IMG/VR virus record: IMGVR_UViG_3300034272_002779
Reading direction: 5' to 3' (one strand)
DNA from: an uncultured virus (IMG/VR IMGVR_UViG_3300034272_002779)
Lineage: Duplodnaviria > Heunggongvirae > Uroviricota > Caudoviricetes
Length of the DNA: 64,000 bases
A program made the translations under genes and the position numbers. How positions within the stretch are numbered: position 1 is the stretch's first letter; every line of letters starts with the position of its first letter. Under the pieces are notes generated by a model. The model saw only the letters and a list, made by a program, of their open reading frames with translations. It did not search any database and was not told the origin of the DNA. Positions 1 to 64,000 of the stretch are shown here, piece by piece.

Positions 1-1574
1 GCAAATTTTCTGGTAGTATATAATGGGCTCTCGTCCCATTGATTCTGTGGTTGGAGTGCTACAAATTGTAGTGTTACAACCTCATCTCCGTTTTTAAGGG
101 TATTCTGATTATTGGTAATATCATATCCTCCCCAATCTATTTCCCCGTTATTTGGATTAATATAAGTTAACCATTGCATTGCAGAAGATGATGAATAAAC
201 TCCCTTAAATGAAAGTAGGTCCTCGTTATATTTTAATCCAAATTGAAGTGAACTTAATTCGATGCCATTAGTTAATACCTTAACTGGTACGTTTACTAAA
301 TTTCCCTCTTGTACTGATATGTGTGGTACGTTAACTTCTATAGTAGAAGTTGGGAAATCATATTCCACTTTAGTATCGATTACATTGTAGATTTGATTCT
401 CTAATCCTGGAGCAGGCCCAACTATTACTTCGATTGGTGTTACACGAGCCATATTATAGCCAGTTCCATTGGCATCTCCCGGTACAGACACGTAATAAAC
501 TACTGAATCAGGTTGACCTGGTAAAATTTCAAATGTGAAGTTTGTTGTTCCTGCTATTGATGCAGTGTAGTTAGTTGAAGATCCGTTGATTGTGTTATAT
601 TCTGATTGAGTAAAGAATTTAACGTCTTTAGTGTTATTTGGCCAAACGTTGAATCTGCCCGAGATTCTACCAAATACTCCCCAAGCGTCGGATATTGTTA
701 CGTTGTTTGATCCATTAACATCTGCTGCATAGTAATCAAATCCTGTCATAGTACCGTTACCTAATACCCATTGGTTTATTAGCTGAGCATCCGCAGTTGA
801 GATGATGTTACCGACTGTCATTGAATCACCTTGTACTGCTAATCTTACATCCCAATAGGTTGTATCCAGAGGAACAGATATAGCAAAGTCACCATTTATG
901 TCAGTAACGTATGTTGAGTGTTGTGTCCAAGTGTTACCTCCAAACGGTCTTCTCTGTAAAGCTAATGTTAAGTTCTTAGCTGGTGTTCCAGTTACGTTGG
1001 TGAATGTTCCATGGTAAGCAAAGTTTACTGGAGTAAATACACCGCCGTAATTGTGTACACTTAGTGTGGTATCCATACCGTCTTGTTTAGCAGCATACGG
1101 GGTAAAGGTCTGAGCTCCCGACCATGTCAAGTTGGATATGGAAACTAAGTTATTAAATGTAGCTGCTGGTGCATGAGTAAATGTTATTAAGAATCTCTCA
1201 CCGTTTGGTATCGTATAAGTAGCACTTGAACCAGTGTAAACTAGAGTTATAGTAATGTATCCGTTTGCTGTGTTTGTTATGTACTGTAGATCCAAGTTTG
1301 TCGGAGATCCGATCAAAGACACAGTAGCATTTGTGAAAGCTACATTATCGTAAAATACTCTAAATTGAACACCCGCAAATTTTGTAAGCGTTGTGTTTTG
1401 TAGAGTGATCTTAGCGTTTGTAGTTCCTTGAGCTGATGTTCCAATCTGATATTGAGCATCAATAATACCCCATAATCCGTTGGATGGAGCTGCCGGAACA
1501 GCCTGTGCAAAAAGGTGGTCCGTTGTTAACGAAAGCAAGCTTAAAAGCAGTGCTAAAATAATTTTGTTTTTCAT
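1..1574 (-). CDS. Secreted cohesin/dockerin-like domain surface protein (3' end runs off window)
   Basis: Not in ORF track. Manual translation from ATG 1574 (MKNKIILALLLSLLSLTTDHLFAQ, Sec signal peptide) stays open to the window edge. Cohesin-like segments (AGVQFRVFYD; NVPVKV...SSLQFGLKYNEDLLSF) flank a dockerin-like Ca-binding motif (AADVNGSNNVTISDA). Confidence 0.75.
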   Translation of the reverse strand, partial: MKNKIILALLLSLLSLTTDHLFAQAVPAAPSNGLWGIIDAQYQIGTSAQGTTNAKITLQNTTLTKFAGVQFRVFYDNVAFTNATVSLIGSPTNLDLQYITNTANGYITITLVYTGSSATYTIPNGERFLITFTHAPAATFNNLVSISNLTWSGAQTFTPYAAKQDGMDTTLSVHNYGGVFTPVNFAYHGTFTNVTGTPAKNLTLALQRRPFGGNTWTQHSTYVTDINGDFAISVPLDTTYWDVRLAVQGDSMTVGNIISTADAQLINQWVLGNGTMTGFDYYAADVNGSNNVTISDAWGVFGRISGRFNVWPNNTKDVKFFTQSEYNTINGSSTNYTASIAGTTNFTFEILPGQPDSVVYYVSVPGDANGTGYNMARVTPIEVIVGPAPGLENQIYNVIDTKVEYDFPTSTIEVNVPHISVQEGNLVNVPVKVLTNGIELSSLQFGLKYNEDLLSFKGVYSSSSAMQWLTYINPNNGEIDWGGYDITNNQNTLKNGDEVVTLQFVALQPQNQWDESPLYTTRKF

Positions 1575-1627
1575 GATCTAAAAATGTTTGTTTTGGTTGT
1601 TTTGGTTTTTTGGGTTCTTAGTAGGTA

Positions 1628-2458
1628 TTACGAGCTAAGAGCTTTGTAATATTCCTTAAAGTGTTTAATTCTATCAGCTAATCCGATTGTTCCTCCATTT
1701 ACTCTTTTAGTAACTGCAGTAACAGTTGCATCATCAGCTCCTCTATCGCAAATAGACCAAAGTTTATTTGAATCAAAAAAGAATGCTGCTGAAGCTAAAG
1801 GATATTTAGTAGCAACTAGATCCGGATTTGAAACACAATCTTCTCCGATAAACTTTGTGAAATTTGTGTAGTTTGATTTTCCTGTCAATTGGATGTATCC
1901 TCTACCTCTGAACTTGAAACCTTCTTTAGATGATTCATCACCGTTACCCATTCTAGATGCGTAAACTCTGGAAGCTATCTTCTCAGGTTGGCGAGCGTAT
2001 GATTCATTAAGATTACCCGGAAAATATTTTCCAAAGATTTTCTTTAGTCCATCAGCAGAATAGTTGAGATTTTCGCTAACCGCTTTGAAACCACCAGATT
2101 CATGCCCGCACTGTGCTAAGAAGTGTGCTAGTCTCAGATTGTTTGTAATATTAAATTTCTTTGCAGTGTCTGGTATCTGGGCTAGAACTGCATCCGGAAC
2201 GTGACCTCTAAGACCCTCCAGATTTAAATTCTCCATTTTTGGAATGGATACCGGTGCTGCAGCTGGTGTATTACTTTCGCCAAACATCTTACTCCAAGTT
2301 CCAGATCCGACAATTCCATCGGCTGTTAATCCATTGGCTGCTTGCCATTCTTTAACTTTAGCTTCTGTTCCTGCTCCAAAAGCCCCGTCTGCATTTAAAC
2401 CTAATTTTTGCTGAAGTTTTTTTACATCTTCACCACTAGATCCTTTTTTTAGTAGCAT
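1628..2458 (-). CDS. Endolysin: N-terminal peptidoglycan-binding domain + GH19 catalytic domain
   Basis: DGAFGAGT/DGIVGSGT PG_binding_1 repeats; AHFLAQCGHES, ENLNYS, FRGRGYIQLTG and TKRVNGG GH19 motifs. Confidence 0.92.
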   Translation of the reverse strand: MLLKKGSSGEDVKKLQQKLGLNADGAFGAGTEAKVKEWQAANGLTADGIVGSGTWSKMFGESNTPAAAPVSIPKMENLNLEGLRGHVPDAVLAQIPDTAKKFNITNNLRLAHFLAQCGHESGGFKAVSENLNYSADGLKKIFGKYFPGNLNESYARQPEKIASRVYASRMGNGDESSKEGFKFRGRGYIQLTGKSNYTNFTKFIGEDCVSNPDLVATKYPLASAAFFFDSNKLWSICDRGADDATVTAVTKRVNGGTIGLADRIKHFKEYYKALSS

Positions 2459-2565
2459 AATTTTTTATTTTTTTTCTATATATCCCCCCATAAATCGAAA
2501 ACATCCCCCTATATTTTTTAATATCCGCAACTTTTTAATATGTTTGAGTTATATAAAAATAAAGG

Positions 2566-2847
2566 ATGCACGAAAAACCACTTTTACAGGATTTTAAGGC
2601 AGAAACTGCTGGAGAGAATTGCATAAAAATAACCGTAGATCCGGATCTAAATCTGGAAGGAGCATGTTTAAAGATTCTGGGATCATCCAGAAATCTTTTG
2701 GTAACAGTTAAGCCGGTCAACCTCGTAAATGAGATATGTCTATCTACTGGCAATCCCATGTTTGTTGAGCTGGTAACTCCTTGTGGGATATCTGTTCAAT
2801 ATGTAAAAGGATCTGGAAAGAATTTTTACATTCAAAATCTAAACTGA
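2566..2847 (+). CDS. Hypothetical protein
   Basis: 93 aa ORF with A-rich leader. Confidence 0.55.
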   Translation: MHEKPLLQDFKAETAGENCIKITVDPDLNLEGACLKILGSSRNLLVTVKPVNLVNEICLSTGNPMFVELVTPCGISVQYVKGSGKNFYIQNLN

Positions 2848-2895
2848 TGTCAGGATACGATCTATTCACTTTATTATTGGATAATAAGTCGATTT

Positions 2896-2928
2896 AATTT
2901 TTTTCCCCGAAACAGTTACTTATCTTTA
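2896..2928 (+). promoter_or_regulatory. Early promoter (T-tract-CCCG-N11-TATCTTTA), representative of ~19 copies
   Basis: Fixed 12-nt distance from G to the TAnnTT(T/A)(G/A) element, which resembles the Bacteroidota -7 consensus TAnnTTTG. Other -7 elements at 10652, 14779, 21439, 27180, 29272, 32284, 42786, 42727(-), 51574, 52088, 52780, 55113, 57114, 57696, 59532, 61288, 62367, 63748 (13-nt spacing in the last). Confidence 0.8.
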
Positions 2929-2947
2929 CGTTAAGAAATTGAAAAAG

Positions 2948-3385
2948 ATGACACTTAAAAAAAGAATTAACACCGATTACATGATCGCTTTCAAGGAAAG
3001 AGACATGCTAAAGAAAAATTTACTTTCCGTAATCAAAGGAGGAATTGAATTGGCAGAAAAAAATAAAAACGTACAGGATCTAAGCGACGAGGATGTAACT
3101 GCCATTCTAAACCAAGCTGCTAAGGCATCGAAGGAAACTATCGGGAAGATGGAAGATGGACAAATTAGGGATTTCGCAAAAGAGGAGCTAAAGATCATAG
3201 AAAGCTATCTACCTAAGCAAATGACCGAGGATGAGATTGTAGATAAAATCAATGAGCTTATCTCGAATGGTGCTTCCTCTACAGGAGAAATCATGAGAGG
3301 CTTTGCTGGTCTTCCTGCTGACAGAAAGATGGTTTCCGAGATCTACCTCTCGAAAATTAATAAGCTCGAAAATAAAATCGACTAA
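2948..3385 (+). CDS. GatB/YqeY domain protein
   Basis: MTLKKRINTDYMIAFK and ELKIIESYLPKQMTEDEI are typical of YqeY. Confidence 0.85.
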   Translation: MTLKKRINTDYMIAFKERDMLKKNLLSVIKGGIELAEKNKNVQDLSDEDVTAILNQAAKASKETIGKMEDGQIRDFAKEELKIIESYLPKQMTEDEIVDKINELISNGASSTGEIMRGFAGLPADRKMVSEIYLSKINKLENKID

Positions 3386-3386
3386 C

Positions 3387-3491
3387 ATGGAAAATTTACA
3401 TCCAGTAGCACAAGTAGTAGCTATCATAGTAATTGGTGTAATCGCTTGTGTATACTTGCTAGGCATTACAGGTTATTTTGATAAGGAATGA
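3387..3491 (+). CDS. Small membrane protein
   Basis: ATG 3387, single hydrophobic helix, tightly packed between neighbours. Confidence 0.55.
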   Translation: MENLHPVAQVVAIIVIGVIACVYLLGITGYFDKE

Positions 3492-3841
3492 GAACCTTTG
3501 TTTTCTATAAAGAGATTAGCGGCAGATGGTATGTTGACTTACCCGAATGGGAAGGAAGCAAGGACGATCTCGAGATGATTGCTGGTGCCGACTCTTTTTT
3601 AGAAATCTTATCGCAGGGGGAAGAGGAGATATGTGTCACTCTTTCGGTTCTTGATTTCGATGGATCTGGCAAACTAGAATTGATAAAACCAGGTAGAATC
3701 GAAGGCTGGGAAATGGGCGAAGGATCTTGGTACAGATTAAACAACTATATAGGGATAGAATATGAACTGGATATGTGGCTATGTGATGTTACTAAGTTTG
3801 TATTTGGGTATTTCCCGGAAATAATTTATTTTAAAAGATGA
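3488..3841 (+). CDS. Conserved hypothetical protein
   Basis: 117 aa ORF, ATGA overlaps, WYVDLPEW...DLEMIAGAD motif. Confidence 0.7.
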   Translation: MRTFVFYKEISGRWYVDLPEWEGSKDDLEMIAGADSFLEILSQGEEEICVTLSVLDFDGSGKLELIKPGRIEGWEMGEGSWYRLNNYIGIEYELDMWLCDVTKFVFGYFPEIIYFKR

Positions 3842-4470
3842 GCGAAAAAGAAATAATCGTGAGAATTGAGACCCTGAAAAAATACATTAGTGAAAGCGCA
3901 GACTCGGATCCTAGAGATGCCTATGAAATCCGTCACTGGAAGATGGAGATAGCTGATCTTGAAAATGCTTTAAGCACGATTAGAGACAAGAAAAATTCTC
4001 CCGAGCCTTGGCTTAGAGCTAGTATCGAGATTACCAAGCCTATAGTTCTCATTGATATGGATGGCGTTATCTGCGATTTCGATAAGAGAGCTAAGGAATT
4101 GGAAGCTAAGGGTGTAAAGGGACACAGTCTTTTTAGACACACTGAAGCATATAAAGATCTTGAGCCAATCGAAGGAGCTATTGATGCTTGGATCGCACTT
4201 CAGGAAAAATACGAAACCTATATCTTAAGCACACCACCGTGGAGTAATCCAGATGCATGGGCAGAGAAAAGATCATGGGTACAAAGGTATTTGGGTGACA
4301 CATCTAAAAAGAAACTAATTCTTTGCCACAATAAAGGATTGGTTAAGGGGGATTTTCTTATAGATGACCGAATCGCCAACGGTGTTGCAGATTTTAGCGG
4401 AGAACACATTCACTTCGGACAGGATAAATTTCCGGGATGGAAGGAGGTTATGACTTATTTAGGACATTGA
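3838..4470 (+). CDS. 5'(3')-deoxyribonucleotidase (NT5C, HAD family)
   Basis: IDMDGVICDF, ILSTPPW, EKRSWV, GDFLIDDR motifs. Confidence 0.88.
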   Translation: MSEKEIIVRIETLKKYISESADSDPRDAYEIRHWKMEIADLENALSTIRDKKNSPEPWLRASIEITKPIVLIDMDGVICDFDKRAKELEAKGVKGHSLFRHTEAYKDLEPIEGAIDAWIALQEKYETYILSTPPWSNPDAWAEKRSWVQRYLGDTSKKKLILCHNKGLVKGDFLIDDRIANGVADFSGEHIHFGQDKFPGWKEVMTYLGH

Positions 4471-4503
4471 AAACAATGTCATACCATTTAAACAACAAGA
4501 AAA

Positions 4504-4866
4504 ATGACAAAAGAATTTGTACCCTATGAGTTGGCTTTAAAACTCAAACAACTTGGATTTGATGAACCTTGTTTTGCGTGGTATGTTAGTGAGTCATATG
4601 GTTTAGCATATGGGGAAGCGGTTAAATCCGATTTGATAAAAGATGGAATAGTTGCACCAACATTTTCACAAGCATTTAGATGGTTTAGAGAAAAACAATT
4701 TCTTATTGATGTGACAAGTCTTAATAGCGATGAATATGAGTTTTATATTAAATGGTCATTTGCATATTCATTTCTTTCAGATATCTATAAAACCTATGAA
4801 GAAGCGGAGCTTGCTTGTCTTGACAAATTGATTGAAATTGTAGAACTTAAACAACGGGAACAATGA
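4504..4866 (+). CDS. Conserved phage hypothetical protein
   Basis: EFVPYELALKLKQLGFDEPC...APTFSQAFRWFREK...TYEEAELACL, a family I recall from Bacteroidota phages. Confidence 0.75.
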   Translation: MTKEFVPYELALKLKQLGFDEPCFAWYVSESYGLAYGEAVKSDLIKDGIVAPTFSQAFRWFREKQFLIDVTSLNSDEYEFYIKWSFAYSFLSDIYKTYEEAELACLDKLIEIVELKQREQ

Positions 4867-4935
4867 AAGATATAAACATTCATAACAAAGAGTATTACTT
4901 GTGGCGTATTGAAAACAATTAAAATAAAATAAAAT

Positions 4936-5613
4936 ATGATTTACTTATCAATCGATCTCGAAACTACCGGTCTAGAGAAGGACAAATACCAGATTCTTTC
5001 ATTCGGAGCTATCCTTGAGGACACAGAAAAAAAACTCCCTTATGATGAAATTCCTAAATTCCATGCTGCAATCTTGCACAACGAGATAACGGGATCTCCA
5101 TTTGCTATGAATATGAACAAGAAGATAATAGAGGCTATTGTCCAGTACCAAACAGCAAAGGATCAGGACGAGAAAAACGATATTGTTCAGATGACGGGCA
5201 TGCAATTCTACCACGAGAGCGATTTAGTCGAAGGATTTTATCGATGGCTATATGATAATGGTGTGGTGGAATTTAACCCGGATATGCTCAATGGTCAAAT
5301 GGTCAAGCTAGAAAACGGGAAAACATATCCCATGATTACATCCAAAACGAAGCCAGTTACTATAAATGTAGCAGGAAAGAATTTTGCTTCTTTTGATAAG
5401 CATTTCGTCGATCGTCTACCGAGATGGCAGCAGCTTATAAGAATCAGGCAGAGAATAATTGACCCCGCAGTTATTTTTACAGATTGGAAAAACGATAAGG
5501 CATTACCTGCACTTTATGATTGTAAGAAGAGAGCTAAAGTGGAGGGAGTAGTTACTCACGATGCTTTGGAAGACTCTTGGGACGTAATACAGCTTTTAAG
5601 AACCCAGTATTGA
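4936..5613 (+). CDS. DEDDh 3'-5' exonuclease (DnaQ-like)
   Basis: SIDLETTG, AGKNFASFD, THDALED motifs. Confidence 0.85.
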   Translation: MIYLSIDLETTGLEKDKYQILSFGAILEDTEKKLPYDEIPKFHAAILHNEITGSPFAMNMNKKIIEAIVQYQTAKDQDEKNDIVQMTGMQFYHESDLVEGFYRWLYDNGVVEFNPDMLNGQMVKLENGKTYPMITSKTKPVTINVAGKNFASFDKHFVDRLPRWQQLIRIRQRIIDPAVIFTDWKNDKALPALYDCKKRAKVEGVVTHDALEDSWDVIQLLRTQY

Positions 5614-5744
5614 TGGTATGAGAAATAGAAATAAGGTAGCAGTAAATAAGGATCTTTCGTTAATTAGAAAAATTCTAAGATCGAAGAAGTTGAAGAAATT
5701 AAAATCTATAGATTTTTACAAAAATCCTGAATTTGATTAATCAC

Positions 5745-5779
5745 AAAAAAAACCTAGATCTTTCAATCTAGGTTTTTTT
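5745..5779. terminator. Bidirectional intrinsic terminator
   Basis: AAAAAAACCTAGA-tctttcaa-TCTAGGTTTTTTT between convergent genes. Confidence 0.8.
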
Positions 5780-5795
5780 ATTTTATTGTTATCGT

Positions 5796-7211
5796 TTAAT
5801 GAGAAGAATCTCTAAATCTAACACCATCAATCTTACTCACCCTTTCATAAAGTCCTCTTTGTTTAGACTCGTTTAGATATTTAGATAGTTCTTTTACCCT
5901 ATCGAAGTCTCTAGCATCGATCGCATCGTCGATCAATCTACTAATTTCTTTTTGAGACATATTAGCGTAATCTGGTTCTCCCTCCGGCTCTTCTGTTGCG
6001 GTTGGATACTCCTTGTAATCATCTGAATCTATACCAGCCATTGCCAATTCATAGTCTTTCAATTCCTGAACTATCTCATCGATAATTTCCTGAACCCCTT
6101 CTTTGGCTTTAGGATCCTCTGATAAAATCATCAGCATTAACTTTAGAAAATCATCAGCAGGCATGAGCATGAGCTTACCAAAAACATGCTCTCTTAAGTT
6201 TGGTACATCTGCAGACTCTGGAAATTCGTTGATAAAATCTCTAAGGTCTCCTGCAATCTCCGGCCCATATCTAAGATCCTCAATTTCATCTGCTAAGGTA
6301 TCAGTGTTATCTATAACCATTTGAGCGGATTCTTCGTCTTCCGGAATAGCACAAGCAGCGATTAGCTCATATATTCCTTTAACTGTTTCATGCAAAAGCA
6401 TAGCAAAGTCAGTACCAAGAACGTTTATCGTTGGTCTAACTGAATCGAAAAGCTCTTCAGTTTCTTCCTTAGGAAGTTCAGAATCGTCCATTAGCTCATC
6501 TAAAATTTGCTGTGCTAAGTCTTCCGAATCCTTAGATTCTTCTGGAGTTTCCCACTGAACTGAAACGGATCCAGAAAAACCAGATTTGTCTCTTTCCCAC
6601 ATCTCTTTTTGAACCTCCATTGGAATCATCCAATCGAAGAATCCAGCAATTTCAGTGATCTTATTCAGGGTAACCCGATATTCCTCACCAACTTCTCTAC
6701 CAAGGATCTCATATAAACCATCTCTAACTTCCGGAAGGTTCAACATTTTCTTGGTGTTCTTAGCTTCTCCCTGAGTTATGTTGTTTGCGATTTTTCTCTT
6801 GTGGATTTCTGAAATAATCCCAGCGTCTTGCAATTCTTTGAATTGTGGCATTTCTGCTGGTTCTGCTGGAACATTCTCCATGCTTTTCTTCATCTGGTCA
6901 CCTTTAGGAAATTTAATTCTTAATTCAACATCATTTAGAATATCTCCATACATGGTTCTGATAGCTCTTTCTGCTAAAGCCTCTAATTGAGCTTCCTTAC
7001 CTTTTTGAATAGCTTTCGCTCTAGAGACAAGACTCATGAATTGAGGGATGTCCCTTCCGTGGGTTCTTTGCAATTGAGCGTTTCTTTCCTCCGCCTTTCT
7101 CTCTATATCGGCTAGGTATTTTTTTCTTTGATCTCCCTCTCCCTCACCAGGTATTCCTGGATTTCCTCTAAGAGAAGCTTCATTTAGTCTGTCATGGAAT
7201 GATTTAATCAT
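5796..7211 (-). CDS. Hypothetical protein with N-terminal capsid-targeting-like leader
   Basis: 471 aa acidic ORF, leader MIKSFHDRLNE. Confidence 0.75.
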   Translation of the reverse strand: MIKSFHDRLNEASLRGNPGIPGEGEGDQRKKYLADIERKAEERNAQLQRTHGRDIPQFMSLVSRAKAIQKGKEAQLEALAERAIRTMYGDILNDVELRIKFPKGDQMKKSMENVPAEPAEMPQFKELQDAGIISEIHKRKIANNITQGEAKNTKKMLNLPEVRDGLYEILGREVGEEYRVTLNKITEIAGFFDWMIPMEVQKEMWERDKSGFSGSVSVQWETPEESKDSEDLAQQILDELMDDSELPKEETEELFDSVRPTINVLGTDFAMLLHETVKGIYELIAACAIPEDEESAQMVIDNTDTLADEIEDLRYGPEIAGDLRDFINEFPESADVPNLREHVFGKLMLMPADDFLKLMLMILSEDPKAKEGVQEIIDEIVQELKDYELAMAGIDSDDYKEYPTATEEPEGEPDYANMSQKEISRLIDDAIDARDFDRVKELSKYLNESKQRGLYERVSKIDGVRFRDSSH

Positions 7212-7464
7212 CGTATCTGGATTTTAGTTTTGATAAGTCGAATTTAATTGCCATTTTGCTTTTTCTTAATTCTGTCATGAATCTTTTCATAACATCATCA
7301 ATCTTAGCTTTAGGTCTAGGATCAACAGAAGGCTTGTCCCTTCTGATAGGTCCTGGCTTGGACGGAGTTGTGCCTGGGGTTGTTCCTGGCTTAATATCTG
7401 GCCTAGTCGGAGCTGTTCCGGGTCTGGTGGCCAAAAACTCATTCATTTTTGTAATTATTGCCAT
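7204..7464 (-). CDS. Pro/Thr-rich hypothetical protein
   Basis: 86 aa, leader MAIITKMNEF; ATATATA motif at ~7487-7494. Confidence 0.7.
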   Translation of the reverse strand: MAIITKMNEFLATRPGTAPTRPDIKPGTTPGTTPSKPGPIRRDKPSVDPRPKAKIDDVMKRFMTELRKSKMAIKFDLSKLKSRYDD

Positions 7465-7513
7465 TCTTTTATGATTTAGTTTTGAATATATATCGAAAGT
7501 AAATTTGTATAAA

Positions 7514-9043
7514 ATGATGAAAAGCCTTAGCTTCCGAACTTTTTTTGAAGCTGTAGATCCTCTTAATGAGAGTCTTCAACCAGCCAAAGATTATCTATTA
7601 AAGAAACATGCAGACAAAAAGGAGATAAAAATCTCAGATATTCCAGAGGAAGACAAGAGAAGGATTCTTCAGAACCCTAGATATATTCAGGTTCGAGATT
7701 TAACTCAGAAGAATACTGGGTATACGCTACCATTCTTAAAGTTCTATCTGGAACAGAATGCAACGCTAGAGGAACTACAGGAGATCTTCGCTCTGTTAAC
7801 AAAATACAAGAACACTTTATCAGACCTTTCAATGTCTGTTGGTGACTATTCTAAATACGTACCAGGTGAGGATGACGAAGAGACTAAACCGGGATATGAA
7901 CTTCTTGGTGATGAGCTAAGAAGCTTTGAAAGAAGAAAGAAGGTTAAAGATTTCTTCCAAGAGATGACTCCGAGAATGAAGAAAGAATTCAACAAGGCAT
8001 CGGAAGAAGAAATTGAGGACCTAACTGCAATATCTAACCAGTTAAAGACACTACCTGATGTTGACGGTGAGAATGCTTGGAAGTCTTTTTCTAAGAATAT
8101 GAAGAAGTATGACGATACTAGAACATACACTGAATATTCAAATTCACGTACAGCATTCCTGGATATTAAAAAGGATGCTCTTAACTTTATAGAAGCATGG
8201 GGTAAAGGAGACGATGAGCTTCTAGCATCGCTGAAAAAATTAGGACCACAAGCTGGTATTCTCTATGCTAAAAACAAGTATATTGCAATGTCTGCAAGAA
8301 CACCGGAAGCAAATAGAGCAGTTTGTTCTGATACTGGCTGGTGTATTAAAACGGACTCTACATTCTGGTCATACGGTGGAGGTAGAATCCAATTAAATAT
8401 TATCGATAGAAACCGTCCGGTTTCTGATCCTAAGAGTTTGCTTGGTATCACAATAAACCCAGATGGAAGTGTACACACATCCCACGATAGACCAAATTCA
8501 AGAGTTAGCGGAAGAACTTATGTTGAAATTCTCAAGCAATATTACCCGCAGGAACTTGTTGATGCAGTTAAGGAAAGATTTGATAGAGAGGTTTCAATTA
8601 AGCTTGCTTTAGAGAAATACTTTAGAGATTCTTCCGGTCTAGACACTAAGAAAATCATAGAATCTCTAATCACATTAAGCAAAGGATTCCTATCTGGAGC
8701 GGTTCCGCCGGAAGACTGGGAACAAATCTCAGGAACTGTTGCTGAAATTATCTTCATAGAAAGAAAACTGACCAAGAGCGAGTTCATGAAAGTATTTAGG
8801 GATCATGGAATTTTCTCAGCTGCAACTTGGCACGTTTTCGATGCTATTGTTGGCACTGATTATTCCAAAGATGATATGGAAAAAATCGGGGAATCAGTTA
8901 AGAGAAATCTGAAGAACATGCAGGATCTTATCGATCTTAAAAAACAGGGTGTCCTAGATATTAAACCGAAGGATATGGAAAGCATGGAGGAAATTATCAA
9001 AAACCGAGATGAGGTTATGTCGGAGATCTCTAAAAGAATGTAA
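7514..9043 (+). CDS. Hypothetical protein (leader SFRTFFE..LNES; TGWCI motif)
   Basis: Long ORF, divergent from the ATATATA motif at 7487. Confidence 0.75.
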   Translation: MMKSLSFRTFFEAVDPLNESLQPAKDYLLKKHADKKEIKISDIPEEDKRRILQNPRYIQVRDLTQKNTGYTLPFLKFYLEQNATLEELQEIFALLTKYKNTLSDLSMSVGDYSKYVPGEDDEETKPGYELLGDELRSFERRKKVKDFFQEMTPRMKKEFNKASEEEIEDLTAISNQLKTLPDVDGENAWKSFSKNMKKYDDTRTYTEYSNSRTAFLDIKKDALNFIEAWGKGDDELLASLKKLGPQAGILYAKNKYIAMSARTPEANRAVCSDTGWCIKTDSTFWSYGGGRIQLNIIDRNRPVSDPKSLLGITINPDGSVHTSHDRPNSRVSGRTYVEILKQYYPQELVDAVKERFDREVSIKLALEKYFRDSSGLDTKKIIESLITLSKGFLSGAVPPEDWEQISGTVAEIIFIERKLTKSEFMKVFRDHGIFSAATWHVFDAIVGTDYSKDDMEKIGESVKRNLKNMQDLIDLKKQGVLDIKPKDMESMEEIIKNRDEVMSEISKRM

Positions 9044-9064
9044 AATCAAAAGCATAAATATAAA

Positions 9065-10315
9065 ATGGAAGAATTCAAAAATAACACAGTATCCATAGAT
9101 GAAATGGCCAGAAGAGGTCAATGGTACGGAACGACCGAAACTACTAGAGAGCTTACTGACTCATTTAATAACAGCGAAGAAGGACGAGATCTTCAGGCGA
9201 TTGGAGTCCAGATTGAAGCTAGGGATAGAGACACCATACTTCTAATTAGAAGAGGAGGTCCTATGGCAGACGTTGAGCTCTACAAGAATGAGGATGGCGA
9301 GTTCTGTTATGAGTACCTATCTAGCAAAGCTGGTGTTGAAAGATATGCACTTCACAAGTTCGATACTCCTGAGGCATGTTTAAGATCACTGCTCCTTAGA
9401 ATTATTAGAAATAATATTCCGGCAGCGATTATTCCTAAGAAAGATATCCCGAATATCAACTTCAACGAATTAGTTCCTGTTGGAGCTGCTTTAAGTATGC
9501 AGGATATCCTATCCAGAATGAAAGAAACTATTGCAGCGGACGAGTTAATTGATCCAGATGCTAATGCAGTTGAGGCTTTACCAACAATCAGAAACCTGGA
9601 GAATATGGGTATTGTCGGTAAGAGTCTTACTGGAAGTACCAGAGGTGATGTTATTAAAAAAGTTGATGTTATTGCTCCAAAATATAAATTTTACTCAAGA
9701 GCAGCCTCTAGAGTAGGTGAAATCTATGGTGAGATGATAGCACAAATATTGGGAGTTAGATATACAGATCTTAGTGGTACTATAAGACAAAGCAATGAGG
9801 TTTGGCGTGTAAATAACACCAATCGATTACCATTAAATGGAATCAACTTCAGAACAGGTGACAATTCAGTTAGATGTAACATCCAGGACAACGAGATCTT
9901 TGGATCGGTATTCATCGCTATCTTTAAAAGAACCTTTAAAAGGGCTAAGGGTAAATACGAGAAAGAACATTTACTTAAAGGAGGATATAGCTTTTTCACA
10001 ACAGCAAGAGGTACGAACAAAGAGGAACTACTCGTAGAGCTTAATGCACTCCTGTCCGATTACTTTACCGAGGCAGCGGAAAAACTAGAGCCTACAGTAT
10101 TTATAGATCCAGGAATGGAGGGATCACAAGTTCACGAGAACGCTAAAGCTCTCCTAATAAAATACCTTCTCAAAAAGGGATCAATGGATCTTAAAAGAGC
10201 AATCGGAGAGAATGACGAACTTAGCGATCTTGTAGATATGACTACTAGACACGAAGATATGGACGACTTAACAAGAAAACTAATCGACGTATCTAGAGCA
10301 CTTAGATTTGTATAA
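9065..10315 (+). CDS. Hypothetical protein
   Basis: 416 aa ORF. Confidence 0.75.
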   Translation: MEEFKNNTVSIDEMARRGQWYGTTETTRELTDSFNNSEEGRDLQAIGVQIEARDRDTILLIRRGGPMADVELYKNEDGEFCYEYLSSKAGVERYALHKFDTPEACLRSLLLRIIRNNIPAAIIPKKDIPNINFNELVPVGAALSMQDILSRMKETIAADELIDPDANAVEALPTIRNLENMGIVGKSLTGSTRGDVIKKVDVIAPKYKFYSRAASRVGEIYGEMIAQILGVRYTDLSGTIRQSNEVWRVNNTNRLPLNGINFRTGDNSVRCNIQDNEIFGSVFIAIFKRTFKRAKGKYEKEHLLKGGYSFFTTARGTNKEELLVELNALLSDYFTEAAEKLEPTVFIDPGMEGSQVHENAKALLIKYLLKKGSMDLKRAIGENDELSDLVDMTTRHEDMDDLTRKLIDVSRALRFV

Positions 10316-10325
10316 AGAATAGAAC

Positions 10326-10571
10326 ATGGAATTACAAGAAAGAAAAAGACAGGACTTATGCTCAGGATGTGGAAAGTCAATAGCTGATCCGGAAAAAGAA
10401 TGTCCCCACTGCGGAACATTCCCACATAAGGCATATCACGAAAGATCCGCTGCTAGTACTCTAGGTATAGCGAAATGGTTACAGAATGCTCCTGTCATGC
10501 AACCTAATCAGAAGCTAAGCGAAGATAATGGAGGTATGCAGAACCTAATTAGTTTCGAAGATTTCAAATAG
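10326..10571 (+). CDS. Zinc-ribbon protein
   Basis: CSGC...CPHC. Confidence 0.65.
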   Translation: MELQERKRQDLCSGCGKSIADPEKECPHCGTFPHKAYHERSAASTLGIAKWLQNAPVMQPNQKLSEDNGGMQNLISFEDFK

Positions 10572-10675
10572 TAAATAACTAGAATAAAAGATCCGGAGTT
10601 TTCGCTTCGGATTTTTTTTGTGTTCTATTTTTATTTCCCGAGTTACTTTTTTATCTTTATGGTAAATTCAAAAAA

Positions 10676-10894
10676 ATGAAGGCAACCAAAAGCGAGAGAG
10701 TAGGGATAAAAATTTCCAAGCACGAGGTTTATTCGATAATCATAAATCATTTGGCATCAAAGGGATTTGAGGTTAATCACTGTTCTGCTATTATAGAAAC
10801 GGTATATGATGGGACTATGGGCGATACTGGAACCGAAGAGTTCATCGGATTAACCATAGTGGCCAATGAGAAAAAGGAGGAGTTTGAGATATGA
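10676..10894 (+). CDS. Hypothetical protein
   Basis: First ORF after early promoter at 10652. Confidence 0.65.
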   Translation: MKATKSERVGIKISKHEVYSIIINHLASKGFEVNHCSAIIETVYDGTMGDTGTEEFIGLTIVANEKKEEFEI

Positions 10895-11160
10895 AAACAA
10901 TTATTCACGTAAACCAACACAATATAAGGGCAAACTCTAAAGGTGAGAACAAGCCAGTGCTGACTTGCAAGACTTACAAGTCTAACGTTTACTGTAATGA
11001 GGCAATAGTATATGGACAAGACGGACTTCCCGCTGCAAGAATAGTATATTCTCCAGAAAAACCGCTATCCTGCGGAGCTAAGGTTTGGATAGAAACGTAT
11101 GGGGAAGTGAAAACAAACAGGGAAATTGAGATAATAGAAGAATCAAAGTGCATAATTTGA
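10891..11160 (+). CDS. Conserved phage hypothetical protein
   Basis: IHVNQHNIRAN...KPLSCGAKVWIET family motif. Confidence 0.75.
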   Translation: MKTIIHVNQHNIRANSKGENKPVLTCKTYKSNVYCNEAIVYGQDGLPAARIVYSPEKPLSCGAKVWIETYGEVKTNREIEIIEESKCII

Positions 11161-11174
11161 AATTAAAAGAGAAA

Positions 11175-11702
11175 ATGGAAAAGAAGATTGAGTATTTAGA
11201 ATTTAGTAAAACAGAGAAAGAAAATTCTGTGGAAGAGCTATTCTGTGGGGAATTGGAAAGAACTGGGAAGATAAACCCTCTTGATGAGGGCATGATGAAA
11301 TTGCTGGTCACCCTTGTTACAAACAAATCGGCTATCGATGAGATCTACGAGGATGCACGTAAGATGTCATTTCTAATTCCAATACTAGAGGATAGGTTAA
11401 AAACGATGAACCGAGAATTGGATAAGGCTGCTGCTATTTTCATCGGTCTTGCATGTCAAACACCAGGAGATTCCGTCATGTATTCATATTACATTGCTTA
11501 TCAGATGAAAAAGAAGGGAATTGGCAAAAAATTGACATTGGAAGAAATCTGTATGTCTATTTTCCCAAATGGTCTTTTTGATAGTGAATCAATGGATGAG
11601 ATTTGGGACAAACAGAAAGTTAATAGAGATGGATCAGGATCAGACAATCTCTTAGATTACAGGAAAGCTTCGGAAAGCTTAATATACGAAGCGAATGAGT
11701 AA
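11175..11702 (+). CDS. Hypothetical protein
   Basis: ORF in operon; ATG start chosen over upstream GTG. Confidence 0.65.
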   Translation: MEKKIEYLEFSKTEKENSVEELFCGELERTGKINPLDEGMMKLLVTLVTNKSAIDEIYEDARKMSFLIPILEDRLKTMNRELDKAAAIFIGLACQTPGDSVMYSYYIAYQMKKKGIGKKLTLEEICMSIFPNGLFDSESMDEIWDKQKVNRDGSGSDNLLDYRKASESLIYEANE

Positions 11703-12306
11703 AGTAAATAATTTTGATCTCATAAGGCCTCTGATAGTTTTTCCTGACGATCAGAGTTTCTATTTTCTCCAGATACTAAAGAGAAGAAAGGATAATCCTG
11801 ATCTAGAAAAGGATATGATCCATATAGCGGACTTCTACATCTACAGCACAGAGGAGTATGATAAGCTAAAACATCGGATTATTAAAATATGCGACAACGA
11901 GAATGCTAGAGCATACCTTAGACTTAACGTACGGGACTCAAAGAAGATCGCTATGCAGACTTTGAAGAGAATAGTGGACTACATATCATCTGAGAATTAT
12001 AAGGCCGTAAAGAAAGCGTATGCGTCCTGTACAGGTGAGTTCGGATCGTCATCCGACAAGACTTGGATAGTTGACATAGATAACGTCTCTATGGATTCTT
12101 TTGGTCACGCAGAAAAATACGCTAAGATCCGTGACTTCGTTTCTGATTTGCAGAGAGAAGCTGGAAAGGAACCGATGGTAGGGATCATACCAACTAAAAG
12201 CGGATTTCATCTCATCACCAGACCATTTAATCTGCAGAAATTCAAATCAGAGTATCCCGATATAGACGTTCATAAAGATAATCCAACAACTTTATATTGT
12301 CCATGA
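11695..12306 (+). CDS. Conserved phage protein (possible primase/AEP-like fold)
   Basis: FYFLQILKRRKDNP, WIVDID, PTKSGFHLITRPF; DxD plus GxH pattern. Confidence 0.6.
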   Translation: MSKVNNFDLIRPLIVFPDDQSFYFLQILKRRKDNPDLEKDMIHIADFYIYSTEEYDKLKHRIIKICDNENARAYLRLNVRDSKKIAMQTLKRIVDYISSENYKAVKKAYASCTGEFGSSSDKTWIVDIDNVSMDSFGHAEKYAKIRDFVSDLQREAGKEPMVGIIPTKSGFHLITRPFNLQKFKSEYPDIDVHKDNPTTLYCP

Positions 12307-13748
12307 AGGTAAAGGAAAAAGATAAAAGGATAGTAGATCTAAGTACACTGAATTCTGATCAGTTGAAAGCTTTTGAGACCCTTCGAGACTATCTCTCTGA
12401 TAAGGAGGATCAAAGTGTCTATGTTTTAAAAGGATGGGCAGGAACCGGTAAAACATACTGTATAAGCGTTCTCATCAGGTACGTGCTAGAGGTTATGTAC
12501 TCCTCACATGCATGGTATAAGGTAGCAGTGACTGGACCTACCAATAAATCAGTTAGAGTTATCAAAAAAACTGCGGGAATAAAAAATAGCAGGGTATCAT
12601 TTCAAACGGTACATAAGCTTCTAGGATTAAAAGAGAAGATTACTCAGGATGGACAACAGGTTTTCGAGAACGATGGATTTCTTAAACCTGGAATAAACTC
12701 CATAAAGCTTCTGGTCATAGATGAGGTTTCCATGCTAAACGATGATCTATTTCAGAAGATTATAAAATATCGGGGTAAATTAAAGATTATCTGTATGGGA
12801 GATCCAGCTCAGATCCCTCCTGTGGGAAGACCTGACTGCATACCTTTTAGAGATGAATTGGCTGATTTTTATAACATCAAGACCATACAGTTAAAAAAGG
12901 TCATGAGGCAAAAGGATGGAAATTCAATTATAGGCGTCTCGGTAAGGATTAGATCGGATCTTGGTTCAACCCAACAGGTAGCTCCGGAGAATTTAATAAA
13001 TGACAGGGGGGAAGGAGTAGAATTTCTAAACCTGAACAGCGATAATATTCGTAAGGAATTTTCCAAAATACTAGAGGGATATTTTAAAACTAAGGAGTTT
13101 GAAAGAGATTCTGAATATGCTAAGATTATAGCATGGAGAAATAAGACCGTATCATCGATGAACTCTCTTATTAGGAAAGTTATTTATGGAGACGAGTCAT
13201 TGAGTTCCAAGATATTAGTTGGGGAAAAACTTATAGCAAATACTCCAATAATAGAAGGGGAGTCGATCATCTTTAATACAAATGACGAATTTACCGTAGA
13301 GAAATTTGAGATTAAAAGTAAGGATCATAGATTTAAAATATCAGACGATCCAGACGAGGAACTTTTCGGTATAAGTTTGAAATACTACAGTACAACGGTG
13401 TCTTATTTTAACGAGGACGATGAGCTGGAGAGAAAGGTAATTCAGATCCTCCACGAAGATAGTGAGAGCGATTTCAACAAACTAGCTAACATACTGAAAC
13501 TTAGAGCTATTAGAAAGTCTGGTAAGGATAAGACATGGATTCAGTATTATAACTTCCTCCGAAGATTTGCTGATGCGAGTTACGCATACGCAATAACATG
13601 TCACAAATCTCAGGGAAGCACATATAACACAGCATTTGTTCTAGAGGATGATATCAATATGAACTTCGATATTGTCGAAAGAAATAGAATAAAATACACA
13701 GCCTATACAAGGGCGAGCAAAAAAGTTTACGTACTAAAAAGATTTTAA
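12303..13748 (+). CDS. SF1B DNA helicase (Dda/RecD-like)
   Basis: GWAGTGKT, IDEVSM, GDPAQIPPV, YAITCHKSQGST, YTAYTRA. Confidence 0.9.
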   Translation: MKVKEKDKRIVDLSTLNSDQLKAFETLRDYLSDKEDQSVYVLKGWAGTGKTYCISVLIRYVLEVMYSSHAWYKVAVTGPTNKSVRVIKKTAGIKNSRVSFQTVHKLLGLKEKITQDGQQVFENDGFLKPGINSIKLLVIDEVSMLNDDLFQKIIKYRGKLKIICMGDPAQIPPVGRPDCIPFRDELADFYNIKTIQLKKVMRQKDGNSIIGVSVRIRSDLGSTQQVAPENLINDRGEGVEFLNLNSDNIRKEFSKILEGYFKTKEFERDSEYAKIIAWRNKTVSSMNSLIRKVIYGDESLSSKILVGEKLIANTPIIEGESIIFNTNDEFTVEKFEIKSKDHRFKISDDPDEELFGISLKYYSTTVSYFNEDDELERKVIQILHEDSESDFNKLANILKLRAIRKSGKDKTWIQYYNFLRRFADASYAYAITCHKSQGSTYNTAFVLEDDINMNFDIVERNRIKYTAYTRASKKVYVLKRF

Positions 13749-13749
13749 T

Positions 13750-14217
13750 ATGTTGGTAGATTTATCAAAGTCAGAACAGGAAGTTCTGAATGGAATTAGA
13801 AATTCAGAACAGTATAACAATAAGGATTTCTCGGGTAATTATTTCAGACTTTCCGGAGAGTTAGGTATGGTTGTCGGAGCAGCAAAAATTTATATTCTGG
13901 ATAACTATGGGAAGGTAAAGGACTATTCGGATCTGGGTTTAATTCTTAGATGCGCTAACCACGAAGGAACAAAATATTTCGGAAAGAAGAGGGAGAGAAG
14001 ATCTAAGAAGGAGGGTTCAGGTAGCAGGGTGATATCCGAAATGATGAGGGAATTAGACAAGGAGAGAATCGAGATAAAGGAGTTCAACAAAGCTGTTTAT
14101 GATTGGTCAGATGGGGATTTTTCGGTTGTTTTCAATGGGGTTTCATACAATTGGATAGATTCCATGAGCATTATAGAGATTGCTTCCTATATTGAAGAGA
14201 GAATTAAAGGAGAATAA
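13750..14217 (+). CDS. Hypothetical protein
   Basis: 155 aa ORF in operon. Confidence 0.65.
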   Translation: MLVDLSKSEQEVLNGIRNSEQYNNKDFSGNYFRLSGELGMVVGAAKIYILDNYGKVKDYSDLGLILRCANHEGTKYFGKKRERRSKKEGSGSRVISEMMRELDKERIEIKEFNKAVYDWSDGDFSVVFNGVSYNWIDSMSIIEIASYIEERIKGE

Positions 14218-14236
14218 CGATCTAAAAATATCATGG

Positions 14237-14755
14237 ATGGAAACACCAAAAAAGAAATACCACTCTAAAATTCACGGAGCCTCCTTATTCCCCGATCTGG
14301 TATTAGTTCACTATGGATCATCCAAATATAAGTCCGAACTATTCAGAGAGGTAAAAAACGAGAACTGGGTTAAGCCCAGAGGAGGTTTATGGACATCTCC
14401 ACTAAAATCTAACTGGGGATGGAAAGATTGGTGCTTGGCAGAAAACTTTAGAACTTGCGATGAATCGGATAGCTTTAATCTTAAATTTAAAGATGAGGCC
14501 AAAATATTGGTTATAGATAGTCTGCAAGATCTGGAAATGATCCCAAAATCTAAAGTAGCATACAGTAAAAGGTTTTCTAAGGAGTATCCAGATTTCGAGT
14601 TATTAGCAAAAGAGTGTGACGCAATATGGCTAACAGAGAGTGGACAGAGAGAAACCCATTTATCCCACCCACTATCTCTATATGGATGGGACTGCGAAAG
14701 TGTACTTATTCTTAACCCGAATTGTTGTTATGAAGTCACATCTACTCTAATTTAA
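14237..14755 (+). CDS. Conserved hypothetical protein
   Basis: KPRGGLWTSP...LYGWDCESVLILNP motif. Confidence 0.7.
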   Translation: METPKKKYHSKIHGASLFPDLVLVHYGSSKYKSELFREVKNENWVKPRGGLWTSPLKSNWGWKDWCLAENFRTCDESDSFNLKFKDEAKILVIDSLQDLEMIPKSKVAYSKRFSKEYPDFELLAKECDAIWLTESGQRETHLSHPLSLYGWDCESVLILNPNCCYEVTSTLI

Positions 14756-14805
14756 TTTTTTTCCCCGTACAATTATATTATCTTTGTGATTGTAAAATCT
14801 AACAG

Positions 14806-15879
14806 ATGAAATACGATCTCAAAATATTAAATGATTATATCGAAAGAGGGATGCTGGAAAGGAATCCACATCCTTATCTTTCTATAGACATTTACAACTA
14901 TACAAGAGATTGTCAGTTCACCCAAAGCTGGGACGATATAACTCTGAATATGAGAGGTACAGTACTAGATCTGGAGGGTAACGTCGTAGCAAGAACTTTT
15001 CCTAAGTTCTTTAATATGGAAGAACATACGCCAGATCAAATCCCTTCGGAGCCTTTTGACGTGTTCGAGAAAATGGACGGATCATTGGGAATTCTTTTTC
15101 ATTATGACAGCGATTGGCATTTGGCAACTCGAGGTTCGTTCGTCTCTGATCAGGCAGTAAAAGGAAAGGGGATACTCTCGAAATATAAATACCAAGATCT
15201 AGATCCCGGATGCACCTATTTATTTGAGATCATATATTCGGAAAACAGAATAGTTGTTAGCTACGATTACGAGGACCTAGTTCTTCTTGCTATAATAGAC
15301 AACCAGACTGGATACGAGTATGATATACACAACGTTCTTTTTAGAGACTTTGAGGATGCTGGCTTTAAGATAGTTAAGAAATACAATGGAATAGATGACT
15401 ATAAGGAGCTTAAAAAGATAATCCCAGATAATTCAGAGGGATTTGTTATTAAGTTCGTCTCAGGCTTTAGAATGAAGATTAAAGGGGAAGAATATGTTAG
15501 ACTCCATAGACTTATTACTAATTTCTCCAATGTTGATATATGGGAGGTACTAAAAGAAGGCAAGAATTTAGAAGATTTTCTGGACAAAGTACCCGATGAA
15601 TTCGACTCTTGGGTAAAGAGGACAATGAATTCTATTTTAACAAATTACCAGAGAATAGAATCACAGGTTGGTAAAATCTATGAGTATCACATGTTCGGTA
15701 AATTTGGCGACAAAGAGCCAGAGACTGACAAGAAAAAATACGCTGAGTGGGTAAAGGAACGGGATCCTAAAATTCAGCCCATATTATTTAAGATGTTTGA
15801 CGGCGGAGACTATTCCAAATATCTATGGAGATTAGTTAGGCCAGAATACCAAAAACCATTTTGGAATAAAGAGGATTAA
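14806..15879 (+). CDS. RNA ligase, T4 Rnl1 (RnlA) family
   Basis: FPKFFN, EKMDGSLG (motif I), ATRGSF, FEIIY, EGFVI, MKIKGEEY. Confidence 0.9.
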   Translation: MKYDLKILNDYIERGMLERNPHPYLSIDIYNYTRDCQFTQSWDDITLNMRGTVLDLEGNVVARTFPKFFNMEEHTPDQIPSEPFDVFEKMDGSLGILFHYDSDWHLATRGSFVSDQAVKGKGILSKYKYQDLDPGCTYLFEIIYSENRIVVSYDYEDLVLLAIIDNQTGYEYDIHNVLFRDFEDAGFKIVKKYNGIDDYKELKKIIPDNSEGFVIKFVSGFRMKIKGEEYVRLHRLITNFSNVDIWEVLKEGKNLEDFLDKVPDEFDSWVKRTMNSILTNYQRIESQVGKIYEYHMFGKFGDKEPETDKKKYAEWVKERDPKIQPILFKMFDGGDYSKYLWRLVRPEYQKPFWNKED

Positions 15880-15880
15880 T

Positions 15881-16522
15881 ATGAAAATAATACTAGCAAA
15901 AAATCAAAGACTATTCTTTACCTCAGATACACACTACAATCACACTAATATATGTAGGGGTATTTCTAATTGGGACGGAAGAAGGGGAACAAGAGATTTT
16001 AATTCCCTTGATGAAATGAATGCCTCAATTATCGATGGAATAAATTCCACTGTAGGAGAGGATGACGTTTTGGTTCACTTGGGGGATTGGAGTTTCGGTG
16101 GGTTTGATTCAATATCTGAATTCCGAGAAAAAATAAATTGTAAGAACGTTATTCTTTTCCTAGGAAACCACGATCATCATATCCGACGAAACAAAGAGGA
16201 GATCCAAAAAATATTCGCTAACGTTACAGATTATGATGTATTGGATGTTCGTGTTCCTGAGGGTAAGGAAACCAAAAAATATCAATTTGTCTGTTCACAC
16301 TATCCTATAGCTAGCTGGGATGGGATGGGAAAGGGTGTACCTCATTTGCATGGACATGTACACCTTCCCCCACATCTCCGATTACATGAGGGTAAAGCGA
16401 TGGATGTTGGTATGGATGGGAACAACCTAATTCCTCATTTAATGGAGGACATTTTGGAAATGCTGAGTGGCCGACCGAATAAGTATCTGGTTTTACCTAA
16501 AGATCATCACACTGAAATTTAA
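15881..16522 (+). CDS. Calcineurin-like metallophosphoesterase
   Basis: SDTHYNH, HLGD, GNHD, SHYP, HGHVH, DVGMDG. Confidence 0.88.
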   Translation: MKIILAKNQRLFFTSDTHYNHTNICRGISNWDGRRGTRDFNSLDEMNASIIDGINSTVGEDDVLVHLGDWSFGGFDSISEFREKINCKNVILFLGNHDHHIRRNKEEIQKIFANVTDYDVLDVRVPEGKETKKYQFVCSHYPIASWDGMGKGVPHLHGHVHLPPHLRLHEGKAMDVGMDGNNLIPHLMEDILEMLSGRPNKYLVLPKDHHTEI

Positions 16523-16680
16523 AAAAAGTTATGCTAGAATACAATGTTGCCGTAAGAAGGTTTTATATTTGGAGGTTAGAACTATGGTGGATCGCTTTCG
16601 ATTCACCCAGATTCTATCCAGAGGGTAGAACCCATCTAAAAGGTAATTGGTTCTGGAGAAATAGAAAAAAATAAAAAATA

Positions 16681-17133
16681 ATGGAAAAGACAAATTCTAG
16701 AAACGAGAACTCTGACGTTCTAAAGCCTACCCTCTTTATAGTGAGAGGTATACCAGGCTCTGGTAAATCTACATTTGCGAATCACATCTGGAACGAATAT
16801 GCAATCTGCGAGGCAGATAAGTTCTTCTATGACAAAGAGGGAAACTACAACTTCGATGTCTCTAGATTAAGAGAAGCCCACGAATGGTGCAGAAAAGAAG
16901 TAGAGACTAGAATGCAGGACAATAAGGTCAATCCTCAGTTTTATCCGGAGATAGTAGTCTCCAATACATCCACTCAGGAGTGGGAGATGAAAGCATACTT
17001 TGATCTTGCCGAGAGATACGGGTATCGCGTGGTTTCCCTAATAGTTGAGAACAGACATGGTGCTAAAAACACCCACAATGTTCCTGATGAGGTATTGGAT
17101 AACATGAGAAGTAGATTTGAGATTAAGCTATAA
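16681..17133 (+). CDS. P-loop kinase (AAA_33, polynucleotide kinase-like)
   Basis: RGIPGSGKST, EADKFF, VSNT, NTHNVP. Confidence 0.82.
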   Translation: MEKTNSRNENSDVLKPTLFIVRGIPGSGKSTFANHIWNEYAICEADKFFYDKEGNYNFDVSRLREAHEWCRKEVETRMQDNKVNPQFYPEIVVSNTSTQEWEMKAYFDLAERYGYRVVSLIVENRHGAKNTHNVPDEVLDNMRSRFEIKL

Positions 17134-17191
17134 GAATAAAGAGGGTAAGATACCAGTATAAAAAGTAAAAATAAAAAGGGAAAGAAAGAAT

Positions 17192-17590
17192 ATGAGCGAA
17201 CTCAGGATAAAAAAGCAAACAGTAAAGTACAGCGATTTCAAAATTAATTTCATAAAAATACAAAATAAGAAAGATATAGAGAGAAAGATATCCAGATCAC
17301 TGGAGGATGTATCATTTTTGATAACCTCTCTACTTTTCGAAATGCCCACAAAAAATACACTTCAGAAGCTGGCTAAAAGAATGGAACCATTGTTTTTACC
17401 GGACGATAAGAAATACAAAATAGAGCTAGTGGTTTCGGATGATAGCAGTAAGGGTCTTCCTGCATATTGGACTAATCTTGGATTCGAGGCCTATGTAAAG
17501 GACATAGAAAATAGAAACAGATTCGAGTTTCTGGACTATATTATAATGAAGGAGAAAGTCTCCGAAGTTGAAAACTGGATAAAGTTATAA
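17192..17590 (+). CDS. Hypothetical protein
   Basis: 132 aa ORF. Confidence 0.6.
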   Translation: MSELRIKKQTVKYSDFKINFIKIQNKKDIERKISRSLEDVSFLITSLLFEMPTKNTLQKLAKRMEPLFLPDDKKYKIELVVSDDSSKGLPAYWTNLGFEAYVKDIENRNRFEFLDYIIMKEKVSEVENWIKL

Positions 17591-17591
17591 A

Positions 17592-17999
17592 ATGTACAAT
17601 CTTTTTTTAGATGACTTCAGACACCCCTACGACTGCGTAGCATACATGGTGGATCCAATTAAATACGCAAAGTGGAACTGGGTAATCGTAAGAAGTCATG
17701 ACGAGTTCGTGAAAAAAATCGAGGAGGATGGTTTACCCATTTTAATCTCGTTTGATCATGATCTAGCGGACGAACATTATGACAATTCAATGTACCAAGG
17801 GGTGGATGAATATAATAAGAAGTACGATCATTTTAAAGAAAAAACGGGTCTAGATTGTGCTAAGTGGTTGACTGAACACTGCATGGACACCAACCAGAAA
17901 CTTCCCGAGTTTGAGATCCACTCAATGAATCCAGCTGGTGGGGAGAATATAAGATCGCTGCTGATGAGTTTTAAGAAATTTCAGAATAGCGAAATTTAG
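17592..17999 (+). CDS. Cyclic-phosphate processing receiver-like domain protein
   Basis: LFLDDFRHP, ISFDHDL, TGLDCAKWL, IHSMNPAG. Confidence 0.8.
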   Translation: MYNLFLDDFRHPYDCVAYMVDPIKYAKWNWVIVRSHDEFVKKIEEDGLPILISFDHDLADEHYDNSMYQGVDEYNKKYDHFKEKTGLDCAKWLTEHCMDTNQKLPEFEIHSMNPAGGENIRSLLMSFKKFQNSEI

Positions 18000-18152
18000 T
18001 AATTTTAAAAAATCAAACTTATGTCGGAATTAATCGAAATATCAAATTATCTGCTACTGAATTATTGGTGGATAATCGTACCTTCAGCTTTCGTATTTGG
18101 ATGTGCTGCTGCATATCTAGAATGTAAAATAACAAATAACTGTAAATAAAAA

Positions 18153-18824
18153 ATGGACGTCAATAAAGAATTTGAGAAATATTCTCTCAGCGAAGGTATA
18201 AGTTCTCTTAGCCTTGATTATTATAAAAAACAAATTGAGTCATCAATGACCCCGATGATTCTGGAGGAAAGAGAATTAAGAGTTACCCAGATGACGGTCT
18301 TCGATCGATTAATGATGGATAGGATCCTCTGGGTTGCAGGCCCCGTCAACGATAGAATGTCTACAGTTGTTCAAGCTCAATTGATGTTCTTATCTTCTTT
18401 CGATGCCAAGAAAGACATTACGATGCACATAGACTCACCCGGAGGATCGGTGAAGTCCGGATTAAGTATAGTTGATGTTATGCAATACATAAAACCGGAC
18501 ATCATCACAGTTAACACCGGTATGGCAGCTTCAATGGGATCTGTACTTTTAGGTGCGGGGACAAAGGGTAAAAGATCTTCACTTAGATTTAGTAAGGTGA
18601 TGCTTCATCAATCCAGCGGCGGATTCAGAGGAAACATTCAGGATGCAGAGGTTGACTGGAAAGAATGGAAAGAGGTGAATCAGATTCTATTTGATCTTCT
18701 TGGAGAATTTTGCGATAAGGATCCTGAGGTAGTTAAGAACGATGCAACCAGAGATTTCTGGCTAAGCTCGGCCGAAGCAGTAGAATATGGAATTATAGAC
18801 GAGGTGATTAAGTCACAGAAATAG
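18153..18824 (+). CDS. clpP: ATP-dependent Clp protease proteolytic subunit
   Basis: IDSPGGSV, GMAASMGS, MLHQ, RDFWLS, YGIIDEV; N-terminus resembles Bacteroidota ClpP. Confidence 0.93.
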   Translation: MDVNKEFEKYSLSEGISSLSLDYYKKQIESSMTPMILEERELRVTQMTVFDRLMMDRILWVAGPVNDRMSTVVQAQLMFLSSFDAKKDITMHIDSPGGSVKSGLSIVDVMQYIKPDIITVNTGMAASMGSVLLGAGTKGKRSSLRFSKVMLHQSSGGFRGNIQDAEVDWKEWKEVNQILFDLLGEFCDKDPEVVKNDATRDFWLSSAEAVEYGIIDEVIKSQK

Positions 18825-19045
18825 TTAATTTCTCTTTGTTATAGCAACTCTAAACGATAAATATCGTGTATAAAAACAGTTGCTAATGGAAAGGGATAGA
18901 GATCCGGTCGGTATTTTTGTAGTTTCACTACTAGTTTCATTGCTTTATATTTTCGGAACGGTTAGCAAAAAAGAGAAAGATGCTATGAACTTAAAAAATG
19001 ATAGCATCAGGAAAGAAAATAAGCGTAAAGAAAAATATATACAGC

Positions 19046-19732
19046 ATGAAGAATATACTAGACTTTAATCAGTTCAGTGAGATCAACGAGGCATATAAGC
19101 CATCCAGTGGGATGGATTATGTGAAGAATATGATAAAAGGTGGTGTAAAATCAGCAGCAGATTTTCTTAAAAAACCTAAGGTTGTCAAAAAAACCCCCAT
19201 CGATAATTCGGAATATTGGACTCTAATAACTATAATGGCATGTGAGAATTTCTCAGATCAAAAACAAGGTATGTCCGATACAGCCCAATCAATCTACAAT
19301 AGATTAGCAGTTCCAAATAAACCTTACGGAAAAACGATTAAGGAGATAATTCTTGCTAAGGGACAATATGAGCCGGTTAGTGTAGGTAAAAAAAGAGGAG
19401 CAGATTGGAATAACATAAACTCAAAAGAGAAGGCTATAACGGTATACATGAAAACCAAAAAGCTAGACAGAAATAAAGCCACCGCTGCCATTAATAACGC
19501 TATATTGGCTCAAAAAGATCCAAAATTGGCTAAGGAAGCTGGAAAGCACGTTCAATCCAGAACGGAGTTCTTAGCTGATAAACCAAAAAGCGGAGGAGCA
19601 GCTAAACCAGTAGAGAGACAAAGTCCTAAGACTAACAATGCCTTTTTCTGGAACTATGCAGGAAAAACTAGATTCTATTCTAAGAATGATTTAGCTCCTA
19701 AGCCTAAACCAGGAAACGTTAACGTAGCTTAA
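19046..19732 (+). CDS. Cell wall hydrolase (SleB/Hydrolase_2-like) with capsid-targeting-like leader
   Basis: MACE...AQSIYNR...IILAKGQYEP; start at MKNILDFNQFSEINE after AATATATA at ~19034. Confidence 0.7.
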   Translation: MKNILDFNQFSEINEAYKPSSGMDYVKNMIKGGVKSAADFLKKPKVVKKTPIDNSEYWTLITIMACENFSDQKQGMSDTAQSIYNRLAVPNKPYGKTIKEIILAKGQYEPVSVGKKRGADWNNINSKEKAITVYMKTKKLDRNKATAAINNAILAQKDPKLAKEAGKHVQSRTEFLADKPKSGGAAKPVERQSPKTNNAFFWNYAGKTRFYSKNDLAPKPKPGNVNVA

Positions 19733-20307
19733 TCCTTTTTATCTTTCATGTTTTTTCTAGCTCTTTTATAAAGAGCCTTATCTGACATTTCAGTAGTTCT
19801 CCCGCCGGTTACAAATGAGTTCACTCGTGCAAATGCCCACTGTTGTGGGGTAGTTCCTGGAACATGTCCAGTTTTCCAAGCTGCATACCCTCTGCTCCAG
19901 ACTTGTTTCAATATACCGAGCGGGAATCCAGTCTTATCAGATTTTTTCTTCAAAGCTTTATAGACTGGTGAATTCTTACCCATTTTTTCATTTAGAATCT
20001 CTTCGGTTAAAGAATCATCCTCCAAAACTATCTCCTCAAATACATTATCTGGAATATTAGAAAAATCTTCATATGATAATACCATACCTTCCGTATCATC
20101 GTCTTCCTCGAACATCTCCTTATACTTCTTGGTGTATTTACTAGGTTTAGTTTCTACTGGTTTACCCTTACCTGCCTTTCTACTTTTATAATCAGCATCC
20201 CAAGGACCATAAGCTGAAGAATCATTATCCGATTTATCCGCATGTTTCTTGATTTCCCTCTTCATAACTTCGGGATTAGTTTTTAAGTATTTCTTTGGAA
20301 GTTTCAT
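19729..20307 (-). CDS. DUF5824-like protein
   Basis: LKKKSDKTG..LKQVWSRGYAAWKTGH.PG.TPQQWAFARVNSF. Confidence 0.65.
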   Translation of the reverse strand: MKLPKKYLKTNPEVMKREIKKHADKSDNDSSAYGPWDADYKSRKAGKGKPVETKPSKYTKKYKEMFEEDDDTEGMVLSYEDFSNIPDNVFEEIVLEDDSLTEEILNEKMGKNSPVYKALKKKSDKTGFPLGILKQVWSRGYAAWKTGHVPGTTPQQWAFARVNSFVTGGRTTEMSDKALYKRARKNMKDKKD

Positions 20308-20308
20308 A

Positions 20309-21397
20309 TTATTTAAGATATCCTTTTAGTTGACTTGGTCGATTAGTCATGATTAGACTAGGTTTTATGTTTTTAACTATTTTTTCCCATGCTGTCTTAG
20401 AATCTCCTCTGTAAGAAGCACCGTTTGTATTTTTGGTTCCTCCTACCGCAACTACCATGGGATAAACACCCTTAGTTCTCAGAGAATCCGACATATATCC
20501 ATTAAGTATATAGGAGTCAGAGTCACTGAACTGATATTCGAAAAACCCCGGGGTTGTTTTTGATACTATATCATCAGCCGAGATCTTAGATTTTATTTTC
20601 CCCACATTAGTGGTGGGGAGAATGGGCATCCATTTGATACCCATTGTCTTAACTATGGATGGAGGATAGTATGATTGACCCTTTGCTACTATTTGATTTT
20701 CTATCCCTCTAAGCATTCCAATTTTATTGATCACTGACAATTCTTTAGCGTCGCATTTATCTAATTGTAGCATTGTTTTGGATGAGTATTTTTTTATAAG
20801 ATTCACAACATCCTGAAGGGAACATATTTTCTGGGATGGGTCGGAATTATAAGAAATCACTTTAACCTGGCTCCAATTCAGATTCTGTATCTTTCCTTTA
20901 CCATTAGTTTTAGAATCAAGACGGGAGTCATGGAAAAGAACAGGAACACCATCGGCTGTTATTTGTATATCTATTTCTATCATGTCTATCTTGGCCTTGA
21001 TATTCTCCTCGATGTTCTTTAGACAATTCTCTGCCTTGGATGCACCGGGACCATCCCATTTACCAGCATGTGAGCAGATCATAGTTGATGTGTTCGTGGA
21101 AGGAATAAAGTCCTGTTTATTACCTGGTGTTAAATTAGTAGCCGTATTTGTAGGTGTATTTGTAGGTGTGTTGGAATAAGTTGTTTGCTGGGCTACTTTT
21201 TTTCTAGCCTGTGGATGTCTAGAATCAAGAATGTCCGTTGCCGTCTGGTTACCTGATAAGGACTTCCAGTCCTTTATATCTTTACCCTTGGTCATCCATA
21301 CGTTATTAATCACTTTGTATTGATACGGATCTCCTGGGGTTTTATAGATCTTCTCAGATTCTAAAATAAACTCGTTAAATTCTAAGATTATTCTCAT
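20309..21397 (-). CDS. Glycerophosphodiester phosphodiesterase (GDPD) with capsid-targeting-like leader
   Basis: SHAG, AEN, IEIDIQITADGVPVLFHD, IMTNRP; leader MRIILEFNEFILE. Confidence 0.82.
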   Translation of the reverse strand: MRIILEFNEFILESEKIYKTPGDPYQYKVINNVWMTKGKDIKDWKSLSGNQTATDILDSRHPQARKKVAQQTTYSNTPTNTPTNTATNLTPGNKQDFIPSTNTSTMICSHAGKWDGPGASKAENCLKNIEENIKAKIDMIEIDIQITADGVPVLFHDSRLDSKTNGKGKIQNLNWSQVKVISYNSDPSQKICSLQDVVNLIKKYSSKTMLQLDKCDAKELSVINKIGMLRGIENQIVAKGQSYYPPSIVKTMGIKWMPILPTTNVGKIKSKISADDIVSKTTPGFFEYQFSDSDSYILNGYMSDSLRTKGVYPMVVAVGGTKNTNGASYRGDSKTAWEKIVKNIKPSLIMTNRPSQLKGYLK

Positions 21398-21462
21398 AGT
21401 TTATATATCCTTAATTTTTTATTACCGTCTTCCTGGATTACTTTTATGAAAAAAAAAACGAT

Positions 21463-22329
21463 ATGTCACACTTTACAGTAATGGTAATTGGCAACGATCC
21501 AGAAAACCAATTAGCCCCCTATCAGGAAAACAATATGGAAGATTGTCCGGAAGAGTATTTGTCCTTTGTAGACGAAACTGAATATTTAAAGGATGGATGG
21601 GATAAACTCACGGAGGATGAAAAGAATGGATACGGAAATTCGTTCGAAGAGTATGCTAAGGACGAGGGTTACAAAAAGCATCCAGAGGAAGAAAAATATG
21701 GGTTCTATGAAAATGCAAATGCCAAGTGGGACTGGTATCTTCTGGGAGGAAGATGGACTGGATTCTTAAAATTGAAAGACGGTGCCGAAGGTCAAATAGG
21801 AGAAGCGGGCATTATGACAAGAAGTGCAATACCAGGATTTGCAGATAGTGCAAGAAAAAAGGACATAGACTTTAACGGTATGAGAAAATCGGAGGCTGAG
21901 GATGCAGGTAAAACGTGGGACAAGGTAAATAAGATCCTCGGTGATGTTGAAATACCACATTCATGGGAACACGTTAGAGAAGTTATGTTCCCTGGCGACC
22001 TTCAAGCAGCTAGGGAGTACTACCACAATCAGGATGCAAACAAGAAAATAGATGAATGGAACAGAAAAAATAATCACTCACTATTTGGGGTGGATCCACT
22101 TGATTTTCTGACTGTTTCGAAGGAAGAGCATTGTCAAAAAGCTGCGGATTCTGCAATATCTACATTTGCTGTCTTAAAGGACGGTGTATGGTACGAGAAA
22201 GGAGAAATGGGATGGTGGGGAACAGTAAGTGGAGAAAAAGACCAATCCGACTGGAACAAAGAGGTCTCCAAAATGATAGAATCATTGGATGATGATACCA
22301 TGATCTCAATCTACGATTGTCACATATAA
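21463..22329 (+). CDS. Conserved phage hypothetical protein
   Basis: MSHFTVMV, NAKWDWYLLGGRW, C-terminal DCHI. Confidence 0.78.
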   Translation: MSHFTVMVIGNDPENQLAPYQENNMEDCPEEYLSFVDETEYLKDGWDKLTEDEKNGYGNSFEEYAKDEGYKKHPEEEKYGFYENANAKWDWYLLGGRWTGFLKLKDGAEGQIGEAGIMTRSAIPGFADSARKKDIDFNGMRKSEAEDAGKTWDKVNKILGDVEIPHSWEHVREVMFPGDLQAAREYYHNQDANKKIDEWNRKNNHSLFGVDPLDFLTVSKEEHCQKAADSAISTFAVLKDGVWYEKGEMGWWGTVSGEKDQSDWNKEVSKMIESLDDDTMISIYDCHI

Positions 22330-22338
22330 GTATTAAAA

Positions 22339-23481
22339 ATGGAAAGAAAATTAGCCTCCATACAGAGAGTAAAGGAAATCCTTCATATAGAAGGAGCTGA
22401 TGCTATTGAGATAGCAGTAATTAATTCTTGGAAAGTAGTAACTAAGAAAGGAGAATATAGTCCTGGTGATCTTTGCATCTACTGTGAAATAGACTCTTTC
22501 CTCCCAGTAAGAGATGATCTTGAATTTCTAAGAAAATCATCCTACAAGAAAATGGGAGATCTAGAGGGATTCAGATTAAAAACAATCCGTCTCAGAGGAC
22601 AGATTAGTCAAGGACTCATTTTGCCGCTACATGTCTTGGAAGATGATGGTGAAATGAAGATCGGAACTAGCAAACAGCCCTGGGGAGATCAGCTCCAATT
22701 GGGTCCATATGATAATGCCTTAGTGATAGAGGAAGGAACCGACGTAACTGGAATTCTTGGAGTGGTTAAATATGAGCCACCGATACCTGCAGAGTTATCG
22801 GGTAAGGTTAAAGGATTTTTTCCTGGATTTATCAGAAAGACTGATGAGGAGAGAATCCAAAATATGACCAAGGAGTTTGATAATATGAAATCCCAGAAGT
22901 ATTACGTCACAGAGAAACTTGACGGTTCTTCTGCAACATACTACTTCAGAGACGGTGTTTTTGGTGTCTGTTCAAGGAATCTAGAATTGGCAGATCCCGG
23001 GGAGTTCCAACCAGGAACGGTCTTATGTGAAGATGGAGTGGAAAGACCTAAGAAGGAGAATACTTTCTGGAAGATTGCTAGGGAATTTTTCATCGCAGAA
23101 AAACTCGGAACCCAGAATCAAAACTACGCAATCCAGGGAGAATTGATAGGTGAGGGCATTCAAGGAAATCCATACAGAATTAAAGGACATAAGGTTATGA
23201 TCTTCAACGTTTTCAACATAGACGAACAGGAGTACCTTGGTCTTGATGAGATGAGAGACTTTTTAGATAAAATCAACGTAGACGGAAACCCCCTTGAATT
23301 AGTTCCAATTATATCAGAAGACTATCAACTTCCTGAAACTATAGATGAGATTCTAAATCAGGCGGAAGGAAAGTCGATCTTAAATAATCAAACGGAAAGA
23401 GAGGGTATAGTTATTAGAAACCGTAACAAGACAGTTTCTTTCAAAGCTATCTCTAATAATTTTCTACTTAAAGAAAAATAA
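22339..23481 (+). CDS. RNA ligase, DRB0094 (Rnl5-like) family
   Basis: N-terminal OB fold (RKLASIQ, YCEIDSFLP, LRGQISQG), KTDEERIQN, TEKLDGSS, EGIVIR, FKAISN. Confidence 0.9.
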   Translation: MERKLASIQRVKEILHIEGADAIEIAVINSWKVVTKKGEYSPGDLCIYCEIDSFLPVRDDLEFLRKSSYKKMGDLEGFRLKTIRLRGQISQGLILPLHVLEDDGEMKIGTSKQPWGDQLQLGPYDNALVIEEGTDVTGILGVVKYEPPIPAELSGKVKGFFPGFIRKTDEERIQNMTKEFDNMKSQKYYVTEKLDGSSATYYFRDGVFGVCSRNLELADPGEFQPGTVLCEDGVERPKKENTFWKIAREFFIAEKLGTQNQNYAIQGELIGEGIQGNPYRIKGHKVMIFNVFNIDEQEYLGLDEMRDFLDKINVDGNPLELVPIISEDYQLPETIDEILNQAEGKSILNNQTEREGIVIRNRNKTVSFKAISNNFLLKEK

Positions 23482-23488
23482 AAAACGC

Positions 23489-23926
23489 ATGAATAAAACA
23501 ATCTTGTTAATAGCAATATCCATTATCCTCGTTTCTTGTGAGGATGTAAATATCAAGAAGGCTTCTGATAAGGATAAGATTTCTTTAGATACTACCGCAG
23601 AATTTTCGGATCAGAATTATAGCGTATATCGTTTAAATAACTGCGAGTACATTGTATACGGTTCAGGGAATAACAGATGGGGATCACATAGAGGCGATTG
23701 TAAAAATCCAATTCACAATAAATCAGAGGACAAAAATTCTTTCCCTTATGATTCCTCTATTTATCGGGAAAAGCATTTTGATTGTTATGTTGAAGAAATA
23801 ATGGAGGAGGAGAATGAAAAATATAAGTATTGGGTTTACACTGAATGCGGGATTGCATTTTTAACCAATAGGAAATATAAAATAGGAGAAAAGCTTAAAG
23901 GATTTAAATCACCTAAGCACAAATGA
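23489..23926 (+). CDS. Putative lipoprotein
   Basis: Lipobox LVSC after a hydrophobic N-terminus. Confidence 0.7.
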   Translation: MNKTILLIAISIILVSCEDVNIKKASDKDKISLDTTAEFSDQNYSVYRLNNCEYIVYGSGNNRWGSHRGDCKNPIHNKSEDKNSFPYDSSIYREKHFDCYVEEIMEEENEKYKYWVYTECGIAFLTNRKYKIGEKLKGFKSPKHK

Positions 23927-24966
23927 GAATTTTAATAACCGGAGGTGCGGGGTACATTGGATCTCACACCGCAGTAGAAGCTTTAAGGGAGGGACACGAT
24001 GTTGTAATCTTGGACTCATTCATAAATTCAGATAGATCTGCTGTAGAGAATATAGAAAAAGCCAGCGGAAAGAAAGTAGATCTAGTAGAATGTGATCTCA
24101 GCTTACCTATGCACATGGTTTTTGAAAAATTAGACTCTCTTGATCCTAATTTTGATTCGGTGATACACTTTGCAGCATTAAAATCTTCTCCAGAATCGGT
24201 TTCCAATCCAATAGAATATTATGATAACAATCTGAAATCACTTCTTAATATTCTGAAATTCTGCAAGATTCGGAATGTTAAAAATTTTATATTCTCAAGT
24301 TCCGCTACTGTTTATGGCGATCCCCAATTTTTACCAATTACAGAGGAACATCCAATCGGGAAGGGCACTACTCCCTACGGATCTTCTAAGGTTATGGGTG
24401 AGTGGATAGTTGAGGACACGACAAAATCACAGAACATTAGATCAGTTGCTCTGAGATATTTTAATCCAGCAGGAGCTGATAACAGCTTATTAATAGGGGA
24501 ACTACCAAAAGGGAAACCGAGCAACCTTGTCCCCATCATAACACAATCTGCTGCAGGAGTATATGGACCGATGACTATAACAGGGTCGGATTTTCCAACT
24601 CCTGATGGTACAGCTATTAGGGATTATATACACGTGACAGATCTCGCAATCGCTCATCTAAAAGCTTTATCTTGGCTGGAATCTCAGAATATCGGGACTT
24701 TCGATTACTTCAACATAGGAACAGGAAAGGGGACATCAGTTTATGAAATGGCGGAAACATTTGTCTTCTGCGTTGAGCCGGATCTTTTAGTTTGCGAAAG
24801 AGGACCAAGAAGGCCAGGAGATCCTGCTGAAGTTTGGTGCGACAGTACCAAGGCTAATTCTATTCTGGGATGGGAGTCTAAATTCGGTGTGAAGGATATT
24901 TTAAATAGCGCATGGGAGTGGGAAAAGAAAATTCGTTGGGAAGATACTGATAATATTTATCACTAA
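23923..24966 (+). CDS. galE: UDP-glucose 4-epimerase
   Basis: TGGAGYIGSH, HFAALK, FSSSATVYG, YGSSK, LRYFNP, RDYIHV. Confidence 0.93.
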   Translation: MRILITGGAGYIGSHTAVEALREGHDVVILDSFINSDRSAVENIEKASGKKVDLVECDLSLPMHMVFEKLDSLDPNFDSVIHFAALKSSPESVSNPIEYYDNNLKSLLNILKFCKIRNVKNFIFSSSATVYGDPQFLPITEEHPIGKGTTPYGSSKVMGEWIVEDTTKSQNIRSVALRYFNPAGADNSLLIGELPKGKPSNLVPIITQSAAGVYGPMTITGSDFPTPDGTAIRDYIHVTDLAIAHLKALSWLESQNIGTFDYFNIGTGKGTSVYEMAETFVFCVEPDLLVCERGPRRPGDPAEVWCDSTKANSILGWESKFGVKDILNSAWEWEKKIRWEDTDNIYH

Positions 24967-25005
24967 AAGGAAACATAAGATCCATATATAGATAAAATAT
25001 CTAAT

Positions 25006-25197
25006 ATGATGATCTACTGTCTAATATTTTTTGCTCCTGGAGTTCCCATCTGGATAACTATGGAGCTATTGTCTCTTTTTTCTAAGGATGAGGAATATAG
25101 AATGGACAGCTTTATTGAGAGGGTCATCATTTTCCACTTTTGGCCTTTTGTCGGTTATTTTCTATACCACAAATTATTCAGGTCTAGGTGTGATTAG
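25006..25197 (+). CDS. Small membrane protein
   Basis: 63 aa, two hydrophobic stretches. Confidence 0.5.
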   Translation: MMIYCLIFFAPGVPIWITMELLSLFSKDEEYRMDSFIERVIIFHFWPFVGYFLYHKLFRSRCD

Positions 25198-25213
25198 ATA
25201 AAACATTCTAAAT

Positions 25214-25621
25214 ATGAGGAAAGGTAAACAAAACAAGCCTAAGGAGACGGAGGTTACGGATCTAGAAGTAGCCAAAAAAATGCTAAAAATACACCAGAGC
25301 GCACAAGACAGAAAATTAGAATTCGATCTTTCATTCGAATCAGTAAAGAAACTTTTAGCTTACCAGACATGTTATTACACTGGTAAAAAATTCGAGGAAG
25401 AGGGATTACTCGCAAGAAGCTTTGATAGAATAGATTCAGCAAAGGGTTACATCGAGGGAAATGTTGTAGCTTGTACCGTTGATATAAACGGGAAGAAAAG
25501 CAATTTAAGTTTGGATGAAATAGAGTGTCTCTACAATAAACTAATAGTAAAAATGTGTCCAAAAAAGGATCCGGATTTAATAAGTGTAGAGATAACCGAT
25601 ATTAAGGATGTTGAATCCTAG
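25214..25621 (+). CDS. T4 Srd-like / degenerate HNH-fold protein
   Basis: FDLSF..VKKLL...CYYTG...SFDRIDSAKGYIEGNVVA resembles T4 Srd as recalled. Confidence 0.6.
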   Translation: MRKGKQNKPKETEVTDLEVAKKMLKIHQSAQDRKLEFDLSFESVKKLLAYQTCYYTGKKFEEEGLLARSFDRIDSAKGYIEGNVVACTVDINGKKSNLSLDEIECLYNKLIVKMCPKKDPDLISVEITDIKDVES

Positions 25622-25630
25622 ATATATACC
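25619..25630 (+). promoter_or_regulatory. Late promoter-like motif (G/A)ATATATA, representative
   Basis: Motif shortly upstream of starts at ~2480(-), 7490, 19035, 21405(-), 25622, 28575(-), 30056, 30568, 31460(-), 32809, 36203(-), 39335(both), 40158(-), 42085(-), 44078(-), 44676(-), 49580(-), 50687, 51831, 59483(-), 61240(-); resembles the T4 gp55 late promoter TATAAATA. Confidence 0.72.
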
Positions 25631-25633
25631 TAC

Positions 25634-26470
25634 ATGAACCTAAAACACATAAAGAAATACTCCATAAACGAATCCGAAGATGCTTTGAAATCCGGTGGAA
25701 TAACTTTAACCGATGACCAGATTGACTATCTAAACAGCGAAGGAGTAGATCTTGTGGTGAAGGTAAATAAAAATCTTAAGAAAAACGGTGGGCTTCCATG
25801 CATATCAAATAAAAAATGGGGGCAAAACTCCATATCTATTTCAATAGGTTTAAAAGAATTAGGTATATCAGAAAATATAGATAAGCTTGAAAAATATTCG
25901 GATAGCGATATAATCCCAAAATATCCTATCTCCGAAAATAATATGCAATTCCAATATTTTTTAGATCCTTCTCTAGCTTCGGGTAGTTATAAATTGAATA
26001 ATTATAACTTCTCCCAGTACGGAGCTCAAACTATAAGGGTAGACATTAATTTTGAAACATTCGAAGATATCACAAGGATTATTAACGAATCGATTACTGA
26101 GATCTTTCAGGACTTCAAAAAGGTTAGAATTTTTGTCAATTGGAATTTGAAAAGACTCCCATCGATATCTTCGCATATAAAAAAAGAGGTGAAAGAGATT
26201 TACTGTAATCTGCTTGATCAATTTTTGGAAAATGGTAGGATAGAAGGAGACGACATAGACGAAAGCTTACATGCTATTCTCCTCGGTGATGCTTTAGAAA
26301 AAAATCAAGACGAGATCGAAAAATTTAATTCTCTACCCGAAGAAGCGAGAAAATCCCTTCTCTCCGGGTGGAGCCAAATACTTAAAAGCGACGATCTAAC
26401 GATATCTCTTAGAAAAATAGAAGCTCTTAAGAAATACATTAGCGTAAAAAAATCCTGGGATTTTATTTAG
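25634..26470 (+). CDS. Hypothetical protein with capsid-targeting-like leader
   Basis: MNLKHIKKYSINE; LTDDQIDYL and C-terminal KIEALKKY resemble the LRR family ends. Confidence 0.75.
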   Translation: MNLKHIKKYSINESEDALKSGGITLTDDQIDYLNSEGVDLVVKVNKNLKKNGGLPCISNKKWGQNSISISIGLKELGISENIDKLEKYSDSDIIPKYPISENNMQFQYFLDPSLASGSYKLNNYNFSQYGAQTIRVDINFETFEDITRIINESITEIFQDFKKVRIFVNWNLKRLPSISSHIKKEVKEIYCNLLDQFLENGRIEGDDIDESLHAILLGDALEKNQDEIEKFNSLPEEARKSLLSGWSQILKSDDLTISLRKIEALKKYISVKKSWDFI

Positions 26471-26514
26471 GGGGTTTGAACATGGATAAGGACAAAAATT
26501 AGATAATAGGTAAG

Positions 26515-26769
26515 ATGGAACATATAGAACTGTACGAGAATTTCAGTAAGCCTGAAAAAAAAGAGTTTACTGATGCAGAGATCCAGTACTACCAGAAGCT
26601 CTGGGACTGGTTACCCCAGAAGTATAGATTCAATCCTTTTTTCTCTAAGTTATGGAATCAGGTTAAGGATAAAAAGTACCTAACGAAAAAACAATGGACC
26701 CAGCTAGAATATCTTCTTAAGAATGGCAAATCGCAATACGAAGCAGGAATTCTACCGTCTAATTATTGA
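26515..26769 (+). CDS. Hypothetical protein with leader
   Basis: MEHIELYENF. Confidence 0.7.
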   Translation: MEHIELYENFSKPEKKEFTDAEIQYYQKLWDWLPQKYRFNPFFSKLWNQVKDKKYLTKKQWTQLEYLLKNGKSQYEAGILPSNY

Positions 26770-26772
26770 TCG

Positions 26773-27156
26773 ATGAAAAATATAGAACTATACGAATCTT
26801 TTGAGGAAGAAGATCCAAAGGAACTTTTAAATGATTTTATAAAAGAGATATGGCCGGATATAGAAAAGTACCTGGAGTCAGCGGGATTGGAGAGTGATTA
26901 CGTTTGGATTGACGAGGAAGAATTCGCAATTGAATATTGGCCAACCAGCATGGATGGATCTGTACCTAACAGAATTTCCTATATAGTAGACGATTTAAAA
27001 ACCATTCTGGAGAAAGAAATGGGTACAGGTATATCGTGGAGATTTGCACCAAACGGGAACTGTCAAAGACTTATCTTTGTTCTGGATTCTCCTATAGAAA
27101 CTGGGTCTGTCACGGACAAAATACTTAAGGTTAAAAAGGCTTTAAAGTTCACATAA
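26773..27156 (+). CDS. Hypothetical protein with leader
   Basis: MKNIELYESF. Confidence 0.7.
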   Translation: MKNIELYESFEEEDPKELLNDFIKEIWPDIEKYLESAGLESDYVWIDEEEFAIEYWPTSMDGSVPNRISYIVDDLKTILEKEMGTGISWRFAPNGNCQRLIFVLDSPIETGSVTDKILKVKKALKFT

Positions 27157-27203
27157 TTTTTATTTCCGGGATTTGTTATTATATTTACCTAAATTTTAAA
27201 ACA

Positions 27204-27554
27204 ATGAAAGTAATCATAGCCGGAGGTAGAGACTTTATGGAATATGAACTTCTATATGAATCATGCAGAAGAATCTTTGAAAATCGTGAAATAAGAGAAA
27301 TTGTTAGTGGATGCGCTAAAGGGGCTGATAGGGTTGGAGAAAAATACGCTGAATTCAACAAGATACCGATTAAAAAATTTCCTGCAGAATGGGATAAGTA
27401 TGGTAAATCAGCAGGTTACCGTAGAAACAAGGAAATGGCAGACTATGGTGACGTTCTAGTTGCTTTCTGGAATGGTGAGAGCAAAGGAACTAAGCACATG
27501 ATAGATCTAGCAACGGCAAATAAATTAGAAGTACACGTAATAAAATACACATGA
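27204..27554 (+). CDS. SLOG family (YspA/DUF2493-like) protein
   Basis: IIAGGRDF, IVSGCAKGAD, AGYRRNKEMA, FWNGESKGTKHMI. Confidence 0.85.
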   Translation: MKVIIAGGRDFMEYELLYESCRRIFENREIREIVSGCAKGADRVGEKYAEFNKIPIKKFPAEWDKYGKSAGYRRNKEMADYGDVLVAFWNGESKGTKHMIDLATANKLEVHVIKYT

Positions 27555-27769
27555 GCACATTTATTAAATTAACACACTCCGACGTACAAGGAGATCTTAG
27601 GATTAATCCTATTTTTATATCTGCAATGAATAGATTAGATGATAGAACTGAGGTCTATTGCATGGGGGTAGAATATGCTTGGGAGGTAAAGGAAACCCCC
27701 GAAGAAATTATAAAACTTTCAGAGACTAAGAAATATTTTACCACCTATAATAAACCAGGAAATGAGTAG
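27551..27769 (+). CDS. FlbD-like small protein
   Basis: FIKLT...INP..I...VKETPEEI. Confidence 0.6.
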   Translation: MSTFIKLTHSDVQGDLRINPIFISAMNRLDDRTEVYCMGVEYAWEVKETPEEIIKLSETKKYFTTYNKPGNE

Positions 27770-28007
27770 ATACGTTATAAAAAACCAGGAGACCAATAGA
27801 ACATTGACATATGGATGGGATCACGCTCTTGGGTACTTCTATGACATTACCGATTCGTCTAAAAATGAAGATGAGCCTGGATATCTGATAGAGGAAAAAT
27901 GTTATTTTCTGAATCGGCTATCGCGAAACGATTTTGCTGAGGTACTTTTAGAATGGAAGGCTCCGGAAAAACATCTAACTTCTCTGAGCTTAGATCTGCC
28001 TTTTTAG
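27762..28007 (+). CDS. Hypothetical protein
   Basis: 81 aa, YGWDHALGYF. Confidence 0.65.
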   Translation: MSRYVIKNQETNRTLTYGWDHALGYFYDITDSSKNEDEPGYLIEEKCYFLNRLSRNDFAEVLLEWKAPEKHLTSLSLDLPF

Positions 28008-28555
28008 GAGTATGTGATTCTCCCAGCAGCCCTGCTACCAAGTTCTTTTAAAACACTATCTACGAAATCTTCCCAATTTACATAGGATACCTCCGGGGTT
28101 CCATTTATTTCTGCAGTTACCCTAAATTCGTTATAGGTAAATTTTCCTCTTTCTACGGTCCAGCTTATAGTGCAATCCCCTGTGTATATCGATTCAACAA
28201 AATCTCTCCCGTCATCATTGTTGCCTATCGCATCATATATCGCTTTTTCTATCTCGCTCGCCGTAAATAGAGGGGTTTCTTCAGAAGGATTTATATAGGC
28301 GAAAAGGTCATTCGATATCTGTTCATTGTCCATCTCTATATAGTAGTCGCTTGGATGATCGCTTAGTTCCGCAGTGATTTTTAGTTCTGTATCATCCTCC
28401 GAATAATCTAATTCCGGACTATGATCATCCATGTTTATTATGAAATATGATTCAGCTTGACTCTTCAGAGACTCTAATCCTTCTTTAATGTCCATGATAT
28501 TGAAATATTCATCATCGGACTCGTTAAGTTTTTTAAAACTTCTTATGTGCCTCAC
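28004..28555 (-). CDS. Acidic hypothetical protein with leader
   Basis: MRHIRSFKKLNE; TATATATC at ~28572. Confidence 0.7.
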   Translation of the reverse strand: MRHIRSFKKLNESDDEYFNIMDIKEGLESLKSQAESYFIINMDDHSPELDYSEDDTELKITAELSDHPSDYYIEMDNEQISNDLFAYINPSEETPLFTASEIEKAIYDAIGNNDDGRDFVESIYTGDCTISWTVERGKFTYNEFRVTAEINGTPEVSYVNWEDFVDSVLKELGSRAAGRITYS

Positions 28556-28590
28556 TTGTAGATTTTTTCTCTATATATCGATAGATTATC

Positions 28591-29169
28591 CTAGAGCTTT
28601 ACTAAAAGATCCTTCATCACATAAGCATCCCTATCCTGTATAGGGATATGACTTAAATCGACATATGGAATCTTTTCAAGTTCTAGATAATTCTTGATAA
28701 TCGAATCAAGTTTTATGATCTCTGCCTTATTGTGATATCTGATACCATCCTGCTCATCCTCTTCAAGAAAGGGTGGTACGTAGTATATCTTGTGCCACTG
28801 ATTGAGAGATTTCAGAATCTCCTTCTGGATATGATTTATCGTTGCTATGTCTTTCTGCGATAGAGTTGAATTGAATCTGGATCTAAAATAGAAATAGTTT
28901 AGGATTGAGCTCGAGTCGCATATGATCCAATCTTTACTACCATCGTACATTCTTTCTCTTCCTAGCTGCTTATAAAAGATAACTATTTGGTCAACAGGGG
29001 TATCCGGAATTCCCCACTCGGCTATATAATCAGTAGCTGCTTCTCCGACAAAGATCGAATTCTGTTTTCTTATTTTTAATCCATGATGCACAGAAGCTGC
29101 CAGTGTGCTTTTCCCTGATGATGGAGCTCCTATTATAGAAACCAATTTAGACTTTATCTCACCTTTCAT
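28591..29169 (-). CDS. P-loop NTPase/kinase (AAA_28, NadR-like)
   Basis: GAPSSGKSTLA, ICDSS, DGIR. Confidence 0.75.
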   Translation of the reverse strand: MKGEIKSKLVSIIGAPSSGKSTLAASVHHGLKIRKQNSIFVGEAATDYIAEWGIPDTPVDQIVIFYKQLGRERMYDGSKDWIICDSSSILNYFYFRSRFNSTLSQKDIATINHIQKEILKSLNQWHKIYYVPPFLEEDEQDGIRYHNKAEIIKLDSIIKNYLELEKIPYVDLSHIPIQDRDAYVMKDLLVKL

Positions 29170-29296
29170 TACCTCAAATTTAATTTTTATATCGTAAAAG
29201 ACATCTATTATTTCAGATCATTTAAAAAATATAATAATCTGATTTATCTTTTTTATCCCGTAACGTTGTTGTAAATTAGCTCTTAAATATAAGGAC

Positions 29297-30049
29297 ATGA
29301 ACAAGATATTAGAATCATTAGCACCATTCTGCCAAGAAAAAAACGCAGGAAATGCTACATTAAATACTGAAGAGCCAACTCCACGAGTAAAGTTTCTATT
29401 GTCTTTGTTAGATGGACTTGAGATTCCCTACGAGTTAGATAGTTTCCTAGCTAGAGAAACAACATACCATAATATCATTCTTCGTGGAACTAGTAATAGA
29501 ATGGTAATAGCTCATCATGATATAGTGAACCCAGATTCGGATAATGCTAACGATAACTCAGCATCTGTAATAAATGCAATCTACTTAAAATCCTTAGTCC
29601 CTGATCTTAATGTTGTTCTTACAGATGGTGAGGAAGTTGGATTTATTGGTGCTAATCATTTAGCTAAACAAATCCTCTGTGGGGATTTTGGTGATATTGA
29701 ATGGGTTCTTAATATAGAGCTAAGTGGTAAGGGGGGTAAGAACTTTATGATCGGGGCACATTCAGGGAAACTAACAGAGCACATTCTTGGTATATTCGAT
29801 GCACCTGTAGTTCAAACTCCTCCCAGTGACTGTTATGCTATTTCCAGGTATGGAATCGATACCAATGTCATCAATCCTCTTCCGATGCTATTAGAAGGAG
29901 AGTCTGGTATTAAGCAAGGAGATTCTTTCCTAGATAATTCTTCTTGGTATTTATGTCATAGCAAAGGTGATTCATTGGATAAAATCTCTCTTAAGGATAT
30001 GAACGAATTCGTGACTGAAGTTCTATATCCGATCGTAACACATAGATAA
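29297..30049 (+). CDS. M28 family metallopeptidase
   Basis: IAHHD, ANDNSAS, DGEEVGFIGA, CHSKGD. Confidence 0.8.
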   Translation: MNKILESLAPFCQEKNAGNATLNTEEPTPRVKFLLSLLDGLEIPYELDSFLARETTYHNIILRGTSNRMVIAHHDIVNPDSDNANDNSASVINAIYLKSLVPDLNVVLTDGEEVGFIGANHLAKQILCGDFGDIEWVLNIELSGKGGKNFMIGAHSGKLTEHILGIFDAPVVQTPPSDCYAISRYGIDTNVINPLPMLLEGESGIKQGDSFLDNSSWYLCHSKGDSLDKISLKDMNEFVTEVLYPIVTHR

Positions 30050-30067
30050 GGTTGGATATATAAGTAC

Positions 30068-30250
30068 ATGATACTTAAATTCCAAGAATTTATCACCGAG
30101 TCCAAAAAAGAGGACAAAAAAATCACAAAATCCAAATCGAAGAAGTCCACAAATTGCAATGAATGTGGACAGAAAATTAGAGAGTGTTCCTGTCAGGATT
30201 ATGGTGGAGGGTATCTAGGGCCAGAGATGCCATCAAATTTACTTTACTAA
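30068..30250 (+). CDS. Small Cys-containing protein with leader
   Basis: MILKFQEFITE, CNECG..CSC; GATATATA upstream. Confidence 0.6.
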   Translation: MILKFQEFITESKKEDKKITKSKSKKSTNCNECGQKIRECSCQDYGGGYLGPEMPSNLLY

Positions 30251-30252
30251 TT

Positions 30253-30453
30253 ATGATTAAAGCTTTTGTTATTAAATCCCAGACCATTAAGGAGGCTAAA
30301 GAGGTTTGGGGGGAATCCATATTGAATGATGTTTTCTCCATTACTCGAAAGGTTAAGCCAAATGAAGCTCTAGAAATTCTAAAAAACGAGAATAAATCTA
30401 AGCATTCCGACTGTTTACGATATATTTTTAGCGAAATGCTGATTAATAGGTGA
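30253..30453 (+). CDS. Hypothetical protein
   Basis: ATG 30253 directly after previous stop. Confidence 0.55.
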   Translation: MIKAFVIKSQTIKEAKEVWGESILNDVFSITRKVKPNEALEILKNENKSKHSDCLRYIFSEMLINR

Positions 30454-30469
30454 AACCATTTATTCTTTC

Positions 30470-30555
30470 TGATATAGAACACTAGCAACATTTAGGAGGT
30501 TCTCTAAAAATGTTTGTTTTGGTTTAGAATCAGGGAACACGGTTCCCTGATTTTT
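30470..30555 (+). ncRNA. Candidate antisense sRNA 1 (GU-rich seed + terminator)
   Basis: Intergenic; TCTAAAAATGTTTGTTTTGGTT (30503-30524) followed by terminator AATCAGGGAAC-acg-GTTCCCTGATTTTT; 5' end approximate. Confidence 0.5.
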
Positions 30556-30581
30556 ACTTCTAAGTAAATATATAACGGACT

Positions 30582-30788
30582 ATGAGCAACTCCGAATTTC
30601 TAGAAGAAATCCTTTTTGAAGGCCACAAATTGGGAATTATAGATCCATTAATGAATGAGGCTAAAATAGAAATAGATAAGGGTGTACATGCTCATCCCTG
30701 TGATGCTTACCTCTCAGCATTAGTTAGACTCATAAGGGAAATGGACATTAAGGAATCCTCTTTTTATTCCCTATCCCTGGTATCCTAA
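30582..30788 (+). CDS. Hypothetical protein
   Basis: 68 aa after AATATATA. Confidence 0.55.
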   Translation: MSNSEFLEEILFEGHKLGIIDPLMNEAKIEIDKGVHAHPCDAYLSALVRLIREMDIKESSFYSLSLVS

Positions 30789-30837
30789 TAGGTTTATCCG
30801 AAAGCCAAAAATATAAGCCAGAAAAAAGTAATGGAAA

Positions 30838-31161
30838 TTACTCCTTCCATTTCCATTTACATCCTAATCTCGTTTTTTCTGGATGATTGATACCTGTAAA
30901 TAAGCTGCCACAACTAGCATTATAGAATTTGGCAGCCTCTGATAAACTGTTCCATTCTCTAATAAAATTCATATTTAAATCCATCTGGATTAGGATTTTT
31001 GCTCTAGTTCTGTGGTTTCTTTCCTTTCCCTTCTGTGATTTACTCATTTTTTCCCTAGATTCTTGAGTATGAGATTTTCCTAACCATGATATTTTTTTCT
31101 TATGCTCTTCTGTAAACTTCCTGCATTTATTAATGCTAACTAATTCTCCATTTAGATATCT
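30838..31161 (-). pseudogene. Truncated homing endonuclease C-terminus (NUMOD3/NUMOD1-like DNA-binding repeats)
   Basis: Frame reads RYLNGELVSINK..FTEEHKKKIS..GKSHTQESREKMSKSQKG..IREWNSLSEAAK..GCKWKW, preceded by in-frame stops; no nuclease domain. Confidence 0.65.
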
Positions 31162-31367
31162 TTATTAGGGGTGTTATTTTTTACATTGATACCCATAAAA
31201 AAATATAATCCAAAAAATAGGAGAGATGTGAAATAGAAGATTAAATCGGTTGCCCAATATGACCCTGTCCACTTCATCACAAGAGCGAATAAAGCGTCGA
31301 ATCCTAGTGGATTGAAAAACGTTGCTAGGATCAGGGCAACTGTCTGGATCTTTTTTCTGTGATTCAT
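31152..31367 (-). CDS. Small membrane protein
   Basis: ATFFNPLGFDALFALVMKWTGSYW, two TM helices; start uncertain. Confidence 0.65.
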   Translation of the reverse strand: MNHRKKIQTVALILATFFNPLGFDALFALVMKWTGSYWATDLIFYFTSLLFFGLYFFMGINVKNNTPNKDI

Positions 31368-31528
31368 TATCCTTATGCTCAGGGTCCATAGTGGAAAATT
31401 TTTGCACAATTTTTATTCATAGTGGAAAAAAATTGAGGGATTCGAGTTATCCGATTGTATATATTGGAAAATTTTTAATTTTGCCGAAATATTTTGAATG
31501 ACACTCATATAAATTAAAAATAATAATT

Positions 31529-31837
31529 ATGGCAAATTTTGAAGCATGGGTAGATGTTGATCCAGATGATTACTGGAGAGAAATGTCTAAAAGGGAAAAG
31601 AAGGAAATGATCGGTATACTTGTGGAAGAGGCATCAGAAGATAATGATCTCATGGATTCACTAAAAGAAAACTTAAGCGAATATTCTAAAGGAAAAGCCG
31701 CATTAATATTTAGCTCGGATGCCTCTTATGATCAGATAGATTTTGAGAAGTCTCTTGTTGCTCTACAGGGAGCTTATTATAGTTTATCCAAGGAAAAGAT
31801 CGACCAGATAAACGAGATTGCTAAGTTATACAAATAA
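31529..31837 (+). CDS. Hypothetical protein
   Basis: 102 aa ORF. Confidence 0.65.
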   Translation: MANFEAWVDVDPDDYWREMSKREKKEMIGILVEEASEDNDLMDSLKENLSEYSKGKAALIFSSDASYDQIDFEKSLVALQGAYYSLSKEKIDQINEIAKLYK

Positions 31838-31838
31838 A

Positions 31839-32246
31839 ATGGAGTTACTAAACACACATCCAATTAAGAAGTCTGATTTGGGTTTCCATGGGAATCTATT
31901 TGGAGGAAAACTATTGGCTTGGATCGATGCAGCTGCAGCTGGTTATTCGATGCAGCTATGTGATACGCCAAGAATGGTAACTGTACAGATAGACAAGTGC
32001 AATTTTGAAAAACCAGCAAGAGAAGGACAGCTACTTAAAATATATGGTTATCCGACAGGAGTTGGTAACAGTTCTATTACTTTAATTATGGAGGCTAGAG
32101 CTCATAATGTTTATACTGGTAAGCAAATATTAGTTCTTAGAACACACATTAAATTTGTTCATATAGATGAGGAGGGACATCCGATACCTATCGGTGAGAA
32201 GGGGAAAAATAGAATCAACGATCTTATCGCTGATTTATCAAAATAA
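31839..32246 (+). CDS. Acyl-CoA thioesterase (hotdog fold)
   Basis: DLGFHGNLFGGKLLAWIDAAA, VGNSSI, FVHIDEEG. Confidence 0.88.
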   Translation: MELLNTHPIKKSDLGFHGNLFGGKLLAWIDAAAAGYSMQLCDTPRMVTVQIDKCNFEKPAREGQLLKIYGYPTGVGNSSITLIMEARAHNVYTGKQILVLRTHIKFVHIDEEGHPIPIGEKGKNRINDLIADLSK

Positions 32247-32315
32247 ATTTTTCAAATTATTTTTTTCCCCCGTAATCCTTTAATATATTTGAGTATAATT
32301 TAAAAAACATTATTT

Positions 32316-32753
32316 ATGGCTTACGAAAAAAAACCAGTTAACACAGCCGCTCCTTCTAACAATAAGGCGTGGACAAAAGATGATCTAAACATCCTACAGT
32401 CTTTGGCTGCAAAGGGTGCTTCAACCGTAGAGATCGCTAAGATCTTAGGAAGAACTAAAGCTTCTATATGGTGCAGAAAAAGCTCCATGGGCATTGATAG
32501 AAGATTGGCTTCCTCTAAAGGGAAGGGAATCGTTGCTCCGACTACAGTTAGCACCAAGATGCGAGGAGGTAAAAAGAAATTAAAAATCGAAACTCCTAAA
32601 ATGGAAACTCAGAAAAATGAAACTAAGATGAGTCTCCCTAAGGCAAATCCAGCACCACAGACCACTGTATATGCTAACGCAGTTCAAGGTCTAATGGATC
32701 TTAAGAAGTTAGCTAAGGTAACCGGAGCTAAAATTGTCATCACACTGGAGTAA
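32316..32753 (+). CDS. Myb/HTH-like DNA-binding protein
   Basis: WTKDDLNIL...EIAKILGRTKASI. Confidence 0.65.
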   Translation: MAYEKKPVNTAAPSNNKAWTKDDLNILQSLAAKGASTVEIAKILGRTKASIWCRKSSMGIDRRLASSKGKGIVAPTTVSTKMRGGKKKLKIETPKMETQKNETKMSLPKANPAPQTTVYANAVQGLMDLKKLAKVTGAKIVITLE

Positions 32754-32773
32754 TTAAACTCTTATACCGAAAT

Positions 32774-32806
32774 AAAATCCCTGTCTCTAATAGGCAGGGA
32801 TTTTTT
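32774..32806 (+). terminator. Intrinsic terminator
   Basis: AAAATCCCTGTCT-ctaat-AGGCAGGGATTTTT. Confidence 0.75.
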
Positions 32807-32821
32807 GTGATATATAGATTC

Positions 32822-33307
32822 ATGAGGTATATCCAGCTATTCGAATCATACACAGCAACTAATGCCGACTATAGTGCTATGGTATTCAACGTTCCTAATT
32901 TCAAGGAGGATTTTGAAAAATTAGCTGAGGCATTTCTCAGAGATTTGGGAAAGGATTATGATCTTAGAAAGGGAGAGAAATTCGATCCAAAGATAGGGAA
33001 CTGTGCATGGTACTCCAAGAAGTTCTTCGAGTGGTGTGAGAATCAGAGACTGCCGATTAAACTTATCTACTTCGACGAAACAAAGAAGAACAAGGAGGCT
33101 CATATAGCTCCTTATTTGGAAGGATGGGTTATAGATTTTACATATAAGCAATTCTCCGATAACTCCAAACAATCTTTTAGAGTTGGTAAGCCAGAGGATT
33201 ATGAAAAGTTAGGGTATGTTCTTAGTCCAGAAAACATCTACGAGGAATTCCCTAATTGGATAGAGACGATATATAGTTTGAAAAAAAAGGAAGATGAGGT
33301 ACATTAA
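32822..33307 (+). CDS. Papain/transglutaminase-like fold protein with leader
   Basis: MRYIQLFESY; GNCAW, AHIA, VIDFTYKQF (Cys-His-Asp). Confidence 0.6.
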   Translation: MRYIQLFESYTATNADYSAMVFNVPNFKEDFEKLAEAFLRDLGKDYDLRKGEKFDPKIGNCAWYSKKFFEWCENQRLPIKLIYFDETKKNKEAHIAPYLEGWVIDFTYKQFSDNSKQSFRVGKPEDYEKLGYVLSPENIYEEFPNWIETIYSLKKKEDEVH

Positions 33308-34112
33308 GCTATTTGAATATTTCTCTCCTGGAGATGGCAATAAGCTAAAGCATTTTATATTGGATGGTGCATCTTCCGCAGGTAAAAGCTCAGCTTTGGT
33401 TAATCTAGATTCATCTTGGTGTGTATTAGCGGTAGACTCTTTTTACAATGTTATGTTTGAAGAATTGGGAATGGAAGATTTTGGTAATAGGGGAAAGCCA
33501 ACTATTTCAGAGATCTATCCAGGATGTCCATATAAGTATACTAGTCCAGAGGATTATCCTAATTACGATAAGGCTGCTAGATGGTATATGGCACAAGAAG
33601 CTATGTATGGTAAGATTTTTGAAACAGGTCTAAAAGATGCTTCGGGAAATCTATTCGGTAAGCCACACGATAAGAATAAGGTGATATATGATGATGTTGA
33701 GGGGAGGGTGATCGATATGTTTAATAAGGCGGATAAACCAAAATGGTTACTTATTCATGCTCCCATAGATCACACTATTAAGAATGTTCAGAGAAGGGGA
33801 GACAGACCTTTGGATGGTGTTCTTAAGAATTCCTACTGTTTTAAGTATTATGCAAAACCTATTCGAGGTGGTGTTGACCCAGATAAGTCATGGACTGCCG
33901 ATGAGATAAGATCTTTACTACCGAAAGAAGAATGGGTAGAAGTATTTCTAACGGATCTCGGTATATCGGATGAGAATAGAGAATATTGGATTTACCCTAA
34001 ACCACAGCCTCAGGGTGAATATGACGTGATTATTAACACAAGAGACAGTAAAGGAAATCAAAAGTCGATAGAGCAAATTGCAAAAGAGGCTAAAATAAAA
34101 TTTGAACAGTGA
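33294..34112 (+). CDS. P-loop small-molecule kinase (CPT-like) with leader
   Basis: MRYIKLFEYF; LDGASSAGKS, VIYDDV, RRGDR, YDVIINT. Confidence 0.68.
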   Translation: MRYIKLFEYFSPGDGNKLKHFILDGASSAGKSSALVNLDSSWCVLAVDSFYNVMFEELGMEDFGNRGKPTISEIYPGCPYKYTSPEDYPNYDKAARWYMAQEAMYGKIFETGLKDASGNLFGKPHDKNKVIYDDVEGRVIDMFNKADKPKWLLIHAPIDHTIKNVQRRGDRPLDGVLKNSYCFKYYAKPIRGGVDPDKSWTADEIRSLLPKEEWVEVFLTDLGISDENREYWIYPKPQPQGEYDVIINTRDSKGNQKSIEQIAKEAKIKFEQ

Positions 34113-34924
34113 GATACATTAAATTATTTGAATATTTTCAAAAAACCAGACAGACATCGGATATCACTCTAGCGTGGTCTACGAGAAGACTAAATCCTCT
34201 GGACATTGGGGTATGGAAAGGAAAGGGCATAGAACCCAATAGAAAAGTCTATAAGAAAGGAACGATGGACGGAATACCGTATTCTAGTAGAACCATGTTT
34301 ACATTCCCGAATGACGGAACCCTTTTAGAAAATATCAAATACATCTCAGGAGGAATAACAAGAAAAGATGTTGCTGAATTGGTTGATTATGGGATTTCTT
34401 TGCTCCCTAGTAAAATGGAGCTGGAGAATTATGATGTTGTTCTTATACCGGATAGCAGATCTAGGTTATTGGTTGAAATGGTTGATGCTCTTTTAGACAT
34501 AGCTCCATCATATTCATCACATAAAAAGGAATGGAAGCCAAATGTAATAAGCAGAGCTTTTAGTAAAAGAAACTGTAACGAGGTAGAGTGGGATATGGAT
34601 AAATTGAATAGGGTAAACTCTCAGGACACGAGAAATCAAGTACTGAGGATTATAGAAAAAGTAAGGGGAAGAACTGAGCCCTTTAGATTATCCGATCATT
34701 TACAATATCCGCCACATAGAAAATTTGTAGCCAGATTCATGGATATAAGCCCGATAGCTCAAGAGGATGTCAGAGGTAAAAGAGTCTTAATCGTTGATGA
34801 CTTTGTTACAGACGGAACAACTAAAAGACAGATGAGGGATCTAGTTTTACCCTTTGGTCCTAGAGAGGTTACTAACTTGGCTCTATTTAATATCAAGGGA
34901 GCGAGAGACTCCGACGAGGCTTAG
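34109..34924 (+). CDS. Type I phosphoribosyltransferase-fold protein with leader
   Basis: MRYIKLFEYF; PRPP-binding loop RVLIVDDFVTDGTT. Confidence 0.72.
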   Translation: MRYIKLFEYFQKTRQTSDITLAWSTRRLNPLDIGVWKGKGIEPNRKVYKKGTMDGIPYSSRTMFTFPNDGTLLENIKYISGGITRKDVAELVDYGISLLPSKMELENYDVVLIPDSRSRLLVEMVDALLDIAPSYSSHKKEWKPNVISRAFSKRNCNEVEWDMDKLNRVNSQDTRNQVLRIIEKVRGRTEPFRLSDHLQYPPHRKFVARFMDISPIAQEDVRGKRVLIVDDFVTDGTTKRQMRDLVLPFGPREVTNLALFNIKGARDSDEA

Positions 34925-35010
34925 TATTTATTAATTTTAAAGCACTTTAAAGAGCTTTATTAGAGAAGCTAAGTTATCCGATAGATTTATCTAAATAATG
35001 TCTTATAACA

Positions 35011-35038
35011 CAAAAAAAGGAGCTAAAAAGCTCCTTTT
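35011..35038. terminator. Bidirectional terminator
   Basis: AAAAAAAGGAGCT-aaa-AGCTCCTTTT between convergent operons. Confidence 0.75.
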
Positions 35039-35057
35039 ATTATTTATTTTGATAGTC

Positions 35058-35513
35058 TTATTGTGCTTGATTAAATAGACCTCCTAATTTAGAAAAGAAA
35101 GAAACCTTCGAGGGATCTGGTCTAAGTTCTTTAGAGGTATCTATATCAGTTTGGGAGATGCTACCAAGAACAGTAGGTATAGCCTCAACCATAGATTTAG
35201 CAAGCTTAGGTGCCTGTGATTTTATCTGATTGATAAATCCAGGATCTATACCGGGAACATCATTTAGAATGCCTTCAATTCTTTGCTGAAGATAAGATGC
35301 TGCACTTGCGGGATTGGTATCCGCCATTTTTGCAATTCTCTCAGCCTCACCCGATACTAAAACTGATTTAGCCATTAAACCAGCGATAAGCTTCATAGCC
35401 TCATCCGAAACACCGGATACTGTGAAGTCGATCTCACCAAAAATAGGTGGAGCTGCTTCTACCCCAGCTTCCTGAGATTCGAACATTTTTCTGAAGTGTA
35501 CTATATTTTCCAT
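35058..35513 (-). CDS. Hypothetical protein with leader
   Basis: MENIVHFRKMFES. Confidence 0.7.
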   Translation of the reverse strand: MENIVHFRKMFESQEAGVEAAPPIFGEIDFTVSGVSDEAMKLIAGLMAKSVLVSGEAERIAKMADTNPASAASYLQQRIEGILNDVPGIDPGFINQIKSQAPKLAKSMVEAIPTVLGSISQTDIDTSKELRPDPSKVSFFSKLGGLFNQAQ

Positions 35514-35520
35514 TTATTAA

Positions 35521-36177
35521 TTATTTTTTAGTTGAATATTTCGCTGCTATATCAGCAAGTTTACCGAATAGGATTAACCATTTAGGGTCAGTCTCTCCCA
35601 ATTGCTGCATAGTGTATCTTGTTGGTGAATTCTCAAAATCTATTTCGTTACCAACCTTCTTGTAAAGGAAAGAATATCCACCAAAGTTTTCCGGGCCTAA
35701 TTTTATCATATTTCTGACGTCCTCCGGTGATTTATCTATGAATGGGTTATAGAAATTAAATCTAAGATTCTCGATATCATAAAATACGTCAATAAAGAAT
35801 GAGCATTTAGGAAACCCTGCATCTACCTTAGATTTTTCGGTTCTTGTTGCTTCAACAACTAGACCTGCTCCACTTTTTTCTCCTACACATCCCCAGTAAA
35901 TGTCCTCGTAATTTCCAAATTTAAATGATGCCGGCTTTATCACACCATATCCAGGAACCTTGTAAACCTTACCTGTTAAATCTGAGGTGATTAAATCCTT
36001 AATATCCTTAGTGTATCTAGTTAGGACATCAGTTTGAGGTTTAAGCATTCCTCTAGACTTTGCTTCCACTGCTTTACGAACAGAAGTTCCCTTCATTAAC
36101 TTATTAGTTTCCAGATAATTTACAGCAGATTGCTCGGCTTGTTGAGTAAAAGCTTCAAAAAGATTAATATATTTCAT
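35521..36177 (-). CDS. Hypothetical protein with leader
   Basis: MKYINLFEAF. Confidence 0.7.
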   Translation of the reverse strand: MKYINLFEAFTQQAEQSAVNYLETNKLMKGTSVRKAVEAKSRGMLKPQTDVLTRYTKDIKDLITSDLTGKVYKVPGYGVIKPASFKFGNYEDIYWGCVGEKSGAGLVVEATRTEKSKVDAGFPKCSFFIDVFYDIENLRFNFYNPFIDKSPEDVRNMIKLGPENFGGYSFLYKKVGNEIDFENSPTRYTMQQLGETDPKWLILFGKLADIAAKYSTKK

Positions 36178-36213
36178 TTTGATTGGATTTATATTTACCC
36201 TATATATTCAACC

Positions 36214-37308
36214 CTAGATTTGTTTTAATGCGAATCCTAAATCCGAAAAATCCCTCATACCTGTTCTTTTCAATATACCATCCTTAATATCTGGATGATT
36301 TTTAAGGTACTGTAGGTCCAACGGATTTTTTTGGAAATGACTATCTGGCAAAGCCGTTGCAATAAATTCCTTAAATTTATCATCATCCTTACTAAATGCC
36401 ATATAATGCGAAATTTGATAGTGATGGTCTATATATGAGCCAGGACCCTTATCCATTATCATAGGAAGTACCTCTATATCGAAAGGAGAAGCGTAAAAGT
36501 AATCACACTGGAAAGCAACTATTTTTCTTTCCCTATCGAAATATCCAGCTAGAGAATTTAATGCAGGTGATTCTGACATGGTTCTTCTTTCATGGTTTAC
36601 CGATAAAATTCTAAGAGGTTCCGAAACCTCTATAGTAGGAAATGTCATTAGATCTTTGATTCCTCCCAGAGAGTATAGTAGCATTTCTCCGCCAACTTTT
36701 TCGGGGAGAAATTCCAATGACTCCAGATCATTCAACCGAATGATCACAAATTTACCCTTCACTGTACCAAAATTTATAGATGCTAGTATATCTGGATCAG
36801 ATGTTTGAGGATCCTGTGAGAATGTTCCCGAAATATCCACTGCTTGACTTACTCTATTCCATTTCCATTTAGATTTAGTCCCCTTGTTTATCTCGATAAT
36901 CTGATTAGCCGTCAAAGGACCAGTATTTTCATTTGGCTCATTCCTTTTTATTTCTCCGGAAAATCTATCAAGTAGATTAAGAAGCATATCATACAGGGTG
37001 AAATCACTCTGGTATCTTTTAATAAATCCAGAGGTTGCCGCTTTATCTCTTATATAACCGGATTTCTGTAAAACGATTCCGTCTGGGTACATATAAGAAA
37101 TTGATGGATTATTGGTTTTTAACATGATGGTAGAGTTCTTGGCTTGAAGTGGGGTTGTGACTTCTACAAATCCGATATCCTCTAAAGACTTCCATATTCC
37201 CATTTCTTTCCAGTTAGAAGGCCAATGTTCTTTTTCTATATCAGATAGATTTGAATTCTCGTAGATATAACCAGAATTAAACTCCTTGAACCCCTTTATA
37301 TTTTTCAT
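36214..37308 (-). CDS. Diverged LRR-family protein with leader
   Basis: MKNIKGFKEF; LTANQI..W..VDISGTF..INFGTVKGKF..LESLEFLPEKVGG aligns by eye with the N-cap and repeat of the 44.7-49.6 kb LRR paralogs. Confidence 0.65.
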   Translation of the reverse strand: MKNIKGFKEFNSGYIYENSNLSDIEKEHWPSNWKEMGIWKSLEDIGFVEVTTPLQAKNSTIMLKTNNPSISYMYPDGIVLQKSGYIRDKAATSGFIKRYQSDFTLYDMLLNLLDRFSGEIKRNEPNENTGPLTANQIIEINKGTKSKWKWNRVSQAVDISGTFSQDPQTSDPDILASINFGTVKGKFVIIRLNDLESLEFLPEKVGGEMLLYSLGGIKDLMTFPTIEVSEPLRILSVNHERRTMSESPALNSLAGYFDRERKIVAFQCDYFYASPFDIEVLPMIMDKGPGSYIDHHYQISHYMAFSKDDDKFKEFIATALPDSHFQKNPLDLQYLKNHPDIKDGILKRTGMRDFSDLGFALKQI

Positions 37309-37409
37309 ATATAAAATTAATTTTTTGCAATTTATTAAATCATTACGATGGATAAAAAATATTAATATATTTCATTCCAATTATATTTACCGTGTATCCA
37401 TAAATTTTT

Positions 37410-37640
37410 CTATTCCTCAGCAGAAACCTCAAATTGGTAGGGTTCCCCGAGGATGGGCTCTGTCCCCTCGTAATATTCGATATACCAAAACACTGGATTA
37501 TCCAAACTTGCTTCCTTGTAGTCGACGTAATATTTAGTTACGTCTTCAGCTGTTTTAGGAAGTCCGTAGTAATCAGCACACGATTTCCTTGCATCTATAG
37601 CCTCTTGTTCAGTTGTATATTTATATCCATCAATAAACAT
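37410..37640 (-). CDS. Small virion-associated/chaperone-like protein
   Basis: 76 aa overlapping the end of the upstream fibre-like gene. Confidence 0.55.
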   Translation of the reverse strand: MFIDGYKYTTEQEAIDARKSCADYYGLPKTAEDVTKYYVDYKEASLDNPVFWYIEYYEGTEPILGEPYQFEVSAEE

Positions 37641-39327
37641 CCCAGTAAGTATTTATGTTTGATTCTATTCCTGTTCTATTTGCACTCTGATCAGAATCCC
37701 AATATATGTATTCAGCATATCTACCCGAAGTTGTGCCCGATCCGGTTCGGCCAAAGTAAATAAAATTAGCACCAGTTGCTGGAATTTGGGTGGCTGTCGT
37801 AGCCGAAGCGCTACCGTTAACATAAGCAGTTTTTAAATCACTTGAATTTTTTTCCGAAGTAATTATAAACGCACCTACATTAACATCGAACCCATGGCTT
37901 ACCAGAGAACTCATGTCGCTCCTCAATCTTCCCGTTGTAGCTTGCCAATATAAAGGTTGCTGACCCTGTATGCCGCCAATAGTACTATTACCAATTGAAC
38001 CGATATTAATAGTATTCGAAGTTCTATTGACAACACCTACCGATAAATATCGTGTATTTGGACTTATCCCAGATGCTAATGAATAACTATCATTTACCCA
38101 AGTAGTGGTTATTTTACCTGTATTTGGGTCTGTTATAATTGAACCACCTGAAACAATTTGAGCTTGATCTGCTGTTGCTGCTTGTGTTGAATTATTCGAG
38201 TTTGTACTTTGGTCATACCAGGTTGTTACAAAACCACCACCTGCTGAAGCTAACGTTTTTTGATATGCCCTAAGATCTGCTGTTTTACTTAATTGAAAGC
38301 CCCAAACATAAGCACCAGAAGTACCGTCCCCCGCATAGGCTAACTCTCCATTCGCAGCTCTTAAATAAATTCTAAAACAATTTGAAGTAGAAGTTTGCCC
38401 AGCAGTAATTTTAACTGAAAATCTATACCACCCGTTAGATTCTGCTGATATTACGGGCGAATTCGTAAAATTGCTACCCGATATAGTTCCATCTATTAAA
38501 TTTATGACGCAAGCTTGTGTAGTTCCGGGTAGGAGTGATTCAAATCTTACGCTTGTTCTTTCTCCTTGTTTTAGATATAGAGATAAATTATAATCCGCTC
38601 CAATTACAGCAGTAACTCCTCCAGTTTTGTTCAATATATGGGTTGCATCTGATGTACCTTCGATAAGTTTATCACCGGATAGGGTATTGTCTGGAGCTGT
38701 TATAACATTTAAATAGGGAGGAGTCCCAGTTACATTTAAAGAGGCATACGAGTAGGTGGACGTCTGACTTATATCTTCCGAATATGTTGTTATATTATAA
38801 CCTATGAAATCGAGTAAACCTACCGTGTCCAGATCATTGGAAGAAAATCCTATATCTTGTTCAGCGTCATCCAACGATCTTCTTACCCTTATGGCACTTC
38901 CAGAGTAAGCTGTTCTGAGTTTACGCAACGAATAAGCTAATGCTGCATTTGGGTATAGATCAAGTAAAGGTGTAATTAGGGGGAAAGAAGTCCAATATCC
39001 ATTATTATTTAAATATGTCTTTGCGGAAGATCCGTCCGAAAAAGATTGGCCAAATATACTGTTTGTTAGATCAACAAAAGATTGCTCCGTTAATGATCCG
39101 CTTCTCCAAAATCCAACTGATGCTCCCAATCCATCTGGTGTGGGTTGATTCCCCCCGGGAACTGATGCCGCTATAACATATCCTAGATCCTCATCCGGAC
39201 CATTCCACCAGCTAACCCCAGTAGATCCAAACCCAGATGATGGGTATCCGACAGCCAGGTTACCAACCTGTTCGGTTCCTGCAATAGAAGCTCCTGTGTT
39301 ATATGCGAATGGTCTTGCTGTTGGCAT
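37630..39327 (-). CDS. Virion fibre/spike-like protein with concanavalin/LamG-like domains
   Basis: Gly/Ser/Thr-rich; AYSLRKLRTAYSGSAIRVRR, NGWYRFSV, GAYVWGFQL, FVTTWYDQS. Confidence 0.65.
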   Translation of the reverse strand: MPTARPFAYNTGASIAGTEQVGNLAVGYPSSGFGSTGVSWWNGPDEDLGYVIAASVPGGNQPTPDGLGASVGFWRSGSLTEQSFVDLTNSIFGQSFSDGSSAKTYLNNNGYWTSFPLITPLLDLYPNAALAYSLRKLRTAYSGSAIRVRRSLDDAEQDIGFSSNDLDTVGLLDFIGYNITTYSEDISQTSTYSYASLNVTGTPPYLNVITAPDNTLSGDKLIEGTSDATHILNKTGGVTAVIGADYNLSLYLKQGERTSVRFESLLPGTTQACVINLIDGTISGSNFTNSPVISAESNGWYRFSVKITAGQTSTSNCFRIYLRAANGELAYAGDGTSGAYVWGFQLSKTADLRAYQKTLASAGGGFVTTWYDQSTNSNNSTQAATADQAQIVSGGSIITDPNTGKITTTWVNDSYSLASGISPNTRYLSVGVVNRTSNTINIGSIGNSTIGGIQGQQPLYWQATTGRLRSDMSSLVSHGFDVNVGAFIITSEKNSSDLKTAYVNGSASATTATQIPATGANFIYFGRTGSGTTSGRYAEYIYWDSDQSANRTGIESNINTYWDVY

Positions 39328-39377
39328 CTCTTTATATATTCTAAATAAATATATAGATCACAAATAGAATTAAAATA

Positions 39378-39947
39378 ATGGCATCGTCAATTAACCCTAT
39401 ATCGGTTACTCTCCATGAGTTGGGATCATATCTAGCAGATAATGGAATAGAAGTAAATCTATGGGGCAGAGGAGCTGCTAAAACGGTAGATCATCTCTTA
39501 CAGGAGATACGATCTGGGGAATGCGAATTAACAGAAACGGAAGATGGATTAATCCGAGTAATCCACGTGGTCTCTGCTAATATCTACTATGAGGACACAT
39601 TCGGAATGTTTATTCTAAAAGAGGACAAACAGGTTTTCAAAGGAGGCAGAACAAAAACAAGATCTTTAAACACTTCTCTATCAGAAAAGATTGGACCGAA
39701 TGAAATACCCCTGGAAGGGATCATCCGAGGAATAAAGGAAGAATTAAACATAACGATATCACCAGACCAGATAAAAGAGGTTTCCAAATTTAATGAGTCT
39801 AGGGAATCGAATTCTTTTCCTGGTCTATCTACAATCTATATGGGAACTAGGTTTTCTTGCAGATTAAACAGGGATCAATATAAACCGAATGGCTATATAG
39901 AGGTTCAGAATGACAAGACCGTTTATTTTAAATGGGAGAAGGCTTAA
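39378..39947 (+). CDS. Degenerate Nudix-like hydrolase
   Basis: EKIGPNE.PLEGIIRGIKEELNI resembles a Nudix box. Confidence 0.55.
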   Translation: MASSINPISVTLHELGSYLADNGIEVNLWGRGAAKTVDHLLQEIRSGECELTETEDGLIRVIHVVSANIYYEDTFGMFILKEDKQVFKGGRTKTRSLNTSLSEKIGPNEIPLEGIIRGIKEELNITISPDQIKEVSKFNESRESNSFPGLSTIYMGTRFSCRLNRDQYKPNGYIEVQNDKTVYFKWEKA

Positions 39948-39949
39948 AT

Positions 39950-40150
39950 AAAAAAGGATCGGAGTAGCGAATTCCGATCCTTAGTAGTCGTAACTACTCC
40001 GGTCCTAAAATGGGGGATTAAACCCGCCGGATATCTTTATGATAATTTATTCGAGGTATTAGCCCTACTGCCAATGGCACCCCGCTAAGAGTGCCATTGG
40101 AGGGAGATGATTCTGACACGAGGTCCGAATTTCTTAAATACCTTCTCTTT
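39950..40150 (-). ncRNA. Candidate structured ncRNA (~200 nt)
   Basis: Late promoter motif at 40155-40162(-), several stems, terminator 39950-39982 with U-tract on the - strand, no substantial ORF. Confidence 0.5.
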
Positions 40151-40187
40151 CGTCTATATATTACAGTTGAGGATAAAAATATGTGAA

Positions 40188-41591
40188 TTATTTTAGTGAA
40201 ATGCTAATATCCCCATAATCGATACTCGTATTCATTTTCTTCTTATGGTGAACCCAATATTTTTCGTGATTGGTGAATTGGGTTTGTTCCTTGAGCAAAG
40301 ATAAATTTGTATGAAGAAATCCATTATAATATGGTGGAGTCACTATCTTAGAGAGAATGTTAAATCGGAAATCAATAAATTCTTCTCTAATCGATGAAAT
40401 ATCTCCGGTATAAGACTTTATTGCTTGAGATTCATCAACACCTTTTAATATTTTTTCACGAATCTCCTCGCGATTACTATTATGATTAAATCCAGGTAGC
40501 GAAGCTATTAAGAATTTTTCATTATACTTGGTCCGTTTATCCAGATCCCCCAACATCTCTTGAGCTTTATCAAAGCTGTCAAAAAGATTTTTTCTGCGTA
40601 ATTTTTCACAGTTTTTATTCCACAGAATTCTTGGAACCAGAGCAACTTCTTGGAGCAAATCATTAACATACAAATGGACTTTATATGTATTATCCGTTGT
40701 ACCGTCCTCTTTTCTTAATTCTATCCTCAGATTATACCATTTCTTCAATTCAAACTTATAATCTGTGTAGACTGTTTGGGATCCGGAGGCTAATGGAAAG
40801 GCAACCCCTATCGAAAATGGACTTCTTTTCTCTTTATAGGATTCTTTGTATCTATATTTATTGCCTTCCGTCTCGACAGGTATGATAGAGTAAGGGGCAA
40901 CTGCTCCTATCGAGATAAAGTTATGAGGAGGATCAGTATAAAGCTTAGTACCCTTTTCATTTTCACCGTTTTCTCGTGAATACTGAAATCTCATTATCTC
41001 CGTACGTCTAGTTGTATTGGTTTTATAGATAGAATCTATCGATCTGTAAAATGTTCTAGTTGGAAATCTATTTAATCTAAATGAACAGCTAATCGTATAT
41101 TCGCTAGTCATCTTATTATCAGTAGAATCATATATCGGTTTCCAGTTATCCTCCGAAAGTTCATTTCTACCCAATATTTGTAAAGTTGGTTGATGACCAA
41201 ATGCAAATAGATCATCAGGTAATCCCTTAAATTTTTTATTAGCACCATTAATGGTTGCCTGGTTTATTTCAGTAGAGGTAACAACAATCAGATCCGATGC
41301 GGATGTTTTTGGCTGATAAGTAAAAACTGTTCTCTTATCATCCTTAGTCCCTACAATCGATTGGACTTTAACTAGAGTTGGAGCATCCACAAACTTATAA
41401 GCATCCTTAGTGGTATTTTCAACCGACTTCATTAACTTATCCTTTAAGTCCGAGTATTTTTGAACCTCTTGTTCGCTCAATTCTTTCTCCCCCTTAGATT
41501 CTATCTTAGTTCTAAGTTTTTCATATTCAGGATAGAATCTTCTAATCTCGCTGGATAGCTCAAGAGCTTTCGATTTATTAACAGAACTCAT
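40188..41591 (-). CDS. Hypothetical protein (possible LamG-like segment)
   Basis: 467 aa; KKWYNLRI...HLYVND. Confidence 0.7.
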   Translation of the reverse strand: MSSVNKSKALELSSEIRRFYPEYEKLRTKIESKGEKELSEQEVQKYSDLKDKLMKSVENTTKDAYKFVDAPTLVKVQSIVGTKDDKRTVFTYQPKTSASDLIVVTSTEINQATINGANKKFKGLPDDLFAFGHQPTLQILGRNELSEDNWKPIYDSTDNKMTSEYTISCSFRLNRFPTRTFYRSIDSIYKTNTTRRTEIMRFQYSRENGENEKGTKLYTDPPHNFISIGAVAPYSIIPVETEGNKYRYKESYKEKRSPFSIGVAFPLASGSQTVYTDYKFELKKWYNLRIELRKEDGTTDNTYKVHLYVNDLLQEVALVPRILWNKNCEKLRRKNLFDSFDKAQEMLGDLDKRTKYNEKFLIASLPGFNHNSNREEIREKILKGVDESQAIKSYTGDISSIREEFIDFRFNILSKIVTPPYYNGFLHTNLSLLKEQTQFTNHEKYWVHHKKKMNTSIDYGDISISLK

Positions 41592-41607
41592 TTATTAAAA
41601 ATTTATT

Positions 41608-42060
41608 TTATGCTACTTTAGTAAGTGTTGCATCATAGTCTCCCTCGACTCCTTTAATCTCTCCGGTCCCACTAAAAGCTATACTTGATGCTTTTGTCTT
41701 AACCTTGGATGCAAGAGTGTTTAGAGTTGCATCGTCCAATTTAAATACCTTATCTGTGTTGTCCTTAACGTAGATGTCTCCGGTCTCCTTGCTTTTCCAA
41801 ACCACTTCAACAGCTATAGGTCCTTCATACCAAGTTACAAGGAGTTTTTTAACTTTGACATTTACCTTATAATAAAGTTCTGTGTTGTTATAGATGAAAA
41901 CTATTCTACCGGTCAAATCCTTTGGCTTACCAGTTTTGGGATCCTTACCCCCGTGTGTTCTGGCAGAAACTATCTCTACCCCCTTCCACTCTACTGATTC
42001 TAAAATTGGTTGATTTAAAGATTCGTTTACGAAATCTTGATATCCCTTAATGTTTTCCAT
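41608..42060 (-). CDS. Hypothetical protein with leader
   Basis: MENIKGYQDFVNE; late motif at ~42085. Confidence 0.7.
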   Translation of the reverse strand: MENIKGYQDFVNESLNQPILESVEWKGVEIVSARTHGGKDPKTGKPKDLTGRIVFIYNNTELYYKVNVKVKKLLVTWYEGPIAVEVVWKSKETGDIYVKDNTDKVFKLDDATLNTLASKVKTKASSIAFSGTGEIKGVEGDYDATLTKVA

Positions 42061-42124
42061 TGAACTCTATATCTCTTTCTGTATATATTCCAATGGAACG
42101 GATAAATTGGAAAGAGATCCGGAT

Positions 42125-42439
42125 CTAAACTAGATGCTTCAGAAGTTCATGCTTTCTAGATCTGTGTCTTCGCTGTGTCTCTGCCCACTCGACTCCGCCT
42201 TTATAGTAGATCTTACTTCCTCCTCTTTCGGCTCTTCTCTGTAGATCTATCTCCTTCTTCTTGGGATCTTGGATAAATGTAATTAGTCTTCTGGAAACCT
42301 TAAATAGTTTTGCGAGGTTTCTCTGACTCATGCCTCTCTCGGTCCAGTACAATACCATTTCTTTCTGGCATGGCAACAGCTTAACCCTTTTATCCAGAAA
42401 GGGTGAATCGAGCTTAAGTTTTTCAGTTTTGTATGGCAT
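42125..42439 (-). CDS. HTH DNA-binding protein
   Basis: GMSQRNLAKLFKVSRRLITFI. Confidence 0.7.
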   Translation of the reverse strand: MPYKTEKLKLDSPFLDKRVKLLPCQKEMVLYWTERGMSQRNLAKLFKVSRRLITFIQDPKKKEIDLQRRAERGGSKIYYKGGVEWAETQRRHRSRKHELLKHLV

Positions 42440-42449
42440 CTTGCTTTAT

Positions 42450-42686
42450 TTAGACATCTTCTGAATTAGTTTTGCTTTCCTTGTCTTCCTGTTTTTGCTC
42501 TACGAATTCATACTCCATTGTTTCTGTTGGTCGATAGTACTCGCATCTTTCCTCCTCCCTCTTATAAGGGGCTTCGGAAAAATATGCTTCCATAAAAGAA
42601 TCTTTTAAATACATGTGTCTGCTGCAGGTTTTCTTTAAAGGACAATCCTTTCCCACGCAAAATGTAATATCAATGTCCATTCTCAA
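42450..42686 (-). CDS. Small Cys-rich protein
   Basis: DITFC.GKDCPLKKTC.R; early promoter on - strand at 42720-42753. Confidence 0.6.
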   Translation of the reverse strand: MRMDIDITFCVGKDCPLKKTCSRHMYLKDSFMEAYFSEAPYKREEERCEYYRPTETMEYEFVEQKQEDKESKTNSEDV

Positions 42687-42809
42687 GTTCTTTTATTTGT
42701 TGTTATCTATCAATTTTCTCAATATTAATAATACATTCCGTGAATAAAAAATTGTGATTTATTTTTTCATCCCGTATATGGTGTCTATATTTGCTCAAAA
42801 CTAAAAGAA

Positions 42810-43355
42810 ATGAAAAACCAAAAATCAGAATCAGAACAGGGTCTAAAAGCTTTCCCTGGACCACCGATGGGCATGGGTATGATCATACCAATTAAGATCA
42901 AACAGGCTTCAGAATTTCTAAGTAGAGGAAATGATAGGAGTCAGAAGCTAGGAAAAATCCTATCTGGAATATTCGAAGCAATGGTTAAAGGCGGCGAAAC
43001 CTATTTCAATCTCTACGAGAATATTGGACGTTCCTATCCAAAAATGTCCAAATTCTGGAACGATGAGATTTTTCATAAGATGAACGGGAAGGAAGGACCT
43101 ACTGAGATTGGTGACGTTAAGAAGAACACTGGCATCGACTTCGAGGTTCTTGTTTCTGGAATAGATCCAGAGGGATTCAATTATTTACAGGCAACTATCA
43201 TGTTCGTGAAGAATGTACGGAATCATGCTCAGAAAGAATCGGAGGATGAGATCGAAAGATTTGAGATCTTCTATCCTATGATCTGGGGGGTGTACATCTC
43301 GGTATTTAATGACGAGTATCTGGACGAAATTCTAGATATAGTCGAGAGAGCATAG
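42810..43355 (+). CDS. Hypothetical protein
   Basis: 181 aa after early promoter 42786. Confidence 0.7.
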   Translation: MKNQKSESEQGLKAFPGPPMGMGMIIPIKIKQASEFLSRGNDRSQKLGKILSGIFEAMVKGGETYFNLYENIGRSYPKMSKFWNDEIFHKMNGKEGPTEIGDVKKNTGIDFEVLVSGIDPEGFNYLQATIMFVKNVRNHAQKESEDEIERFEIFYPMIWGVYISVFNDEYLDEILDIVERA

Positions 43356-44036
43356 TTAGTTCCCGATCATCACGGGAATCGGTGTTCCCACTGGATAAGG
43401 AAATCCTTCCTTAGCTGCTGTTACTGAGGTCTGTCCGTTTTTGACAGGGATTGCAACACGAAGAGGAACTGCATCCTCATTCAAAGGCCCGTAAACTCTA
43501 GCCAGTACAATACCGGTTTCGGTTGTATCGAATATTACACCAGGCATGGCAAACATGTTGCTCTCGCTTGTTGCTGGATCTGACATATCAATTACAAATG
43601 CACGATTAACCGGTGACATCAACTCCCATTTCTTGCTATCAGGATTGAACTGTGGGATAACGGTTGTGGTGTCAAAGTACCAGAATAGAGACCAAACGGT
43701 GTTGTCAGTGCCATCTGGGGTTTGAAAATTGCTGGCAACATTAAAGTCTCCCCAGGTTCCACCACTACCGTACATGGCCAAGTTAGAGATAGAAGGTCCA
43801 TTAAGTACAGGACAGATAGCGCACCCTTCACGATACTCAACGCCCTGAATTGTTATGGTCTTTCCAGTAGGAACTGCTGCAGAAGCTCCACAGAAAGCGA
43901 ATTGACCTTCGTGAATTCTAAGAACCCCCGCTTCTTTCTCTTGTGCAACTTCGATTTGTGTCTCATGCTTCTTATCCGAGCATGATGTAAAAGCAAGAAT
44001 TGCGGCTACCATTAATAGTATTTTTGTTCTTTTCAT
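43356..44036 (-). CDS. Putative lipoprotein
   Basis: Lipobox FTSC. Confidence 0.7.
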   Translation of the reverse strand: MKRTKILLMVAAILAFTSCSDKKHETQIEVAQEKEAGVLRIHEGQFAFCGASAAVPTGKTITIQGVEYREGCAICPVLNGPSISNLAMYGSGGTWGDFNVASNFQTPDGTDNTVWSLFWYFDTTTVIPQFNPDSKKWELMSPVNRAFVIDMSDPATSESNMFAMPGVIFDTTETGIVLARVYGPLNEDAVPLRVAIPVKNGQTSVTAAKEGFPYPVGTPIPVMIGN

Positions 44037-44190
44037 TTTTGTTTATTTGTTATTTATAATTATTTCTCTGAACTTATATATCCACCGATTTCTGACAGCT
44101 ATCAAAGAATATAGCCCGCTTCAACATCAAGTAACTTACCCCACAAAAAAAGCAGACCGGAATCTGCTTTCTAAATGCTTATGAGTTTAC

Positions 44191-44652
44191 TTATCCTATG
44201 TAAGTTTTGATGAATTCATCAACACCCATTAATTCTGTGTGACCGTGATGGTCGATACAAAGCAATTTACCTTCAACTAGGTCAAATAAACGAGCTTCTT
44301 CGTAAACTTGGAAAGAATCACTACCGTTGTTCTCATTACCAAGTCTACCATCTTTAGCTATGTAGTAAGCATAATCCTCTGTGTTAGTGCTATTCGGCAC
44401 CGCCTCAAATTCTCCATTCTCGTCATGAATTACATAACCCATTCCTGTTACATCGACATCGAAGATTTTTAATTCGTCTTCAGTTCCAGGAAATTCGGCA
44501 GCAAGTCTGTCAATAGCACTTTGCAATTTCTCTTTCTGAACTTCGTCGATGATTCCTACTGCTGCATAAGCATCTCCCTGAAAGCAAGTAGCATATCTTC
44601 TACCGGATCTTTGTGTGGGACCGAAGTTCTCAAATAATCTAAGGTGTTTCAT
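44191..44652 (-). CDS. Hypothetical protein with leader
   Basis: MKHLRLFENF; late motif at ~44676. Confidence 0.7.
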   Translation of the reverse strand: MKHLRLFENFGPTQRSGRRYATCFQGDAYAAVGIIDEVQKEKLQSAIDRLAAEFPGTEDELKIFDVDVTGMGYVIHDENGEFEAVPNSTNTEDYAYYIAKDGRLGNENNGSDSFQVYEEARLFDLVEGKLLCIDHHGHTELMGVDEFIKTYIG

Positions 44653-44714
44653 TTTAGTTTATTTTTTTTGGTTTATATATCTCCAAATATAAGGAAGAAT
44701 TGCGGAAGAATCAT

Positions 44715-45389
44715 TTATATCATACCCTTAAATCCATGGTAAGCCCTTATCAATTCCAGTCTCTTTATTTCTTCCGGCCCCACCCACTCGAACTCTGGTT
44801 TGTAGAGTAGCATCTGATCCTCTAACGGGATCTCGCTCCAAAGTGACTCTACAGCCTCCTGATAGCTCATCTCATCTTCCATTTGGTAGAATATACTCCT
44901 GAGTGTATCCTCAGAAACCGGATTATTTACACATTTGAACATCCCTCCGATTTTCTGAGGGGCACCTTCGAGAGAGGTGAGCTGGTTGTTGCTACAATTG
45001 AAATCGCTACCGATTTCCTGTGGTGCTCCCTCCAGTGAGGTAAGCTGGTTGTTGTTACAAAAGAAATCAAGGCCAACTCTCTTTGGTGATCCCACCAGCG
45101 AGGTGAGCTGATTGTCGTCACAATAGAAACCCTCAGCCTCCTGTGGTGCTCCCTCCAGTGAGGTGAGACGGTTGTCCTCGCATGAAAAATATGCTCTCAC
45201 TACACCAAATCTAACTCCTTTAAAATCTGTCAGATCCTGTCCAGTGCAGCTAAAGCTCCCATCCACATCAACAAGTCCGGTATGAGGATTAATAGTCCAT
45301 TTATCAGAGCACTCATCAAGCCACTCGATCTGCTCCGGGGTAAGCTCTACCGCACTCTCAAACATCTTATATGTCTTTAGATTCTTCAT
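44715..45389 (-). CDS. LRR array paralog (4 repeats)
   Basis: FxCxxNQLTSLEGAPQxVGxx repeats with shared N-cap and C-cap. Confidence 0.88.
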   Translation of the reverse strand: MKNLKTYKMFESAVELTPEQIEWLDECSDKWTINPHTGLVDVDGSFSCTGQDLTDFKGVRFGVVRAYFSCEDNRLTSLEGAPQEAEGFYCDDNQLTSLVGSPKRVGLDFFCNNNQLTSLEGAPQEIGSDFNCSNNQLTSLEGAPQKIGGMFKCVNNPVSEDTLRSIFYQMEDEMSYQEAVESLWSEIPLEDQMLLYKPEFEWVGPEEIKRLELIRAYHGFKGMI

Positions 45390-45391
45390 TC

Positions 45392-46447
45392 CTATATCAT
45401 ACCCTTAAATCCTTGGTAAGCCTTTAACGCTTCCAGCTTCCTTCCCTCCTCTGGACTCACCCACTCGAACTCTGGTCTGTACAGCAGAGCCTGATCCTCT
45501 ATAGGGATCTCATTCCAGAGTGATTCCATAGCCTGGATGTAACTCTTCCCTTTCTCCATGGGGTATAATATTCTCCTGAGTGTCTCTTCAGAAACCGGAT
45601 TGCTCTCGGAATAGAAAATCCCATTAATCTCCCGTGGTGCCCCATCCAGTGAGGTGAGCTGGTTGTTTTCGCAGAAGAAACCCCCTCTGACCCGCTGTGG
45701 TGCTCCCTCCAGTGAGGTGAGCTGGTTGTTCCTGCAAATGAAATCCTCTCCAACCTCCTGTGGTGCTCCCTCTAGTGTGGTGAGCTGATTGTGGTCACAA
45801 CTGAACCAAAATCCAACCTTCTGTGGTGCTCCCACCAGTGAGGTGAGCTGGTTGTTGCTACAATTGAAAGCCTGTCCAACACTCTGCGGTGCTCCCTCCA
45901 GAGAGGTGAGCTGGTTGTTGGTACACTTGAAACTCCCTCTGACCCGCTGTGGTGCTCCCACCAGTGATGTGAGCCGGTTGTTCTCACAATAGAAATACCC
46001 AGCAATCTCCTGTGGTGCTCCCACCAGTGATGTGAGCCGGTTGTTCTGGCAATAGAAATACCCACCAACATCCTGTGGTGCTCCCTCCAGTGAGGTGAGC
46101 TGGTTGTTGCTACAATTGAAATCCTGCCCAACACTCTGTGGTGCTCCCACCAGTGAGGTGAGCTGGTTGTCGTGGCAATAGAAATCCCCTCCAACATCCT
46201 GTGGTGCTCCCTCCAGTGAGGTGAGCTGATTGTTCCGGCAAATGAAATCCTCACTGACCACTCCAAACCTAACGTCTTTAAAATCTGTCAGATCCTGTTC
46301 AGAGCAATCGAAATCCCCATCCACATCAACCAGTCCGGTTTGTGGATTAATAGTCCATTCATCAGTGCACTTGTCCAACCACTCGATCTGCTCTGGTGTA
46401 AGCTCTACCGCACTCTCAAACATCTTATATGTCTTTAGATTCTTCAT
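45392..46447 (-). CDS. LRR array paralog (10 repeats)
   Basis: Same architecture as other array members. Confidence 0.88.
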   Translation of the reverse strand: MKNLKTYKMFESAVELTPEQIEWLDKCTDEWTINPQTGLVDVDGDFDCSEQDLTDFKDVRFGVVSEDFICRNNQLTSLEGAPQDVGGDFYCHDNQLTSLVGAPQSVGQDFNCSNNQLTSLEGAPQDVGGYFYCQNNRLTSLVGAPQEIAGYFYCENNRLTSLVGAPQRVRGSFKCTNNQLTSLEGAPQSVGQAFNCSNNQLTSLVGAPQKVGFWFSCDHNQLTTLEGAPQEVGEDFICRNNQLTSLEGAPQRVRGGFFCENNQLTSLDGAPREINGIFYSESNPVSEETLRRILYPMEKGKSYIQAMESLWNEIPIEDQALLYRPEFEWVSPEEGRKLEALKAYQGFKGMI

Positions 46448-46448
46448 T

Positions 46449-47135
46449 TTATATCATACCTTTAAATCCTTGGTAAGCTCTTAACGCTTCCAGCTTCCTT
46501 CTCTCCTCTGGACTCACCCACTCGAACTCTGGTCTGTACAACAGAGTCTGATCTTCTAACGGAATCTTGCTCCAGAGTGATTCCACAGCCTGCATGTGAC
46601 TCTCCCCTTTCTTCATGAGGGAGAATATTCTCTTGAGTGTTTCATTAGAAACTGGGTTGCCGTAGCAATAGAAAATCAATCTCACCCGCTGTGGTGCTCC
46701 CACTAGAGAAGTGAGCTGGTTGTTGTCACATCTAAAATCCCCTTCAACCTCCCGTGGTGCACCCTCCAGTGAGGTGAGCTGATTGTTGTTACAATAGAAA
46801 TCCCATCCAACCTTCTGTGGTGCTCCCTCCAGTGTGGTGAGCTGGTTGTCACTACAACTGAAACCCCCACCAACCCGCTGTGGTGCTCCCTCCAGTGTGG
46901 TGAGCTGGTTGCCGTAGCAATAGAAATACCCACTGACCACTCCAAACCTAACGTCTTTAAAATCTGGCAGATCCATACGAGAGCAGCCAAAATCCCCATC
47001 CACATCAACCAGTCCGGTTTGTGGATTGAGTGTCCAGGTACCATCAATGCACTCGTCAAGCCACTCGATCTGCTCTGGTGTAAGTTCTCCTACACTCTCA
47101 AACAGTTGGCGATATGTCTTTAGATTCTTCATCAT
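46449..47135 (-). CDS. LRR array paralog (4 repeats)
   Basis: Same architecture as other array members. Confidence 0.88.
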   Translation of the reverse strand: MMKNLKTYRQLFESVGELTPEQIEWLDECIDGTWTLNPQTGLVDVDGDFGCSRMDLPDFKDVRFGVVSGYFYCYGNQLTTLEGAPQRVGGGFSCSDNQLTTLEGAPQKVGWDFYCNNNQLTSLEGAPREVEGDFRCDNNQLTSLVGAPQRVRLIFYCYGNPVSNETLKRIFSLMKKGESHMQAVESLWSKIPLEDQTLLYRPEFEWVSPEERRKLEALRAYQGFKGMI

Positions 47136-47139
47136 AATA

Positions 47140-47952
47140 CTATATCATACCTTTAAATCCTTGGTAAGCTCTTAACGCTTCCAGTTTTCTTACCTCCTCT
47201 GGACTCACCCACTCGAACTCTGGTCTGTACAACAGAGCCTGATCCTCTACTGGAATCTCGTTCCAGAGTGTCTCCACAGCCTGAATGTAACTCTCCCCTT
47301 TCTTCATGAGGGAGAATATGCTCTTAAGAGTCTCCACAGAAACTGGGTTGTTCTCACAATAGAAATAATCCCGTCCGATCTCCAGTGTTGCTCCCTCCAA
47401 TGAGGTGAGCTGGTTGTCCCCACAATAGAAATACCCATCCACCTTCTGTGGTGCTCCCTCCAGTGTGGTGAGCTGATTGTTCTCACAATTGAACCTCCCT
47501 CCAACCCGCTGTGGTGCTCCCTTCAGTGAGGTGATCTGGTTGCCGTTACACTCGAAATACCCTCCAACCTTCTGTGGTGCTCCCTCCAGTGTGGTGAGCT
47601 GATTGTTGTTACAAAAGAAACCACTTCTGACCCGCTGTGGTGCTCCCACCAGTGAGGTGAGCTGGTTGTTGCTACAACTGAAATGCTCTCCAACCTCCTG
47701 TGGCGATCCCTCCAATGAGGTGAGCTGGTTGTTCCTACAATTGAAACTCCCACTCACCACTCCAAACTTAACGCCTTTAAAATCTGTCAGGTCCTGTCTA
47801 AAGCAATCGAAGTCTCCTTTCACATCAACCAGTCCTGTTCGTGGATTGATCTTCCAGGTACCATCAGTGAACTTGTCCAGCCACTCGATCTGCTCTGGTG
47901 TGAGCTCTTGTGTGTTCTCAAACATTTGGCGATATGTCTTTAGATTCTTCAT
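47140..47952 (-). CDS. LRR array paralog (6 repeats)
   Basis: Same architecture as other array members. Confidence 0.88.
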   Translation of the reverse strand: MKNLKTYRQMFENTQELTPEQIEWLDKFTDGTWKINPRTGLVDVKGDFDCFRQDLTDFKGVKFGVVSGSFNCRNNQLTSLEGSPQEVGEHFSCSNNQLTSLVGAPQRVRSGFFCNNNQLTTLEGAPQKVGGYFECNGNQITSLKGAPQRVGGRFNCENNQLTTLEGAPQKVDGYFYCGDNQLTSLEGATLEIGRDYFYCENNPVSVETLKSIFSLMKKGESYIQAVETLWNEIPVEDQALLYRPEFEWVSPEEVRKLEALRAYQGFKGMI

Positions 47953-48699
47953 TTATATCATACCTTTAAATCCTTGGTAAGCCTGGAGAGCTTCCAGCTT
48001 TCTTCTCTCCTCTGGACTCACCCACTCGAACTCTGGTCTGTACAGCAGAGCCTGATCCCCTAATGGAATCTCACCCCAGAGAGACTCCACAGCCTGAAGA
48101 TAGCTCTCACCCTTCGTCATGGTGGAGAAGATGCTCTTGAGTGTCCCTTTGGAAACTGGGTTGCCCTCACAATTGAAATGCCGTCCGATCTCCCGTGGTG
48201 CTCCCTCCAGTGAGGTGAGCTGGTTGTTACTACAATAGAAATACCTCCCAACCTTCTGTGGTGCTCCCTCCAGTGTGGTGAGCTGATTTCCCTCACAAAT
48301 GAAATCACCCTCAACCTTCTGTGGTGCCCCCACCAGTGAGGTGAGCTGGTTGTTGTCACACCTGAAACGCTCTCCTACCTCCTGTGGTGCCCCCACCAGT
48401 GAGGTGAGCTGGTTGTTGTTACAATAGAAACCCTCACCAACCTTCTGTGGTGCTCCCTCCAGTGAGGTGAGCTGGTTGTAGTCACAACCGAAATCCTTAC
48501 TCACCACTCCAAACCTAATCCCTTTGAAATCCGTCAGATCATGTTCAGAGCAATCGAAGTCTCCTTTCACATCAACCAGTCCTGTTCGTGGATTGATCTT
48601 CCAGGTACCATCAATGCACTCGTCAAGCCACTCGATCTGCTCTGGTGTGAGCTCTCCCACACTCTCAAACAGTTGGCTATATGTCTTTAGATTCTTCAT
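47953..48699 (-). CDS. LRR array paralog (5 repeats)
   Basis: Same architecture as other array members. Confidence 0.88.
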   Translation of the reverse strand: MKNLKTYSQLFESVGELTPEQIEWLDECIDGTWKINPRTGLVDVKGDFDCSEHDLTDFKGIRFGVVSKDFGCDYNQLTSLEGAPQKVGEGFYCNNNQLTSLVGAPQEVGERFRCDNNQLTSLVGAPQKVEGDFICEGNQLTTLEGAPQKVGRYFYCSNNQLTSLEGAPREIGRHFNCEGNPVSKGTLKSIFSTMTKGESYLQAVESLWGEIPLGDQALLYRPEFEWVSPEERRKLEALQAYQGFKGMI

Positions 48700-49572
48700 T
48701 TATATCATGCCTTTAAATCCAGCGTAAGCCTTAATGACATCCAGCTTCTTACCAAACTCTGGACTCACCCACTCGAACTCTGGTCTGTATAACAGAGCCT
48801 GATCATCTAATGGAATCTCGTTCCAGAGTGTCTCCACAGCCTGCAGGTAGCTATTCCCTTCCTTCGTGAGGGAGAATATGCTCTTGAGTGTCTCTTCAGA
48901 AACGGGGTTTTTCTCACAATAGAAACCCCCTCCAACCTTTTGTGGTGCTCCCTCCAGAGAGGTAAGTTGGTTTCTATCGCAATTGAAACTTCCACCGACC
49001 TCCTGTGGTGCTCCCTCCAGTGAGGTGAGGTTGTTGCCCTCACAAAGGAAACGCTCTCCTACCTCCTGTGGTGCCCCCTCCAGCGAGGTGAGCTGGTTGT
49101 TGTTACAACTGAAACCTCTTCCGACCCGCTGTGGTGCTCCCTCCAGTGAGGTGAGCTGGTTGTCGCTGCAATAGAAATCATGTCCAACCCGCTGAGGTGC
49201 TCCCTCTAGGGAGATGAGCTGGTTGTCCTCACAATTGAAATTCGCTCCGACTTCCTGAGGTGCTCCCACCAGCGAGGTGAGCTGGTTGTACCTACAATAG
49301 AAATCCTCTCCAACCTTCTGTGGTGCTCCCTCTAGGGAGATGAGCTGGTTGTTGCTGCAATAGAAATACCCACTGACCACTCCAAACCTAATCCCTTTGA
49401 AATCTGTCAGGTCCTGTTCAGAGCAATTGAAATCCCCATCCACATCAACAAGTCCGGTTTGTGGATTGATCTTCCAGGTACCATCAGTGCACTTGTCCAA
49501 CCACTCGATCTGCTCTGGTGTAAGCTCTCCCACACTCTCAAACAGTTGGCGATACGTCTTCAGATTTTTCAT
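48700..49572 (-). CDS. LRR array paralog (7 repeats), first in operon
   Basis: Same architecture; GATATATA late motif at 49579-49586 just upstream. Confidence 0.88.
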   Translation of the reverse strand: MKNLKTYRQLFESVGELTPEQIEWLDKCTDGTWKINPQTGLVDVDGDFNCSEQDLTDFKGIRFGVVSGYFYCSNNQLISLEGAPQKVGEDFYCRYNQLTSLVGAPQEVGANFNCEDNQLISLEGAPQRVGHDFYCSDNQLTSLEGAPQRVGRGFSCNNNQLTSLEGAPQEVGERFLCEGNNLTSLEGAPQEVGGSFNCDRNQLTSLEGAPQKVGGGFYCEKNPVSEETLKSIFSLTKEGNSYLQAVETLWNEIPLDDQALLYRPEFEWVSPEFGKKLDVIKAYAGFKGMI

Positions 49573-49780
49573 CCCACTATATATCTCTCAATATAAGGCA
49601 TCATCCCGGTCTAAAAAAAAATGTGTTGGGGGCTTTTGGGACCAAATCCCCAGGAGGGGCCCGCCCACCAAATAGATGTAGTATATGTTCCGTCTCCTAT
49701 AGATAGAGGTAGTGATAGATAGAGTACAGTCACACACACTAAAGAGCATGAGCACACAATCGCATATAGACAAGGTAAAC

Positions 49781-50134
49781 ATGAAACCTAATCTACTACC
49801 TTATCCACACCATGTAGCAGCACCTAAGATAGAGACAGTAGATCTATCAGCGTTCAATACACTACAGGCACACAAGGTGAGCAAGTCACTACAGAAGAGA
49901 GCAGAGGAGATAGCTAGTGCTGTGAAATCCCTACAAGAAGACTATGCACTCAACCTACAGCTATACTCTGCAACCAGATCATTCGAGCCTGTACTAGGAG
50001 AGGTGTATCATCTATATGAGAAGGCAGATGGCACCCAGTTCCTAAGTCTCATATCTCCCAGAGAATGGAAGCAGAAGTACCTGTATTCTGGTGTGCTAAA
50101 CTCCGATGGTACCTGGACCCGAGTAGATCTGTAG
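49781..50134 (+). CDS. DUF2452-like protein
   Basis: LLPYPHHVAAPKI...LYSA..SFEPVLGEVYHLYEK...FLSLISPREW; start could be 49748. Confidence 0.7.
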   Translation: MKPNLLPYPHHVAAPKIETVDLSAFNTLQAHKVSKSLQKRAEEIASAVKSLQEDYALNLQLYSATRSFEPVLGEVYHLYEKADGTQFLSLISPREWKQKYLYSGVLNSDGTWTRVDL

Positions 50135-50339
50135 GAGATCCCAGAACTGATCCCAAACTAACCCCCAACAACATAGTATGTTAGTAAGATAGTATGCACA
50201 GCCATGTTCATCTGAGTGGGAAGCACGTGGAGGCACTCATATAGGTACTCGTATGCGAAAACTTGGCCCTCCCGGCAGCCCCTCTCCAGGGCCGAGCAAC
50301 CACCCAGGGTGCGAACAAGGGTGTTCTCGGATAGCCCCG

Positions 50340-50458
50340 TTAGCCCGGGTTAACCACCCCCGCTTAGCCCGGGTTAACCCAGCCTCCCACTAACCCGGGG
50401 TAATTCCTGGTAAGCAATGGTAAAAACTGGAATTTTAGCCCGGGTTAACTAGGTTAAC
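50340..50458. repeat. Iteron-like near-palindromic repeats TTAGCCCGGGTTAAC
   Basis: Exact copies at 50340, 50364, 50435; variant at 50390; partial at 50452. Confidence 0.85.
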
Positions 50459-50701
50459 TCGGCCCGCCCCGAATCCCTAGGATTTCTCGCCCCGATTCCA
50501 GCCTCAGACACCGCGGTTATCTCTTAGGTATCTCGCCTCGCCTCACTCTACCTCTCTCTATAGGATCAGGAGACGGAATCTACTCATGTCTACTCTATCT
50601 ATAGGGAGAAGGATAAGGATAATACATAACTATTTGGGGCGGGTTTCCCACGGTGTTACCCCTCAGAAAACCCCCCGAAGAATTTGGATATATAGATCAC
50701 T

Positions 50702-51496
50702 ATGAAACATGTTAAAATATTTGAAGAGTATATCCCAGGAGGCAGAGCCTCTGGCAAGAGCCTAAAGGATCTCGCCAAGATCCACGGTGTAGGAATCAAG
50801 AGCCTGGAGAAGCAGCTGAAGGTTGGCGTAGCCGTTGAGATGGAACACACCAACAGTGAGGCCAAGGCCGAGGAGATAGCTATGGATCACCTAGCAGAAA
50901 ACCCACGGTATTACACTCGGCTTATCCGGAAGGGATTCGTGGATGAACCAAAGGCTCTGAAGATCTATAAGGAACTCTATGAGGGAGACTGGTTTGATAA
51001 TCTAAGTTACCACCCGGCAAACCAACCAGATGGACCTGATCCAACAAGGGAGATCGAATACACCCCGGCCCAACAGAAGTTTACCACTATGTCATTCCTA
51101 GGTGATAGCAGCATTGGCTTTACTCTGCTGCATGGCAAGGACTCCGTGGGAGGTGGAGCTTGGGTGCTTAACATCGATGAGGTTCCGGATGACTATCAGC
51201 TGATCACTGTCTATGGAGATGATGAAGAGAATGAGACGGAGATTGATGAGGACACTTGCATCAACTACGCTACTGATCTCTGGGATGCTAGAGATAGAGA
51301 TGTTGAGAATGTAGGAGAAGGCATGGAAGGCTGGGAAGATGGTAAGTTGCTATGTAAGCTAGATGCTGAACTGGCAGAGGATTTGATTGGCACTATGGAG
51401 TTCGTGATGAGAAGAGGTAATTACGGTCCTGGTTCTAATATCAAGAAAAAAGTCTCTGGTGCTGTCTATGAGCTAAGCAAACTATTTGAGCTGTGA
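50702..51496 (+). CDS. DUF5661-like protein with leader
   Basis: MKHVKIFEEY; GVAVEMEHT...EIAMDHLAENPRYYTRL. Confidence 0.72.
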   Translation: MKHVKIFEEYIPGGRASGKSLKDLAKIHGVGIKSLEKQLKVGVAVEMEHTNSEAKAEEIAMDHLAENPRYYTRLIRKGFVDEPKALKIYKELYEGDWFDNLSYHPANQPDGPDPTREIEYTPAQQKFTTMSFLGDSSIGFTLLHGKDSVGGGAWVLNIDEVPDDYQLITVYGDDEENETEIDEDTCINYATDLWDARDRDVENVGEGMEGWEDGKLLCKLDAELAEDLIGTMEFVMRRGNYGPGSNIKKKVSGAVYELSKLFEL

Positions 51497-52117
51497 AAGA
51501 TAGTATCTTCGTAACATACTCTGTGGTCGGGCGCAAAACCTGGCCATTATTTTTTTACCCCGAGTCTAAACGTTATATTTGAAAGTATGAAGAATCCAAA
51601 AGATAAAAGCGATCTAGTGATAGCACTGATAATAGCTGGATGGTTCTTGGCAATAGGTGTTGTAGCTTATCTCTTTACTTAAGAGCCATCCCGGCTCTTG
51701 CCAATAGATCATGCTATCCCAAAGAATTATAAGACTGGGGCTAAAGGTTAGACCCCTTACCACACCTCACCCACGGTGTTACCCTCTTCAACCGCTAAAC
51801 ACAACACCGAACTTCATAAATAGAATTCCGATATATAAAGCATGGGAATCAAAAGATTTAAGTGCTGCAAAGAGAGCAACAGATTTGCCTTTATGAAACA
51901 AGGTAAATTTCTAGTCTTTAGTTTTTTAATCATATGGCTCGGTCTCTCACTACATTTAAACGAGATTAATCCTATTGAATGGCCGAACATCTATAAGCCA
52001 TTCCTCTTTCTTTTTATCTGCCCGATGTTCGCGTATCTCTCTCAAGAAAAAGTTTAGTAATTATTTTTTTTCCTGGAACCGAATGGTTATCTTTGATTTA
52101 ACCAAAAAAAGAACACC

Positions 52118-52513
52118 ATGAAAATTACCTTTGAAAAGAAAGAAGCAGAAGAGATCTTCTACAGCGCATTATGCAACGGCTTAGGCTACATTGGAGGCTA
52201 CGGTCTAGTCCTCGACTTCGAAGACAAGGCATACGAAAAAGCAAAGAAAACACTTAAGAAGGCCACGCCTAACGAAACTATCTGTTATGAGGACGTGCTC
52301 ATGCAGATCCTCAGAGAAGGAGGAGAGCTGGTTCTGATCGACGAGGAATGCGACGGTGAATACACCAGCCGAATCAAAATGGAAGACGTCTATGAAAGAC
52401 TTCCTCTTACACCCACACGATTCTTAATGGACATGATCAACGAACAGGACGACGCTGAGACAGCAGACTGTATTATCCAGACCGTGTTCTTTAAAGATAT
52501 AGTGTTTGGTTAA
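52118..52513 (+). CDS. Early hypothetical protein
   Basis: After promoter 52088; DAETADCIIQ...IVFG. Confidence 0.72.
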   Translation: MKITFEKKEAEEIFYSALCNGLGYIGGYGLVLDFEDKAYEKAKKTLKKATPNETICYEDVLMQILREGGELVLIDEECDGEYTSRIKMEDVYERLPLTPTRFLMDMINEQDDAETADCIIQTVFFKDIVFG

Positions 52514-52806
52514 TCCAATATATAATTTACACCAAATCAAATTATATGAAGACCACTAAAGATAAAACAAAGGGTAAATGGACTCAGGAATCTTTTCAAG
52601 GTAAGAGTCAAAGAAACTACGAAACTTCCGCGACCATTATTCTTTGGTGCTCAATCCTTACAGCAGTAATTTCTATCTCCGCAATTTTTTTCAAAATTTT
52701 TTTCTAAAGGGGTTTACTTTTTCCATTTTTTTCCTTATAATTAGATAAAGAAAAAATTTTTTTCCTGGAACTGAATACTTAATTTAGAATTATCAAAACA
52801 AACAAA

Positions 52807-53454
52807 ATGAAAACAATTTGCATTTACGAATTTTCTGAATTGAATCCGGAGGCTAAAGAATTAGCAATCGAATCGGTTAGAGAAGAGATGGAATCGAACG
52901 AATGGCACGAGGCTTACAACTGGGCCGTTGATGACTGTGCTCTCTTCGAACCCAAGCATGAGGAAATGGTTAAGACCTGTGGGGACAACTACTATGAGGA
53001 GAACAGAACTTCCGACGGTAAGTATGGGCAGTTCGTTTTCAAGAACCGCAGGAAGATCAAGAGCTTCGATCCGGATCCGGGAGCAACCATTATCTTAGGA
53101 GAAGCCTTAGAGATAACCAACGATCGTATGTTCAAACTCTGGTTAGGAATCCCGGAGATATTCCACGAGAGTGTTGAATATCGCATAGGGGCTTCTATCC
53201 CTGAGGACTTCATCAGATGGTCTAAGTCCACCACCATAGAATTTGAACACAATGAATTGAATGGGGAGATCATGGGAGACGTGTTGATAGGTATCTTGGA
53301 ATTGGCCAAGGAAAAGTTCGACTCACACATTTCTGATATCCATGACAGAATCCTTACCGGGATAGATGCTTACTTCGATGACGAGAACGTAGAATACAGA
53401 ATAGAAGAAAGAGAATACGAGTTTCTAGAAGACGGATCTATCTGGAATAGCTAA
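52807..53454 (+). CDS. Early hypothetical protein (possible antirestriction-like acidic protein)
   Basis: IYEFSELNPEAKELAI...EYEFLEDG, very acidic; after promoter 52780. Confidence 0.65.
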   Translation: MKTICIYEFSELNPEAKELAIESVREEMESNEWHEAYNWAVDDCALFEPKHEEMVKTCGDNYYEENRTSDGKYGQFVFKNRRKIKSFDPDPGATIILGEALEITNDRMFKLWLGIPEIFHESVEYRIGASIPEDFIRWSKSTTIEFEHNELNGEIMGDVLIGILELAKEKFDSHISDIHDRILTGIDAYFDDENVEYRIEEREYEFLEDGSIWNS

Positions 53455-53695
53455 TTAACAAGTAAACAATTAAAATCCAAATATCATGAACAAAGCAAAG
53501 AAAAACACAAGCACTCGCTCTTTAGAGCAATTAGTAGCAGACTTCCAAGCATCTGCAGGATCATTCCTAACATTTCACGGAACGCTAAACGGAAAAGAGC
53601 GAAGCTTATTTAAAGGTTGGTTAGCAGATATGCGTCAACCCGCGGTGTAACCCAAGACCGTCCGATACGAAATCTTTTTCCACTAGAAATCTATA

Positions 53696-53944
53696 ATGAT
53701 AGATACAGAAAAGAAAGATATGGCAGCTATTAGATTTGTATGCACCACAGATAACAAGGCCAAGCACTACGATATCAAGAATCGTGCTTATCTGGCCGGC
53801 GGTGCTATCCTCAGAGAGAAAATCAGAAAAGATACCAGTTCAGAATTCGAGGGTGAGATGGAGATCGTATCGGAAGGCGGAACACTATACCGAGAGGTTA
53901 AGGAATTAGGTCTAAGTAAGACTGAAATGATAATTACACAATAG
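53696..53944 (+). CDS. Hypothetical protein
   Basis: 82 aa ORF. Confidence 0.6.
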   Translation: MIDTEKKDMAAIRFVCTTDNKAKHYDIKNRAYLAGGAILREKIRKDTSSEFEGEMEIVSEGGTLYREVKELGLSKTEMIITQ

Positions 53945-53956
53945 GAAAGGGAAATT

Positions 53957-54322
53957 ATGTTTGATGATGAAAGAAGCGATGATCACCCGTATTTCGGAGA
54001 TGATATCCACAAGAAGATCAAGACAACCCAACAGAGAATGAGAGAAGCAGCGGTGAGAGAGTTTGTTGATGGTTGTTACGCGGCATACAGTGTGCTACAC
54101 GTTAGAGGGGTAGAGGCCCTCGAGGATGGAGATCCAGACGCGATCAAAATGGCTATCAATCGCATGATGGCTCTTTTCCTACACAGGGAAGAATATGAGA
54201 GATGCTCATTTGTTAAATGGTTTGTTGAGAAACATATTCCTGACTTTGTGATAGAACCAGATTGGAAAGTGATTGAAGATATGGAAGAAGTAAAAAGTTT
54301 ATCCAATGGCACTAAGAGTTAA
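53957..54322 (+). CDS. Hypothetical protein (UVR-like EEYERC motif)
   Basis: 121 aa ORF. Confidence 0.6.
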   Translation: MFDDERSDDHPYFGDDIHKKIKTTQQRMREAAVREFVDGCYAAYSVLHVRGVEALEDGDPDAIKMAINRMMALFLHREEYERCSFVKWFVEKHIPDFVIEPDWKVIEDMEEVKSLSNGTKS

Positions 54323-54512
54323 TAAACCGACCGGAAGGGGTAACACTCCAAGGTCTAGTCAAACCCTTCCTTGTAAACTTTGTGGAGAGAAGGTACGTAA
54401 CGTAGATAGTAAAGCGGACGCGGTAACGTGCTTCCGCTGTGTTAGTAAGATGTGCGGTGGTGGTGGAATGATAGAACCTGAAAAACCAAAGATTAAAAAA
54501 TCAGATAAATAG
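54306..54512 (+). CDS. Zinc-finger protein
   Basis: CKLC...CFRC. Confidence 0.6.
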   Translation: MALRVNKPTGRGNTPRSSQTLPCKLCGEKVRNVDSKADAVTCFRCVSKMCGGGGMIEPEKPKIKKSDK

Positions 54513-54515
54513 TAT

Positions 54516-54704
54516 ATGGATCCTAGAACAGAAGAGCTACTTCAAGATTACCGAAAGATGGTGGAGAAGACCGCAAAAAGTCTATACCTCCAAACAATAG
54601 CAGTCCGAAGAGAGTTAGAGAACAGCAAAATTAATCCAGAGGATAAACACGAAATATTGCTACATTGTGTGGGATTACTAATCTCCAAAGAAAATAAAAA
54701 ATGA
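54516..54704 (+). CDS. Hypothetical protein
   Basis: 62 aa ORF in operon. Confidence 0.55.
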   Translation: MDPRTEELLQDYRKMVEKTAKSLYLQTIAVRRELENSKINPEDKHEILLHCVGLLISKENKK

Positions 54705-54907
54705 GAATGAAACCATCAGACAGAGAACTTGAACAGGACGTCATCTTTCAAGAAATCAAAAAAGACCACGAGAAACACGGAGACATTAACCTTCCAAGGG
54801 TTAAGGGAGAACTTGAAAAGAAATCCGTTCATTTGGTTAACTCAGTGTTAGAGTCAAGGAGAGATGCTTATCTAGCCTACGTTAAGAAGTCTAGTTCTAG
54901 AGTTTAG
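54701..54907 (+). CDS. Hypothetical protein
   Basis: 68 aa ORF in operon. Confidence 0.55.
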   Translation: MRMKPSDRELEQDVIFQEIKKDHEKHGDINLPRVKGELEKKSVHLVNSVLESRRDAYLAYVKKSSSRV

Positions 54908-55144
54908 AATTCTAGAAACTCCTTCAATACACCGTGAGAGACTCTCCGAGGTGTAACACATTCTGCTCTGAATATTTTTCTTACGTTTCGAAAGAAATGA
55001 ATTGCATCAACAATATATAGAGACATAGCCCAATTTCAAAAGATAAAAGAGCGGACACGAATTTACGGTCCGCTTTTTTTATGGTTTATTTTTTTATCCC
55101 GTGTTAGTGGATTAATTTAGTTGAGTAAATCAAAAGGGTGTATT

Positions 55145-55762
55145 ATGGAAAATCTAAGTTTAACAATGGATACTGGTATTTATAAGATACTAGGTCAGAT
55201 CAAGAAAGCCTTGATCACCTCGCTAATGCTTGGCGGGATATTTATAGTTCTAATTGGCGTGTACGCTATATTCGTTTCACTACTCATGGCAGTAGGTGTT
55301 TCAGCAGAAGGAGCAGGTTACGTTGTGGGTATGATGCCATTCATCAACGGTGCATTCCATGCAGATTTTGGTCATCTCTTCGGAAATCTCCTTATACTAT
55401 TCATCTTTCTCCTGCCAGAGGTAAACCAGGGTTATGATCTGAAGAAGCTGTTCTGGACCTCAGCAATTCTATCCACTATTTACATACCAATATTCATTCT
55501 GGGTCTATCATGGCCGGTAATTGGATCCTCTGGAGTATTCTACTTTTTAATGGGGAGATTCATATTTAGCAGAAAGTTAGTTGTGTCTAAGATATTTGCC
55601 TATGGATTCTTTTTCCTTATTATGATGGGTGATTTGGGTATGATGGCCTCTGACGACGGTGTAGCTCATCTCTTCCATGTGATGTGTGCAGTAATTGGAA
55701 TCGTAACAGTTACGAGACTAAGTAAAAGAATTCCAGAAGGGATACATAAGTTAATAGCATAA
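55145..55762 (+). CDS. Rhomboid family intramembrane serine protease
   Basis: FHADFGHLFGN, IGSSGVFY, VAHLFH; multi-TM. Confidence 0.8.
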   Translation: MENLSLTMDTGIYKILGQIKKALITSLMLGGIFIVLIGVYAIFVSLLMAVGVSAEGAGYVVGMMPFINGAFHADFGHLFGNLLILFIFLLPEVNQGYDLKKLFWTSAILSTIYIPIFILGLSWPVIGSSGVFYFLMGRFIFSRKLVVSKIFAYGFFFLIMMGDLGMMASDDGVAHLFHVMCAVIGIVTVTRLSKRIPEGIHKLIA

Positions 55763-55778
55763 AAATAATTTTTAGAAA

Positions 55779-56117
55779 ATGATATTCTACGGTATAGCGG
55801 ATGCACATGGTATAGAGAGTTTCAAACCTCAGCAGTTTGATTCAGAGGTCGAGCAATTTAATGCTGATCCCAAAGAGCTGTCGATAATGGCATTGAGAGC
55901 AAATGCTAATAGACACAGACATGCTGTTGTTTATCAAGCAGAGGTTGAAAGTCATACGGCTAAAGAGATTCTGGATCTTCTTAAAGATGGAGATTATGTT
56001 GAAGCTTTGGTGAAACTAAAGGAGGAGGCAACATCTATAAGTCTTATGAGAAGTCCAGGAGCTGAGAAGAGCTGGAATCTAATTCCAAACTCAGATCTGG
56101 ATCCGTACCGAGATTAA
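55779..56117 (+). CDS. Hypothetical protein
   Basis: 112 aa ORF. Confidence 0.65.
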   Translation: MIFYGIADAHGIESFKPQQFDSEVEQFNADPKELSIMALRANANRHRHAVVYQAEVESHTAKEILDLLKDGDYVEALVKLKEEATSISLMRSPGAEKSWNLIPNSDLDPYRD

Positions 56118-56135
56118 CGTTTTAAATAATAACAT

Positions 56136-56411
56136 ATGCCAGTCAAAGTAAAAGACGAGTACAGAACAAATCCACTAAGTGTGGAGCCAGGAGGACACGA
56201 GGTAACTGTAATCCACGAAGGAGGAAAGACCTTCATTTATGATAAGGTTAAGAGACCGGGAGCTTATATCAAGGGTATCTCTAGTGTAACTCAAACCAAG
56301 AACGGACCAATCATCAAGATTAACATCGACGGTGAAGAGGTGTGGAACGTGAGACACGATGAAACAGAACCTTGGGATAGTCCAGCTATTAAGAATCTAG
56401 GAAAGAAGTAG
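56136..56411 (+). CDS. Hypothetical protein
   Basis: 91 aa ORF. Confidence 0.65.
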   Translation: MPVKVKDEYRTNPLSVEPGGHEVTVIHEGGKTFIYDKVKRPGAYIKGISSVTQTKNGPIIKINIDGEEVWNVRHDETEPWDSPAIKNLGKK

Positions 56412-56415
56412 GACT

Positions 56416-56685
56416 ATGAAAAAGATTTTAAGAAAAATAGCAGAAGCGGGTAAGACGATATCATCTGGGAACTTCAAAGCCTCACAATTGTTAATAGCAG
56501 TACCGTTAGTTATTTTAGCAGCAGCTATCATACTATCGATTCCTCTATTACTAGTATGGGGATTACAGCTTTTAGGTTTCGATGAGGTTAGGGTTGGTTT
56601 TAGAAGTTGGTTTGGTGCAATCCTTATTATGCTATTTCTAGCTTATGCCTCAGTTATAAGAGTTAACGGAAATAAGAATCAGTAA
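56416..56685 (+). CDS. Membrane protein
   Basis: Two TM helices. Confidence 0.6.
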   Translation: MKKILRKIAEAGKTISSGNFKASQLLIAVPLVILAAAIILSIPLLLVWGLQLLGFDEVRVGFRSWFGAILIMLFLAYASVIRVNGNKNQ

Positions 56686-56696
56686 ACTAAAGGAAG

Positions 56697-56969
56697 ATGA
56701 GAACTATAGAGTTATATAAAAACCAATCCCAGATGGTGGAAGGGTTAAAGCTTAGACAGAGTTTAAGCAACATCGTGGAGGATGCCGAGGTGATTGATCT
56801 GAAAGCTCTTGGGTATCTCATGCTTCAAAAGGAATGGACAGAGGAAGAAATTGAATCTGATCTTGGATCAGTAGCTATCGAAGCTCTCCTTGATGAGATT
56901 GAAAATGCTGACCACTCTAAGATAGTTACCGTTGTTAAGACTTTAAGAGATCAAGGGGCAATTATCTAA
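56697..56969 (+). CDS. Hypothetical protein
   Basis: 90 aa ORF. Confidence 0.6.
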   Translation: MRTIELYKNQSQMVEGLKLRQSLSNIVEDAEVIDLKALGYLMLQKEWTEEEIESDLGSVAIEALLDEIENADHSKIVTVVKTLRDQGAII

Positions 56970-57140
56970 AAAATTGATTCACTTTCGAATATATAAGTTT
57001 CCACTCGGAATCTCAGATTCCGTCCATATACACCCAAAAAAGAAATCCTCCGGACGCCAAGCGACTGGAGGGTTTTTTATCAGAGATTATTTTTTTTCCC
57101 AGAACTGGTTAATTAAATTTACTTAACAAACAAACAAATT

Positions 57141-57671
57141 ATGGGATTAGATATCGTAGCTTACAGCAAATTAGAGCCACAAAGAGATGAAAGGGTAGAA
57201 GAGGTTATGCAATCTCTCTTCACTCCTCTTGGTGAAGAAGTTATGGAGATTGGGGAAGCATCCGAAAGACTCCGATGTATGGACATGAAGGTTGGCAAAT
57301 GGCATCGAACAGAGGAGACTAAGGAAACGCATTTCCGAGCGGGTTCATACTCTACTTACAATTATTTTCGAAATCTCTTATCGAGATGCTTCCATGGGGT
57401 TGATCCTAGTGTTATCTGGGAAGATGAGATGAGCTGGGAAGGTGCTCGTTTCGTCGAAATGATAAATGCTAGTGACTGCGACGGTGTTTATGGTCCGACT
57501 GATTCTGAAAAACTTTACAAAGACTTCGAAGAGGGAGAAGAGTTATTTCAGGAATTCCTCGCTGATAGATTCGAGGATGATGACGAGGGAGAATATTATC
57601 TCGACGTTTATCGTAACTTCAAAGAGGCATATGGATTAGCTGCTGAAGAGGGAGTACTAATCTTCTGTTAA
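57141..57671 (+). CDS. Conserved phage early protein
   Basis: MGLDI, FRAGSYS.YN.FR, INASDCDG. Confidence 0.72.
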   Translation: MGLDIVAYSKLEPQRDERVEEVMQSLFTPLGEEVMEIGEASERLRCMDMKVGKWHRTEETKETHFRAGSYSTYNYFRNLLSRCFHGVDPSVIWEDEMSWEGARFVEMINASDCDGVYGPTDSEKLYKDFEEGEELFQEFLADRFEDDDEGEYYLDVYRNFKEAYGLAAEEGVLIFC

Positions 57672-57708
57672 TTTTTTTGTCTCGGAGATTTAATCTAATT
57701 TTATACCA

Positions 57709-57921
57709 ATGAAGAATCAAAGTCATATCAACGATCTACTTAGAACTCAAAAGGTTCTAGCTTCTTGCAACAGTAAGGAGCACGTGGATGCTGCTATCCG
57801 ATACTTCCGCTTATTTATTAAAAAATGGAAACACTTATTTAGTGTTGAGGTGGTGACGGATTTGGAGATGAATTTCACTATCGATGTTGCAAAGAAACTA
57901 AAACAAATACAATTGAAATGA
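57709..57921 (+). CDS. Hypothetical protein
   Basis: After promoter 57696. Confidence 0.6.
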   Translation: MKNQSHINDLLRTQKVLASCNSKEHVDAAIRYFRLFIKKWKHLFSVEVVTDLEMNFTIDVAKKLKQIQLK

Positions 57922-58220
57922 AAAACATAGTTTACATATTAGCTTTGTCTTCTATTCTTCTTGGATTGGCTTCATGTCAGATAAAGGAGGAAAAGATCAT
58001 TAAAGAAGGTGATAAGGAATTTGTTGTTTTAGGTGGAGATACTCTTGGAGTAGTTTACGAAAAACACACGGTGATATCATGTGAGAGAACAACCCCTAAT
58101 AATATCCACGAGGAAATGAATCCATCATTCGACATAAAACTAGAGAATGGAAGTTCTTTTGAATCAAGAAAAACTTACGAGGTTGGTGATAGCATAATTT
58201 ATACAATCTACACTAAATGA
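57918..58220 (+). CDS. Putative lipoprotein
   Basis: Lipobox LASC. Confidence 0.65.
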   Translation: MKNIVYILALSSILLGLASCQIKEEKIIKEGDKEFVVLGGDTLGVVYEKHTVISCERTTPNNIHEEMNPSFDIKLENGSSFESRKTYEVGDSIIYTIYTK

Positions 58221-58492
58221 AGTTAATCACCATAATAAAAGAAACCGTAATCGGAGATAACCAAAACCAAGATAAGTTATTCTTTGAGTATTGTGACGAG
58301 TATTCAATAGAACACAAAATAATAAACGAAAACTTAGAAACCTCATCATATCCTGATATAGAGTTTAAATCAGGTCCAGTTGCTTTAAGTAATATGCTAA
58401 AGGAAAGATTTGGCTACACACAAGAAGAAATCAACGAGGAGTTTCCTCAAATAAAAGAAGCCTTAGAAGAAGATACAGCCAATCAAAACTAA
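58217..58492 (+). CDS. Hypothetical protein
   Basis: 91 aa ORF. Confidence 0.6.
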   Translation: MKLITIIKETVIGDNQNQDKLFFEYCDEYSIEHKIINENLETSSYPDIEFKSGPVALSNMLKERFGYTQEEINEEFPQIKEALEEDTANQN

Positions 58493-58494
58493 GA

Positions 58495-58575
58495 AACCGG
58501 GTGCCTCTTCCCGCCATAAGAGGATTGTTTGTTTGTTTTGATTATGGGAAAGGTCCAGTTTATCTGGACCTTTTT
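58495..58575 (+). ncRNA. Candidate antisense sRNA 2 (hairpin-GU seed-terminator)
   Basis: CCTCTT/AAGAGG hairpin, seed TTGTTTGTTTGTTTTGATTA (58525-58544), terminator GAAAGGTCCAG/CTGGACCTTTTT. Confidence 0.5.
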
Positions 58576-58625
58576 CTATTTGCGTGGATTTATTATTGCT
58601 AAGAGCTGCGGGGAAACACCGCGGG

Positions 58626-59459
58626 TTATTTCAACTGAGTAAGAACCCCTTGAATCTCCGACGGTGAAAGATCTAGTTCCTTATTGTGTAGTACTTTAGA
58701 TAAACCACCAAAGATAGATTGTGCTAATGTTTTTCCTTTAATTGCTGAATCAAATTGAGAACCAACAACAGAACTAGAAGGCATTGATGTTGAATCAGGA
58801 AGAGGAGTTGTAGGTATTGGACCTAAAGAACCACTTACTGCTTTAGCACCTTTAATTAGATCGTTTTCAAATTCTTTAGTTCTAGTAGTTCTGAAGTAAT
58901 CAATAAATCCATATAGAGTTTTCGAATCCAATTTTCTAACATTAACACCAACTCTATCTCCTTCTCCTGATTGCTGGTCGTTAGTGTTACCTTCTATTGT
59001 AGTAAATGTTCTTTTCTGCGGATCAACACCTAGGACTATACCAGTATGACCCAAACCTTTACCAGGTCTACTCATAATAAATATCTGTCCAGGTCTTACT
59101 AGGTTAGGATCCTTCCTTGCTTGGTCTATAGTAATCTTTGCATCTGCTGGTGCTTTAGTCCAGTGATTCATAACTCCCGCGGTTTTTGGGAGAGGATTCG
59201 TTTGACCTAATTGTTTACTTAATTCGTTAAACACGTAGTAGACAAAAGCCATACACCAAGGATAGCCTGCTCCTAATCCAGTAGATGCAAGATAAGCTGA
59301 AACCATTTGACCTCTGTTAGAACCTTTTGGTTCTTCTTTAACATTTCTGTTTATTGAAAGAATCTTTGCAAACTTGTCTCCATCACCACCTGGGTTTTTT
59401 AAAGAGAACTGAGCCTCGTTTACAAAATCGCAAAAGTTCTTTATTCTTTTCTCTACCAT
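58626..59459 (-). CDS. CHAP-domain peptidoglycan amidase/peptidase with leader
   Basis: PWCMAFV, GHTGIV, TIEGNT; leader RIKNFCDFVNE. Confidence 0.82.
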   Translation of the reverse strand: MVEKRIKNFCDFVNEAQFSLKNPGGDGDKFAKILSINRNVKEEPKGSNRGQMVSAYLASTGLGAGYPWCMAFVYYVFNELSKQLGQTNPLPKTAGVMNHWTKAPADAKITIDQARKDPNLVRPGQIFIMSRPGKGLGHTGIVLGVDPQKRTFTTIEGNTNDQQSGEGDRVGVNVRKLDSKTLYGFIDYFRTTRTKEFENDLIKGAKAVSGSLGPIPTTPLPDSTSMPSSSVVGSQFDSAIKGKTLAQSIFGGLSKVLHNKELDLSPSEIQGVLTQLK

Positions 59460-59542
59460 CTCTAGATTATTTAATTATTCTATATATCTAAAAAAACATT
59501 GCTTTTATTTTTTTAACACGATAAACATAGATATATTTGTAT

Positions 59543-59671
59543 CATAACAATCAGCCATTAAGGTATTAGAGTATAAAAGCTCTAAGAGAAACTGTGATTC
59601 TCTGCTTTGTTCTGCAATCACGGTGTTTTAATTGGTTAGAGACTGGATCCGCAAGGGTCCAGTTTCGTTTT
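59543..59671 (+). ncRNA. Candidate antisense sRNA 3 (own early promoter)
   Basis: Early promoter 59506-59539 with no downstream ORF; CTGTGATT/AATCACGG hairpin, seed TGTTTTAATTGGTTA, GCAA-loop terminator. Confidence 0.55.
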
Positions 59672-60518
59672 ATGCAAGATTGTTAGTCCAAGACCCTACA
59701 TTAAGAGAAGCCCAATCGCCACCTAATGTTTTTTTGAATTCTTTAATGTTATCAGCTAGAAGAGCAATACCAGCTTCTGCATTAACATAAGGATCTTTCC
59801 AGTTTGCTCCCATAGGTTTAACTACTCCACCGTAATTACTTTCGGGCCTCATAGCAAATAGACCTTTATATGTTCCTCCTCCTGCTAAAGGGTTTAAACC
59901 AGATTCAATCATAGCTACAGTTACTGCGAAATCGAATGGTACATTATACTTAGCACCGAATTTGGTAATAGCATCTTTAACTGCAGCGTTCTTAGGTTGA
60001 TTGATTGCTTTAAGAGCCTGATTCTGTTTATCGAACCATTTCTCTTTCCACATGTTAAGGAAAAGTCCAGCAGCAGTCTTCTGATCACCGTTGTCTAATG
60101 CCTTAATTAGATCTGTTTTAACTTGAGGTCTATCGGAAGGTATGTTACCTACTAGATTAGCATATTTAACACCGCTCTTAGTCTTAATCGTTTCTGGGTG
60201 CATCTCACCAGTTCCATTAAGAGCTTTGATTATACCCGTTGCCCCTGCAAGACCTTGTTGATGCTGCATGTATAAAGCAAAGTCATCGTTTCCGGATACC
60301 GGATTAAATACCGTTGGTTTATAATTTGGATCATTAGATCCTCCGGACACCGATTGATTAATTTGAGTATTAGCTGCATCAGCTGCCTGTGCCTCTGCCT
60401 TTTCCCTGTCTATAACTGCCTGAGCCTCTTTTTCAGCGGAAGCTAAAGCTGCTGCTATTAAACCAGCTCCTGCTGTTTCGTTGACGAATTCATCGTAAGA
60501 TTTTACTCTATGGGTCAT
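59670..60518 (-). CDS. Lytic transglycosylase (SLT-like) with leader
   Basis: VAMIESGLNP..GG.YKGLFAM...DPYVNAEAG; leader RVKSYDEFVNE. Confidence 0.75.
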   Translation of the reverse strand: MTHRVKSYDEFVNETAGAGLIAAALASAEKEAQAVIDREKAEAQAADAANTQINQSVSGGSNDPNYKPTVFNPVSGNDDFALYMQHQQGLAGATGIIKALNGTGEMHPETIKTKSGVKYANLVGNIPSDRPQVKTDLIKALDNGDQKTAAGLFLNMWKEKWFDKQNQALKAINQPKNAAVKDAITKFGAKYNVPFDFAVTVAMIESGLNPLAGGGTYKGLFAMRPESNYGGVVKPMGANWKDPYVNAEAGIALLADNIKEFKKTLGGDWASLNVGSWTNNLA

Positions 60519-60526
60519 ATCCTATT

Positions 60527-61216
60527 TTATTTTATGAAGGTTACAAATTTTTCTGTCAGGTTGCCTGATTTATGAAGTGCCTCTTCATATCCTCTTTTTG
60601 TCTTGTATTTAACAAGATCTGAGAAGTCTCCACCGTGGCCAAGACCACCACGACGGTGTATCTCGTAATGCACATTAGGAGTTTTTTCAAGCGGAACATA
60701 AACGCTAAGCTTATTACCTTTTAATTCCATCTTAATAGCACTTAACAAAGGTTTTGCGTATATCGTTTCAAGATAGGCATTTAGTTCAAGAGTTAGTACA
60801 TTAAGAAGCTGATGTATCGTATCACCTTTACCTCCGAATTTATGTTTAAGCAAAAATCCTGAGCCTGGCCCCTCGTATGTTATATTAAAGTAGTTTGGCT
60901 TTTTATCTATGAGAATCTTAGGTACAGTCTTGTTATTAATCTTATTTACTCCATTCCAGAATTTCTCTTTACCGAACCAAGTCCAGCAATCGTGGTCTTT
61001 ACATGACATCTCATCATTACGTGACGTTGAAAATTCCGATGTTGTTGCTGCGGAAGAGGTTGACACCGTTGGTGAAGGCTCAGCTGTAGTTGGTGATGCT
61101 GTCTGTGCAGCTAATTCAGCCTTTCTAGCTTCTTCTTCAGCTTGTTTCATAGCAGCTTGTATAATGCTATTCTCGTTAAGAAATTGTGTAAAAGATTTAA
61201 TAATGCTGCTGTTCAT
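60527..61216 (-). CDS. Hypothetical protein with leader
   Basis: IKSFTQFLNE; late motif at ~61240. Confidence 0.7.
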   Translation of the reverse strand: MNSSIIKSFTQFLNENSIIQAAMKQAEEEARKAELAAQTASPTTAEPSPTVSTSSAATTSEFSTSRNDEMSCKDHDCWTWFGKEKFWNGVNKINNKTVPKILIDKKPNYFNITYEGPGSGFLLKHKFGGKGDTIHQLLNVLTLELNAYLETIYAKPLLSAIKMELKGNKLSVYVPLEKTPNVHYEIHRRGGLGHGGDFSDLVKYKTKRGYEEALHKSGNLTEKFVTFIK

Positions 61217-61320
61217 CGATACAATAATTTATACCGTATATATCCTAAAATTATCCCGAATTATTTTTTTATCCGGGGCTAAGTTGTTATTTTAGCTAAG
61301 TAAACCAAAACAAACACCAT

Positions 61321-62331
61321 ATGGCACACAAAGAAGCACAGGGGCTACGCAAGCCCATGAGCGATGAGGCTAAGGCTAAAATCGCAGAAGCAGTAAGACT
61401 TGCTGCTCAAAAGAAAAGAGAGGAAATGGGACTACCACCAGTTGGTTCCCCGTCAGCTCCGGCTCCGGACTATATAGAGAAGCCGCTCGAGCTCGTACGA
61501 ATGAGCAACCAGGAATTTCCGGATGATCTCTTCATTCCGATGAAAACCGGTAAAGCGGTTGACTTCCTATTCACCAACGAAGGTGGTATACCTAAAGCAT
61601 GTAACTTCATGCTGATTGGAGATCCTGGAGTTGGTAAGTCCACAGTTAGCTTGGACATTCTATCCGACCTTGCCCTTGCAGGATACAAGGTCTTGTTTAT
61701 CTCCGCTGAGATGACCCGCATTGATCTATATGGATACGTTAAACGTTTCCCTAAGTTCGGTGAGGTTGATATTCTCTTCATCGGCGAATATTGTGACTCA
61801 AATCCAAAAACTGTAATCGAGAAAAGTTTGGAGCCGGGTTATGACGTTGTCCTAATCGACTCCTTTGCTGAGGTCCAAGAGGATATCAAAGAGTCGCTAA
61901 GGCTTACAACTTCAGGAGCAGAGAAATGGTTAATCGACGCTATGGTCTCACACAACCTAGGCAACAACCTTTCCCGTAAGAACACAACATTCATCGCTAT
62001 CCAACAGGTTACCAAAGGCGGTGTGTTTGTTGGCAGCAACAAGCTTAAGCACAATACCACAGGTATGATGGAGCTCCGCCTATGTGCCGACAGCAATTCC
62101 CCTTACATGGTCTTTGCTAAGAACCGTAGAGGTTCGGTTGGCAAGCGCATGTTCTACTCTCTATCAACAACTGGTGATGTTCACTATGACGTTAAGAGAT
62201 TTAGCAATGACGAAAATGCTCGTGAAACTCTAGCTTCGGAAAGAGCTCAATTGGAGAACGAAGAAGGCTCTTTCGACGCATTATTCGGAATGGGCTTAGG
62301 AGAAGATAATGAGATCGGTGGGGATATTTAA
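61321..62331 (+). CDS. RadA/Sms-like RecA-family ATPase
   Basis: GDPGVGKST, LFISAEM, VLIDS, GSNKLKH, KNRRG (KNRFG-like). Confidence 0.82.
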   Translation: MAHKEAQGLRKPMSDEAKAKIAEAVRLAAQKKREEMGLPPVGSPSAPAPDYIEKPLELVRMSNQEFPDDLFIPMKTGKAVDFLFTNEGGIPKACNFMLIGDPGVGKSTVSLDILSDLALAGYKVLFISAEMTRIDLYGYVKRFPKFGEVDILFIGEYCDSNPKTVIEKSLEPGYDVVLIDSFAEVQEDIKESLRLTTSGAEKWLIDAMVSHNLGNNLSRKNTTFIAIQQVTKGGVFVGSNKLKHNTTGMMELRLCADSNSPYMVFAKNRRGSVGKRMFYSLSTTGDVHYDVKRFSNDENARETLASERAQLENEEGSFDALFGMGLGEDNEIGGDI

Positions 62332-62396
62332 TCCCCACTTTATTTTTTTTCCTCGGGACTAGTTGTTATTTTAGCTGGTAATCAAAACAAACGCAA

Positions 62397-63491
62397 ATGA
62401 AAAAATTAGAAACAATCTCGCAGTCATTATTTGACGCGAAAGCAGCGGAAGCTGTAGCAAAGAACCCAATCAGAAAGGAGGTTCCTTTAAAAAACATCGA
62501 AATACTAAAAGACGACCAGATGCTGGTCGATGGTGTTAAGATCAAAATGAACAGGGACGCTTTTAAGTCCATATGTAAAATAGTCGGTCTTCCGGTTGGC
62601 TTTGACAAAACCTTCTCCTCCGCATTTGGGGATAAAGCTCGTCAGGCTTTAGTTAATCGTCTGAAGACAGCGAAGCAGGCTAATGGTTCAACACACGTAT
62701 CACTCGTGGTAAACCCGGATACACGTCAAATCATTTCAGTTCAGAAAGATCCACGTGACCTTATCAGCAACTCTTCTTTTCTTAAGACAACCACGGAGAT
62801 TATAGACCGTTACAATTTGGACGTAAAGGATTTCTCAATCGGAGAAAATGGATCAGTCGTTATTAATACGGTGTCTCCTAAGAACGTCTGGGGCTTTGAA
62901 GGTCTAAAGGACGAGGATCATTTTGGAGGTGCAACCTTTATCAATAGTCCAGACGGCGGATTTAGAGTATCAAGCTTCCTTCACCGACTGGTATGCGCCA
63001 ACGGTATGATAGGTACTGGCTTCGACGAAACACTCGCTTTAAATCCTTCAGATCCACTCAGCTTCGAAAAGTTCTACAGCAGTCTTAATGAGTTGGCAAT
63101 GGTTGGATTTAGACCTAAGGGATATGAAAACCGCATCCGTCTGGCAATGCACACCAGAGCATCACTCAACGAGTTAGAGACAGCGCACTCAGCAATTCGT
63201 TCTTTATCCGACGGTATCCACAGAGAGTTGGAAGCTTGGGTTCCTTACCATAGCACAATGGAAGCTTTTTATAAAGCTGGTATCGATGCGGTATTCCTTA
63301 ACACCAACCAAAAGAAGTCATCCCGTACAGGAACGACGGTGTGGGATTTGGTTAACGGAATTACTCACTTTGCAACTCACGATAATGGATTTACGATATC
63401 GGACTATGATCGTCGTAGACTTCAGGTAGAAGCATCACGTATCTTAACCAAAGATTTCGACATGATGAACATCGTGAAGAGTCCTTTCTAA
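62397..63491 (+). CDS. DUF932-like protein
   Basis: NSPDG...HRLVCANGM...TVWDLVNGITHFATH. Confidence 0.6.
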   Translation: MKKLETISQSLFDAKAAEAVAKNPIRKEVPLKNIEILKDDQMLVDGVKIKMNRDAFKSICKIVGLPVGFDKTFSSAFGDKARQALVNRLKTAKQANGSTHVSLVVNPDTRQIISVQKDPRDLISNSSFLKTTTEIIDRYNLDVKDFSIGENGSVVINTVSPKNVWGFEGLKDEDHFGGATFINSPDGGFRVSSFLHRLVCANGMIGTGFDETLALNPSDPLSFEKFYSSLNELAMVGFRPKGYENRIRLAMHTRASLNELETAHSAIRSLSDGIHRELEAWVPYHSTMEAFYKAGIDAVFLNTNQKKSSRTGTTVWDLVNGITHFATHDNGFTISDYDRRRLQVEASRILTKDFDMMNIVKSPF

Positions 63492-63515
63492 TGCCTATAG
63501 AAAGACAAGATAATA

Positions 63516-63547
63516 AAGAGCTAAGAGAAACCCTCTTAGCTCTTTTT
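63516..63547 (+). terminator. Intrinsic terminator
   Basis: AAAGAGCTAAGAG-aaacc-CTCTTAGCTCTTTTT. Confidence 0.75.
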
Positions 63548-63778
63548 CGTAAGGTATACCCAAAGGGTAAACCAGAGAAGCAAAAACAAATGTGTGAGGA
63601 TTTACCCGAGGAGAGAATAAAGTATTACGTAAAGCTTCTAGAAGATTCTAAGAAGGCCCAAAGATAGTATGATCGTAACATACTCTTGGACGCGGGCCTC
63701 GCACGTATAAATTCTCGATTTAATTTTTTTTCCTGAAACCAAATCCTTATATTTAAGATAACCAATTAAAAAAAGAAC

Positions 63779-64000
63779 ATGGCAACAAGAAGCAGAATCG
63801 CAATTGAAACTCCGGCAGGAAAGGTAAGATCTATTTACTGCCACTGGGATGGATATCCAGAACGCAACGGTAAAATCCTCTTTGAGCATTACTCAGATCC
63901 AGAAAAGCTAACTAAGCTAATTGAGCTTGGAGCTATCAGTAGCTTAGCTCCCGAGGTGAGCACGGATAAGCCACACACATTCGATTCACCTGCAAAAGGT
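63779..64000 (+). CDS. Conserved phage early protein (partial)
   Basis: Not in ORF track; MATRSRIAI...SIYCHWDGYPERNGKIL.EHY; after promoter 63748. Confidence 0.78.
   Translation, partial: MATRSRIAIETPAGKVRSIYCHWDGYPERNGKILFEHYSDPEKLTKLIELGAISSLAPEVSTDKPHTFDSPAKG

Follow-up and report, generated by a model that had tools for sequence, protein, structure and literature searches.

A conserved G/U-rich segment in a phage 3′UTR, complementary to the leaders of distant phage genes, is a candidate trans-acting RNA

A G/U-rich segment of 15 to 22 nt on the + strand of an uncultured phage genome, located between a small gene and its terminator, is perfectly complementary to the leaders of two phage genes that lie about 29 and 31 kb away, and its 15-nt core is retained among relatives whose flanking proteins have diverged to about 30% identity. 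We propose that this segment may be the pairing region of a trans-acting anti-leader RNA, either embedded in the 3′UTR or processed from it, that would base-pair with C/A-rich leaders of the phage's own genes, and we place the probability of this reading at about 60%. We infer all three of its components, namely production of the RNA, its pairing and its repressive effect.

The window analyzed here is a stretch of 64,000 nucleotides corresponding to bases 189,710-253,709 of a 289,651-bp IMG/VR virus record that is rated 100% complete; apart from uncultured phages of 484-642 kb, the phage collection contains no record similar to it. We called 346 genes genome-wide with a crude ORF and codon-usage model. 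The sequence upstream of these 346 starts is A-rich (56-66% A at -14 to -11) and G-poor, with SD-like motifs at only 29 of them. Because A-rich leaders without Shine-Dalgarno motifs are the pattern known for Bacteroidota, the host is probably of the Bacteroidota type. Bacteroidota are not known to have Hfq.

The word most enriched upstream of genes across the genome is (G)ATATATA, with ATATATA seen 63 times compared to 4.2 expected among upstream 7-mers. The GATATATA box occurs 58 times, 48 of them at most 80 nt upstream of a start on the same strand, and the box-to-start spacing falls into two classes of 12-15 and 23-30 nt. Pfam searches with 11 window genes located behind GATATATA promoters returned only CHAP, SLT, DUF5661 and a sub-threshold LRR, a content insufficient to designate these promoters a "late" class. 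A sigma-70 style promoter scan produced fewer sites than in shuffled sequence, and no match to Ribosomal_S21 (bS21) was found in the genome. An early-type promoter cassette, TTTTTTATCCCG..TAAATTAGC, is located at the M28 peptidase gene (29297), upstream of the ORF60-ORF66 unit, and this type is also carried by the RadA-like gene and gene 62397, both described below; promoter-leader cassettes are repeated many times in the genome.

The transcription unit that carries the element begins with a GATATATA promoter-like box (30055-30062, + strand) located 13 nt before the ATG of ORF60, a distance of the short spacing class. ORF60 (30068-30250), a small protein taken from the ORF list and the first gene of the unit, has a 63% identical homologue in the related locus L004 and no Pfam or PHROGs family. 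It is followed by ORF66 (30253-30453), a conserved small helical protein. In 12 related sequences, a homologue of ORF66 with 27-95% identity immediately precedes the element; the identity is 88% in L004 and 27-33% between clades. The AlphaFold model of ORF66 contains five helices (pLDDT 87). Searches for a family or fold that would indicate an RNA chaperone gave no Pfam or PHROGs family and no PDB Foldseek match at E<=0.001. The first recognizable stop signal after ORF60 and ORF66 is a hairpin and T5 tract at 30529-30555, and the same order of GATATATA, ORF66 homologue, seed and terminator is found in the clade of genome G002. This order of box, ORF60, ORF66 and terminator suggests that a short + strand mRNA carries the G/U motif near its 3′ end.

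The G/U motif is therefore located in the 3′UTR of the predicted ORF60-ORF66 mRNA. This 3′UTR, the candidate regulatory RNA, spans the 102 nt at 30454-30555 on the + strand and ends in the hairpin and T5; as for RNAs of the DapZ/CpxQ type, it runs from the stop codon of the coding sequence (ORF66, 30453) to a shared terminator (ending at 30555), an arrangement repeated in 13 related loci. Downstream, a AATATATA box (30567-30574, + strand) lies 15 nt before the ATG at 30582 and is probably the promoter of the next gene; its spacing is that of the short class of GATATATA promoters, and it is kept in the window, L004 and L010. We also considered an internal promoter for a stand-alone sRNA, for which the sequence GATATAG upstream of the seed was the candidate. 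This word is not enriched at gene starts (10/102) and is absent from loci L228 and L229, leaving an internal promoter unsupported. A search for sequencing runs with window positions 27000-35000 listed no RNA data set for this region. An ORF of 104 aa on the minus strand (30177-30491) overlaps ORF66, and since ORF66 is 88% identical in L004 and the start of the minus-strand ORF is not conserved, we read the latter as a shadow ORF.

The predicted terminator (30529-30555, + strand) comprises a hairpin at 30529-30551 with a 10-bp stem and an ACG loop, followed by T5 at 30551-30555. The window's hairpin has a folding energy of -14.2 to -15.2 kcal/mol and combines a G+C-containing hairpin with a U-tract, as Rho-independent terminators do; a consensus terminator scanner did not list 30529-30555. 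All 14 related sequences have both a hairpin, with energies between -14 and -19 kcal/mol, and a T5-T8 tract directly behind it; the stem exists in three or four different versions. At stem levels 1, 5, 7, 8 and 9, both sides have changed in ways that preserve pairing, with G.U intermediates in L010, L241 and L261. A compensatory stem adjacent to an invariant 15-mer suggests that the hairpin has been selected for its shape and the 15-mer for its sequence.

To follow the element across relatives, we compared loci anchored on the M28 gene. The element occurs in 6 of 12 viral loci (L004-L008 and L010) and in 14 of 80 metagenome loci. Sequence reaches 1 kb or more downstream of M28 in 61 of the metagenome loci, and 12 of these 61 contain the element. 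All 12 belong to the 14 loci whose M28 is at least 68% identical to that of the window; the element is missing from each of the other 47, which are more distant. The 15-mer ATGTTTGTTTTGGTT (30510-30524, + strand), the G/U-rich core of the longer segment, is invariant in 13/14 non-identical related sequences, and the remaining one, L261, differs by one T>C. The spacer outside the 15-mer cannot be aligned between clades. In the closest relatives, the block 30483-30555 is identical except for the spacer at 30525-30527 and the hairpin loop. In L228 and L229 the changes cluster in four places: immediately behind the stop codon, in the spacer between seed and hairpin, within the hairpin loop and beyond the T-run. 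Their alignment contains an invariant stretch of 42 nt (TAGCAAC...GGTT) that ends in the seed. The seed is conserved above the rest of the UTR, as expected for a 3′UTR-derived sRNA. In L233, whose M28 is 86% identical, the homologues of ORF66 and ORF68 are only 38 nt apart and the whole element is absent, and the existence of so close a relative without the element suggests that it is dispensable there.

The 22-nt anti-leader segment TCTAAAAATGTTTGTTTTGGTT (30503-30524, + strand) is identical to 1577-1598 on the same strand, which is the leader of a minus-strand gene. As an earlier note on this DNA had reported, we found that this match extends up to 2 nt from the minus-strand ATG at 1574, that 30511-30526 is the exact reverse complement of 61301-61316 upstream of the ATG at 61321, and that the hairpin and T5 form a terminator facing the + direction; all of these coordinates were confirmed. 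The first target (1577-1598, minus strand) covers positions -24 to -3 of the cohesin-domain gene and is perfectly complementary to 30503-30524 over 22 nt. This gene (3-1574, minus strand, ATG 1574-1572) runs off the window, and its product has a Pfam Cohesin domain (E 3.6e-7) and a signal-peptide-like N-terminus. The leader match is located in an intercistronic spacer without a promoter box. The second target (61301-61316, + strand) is the -20 to -5 region of a RadA-like gene (61321-62331) encoding a KaiC/RecA-type ATPase, where the 16-nt perfect complement to 30511-30526 ends 4 nt before the ATG; an early-type promoter cassette, TTTTTTATCCGG..TTATTTTAGC, is present upstream of this leader. 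A third, weaker target is the leader of gene 62397-63491, in which AATCAAAACAAACG (62380-62393, + strand) pairs over 14 nt including two G.U pairs.

We evaluated these matches against chance in several ways. The core 14-mer AACCAAAACAAACA has exactly 3 copies in the 289,651-bp record, all at the element, cohesin and RadA-like sites, compared to 0 copies of its reversed control. Allowing up to 2 mismatches, the core has 10 matches in the window versus 0.80 expected, and 0/100 shuffles reach 10. Seven of these 10 matches are followed, at a distance of 2-10 nt, by an ATG on the strand of the motif, indicating that it is a leader motif, and an eighth overlaps the cohesin site; at 30511-30524 the motif is inverted relative to the flanking + strand genes. 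Genomes simulated with an order-3 Markov model (n=10) each contained 0-3 direct and inverted repeats of at least 20 nt. The real genome contains 144 collapsed locus pairs with repeats of at least 20 nt, nearly all of which are tandem repeats at the genome start, paralogous genes or promoter cassettes, and the pair 30503/1577 is one of the few isolated pairs among the 144.

When a 25-nt seed region was compared to the 346 start regions, the longest Watson-Crick run was 22 nt, versus a maximum of 13 in 100 composition-matched shuffles. With G.U pairs allowed, 9 start regions have a run of at least 14 (shuffle mean 1.18, maximum 8), compared to 2 for the reversed seed. For runs of at least 10, however, the reversed seed matched 119 start regions and the real seed 108. 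As the reversed seed performs equally well at low stringency, we attribute the weak matches to the composition of a U-rich RNA facing A-rich leaders and count only the long ones. A duplex-energy scan of 33 nt against the 346 start regions was not better than mononucleotide shuffles: the best observed duplex has -28.4 kcal/mol, whereas the shuffle bests average -22.1 and the lowest over 60 shuffles is -30.8, and 30 start regions reach -15 kcal/mol or lower compared to a shuffle mean of 34. The matches thus exceed chance in the run-length and repeat tests and not in the duplex-energy test.

A scan of IMG/VR with the bare 15-mer recovered at least 119 stretches (about 410 estimated), almost all of them unrelated coding sequence or leaders of other phages, indicating that the 15-mer alone is not diagnostic. 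A 17-mer scan returned 19 stretches, 6 of which have a terminator, and all 6 are among the relatives already found. Two unrelated contigs, L098 (15 kb) and L127 (10 kb), contain the 15-mer and a strong terminator between two + strand genes. No complementary leader was found in these records, which are 24% and 16% complete, so they do not amount to an independent replicate.

For a comparison of target leaders, four related records were fetched whole. In each of three genomes the cohesin leader matches the genome's own element: the match is 22 nt long in the window's genome (G000) and 18 nt long in G001, and in G002 it comprises 21 nt with one G.U and includes the AUG. The sequence common to element and cohesin leader is ..ACATTTTTAGA in G000, ..ACATCTT in G001 and ..ACATCTATGA in G002. 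The 5′ flank of the seed, which is clade-specific, follows the local cohesin leader in all three genomes: the flank TCTAAAAAT faces the leader ..ATTTTTAGA in G000, TCTAAAGAT faces ..ATCTT.. in G001, and TCATAGAT faces ..ATCTATGA in G002. In elements of the G002, G003, L237, L239, L241 and L242 types, a CAT is kept opposite the target AUG. For the G002 orthologue of gene 62397, the match extends over 18 nt of perfect pairing, or over 21 nt if one G.U is counted, and includes the AUG. All 4 substitutions in orthologous target cores (cohesin in G002, gene 62397 in G002 and two in gene 62397 in G000) are transitions that preserve G.U pairing with the all-G/U seed. Cognate pairing is the best in only 2/3 genomes, as the predicted duplex of the G001 element is more stable with the G000 leader (-29.2) than with the leader of G001 itself (-24.8).

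The whole genomes compared comprise 4 that carry the element and 2 that lack it. G004 has no element at the syntenic site, and its RadA and gene 62397 leaders show runs of only 6-7 nt. G006 has no element, and its cohesin homologue has a different leader. Element and leader motif are therefore both missing from G004 and G006, a suggestive co-occurrence in small numbers. Many other phages have cohesin genes that are 85-94% identical from residue 26 on, with other N-termini and with leaders that do not contain the motif. The element is kept in G003 (99% complete by CheckV), where we found no cohesin, RadA or gene 62397 orthologue and no stretch of at least 13 nt complementary to its element.

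The retention of the element in G003 without the named targets is consistent with a role in cis, in which the G/U tract would form an arm of a structured 3′ end that sets the stability or termination of the ORF66 mRNA, or would be the site of an RNA-binding protein, and its likeness to leaders would reflect a shared low-complexity composition. The predicted folds are also consistent with such a role: the 103-nt 3′UTR RNA folds at -29.4 kcal/mol (z -4.27), and in the MFE folds of 14/14 sequences part of the seed is paired with an upstream A/C-rich segment. In addition, G/U runs are modestly enriched before terminators in G000 and G002. The registers of this upstream hairpin vary by lineage, however, and its 5′ arm is not conserved. 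A structural arm could covary as the terminator does, yet the tract is invariant, and composition does not explain matches of 22, 18 and 21 nt to an orthologous leader with lineage-specific flanks. We consider a purely cis-acting 3′UTR improbable. The invariance of the 15-mer would fit a protein site as well as it fits a seed, and the 15-22 bp could be a DNA operator bound by a phage DNA-binding regulator, with RNA complementarity as a by-product. At the RadA-like gene and at gene 62397, the motif follows closely on a promoter box, which is the classic position of an operator; 30510-30524 lies inverted about 45 nt upstream of the AATATATA box (30567) of gene 30582, and a double-stranded site functions in both orientations. 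An operator would not require the + strand terminator that is fused to the element in every lineage, though, nor would it be expected at the cohesin gene, where no promoter box is present, or to share 21-22 bp with lineage-specific flanks, reaching over the AUG in G002. The four target-core substitutions are all wobble-compatible transitions, and no candidate regulator was identified. An operator seems to us quite improbable.

The earlier note had named, as an outcome that would speak against a regulator, a relic leader left by a deleted minus-strand gene; more broadly, the element could be an inverted promoter-leader cassette or a functionless recombination scar. The minus-strand motif is oriented as a leader, an ATG and an ORF of 5-8 codons follow it in the G002 and G003 types, promoter-leader cassettes are a repeated feature of this genome, and the element is cleanly missing in L233. 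No relative, however, has a minus-strand gene at this site, where the one sizable minus-strand ORF is the shadow ORF over conserved ORF66 described above. The mini-ORFs are not conserved and do not occur in G000 or G001, and the minus strand has a hairpin upstream and no promoter box. A neutral relic would not stay invariant beside proteins that have diverged to about 30% identity, and lineages of just this kind retain the element; we regard a relic as very improbable. The invariant codons ATG TTT GTT TTG GTT could also begin a tiny + strand peptide, MFVLV..., and in the window they are preceded by AGGAGG and an A-run. This frame comprises 5 codons in the window and 13-16 or more in relatives, where it runs through the hairpin in unrelated sequence. 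The AGGAGG just upstream of the seed is not conserved in relatives, and this phage, given its few SD-like starts, is not an SD user. With its frame end and AGGAGG unconserved and no SD use, we rejected a micro-ORF or leader peptide as having next to no likelihood.

The anti-leader RNA that we favor had been put forward in the earlier note as a trans-acting antisense regulator. The + strand transcript, the constraint on the seed, the complementarity to leaders and the flank that tracks the cohesin leader speak for this proposal, whereas the energy null that was not exceeded and the folds that partly bury the seed speak against it. We hypothesize that the functional core of the + strand RNA would be the 15-22 nt G/U-only stretch at 30503-30524 and that the carrier RNA would be the 3′ end of the ORF60-ORF66 transcript, terminated at 30529-30555. 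This RNA may be either released as a species of about 75 nt (30483-30555) or active within the mRNA. It would pair in trans with the C/A-rich leaders of the cohesin (-24 to -3) and RadA/KaiC-like (-20 to -5) genes, and more weakly with those of gene 62397 and a few others. Covering of the leader, and of the AUG as well in the G002/G003 type, would then prevent loading of the 30S subunit or tag the mRNA for cleavage. Whether a processed sRNA or a part of the mRNA acts, whether it represses or activates, and at what time, are points on which we infer.

A search of the whole window against Rfam 15 gave 0 matches at the gathering score. For 30400-30620 at E<=10, the best Rfam match was STnc290 with 22.1 bits compared to a gathering score of 60, and GcvB was not among the 18 weak matches. 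GcvB and DapZ of enterobacteria use a G/U-rich seed against the C/A-rich translation initiation regions of several mRNAs, and DapZ is a 3′UTR-derived sRNA. The element resembles both in that its G/U seed faces C/A-rich start regions of several mRNAs, and it resembles DapZ in that the seed is part of the 3′UTR of a protein-coding mRNA and immediately precedes the terminator that it shares with this mRNA. It differs from them in having no homology in sequence or structure, in being phage-encoded with the phage's own genes as targets, in belonging to a host type that does not use Shine-Dalgarno motifs, and in being a predicted regulator. The c4 antisense RNAs of P1/P7 and the CI RNA of P4 base-pair with the ribosome-binding regions of phage genes encoded elsewhere than on the strand opposite; each is processed out of the leader of the operon under its control. 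Like these, the element would be a phage RNA facing the start regions of phage genes encoded elsewhere; unlike them, it is located at a 3′ end rather than in a leader, with targets 29 kb and 31 kb away, one of them on the other strand. Lambda OOP and P22 sar are cis-antisense RNAs encoded opposite their target gene, a definition that does not apply to the element, as its targets are about 29 kb and about 31 kb off and only the shadow ORF lies opposite.

GibS is an example of the sRNAs of Bacteroides thetaiotaomicron. Base-pairing sRNAs have been described in this species, whose phylum lacks Shine-Dalgarno-led initiation (PMC7366714). The element is similar to sRNAs such as GibS in that start regions would be targeted without Shine-Dalgarno-led initiation; those RNAs are chromosomal, whereas the element is viral and has a terminator shared with an mRNA, and no homology was found. 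Among phage sRNAs, VpdS of phage VP882 and PreS of lambda act by base-pairing in the lytic cycle (PMC12197685; 10.1101/2024.10.31.621285). VpdS and PreS are Hfq-dependent, belong to temperate phages of proteobacteria and for the most part regulate host mRNAs or host sRNAs. The element, in contrast, comes from a phage of 290 kb with a Bacteroidota-type host, and its matches are to phage leaders. Phage T4 encodes the translational repressor RegA and the endoribonuclease RegB (PMC3014915). The proposed role is similar in that a class of phage messages would be shut off or tuned through their translation initiation regions; RegA and RegB are proteins that recognize the RegA site or GGAG, whereas the effector here would be an RNA that recognizes a C/A-rich leader.

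In the literature searched, we found no regulatory RNA encoded by a phage of Bacteroidota or by a jumbo phage, and the main text of a 2025 review (PMC12197685) does not mention Bacteroidota, Flavobacteria or jumbo phages; phage RNA regulation is known almost only from temperate phages of Proteobacteria. Judged by comparative sequence evidence, the element would be a new family within an already known type of regulator. If the anti-leader reading is correct, the element would offer a first handle on post-transcriptional control in large freshwater Bacteroidota phages and would indicate how an antisense RNA can control initiation where leaders are A-rich and have no Shine-Dalgarno motif. It would also provide a simple testable pair, a 15-nt all-G/U seed and a C/A-rich leader, for reporters in Flavobacterium or Bacteroides. 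For the annotation of this phage group, the analysis defines two promoter classes, a leader motif and terminators.

A second G/U-rich trailer with a terminator, TTGTTTGTTTGTTTTGATT (58525-58575, + strand), is located in the 3′UTR of gene 58217-58492. Its layout of G/U tract, hairpin and T5 is the same as at 30503-30555. The trailer is complementary to the 15 nt directly before the ATG of gene 52807 (52792-52806) and to 14 nt of the gene 62397 leader. Altogether, two G/U trailers lie in the window (30503-30524 and 58525-58543) and four in the genome. G/U runs occur upstream of 4/110 predicted terminators in G000 compared to 0.85 expected (P 0.011), and 5 are listed in G002 versus 1.04 expected; no such enrichment was found in G001, G003 or G004. 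We tentatively raise the possibility, which we regard as doubtful, that a small set of G/U 3′-trailer RNAs may time the translation of whole gene classes in Bacteroidota-type jumbo phages by recognizing the C/A-rich leaders of early-cassette and cohesin genes. If true, the trailer set would be an RNA-only counterpart of T4 RegA/RegB in a host lineage without Shine-Dalgarno pairing or Hfq. The trailer syntenic to that at 58525 is G/U-rich in G002 and A-rich in G004.

On L233, from a close relative whose M28 peptidase is 86% identical, the homologues of ORF66 and ORF68 lie only 38 nt apart (L233 1085–1126). This relative has neither the G/U-only segment (30503–30524, + strand, in the window; hereafter the seed) nor the terminator or the promoter box. 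The G001 lineage carries an additional 352-aa gene between the M28 gene and ORF60 (4787–5845 of L004), which has its own GGATATATA box. The 15-mer at 30510–30524 within the seed also occurs in two unrelated small viral contigs, L098 (364–458) and L127, with a hairpin of −20 kcal/mol and T7 immediately after it. In these contigs the arrangement is flanked by two + strand genes and preceded by TATATTTG, and may represent a separate, independent instance of the design seen in the window.

A second G/U-rich trailer with its terminator is found at 58525–58575 (+), in the 3′UTR of the gene at 58217–58492 and between convergent genes. It is complementary to the leader of gene 52807 and to that of gene 62397; its syntenic counterpart is found in the related genome G002 and is absent in G004. 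Additional tracts rich in G and U, TTAGGTTGGTTGGTTAT and similar, are located beyond the window at genome positions 264,542 and 266,876, and at 72,369, 77,695 and 85,578 of G002, in each case directly upstream of a terminator and within the early-cassette region.

The early-type cassette, TTTTTTATCC(C/T)(G/A)-N9-11-TTAyATTT-N4-6-(A)TAACCAATTAAAA..ATG, stands in near-identical form upstream of approximately 20 + strand genes from 55094 to 64000 of the window and on to genome position 264.3 kb. The cassette looks like a host-type (TAnnTTTG-like) promoter joined to a fixed leader, and the TAACCAA.. start of that leader is roughly complementary to the TTAGGTTGGTTGGTTAT-type tracts. Variants of the cassette were found at the M28 peptidase gene (29253), the RadA-like gene and gene 62397.

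Across the whole genome, the dominant promoter-like box is GATATATA, with 48 of its 58 copies located at most 80 nt upstream of a start on the same strand (in the window, for example, at 25621, 30055, 32809, 33268 and 50687 on the + strand and at 61244, 59488, 49585, 44681 and 44082 on the − strand). Because the genome-wide spacing from this box to the ATG splits into two classes, 12–15 nt and 23–30 nt, we suggest that both near-leaderless and short-leader messages are made.

The cohesin-domain gene (3–1574, − strand) looks mosaic. Many other IMG/VR contigs carry genes with 85–94% identity to it over residues 26–225, and these have other signal peptides and leaders. The G001 orthologue, despite an identity of only 62%, has its leader and N-terminus in common with the window gene. 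This pattern suggests that the gene body was exchanged downstream of a kept leader and signal peptide. Directly upstream lies an endolysin-like gene (1628–2458, − strand) with PG_binding_1 and glycoside hydrolase 19 domains. As the C/A-rich spacer between the two genes is 53 nt long and contains no promoter box, the cohesin "leader" is probably an intercistronic region.

Separately, we noted a run of paralogous genes at 44700–49600 (−) and at 273.2–274.3 kb of the genome with 44–49% G+C, compared to ~37% elsewhere. One of these paralogues gives a sub-threshold LRR match, and they have many repeats of at least 20 nt in common.
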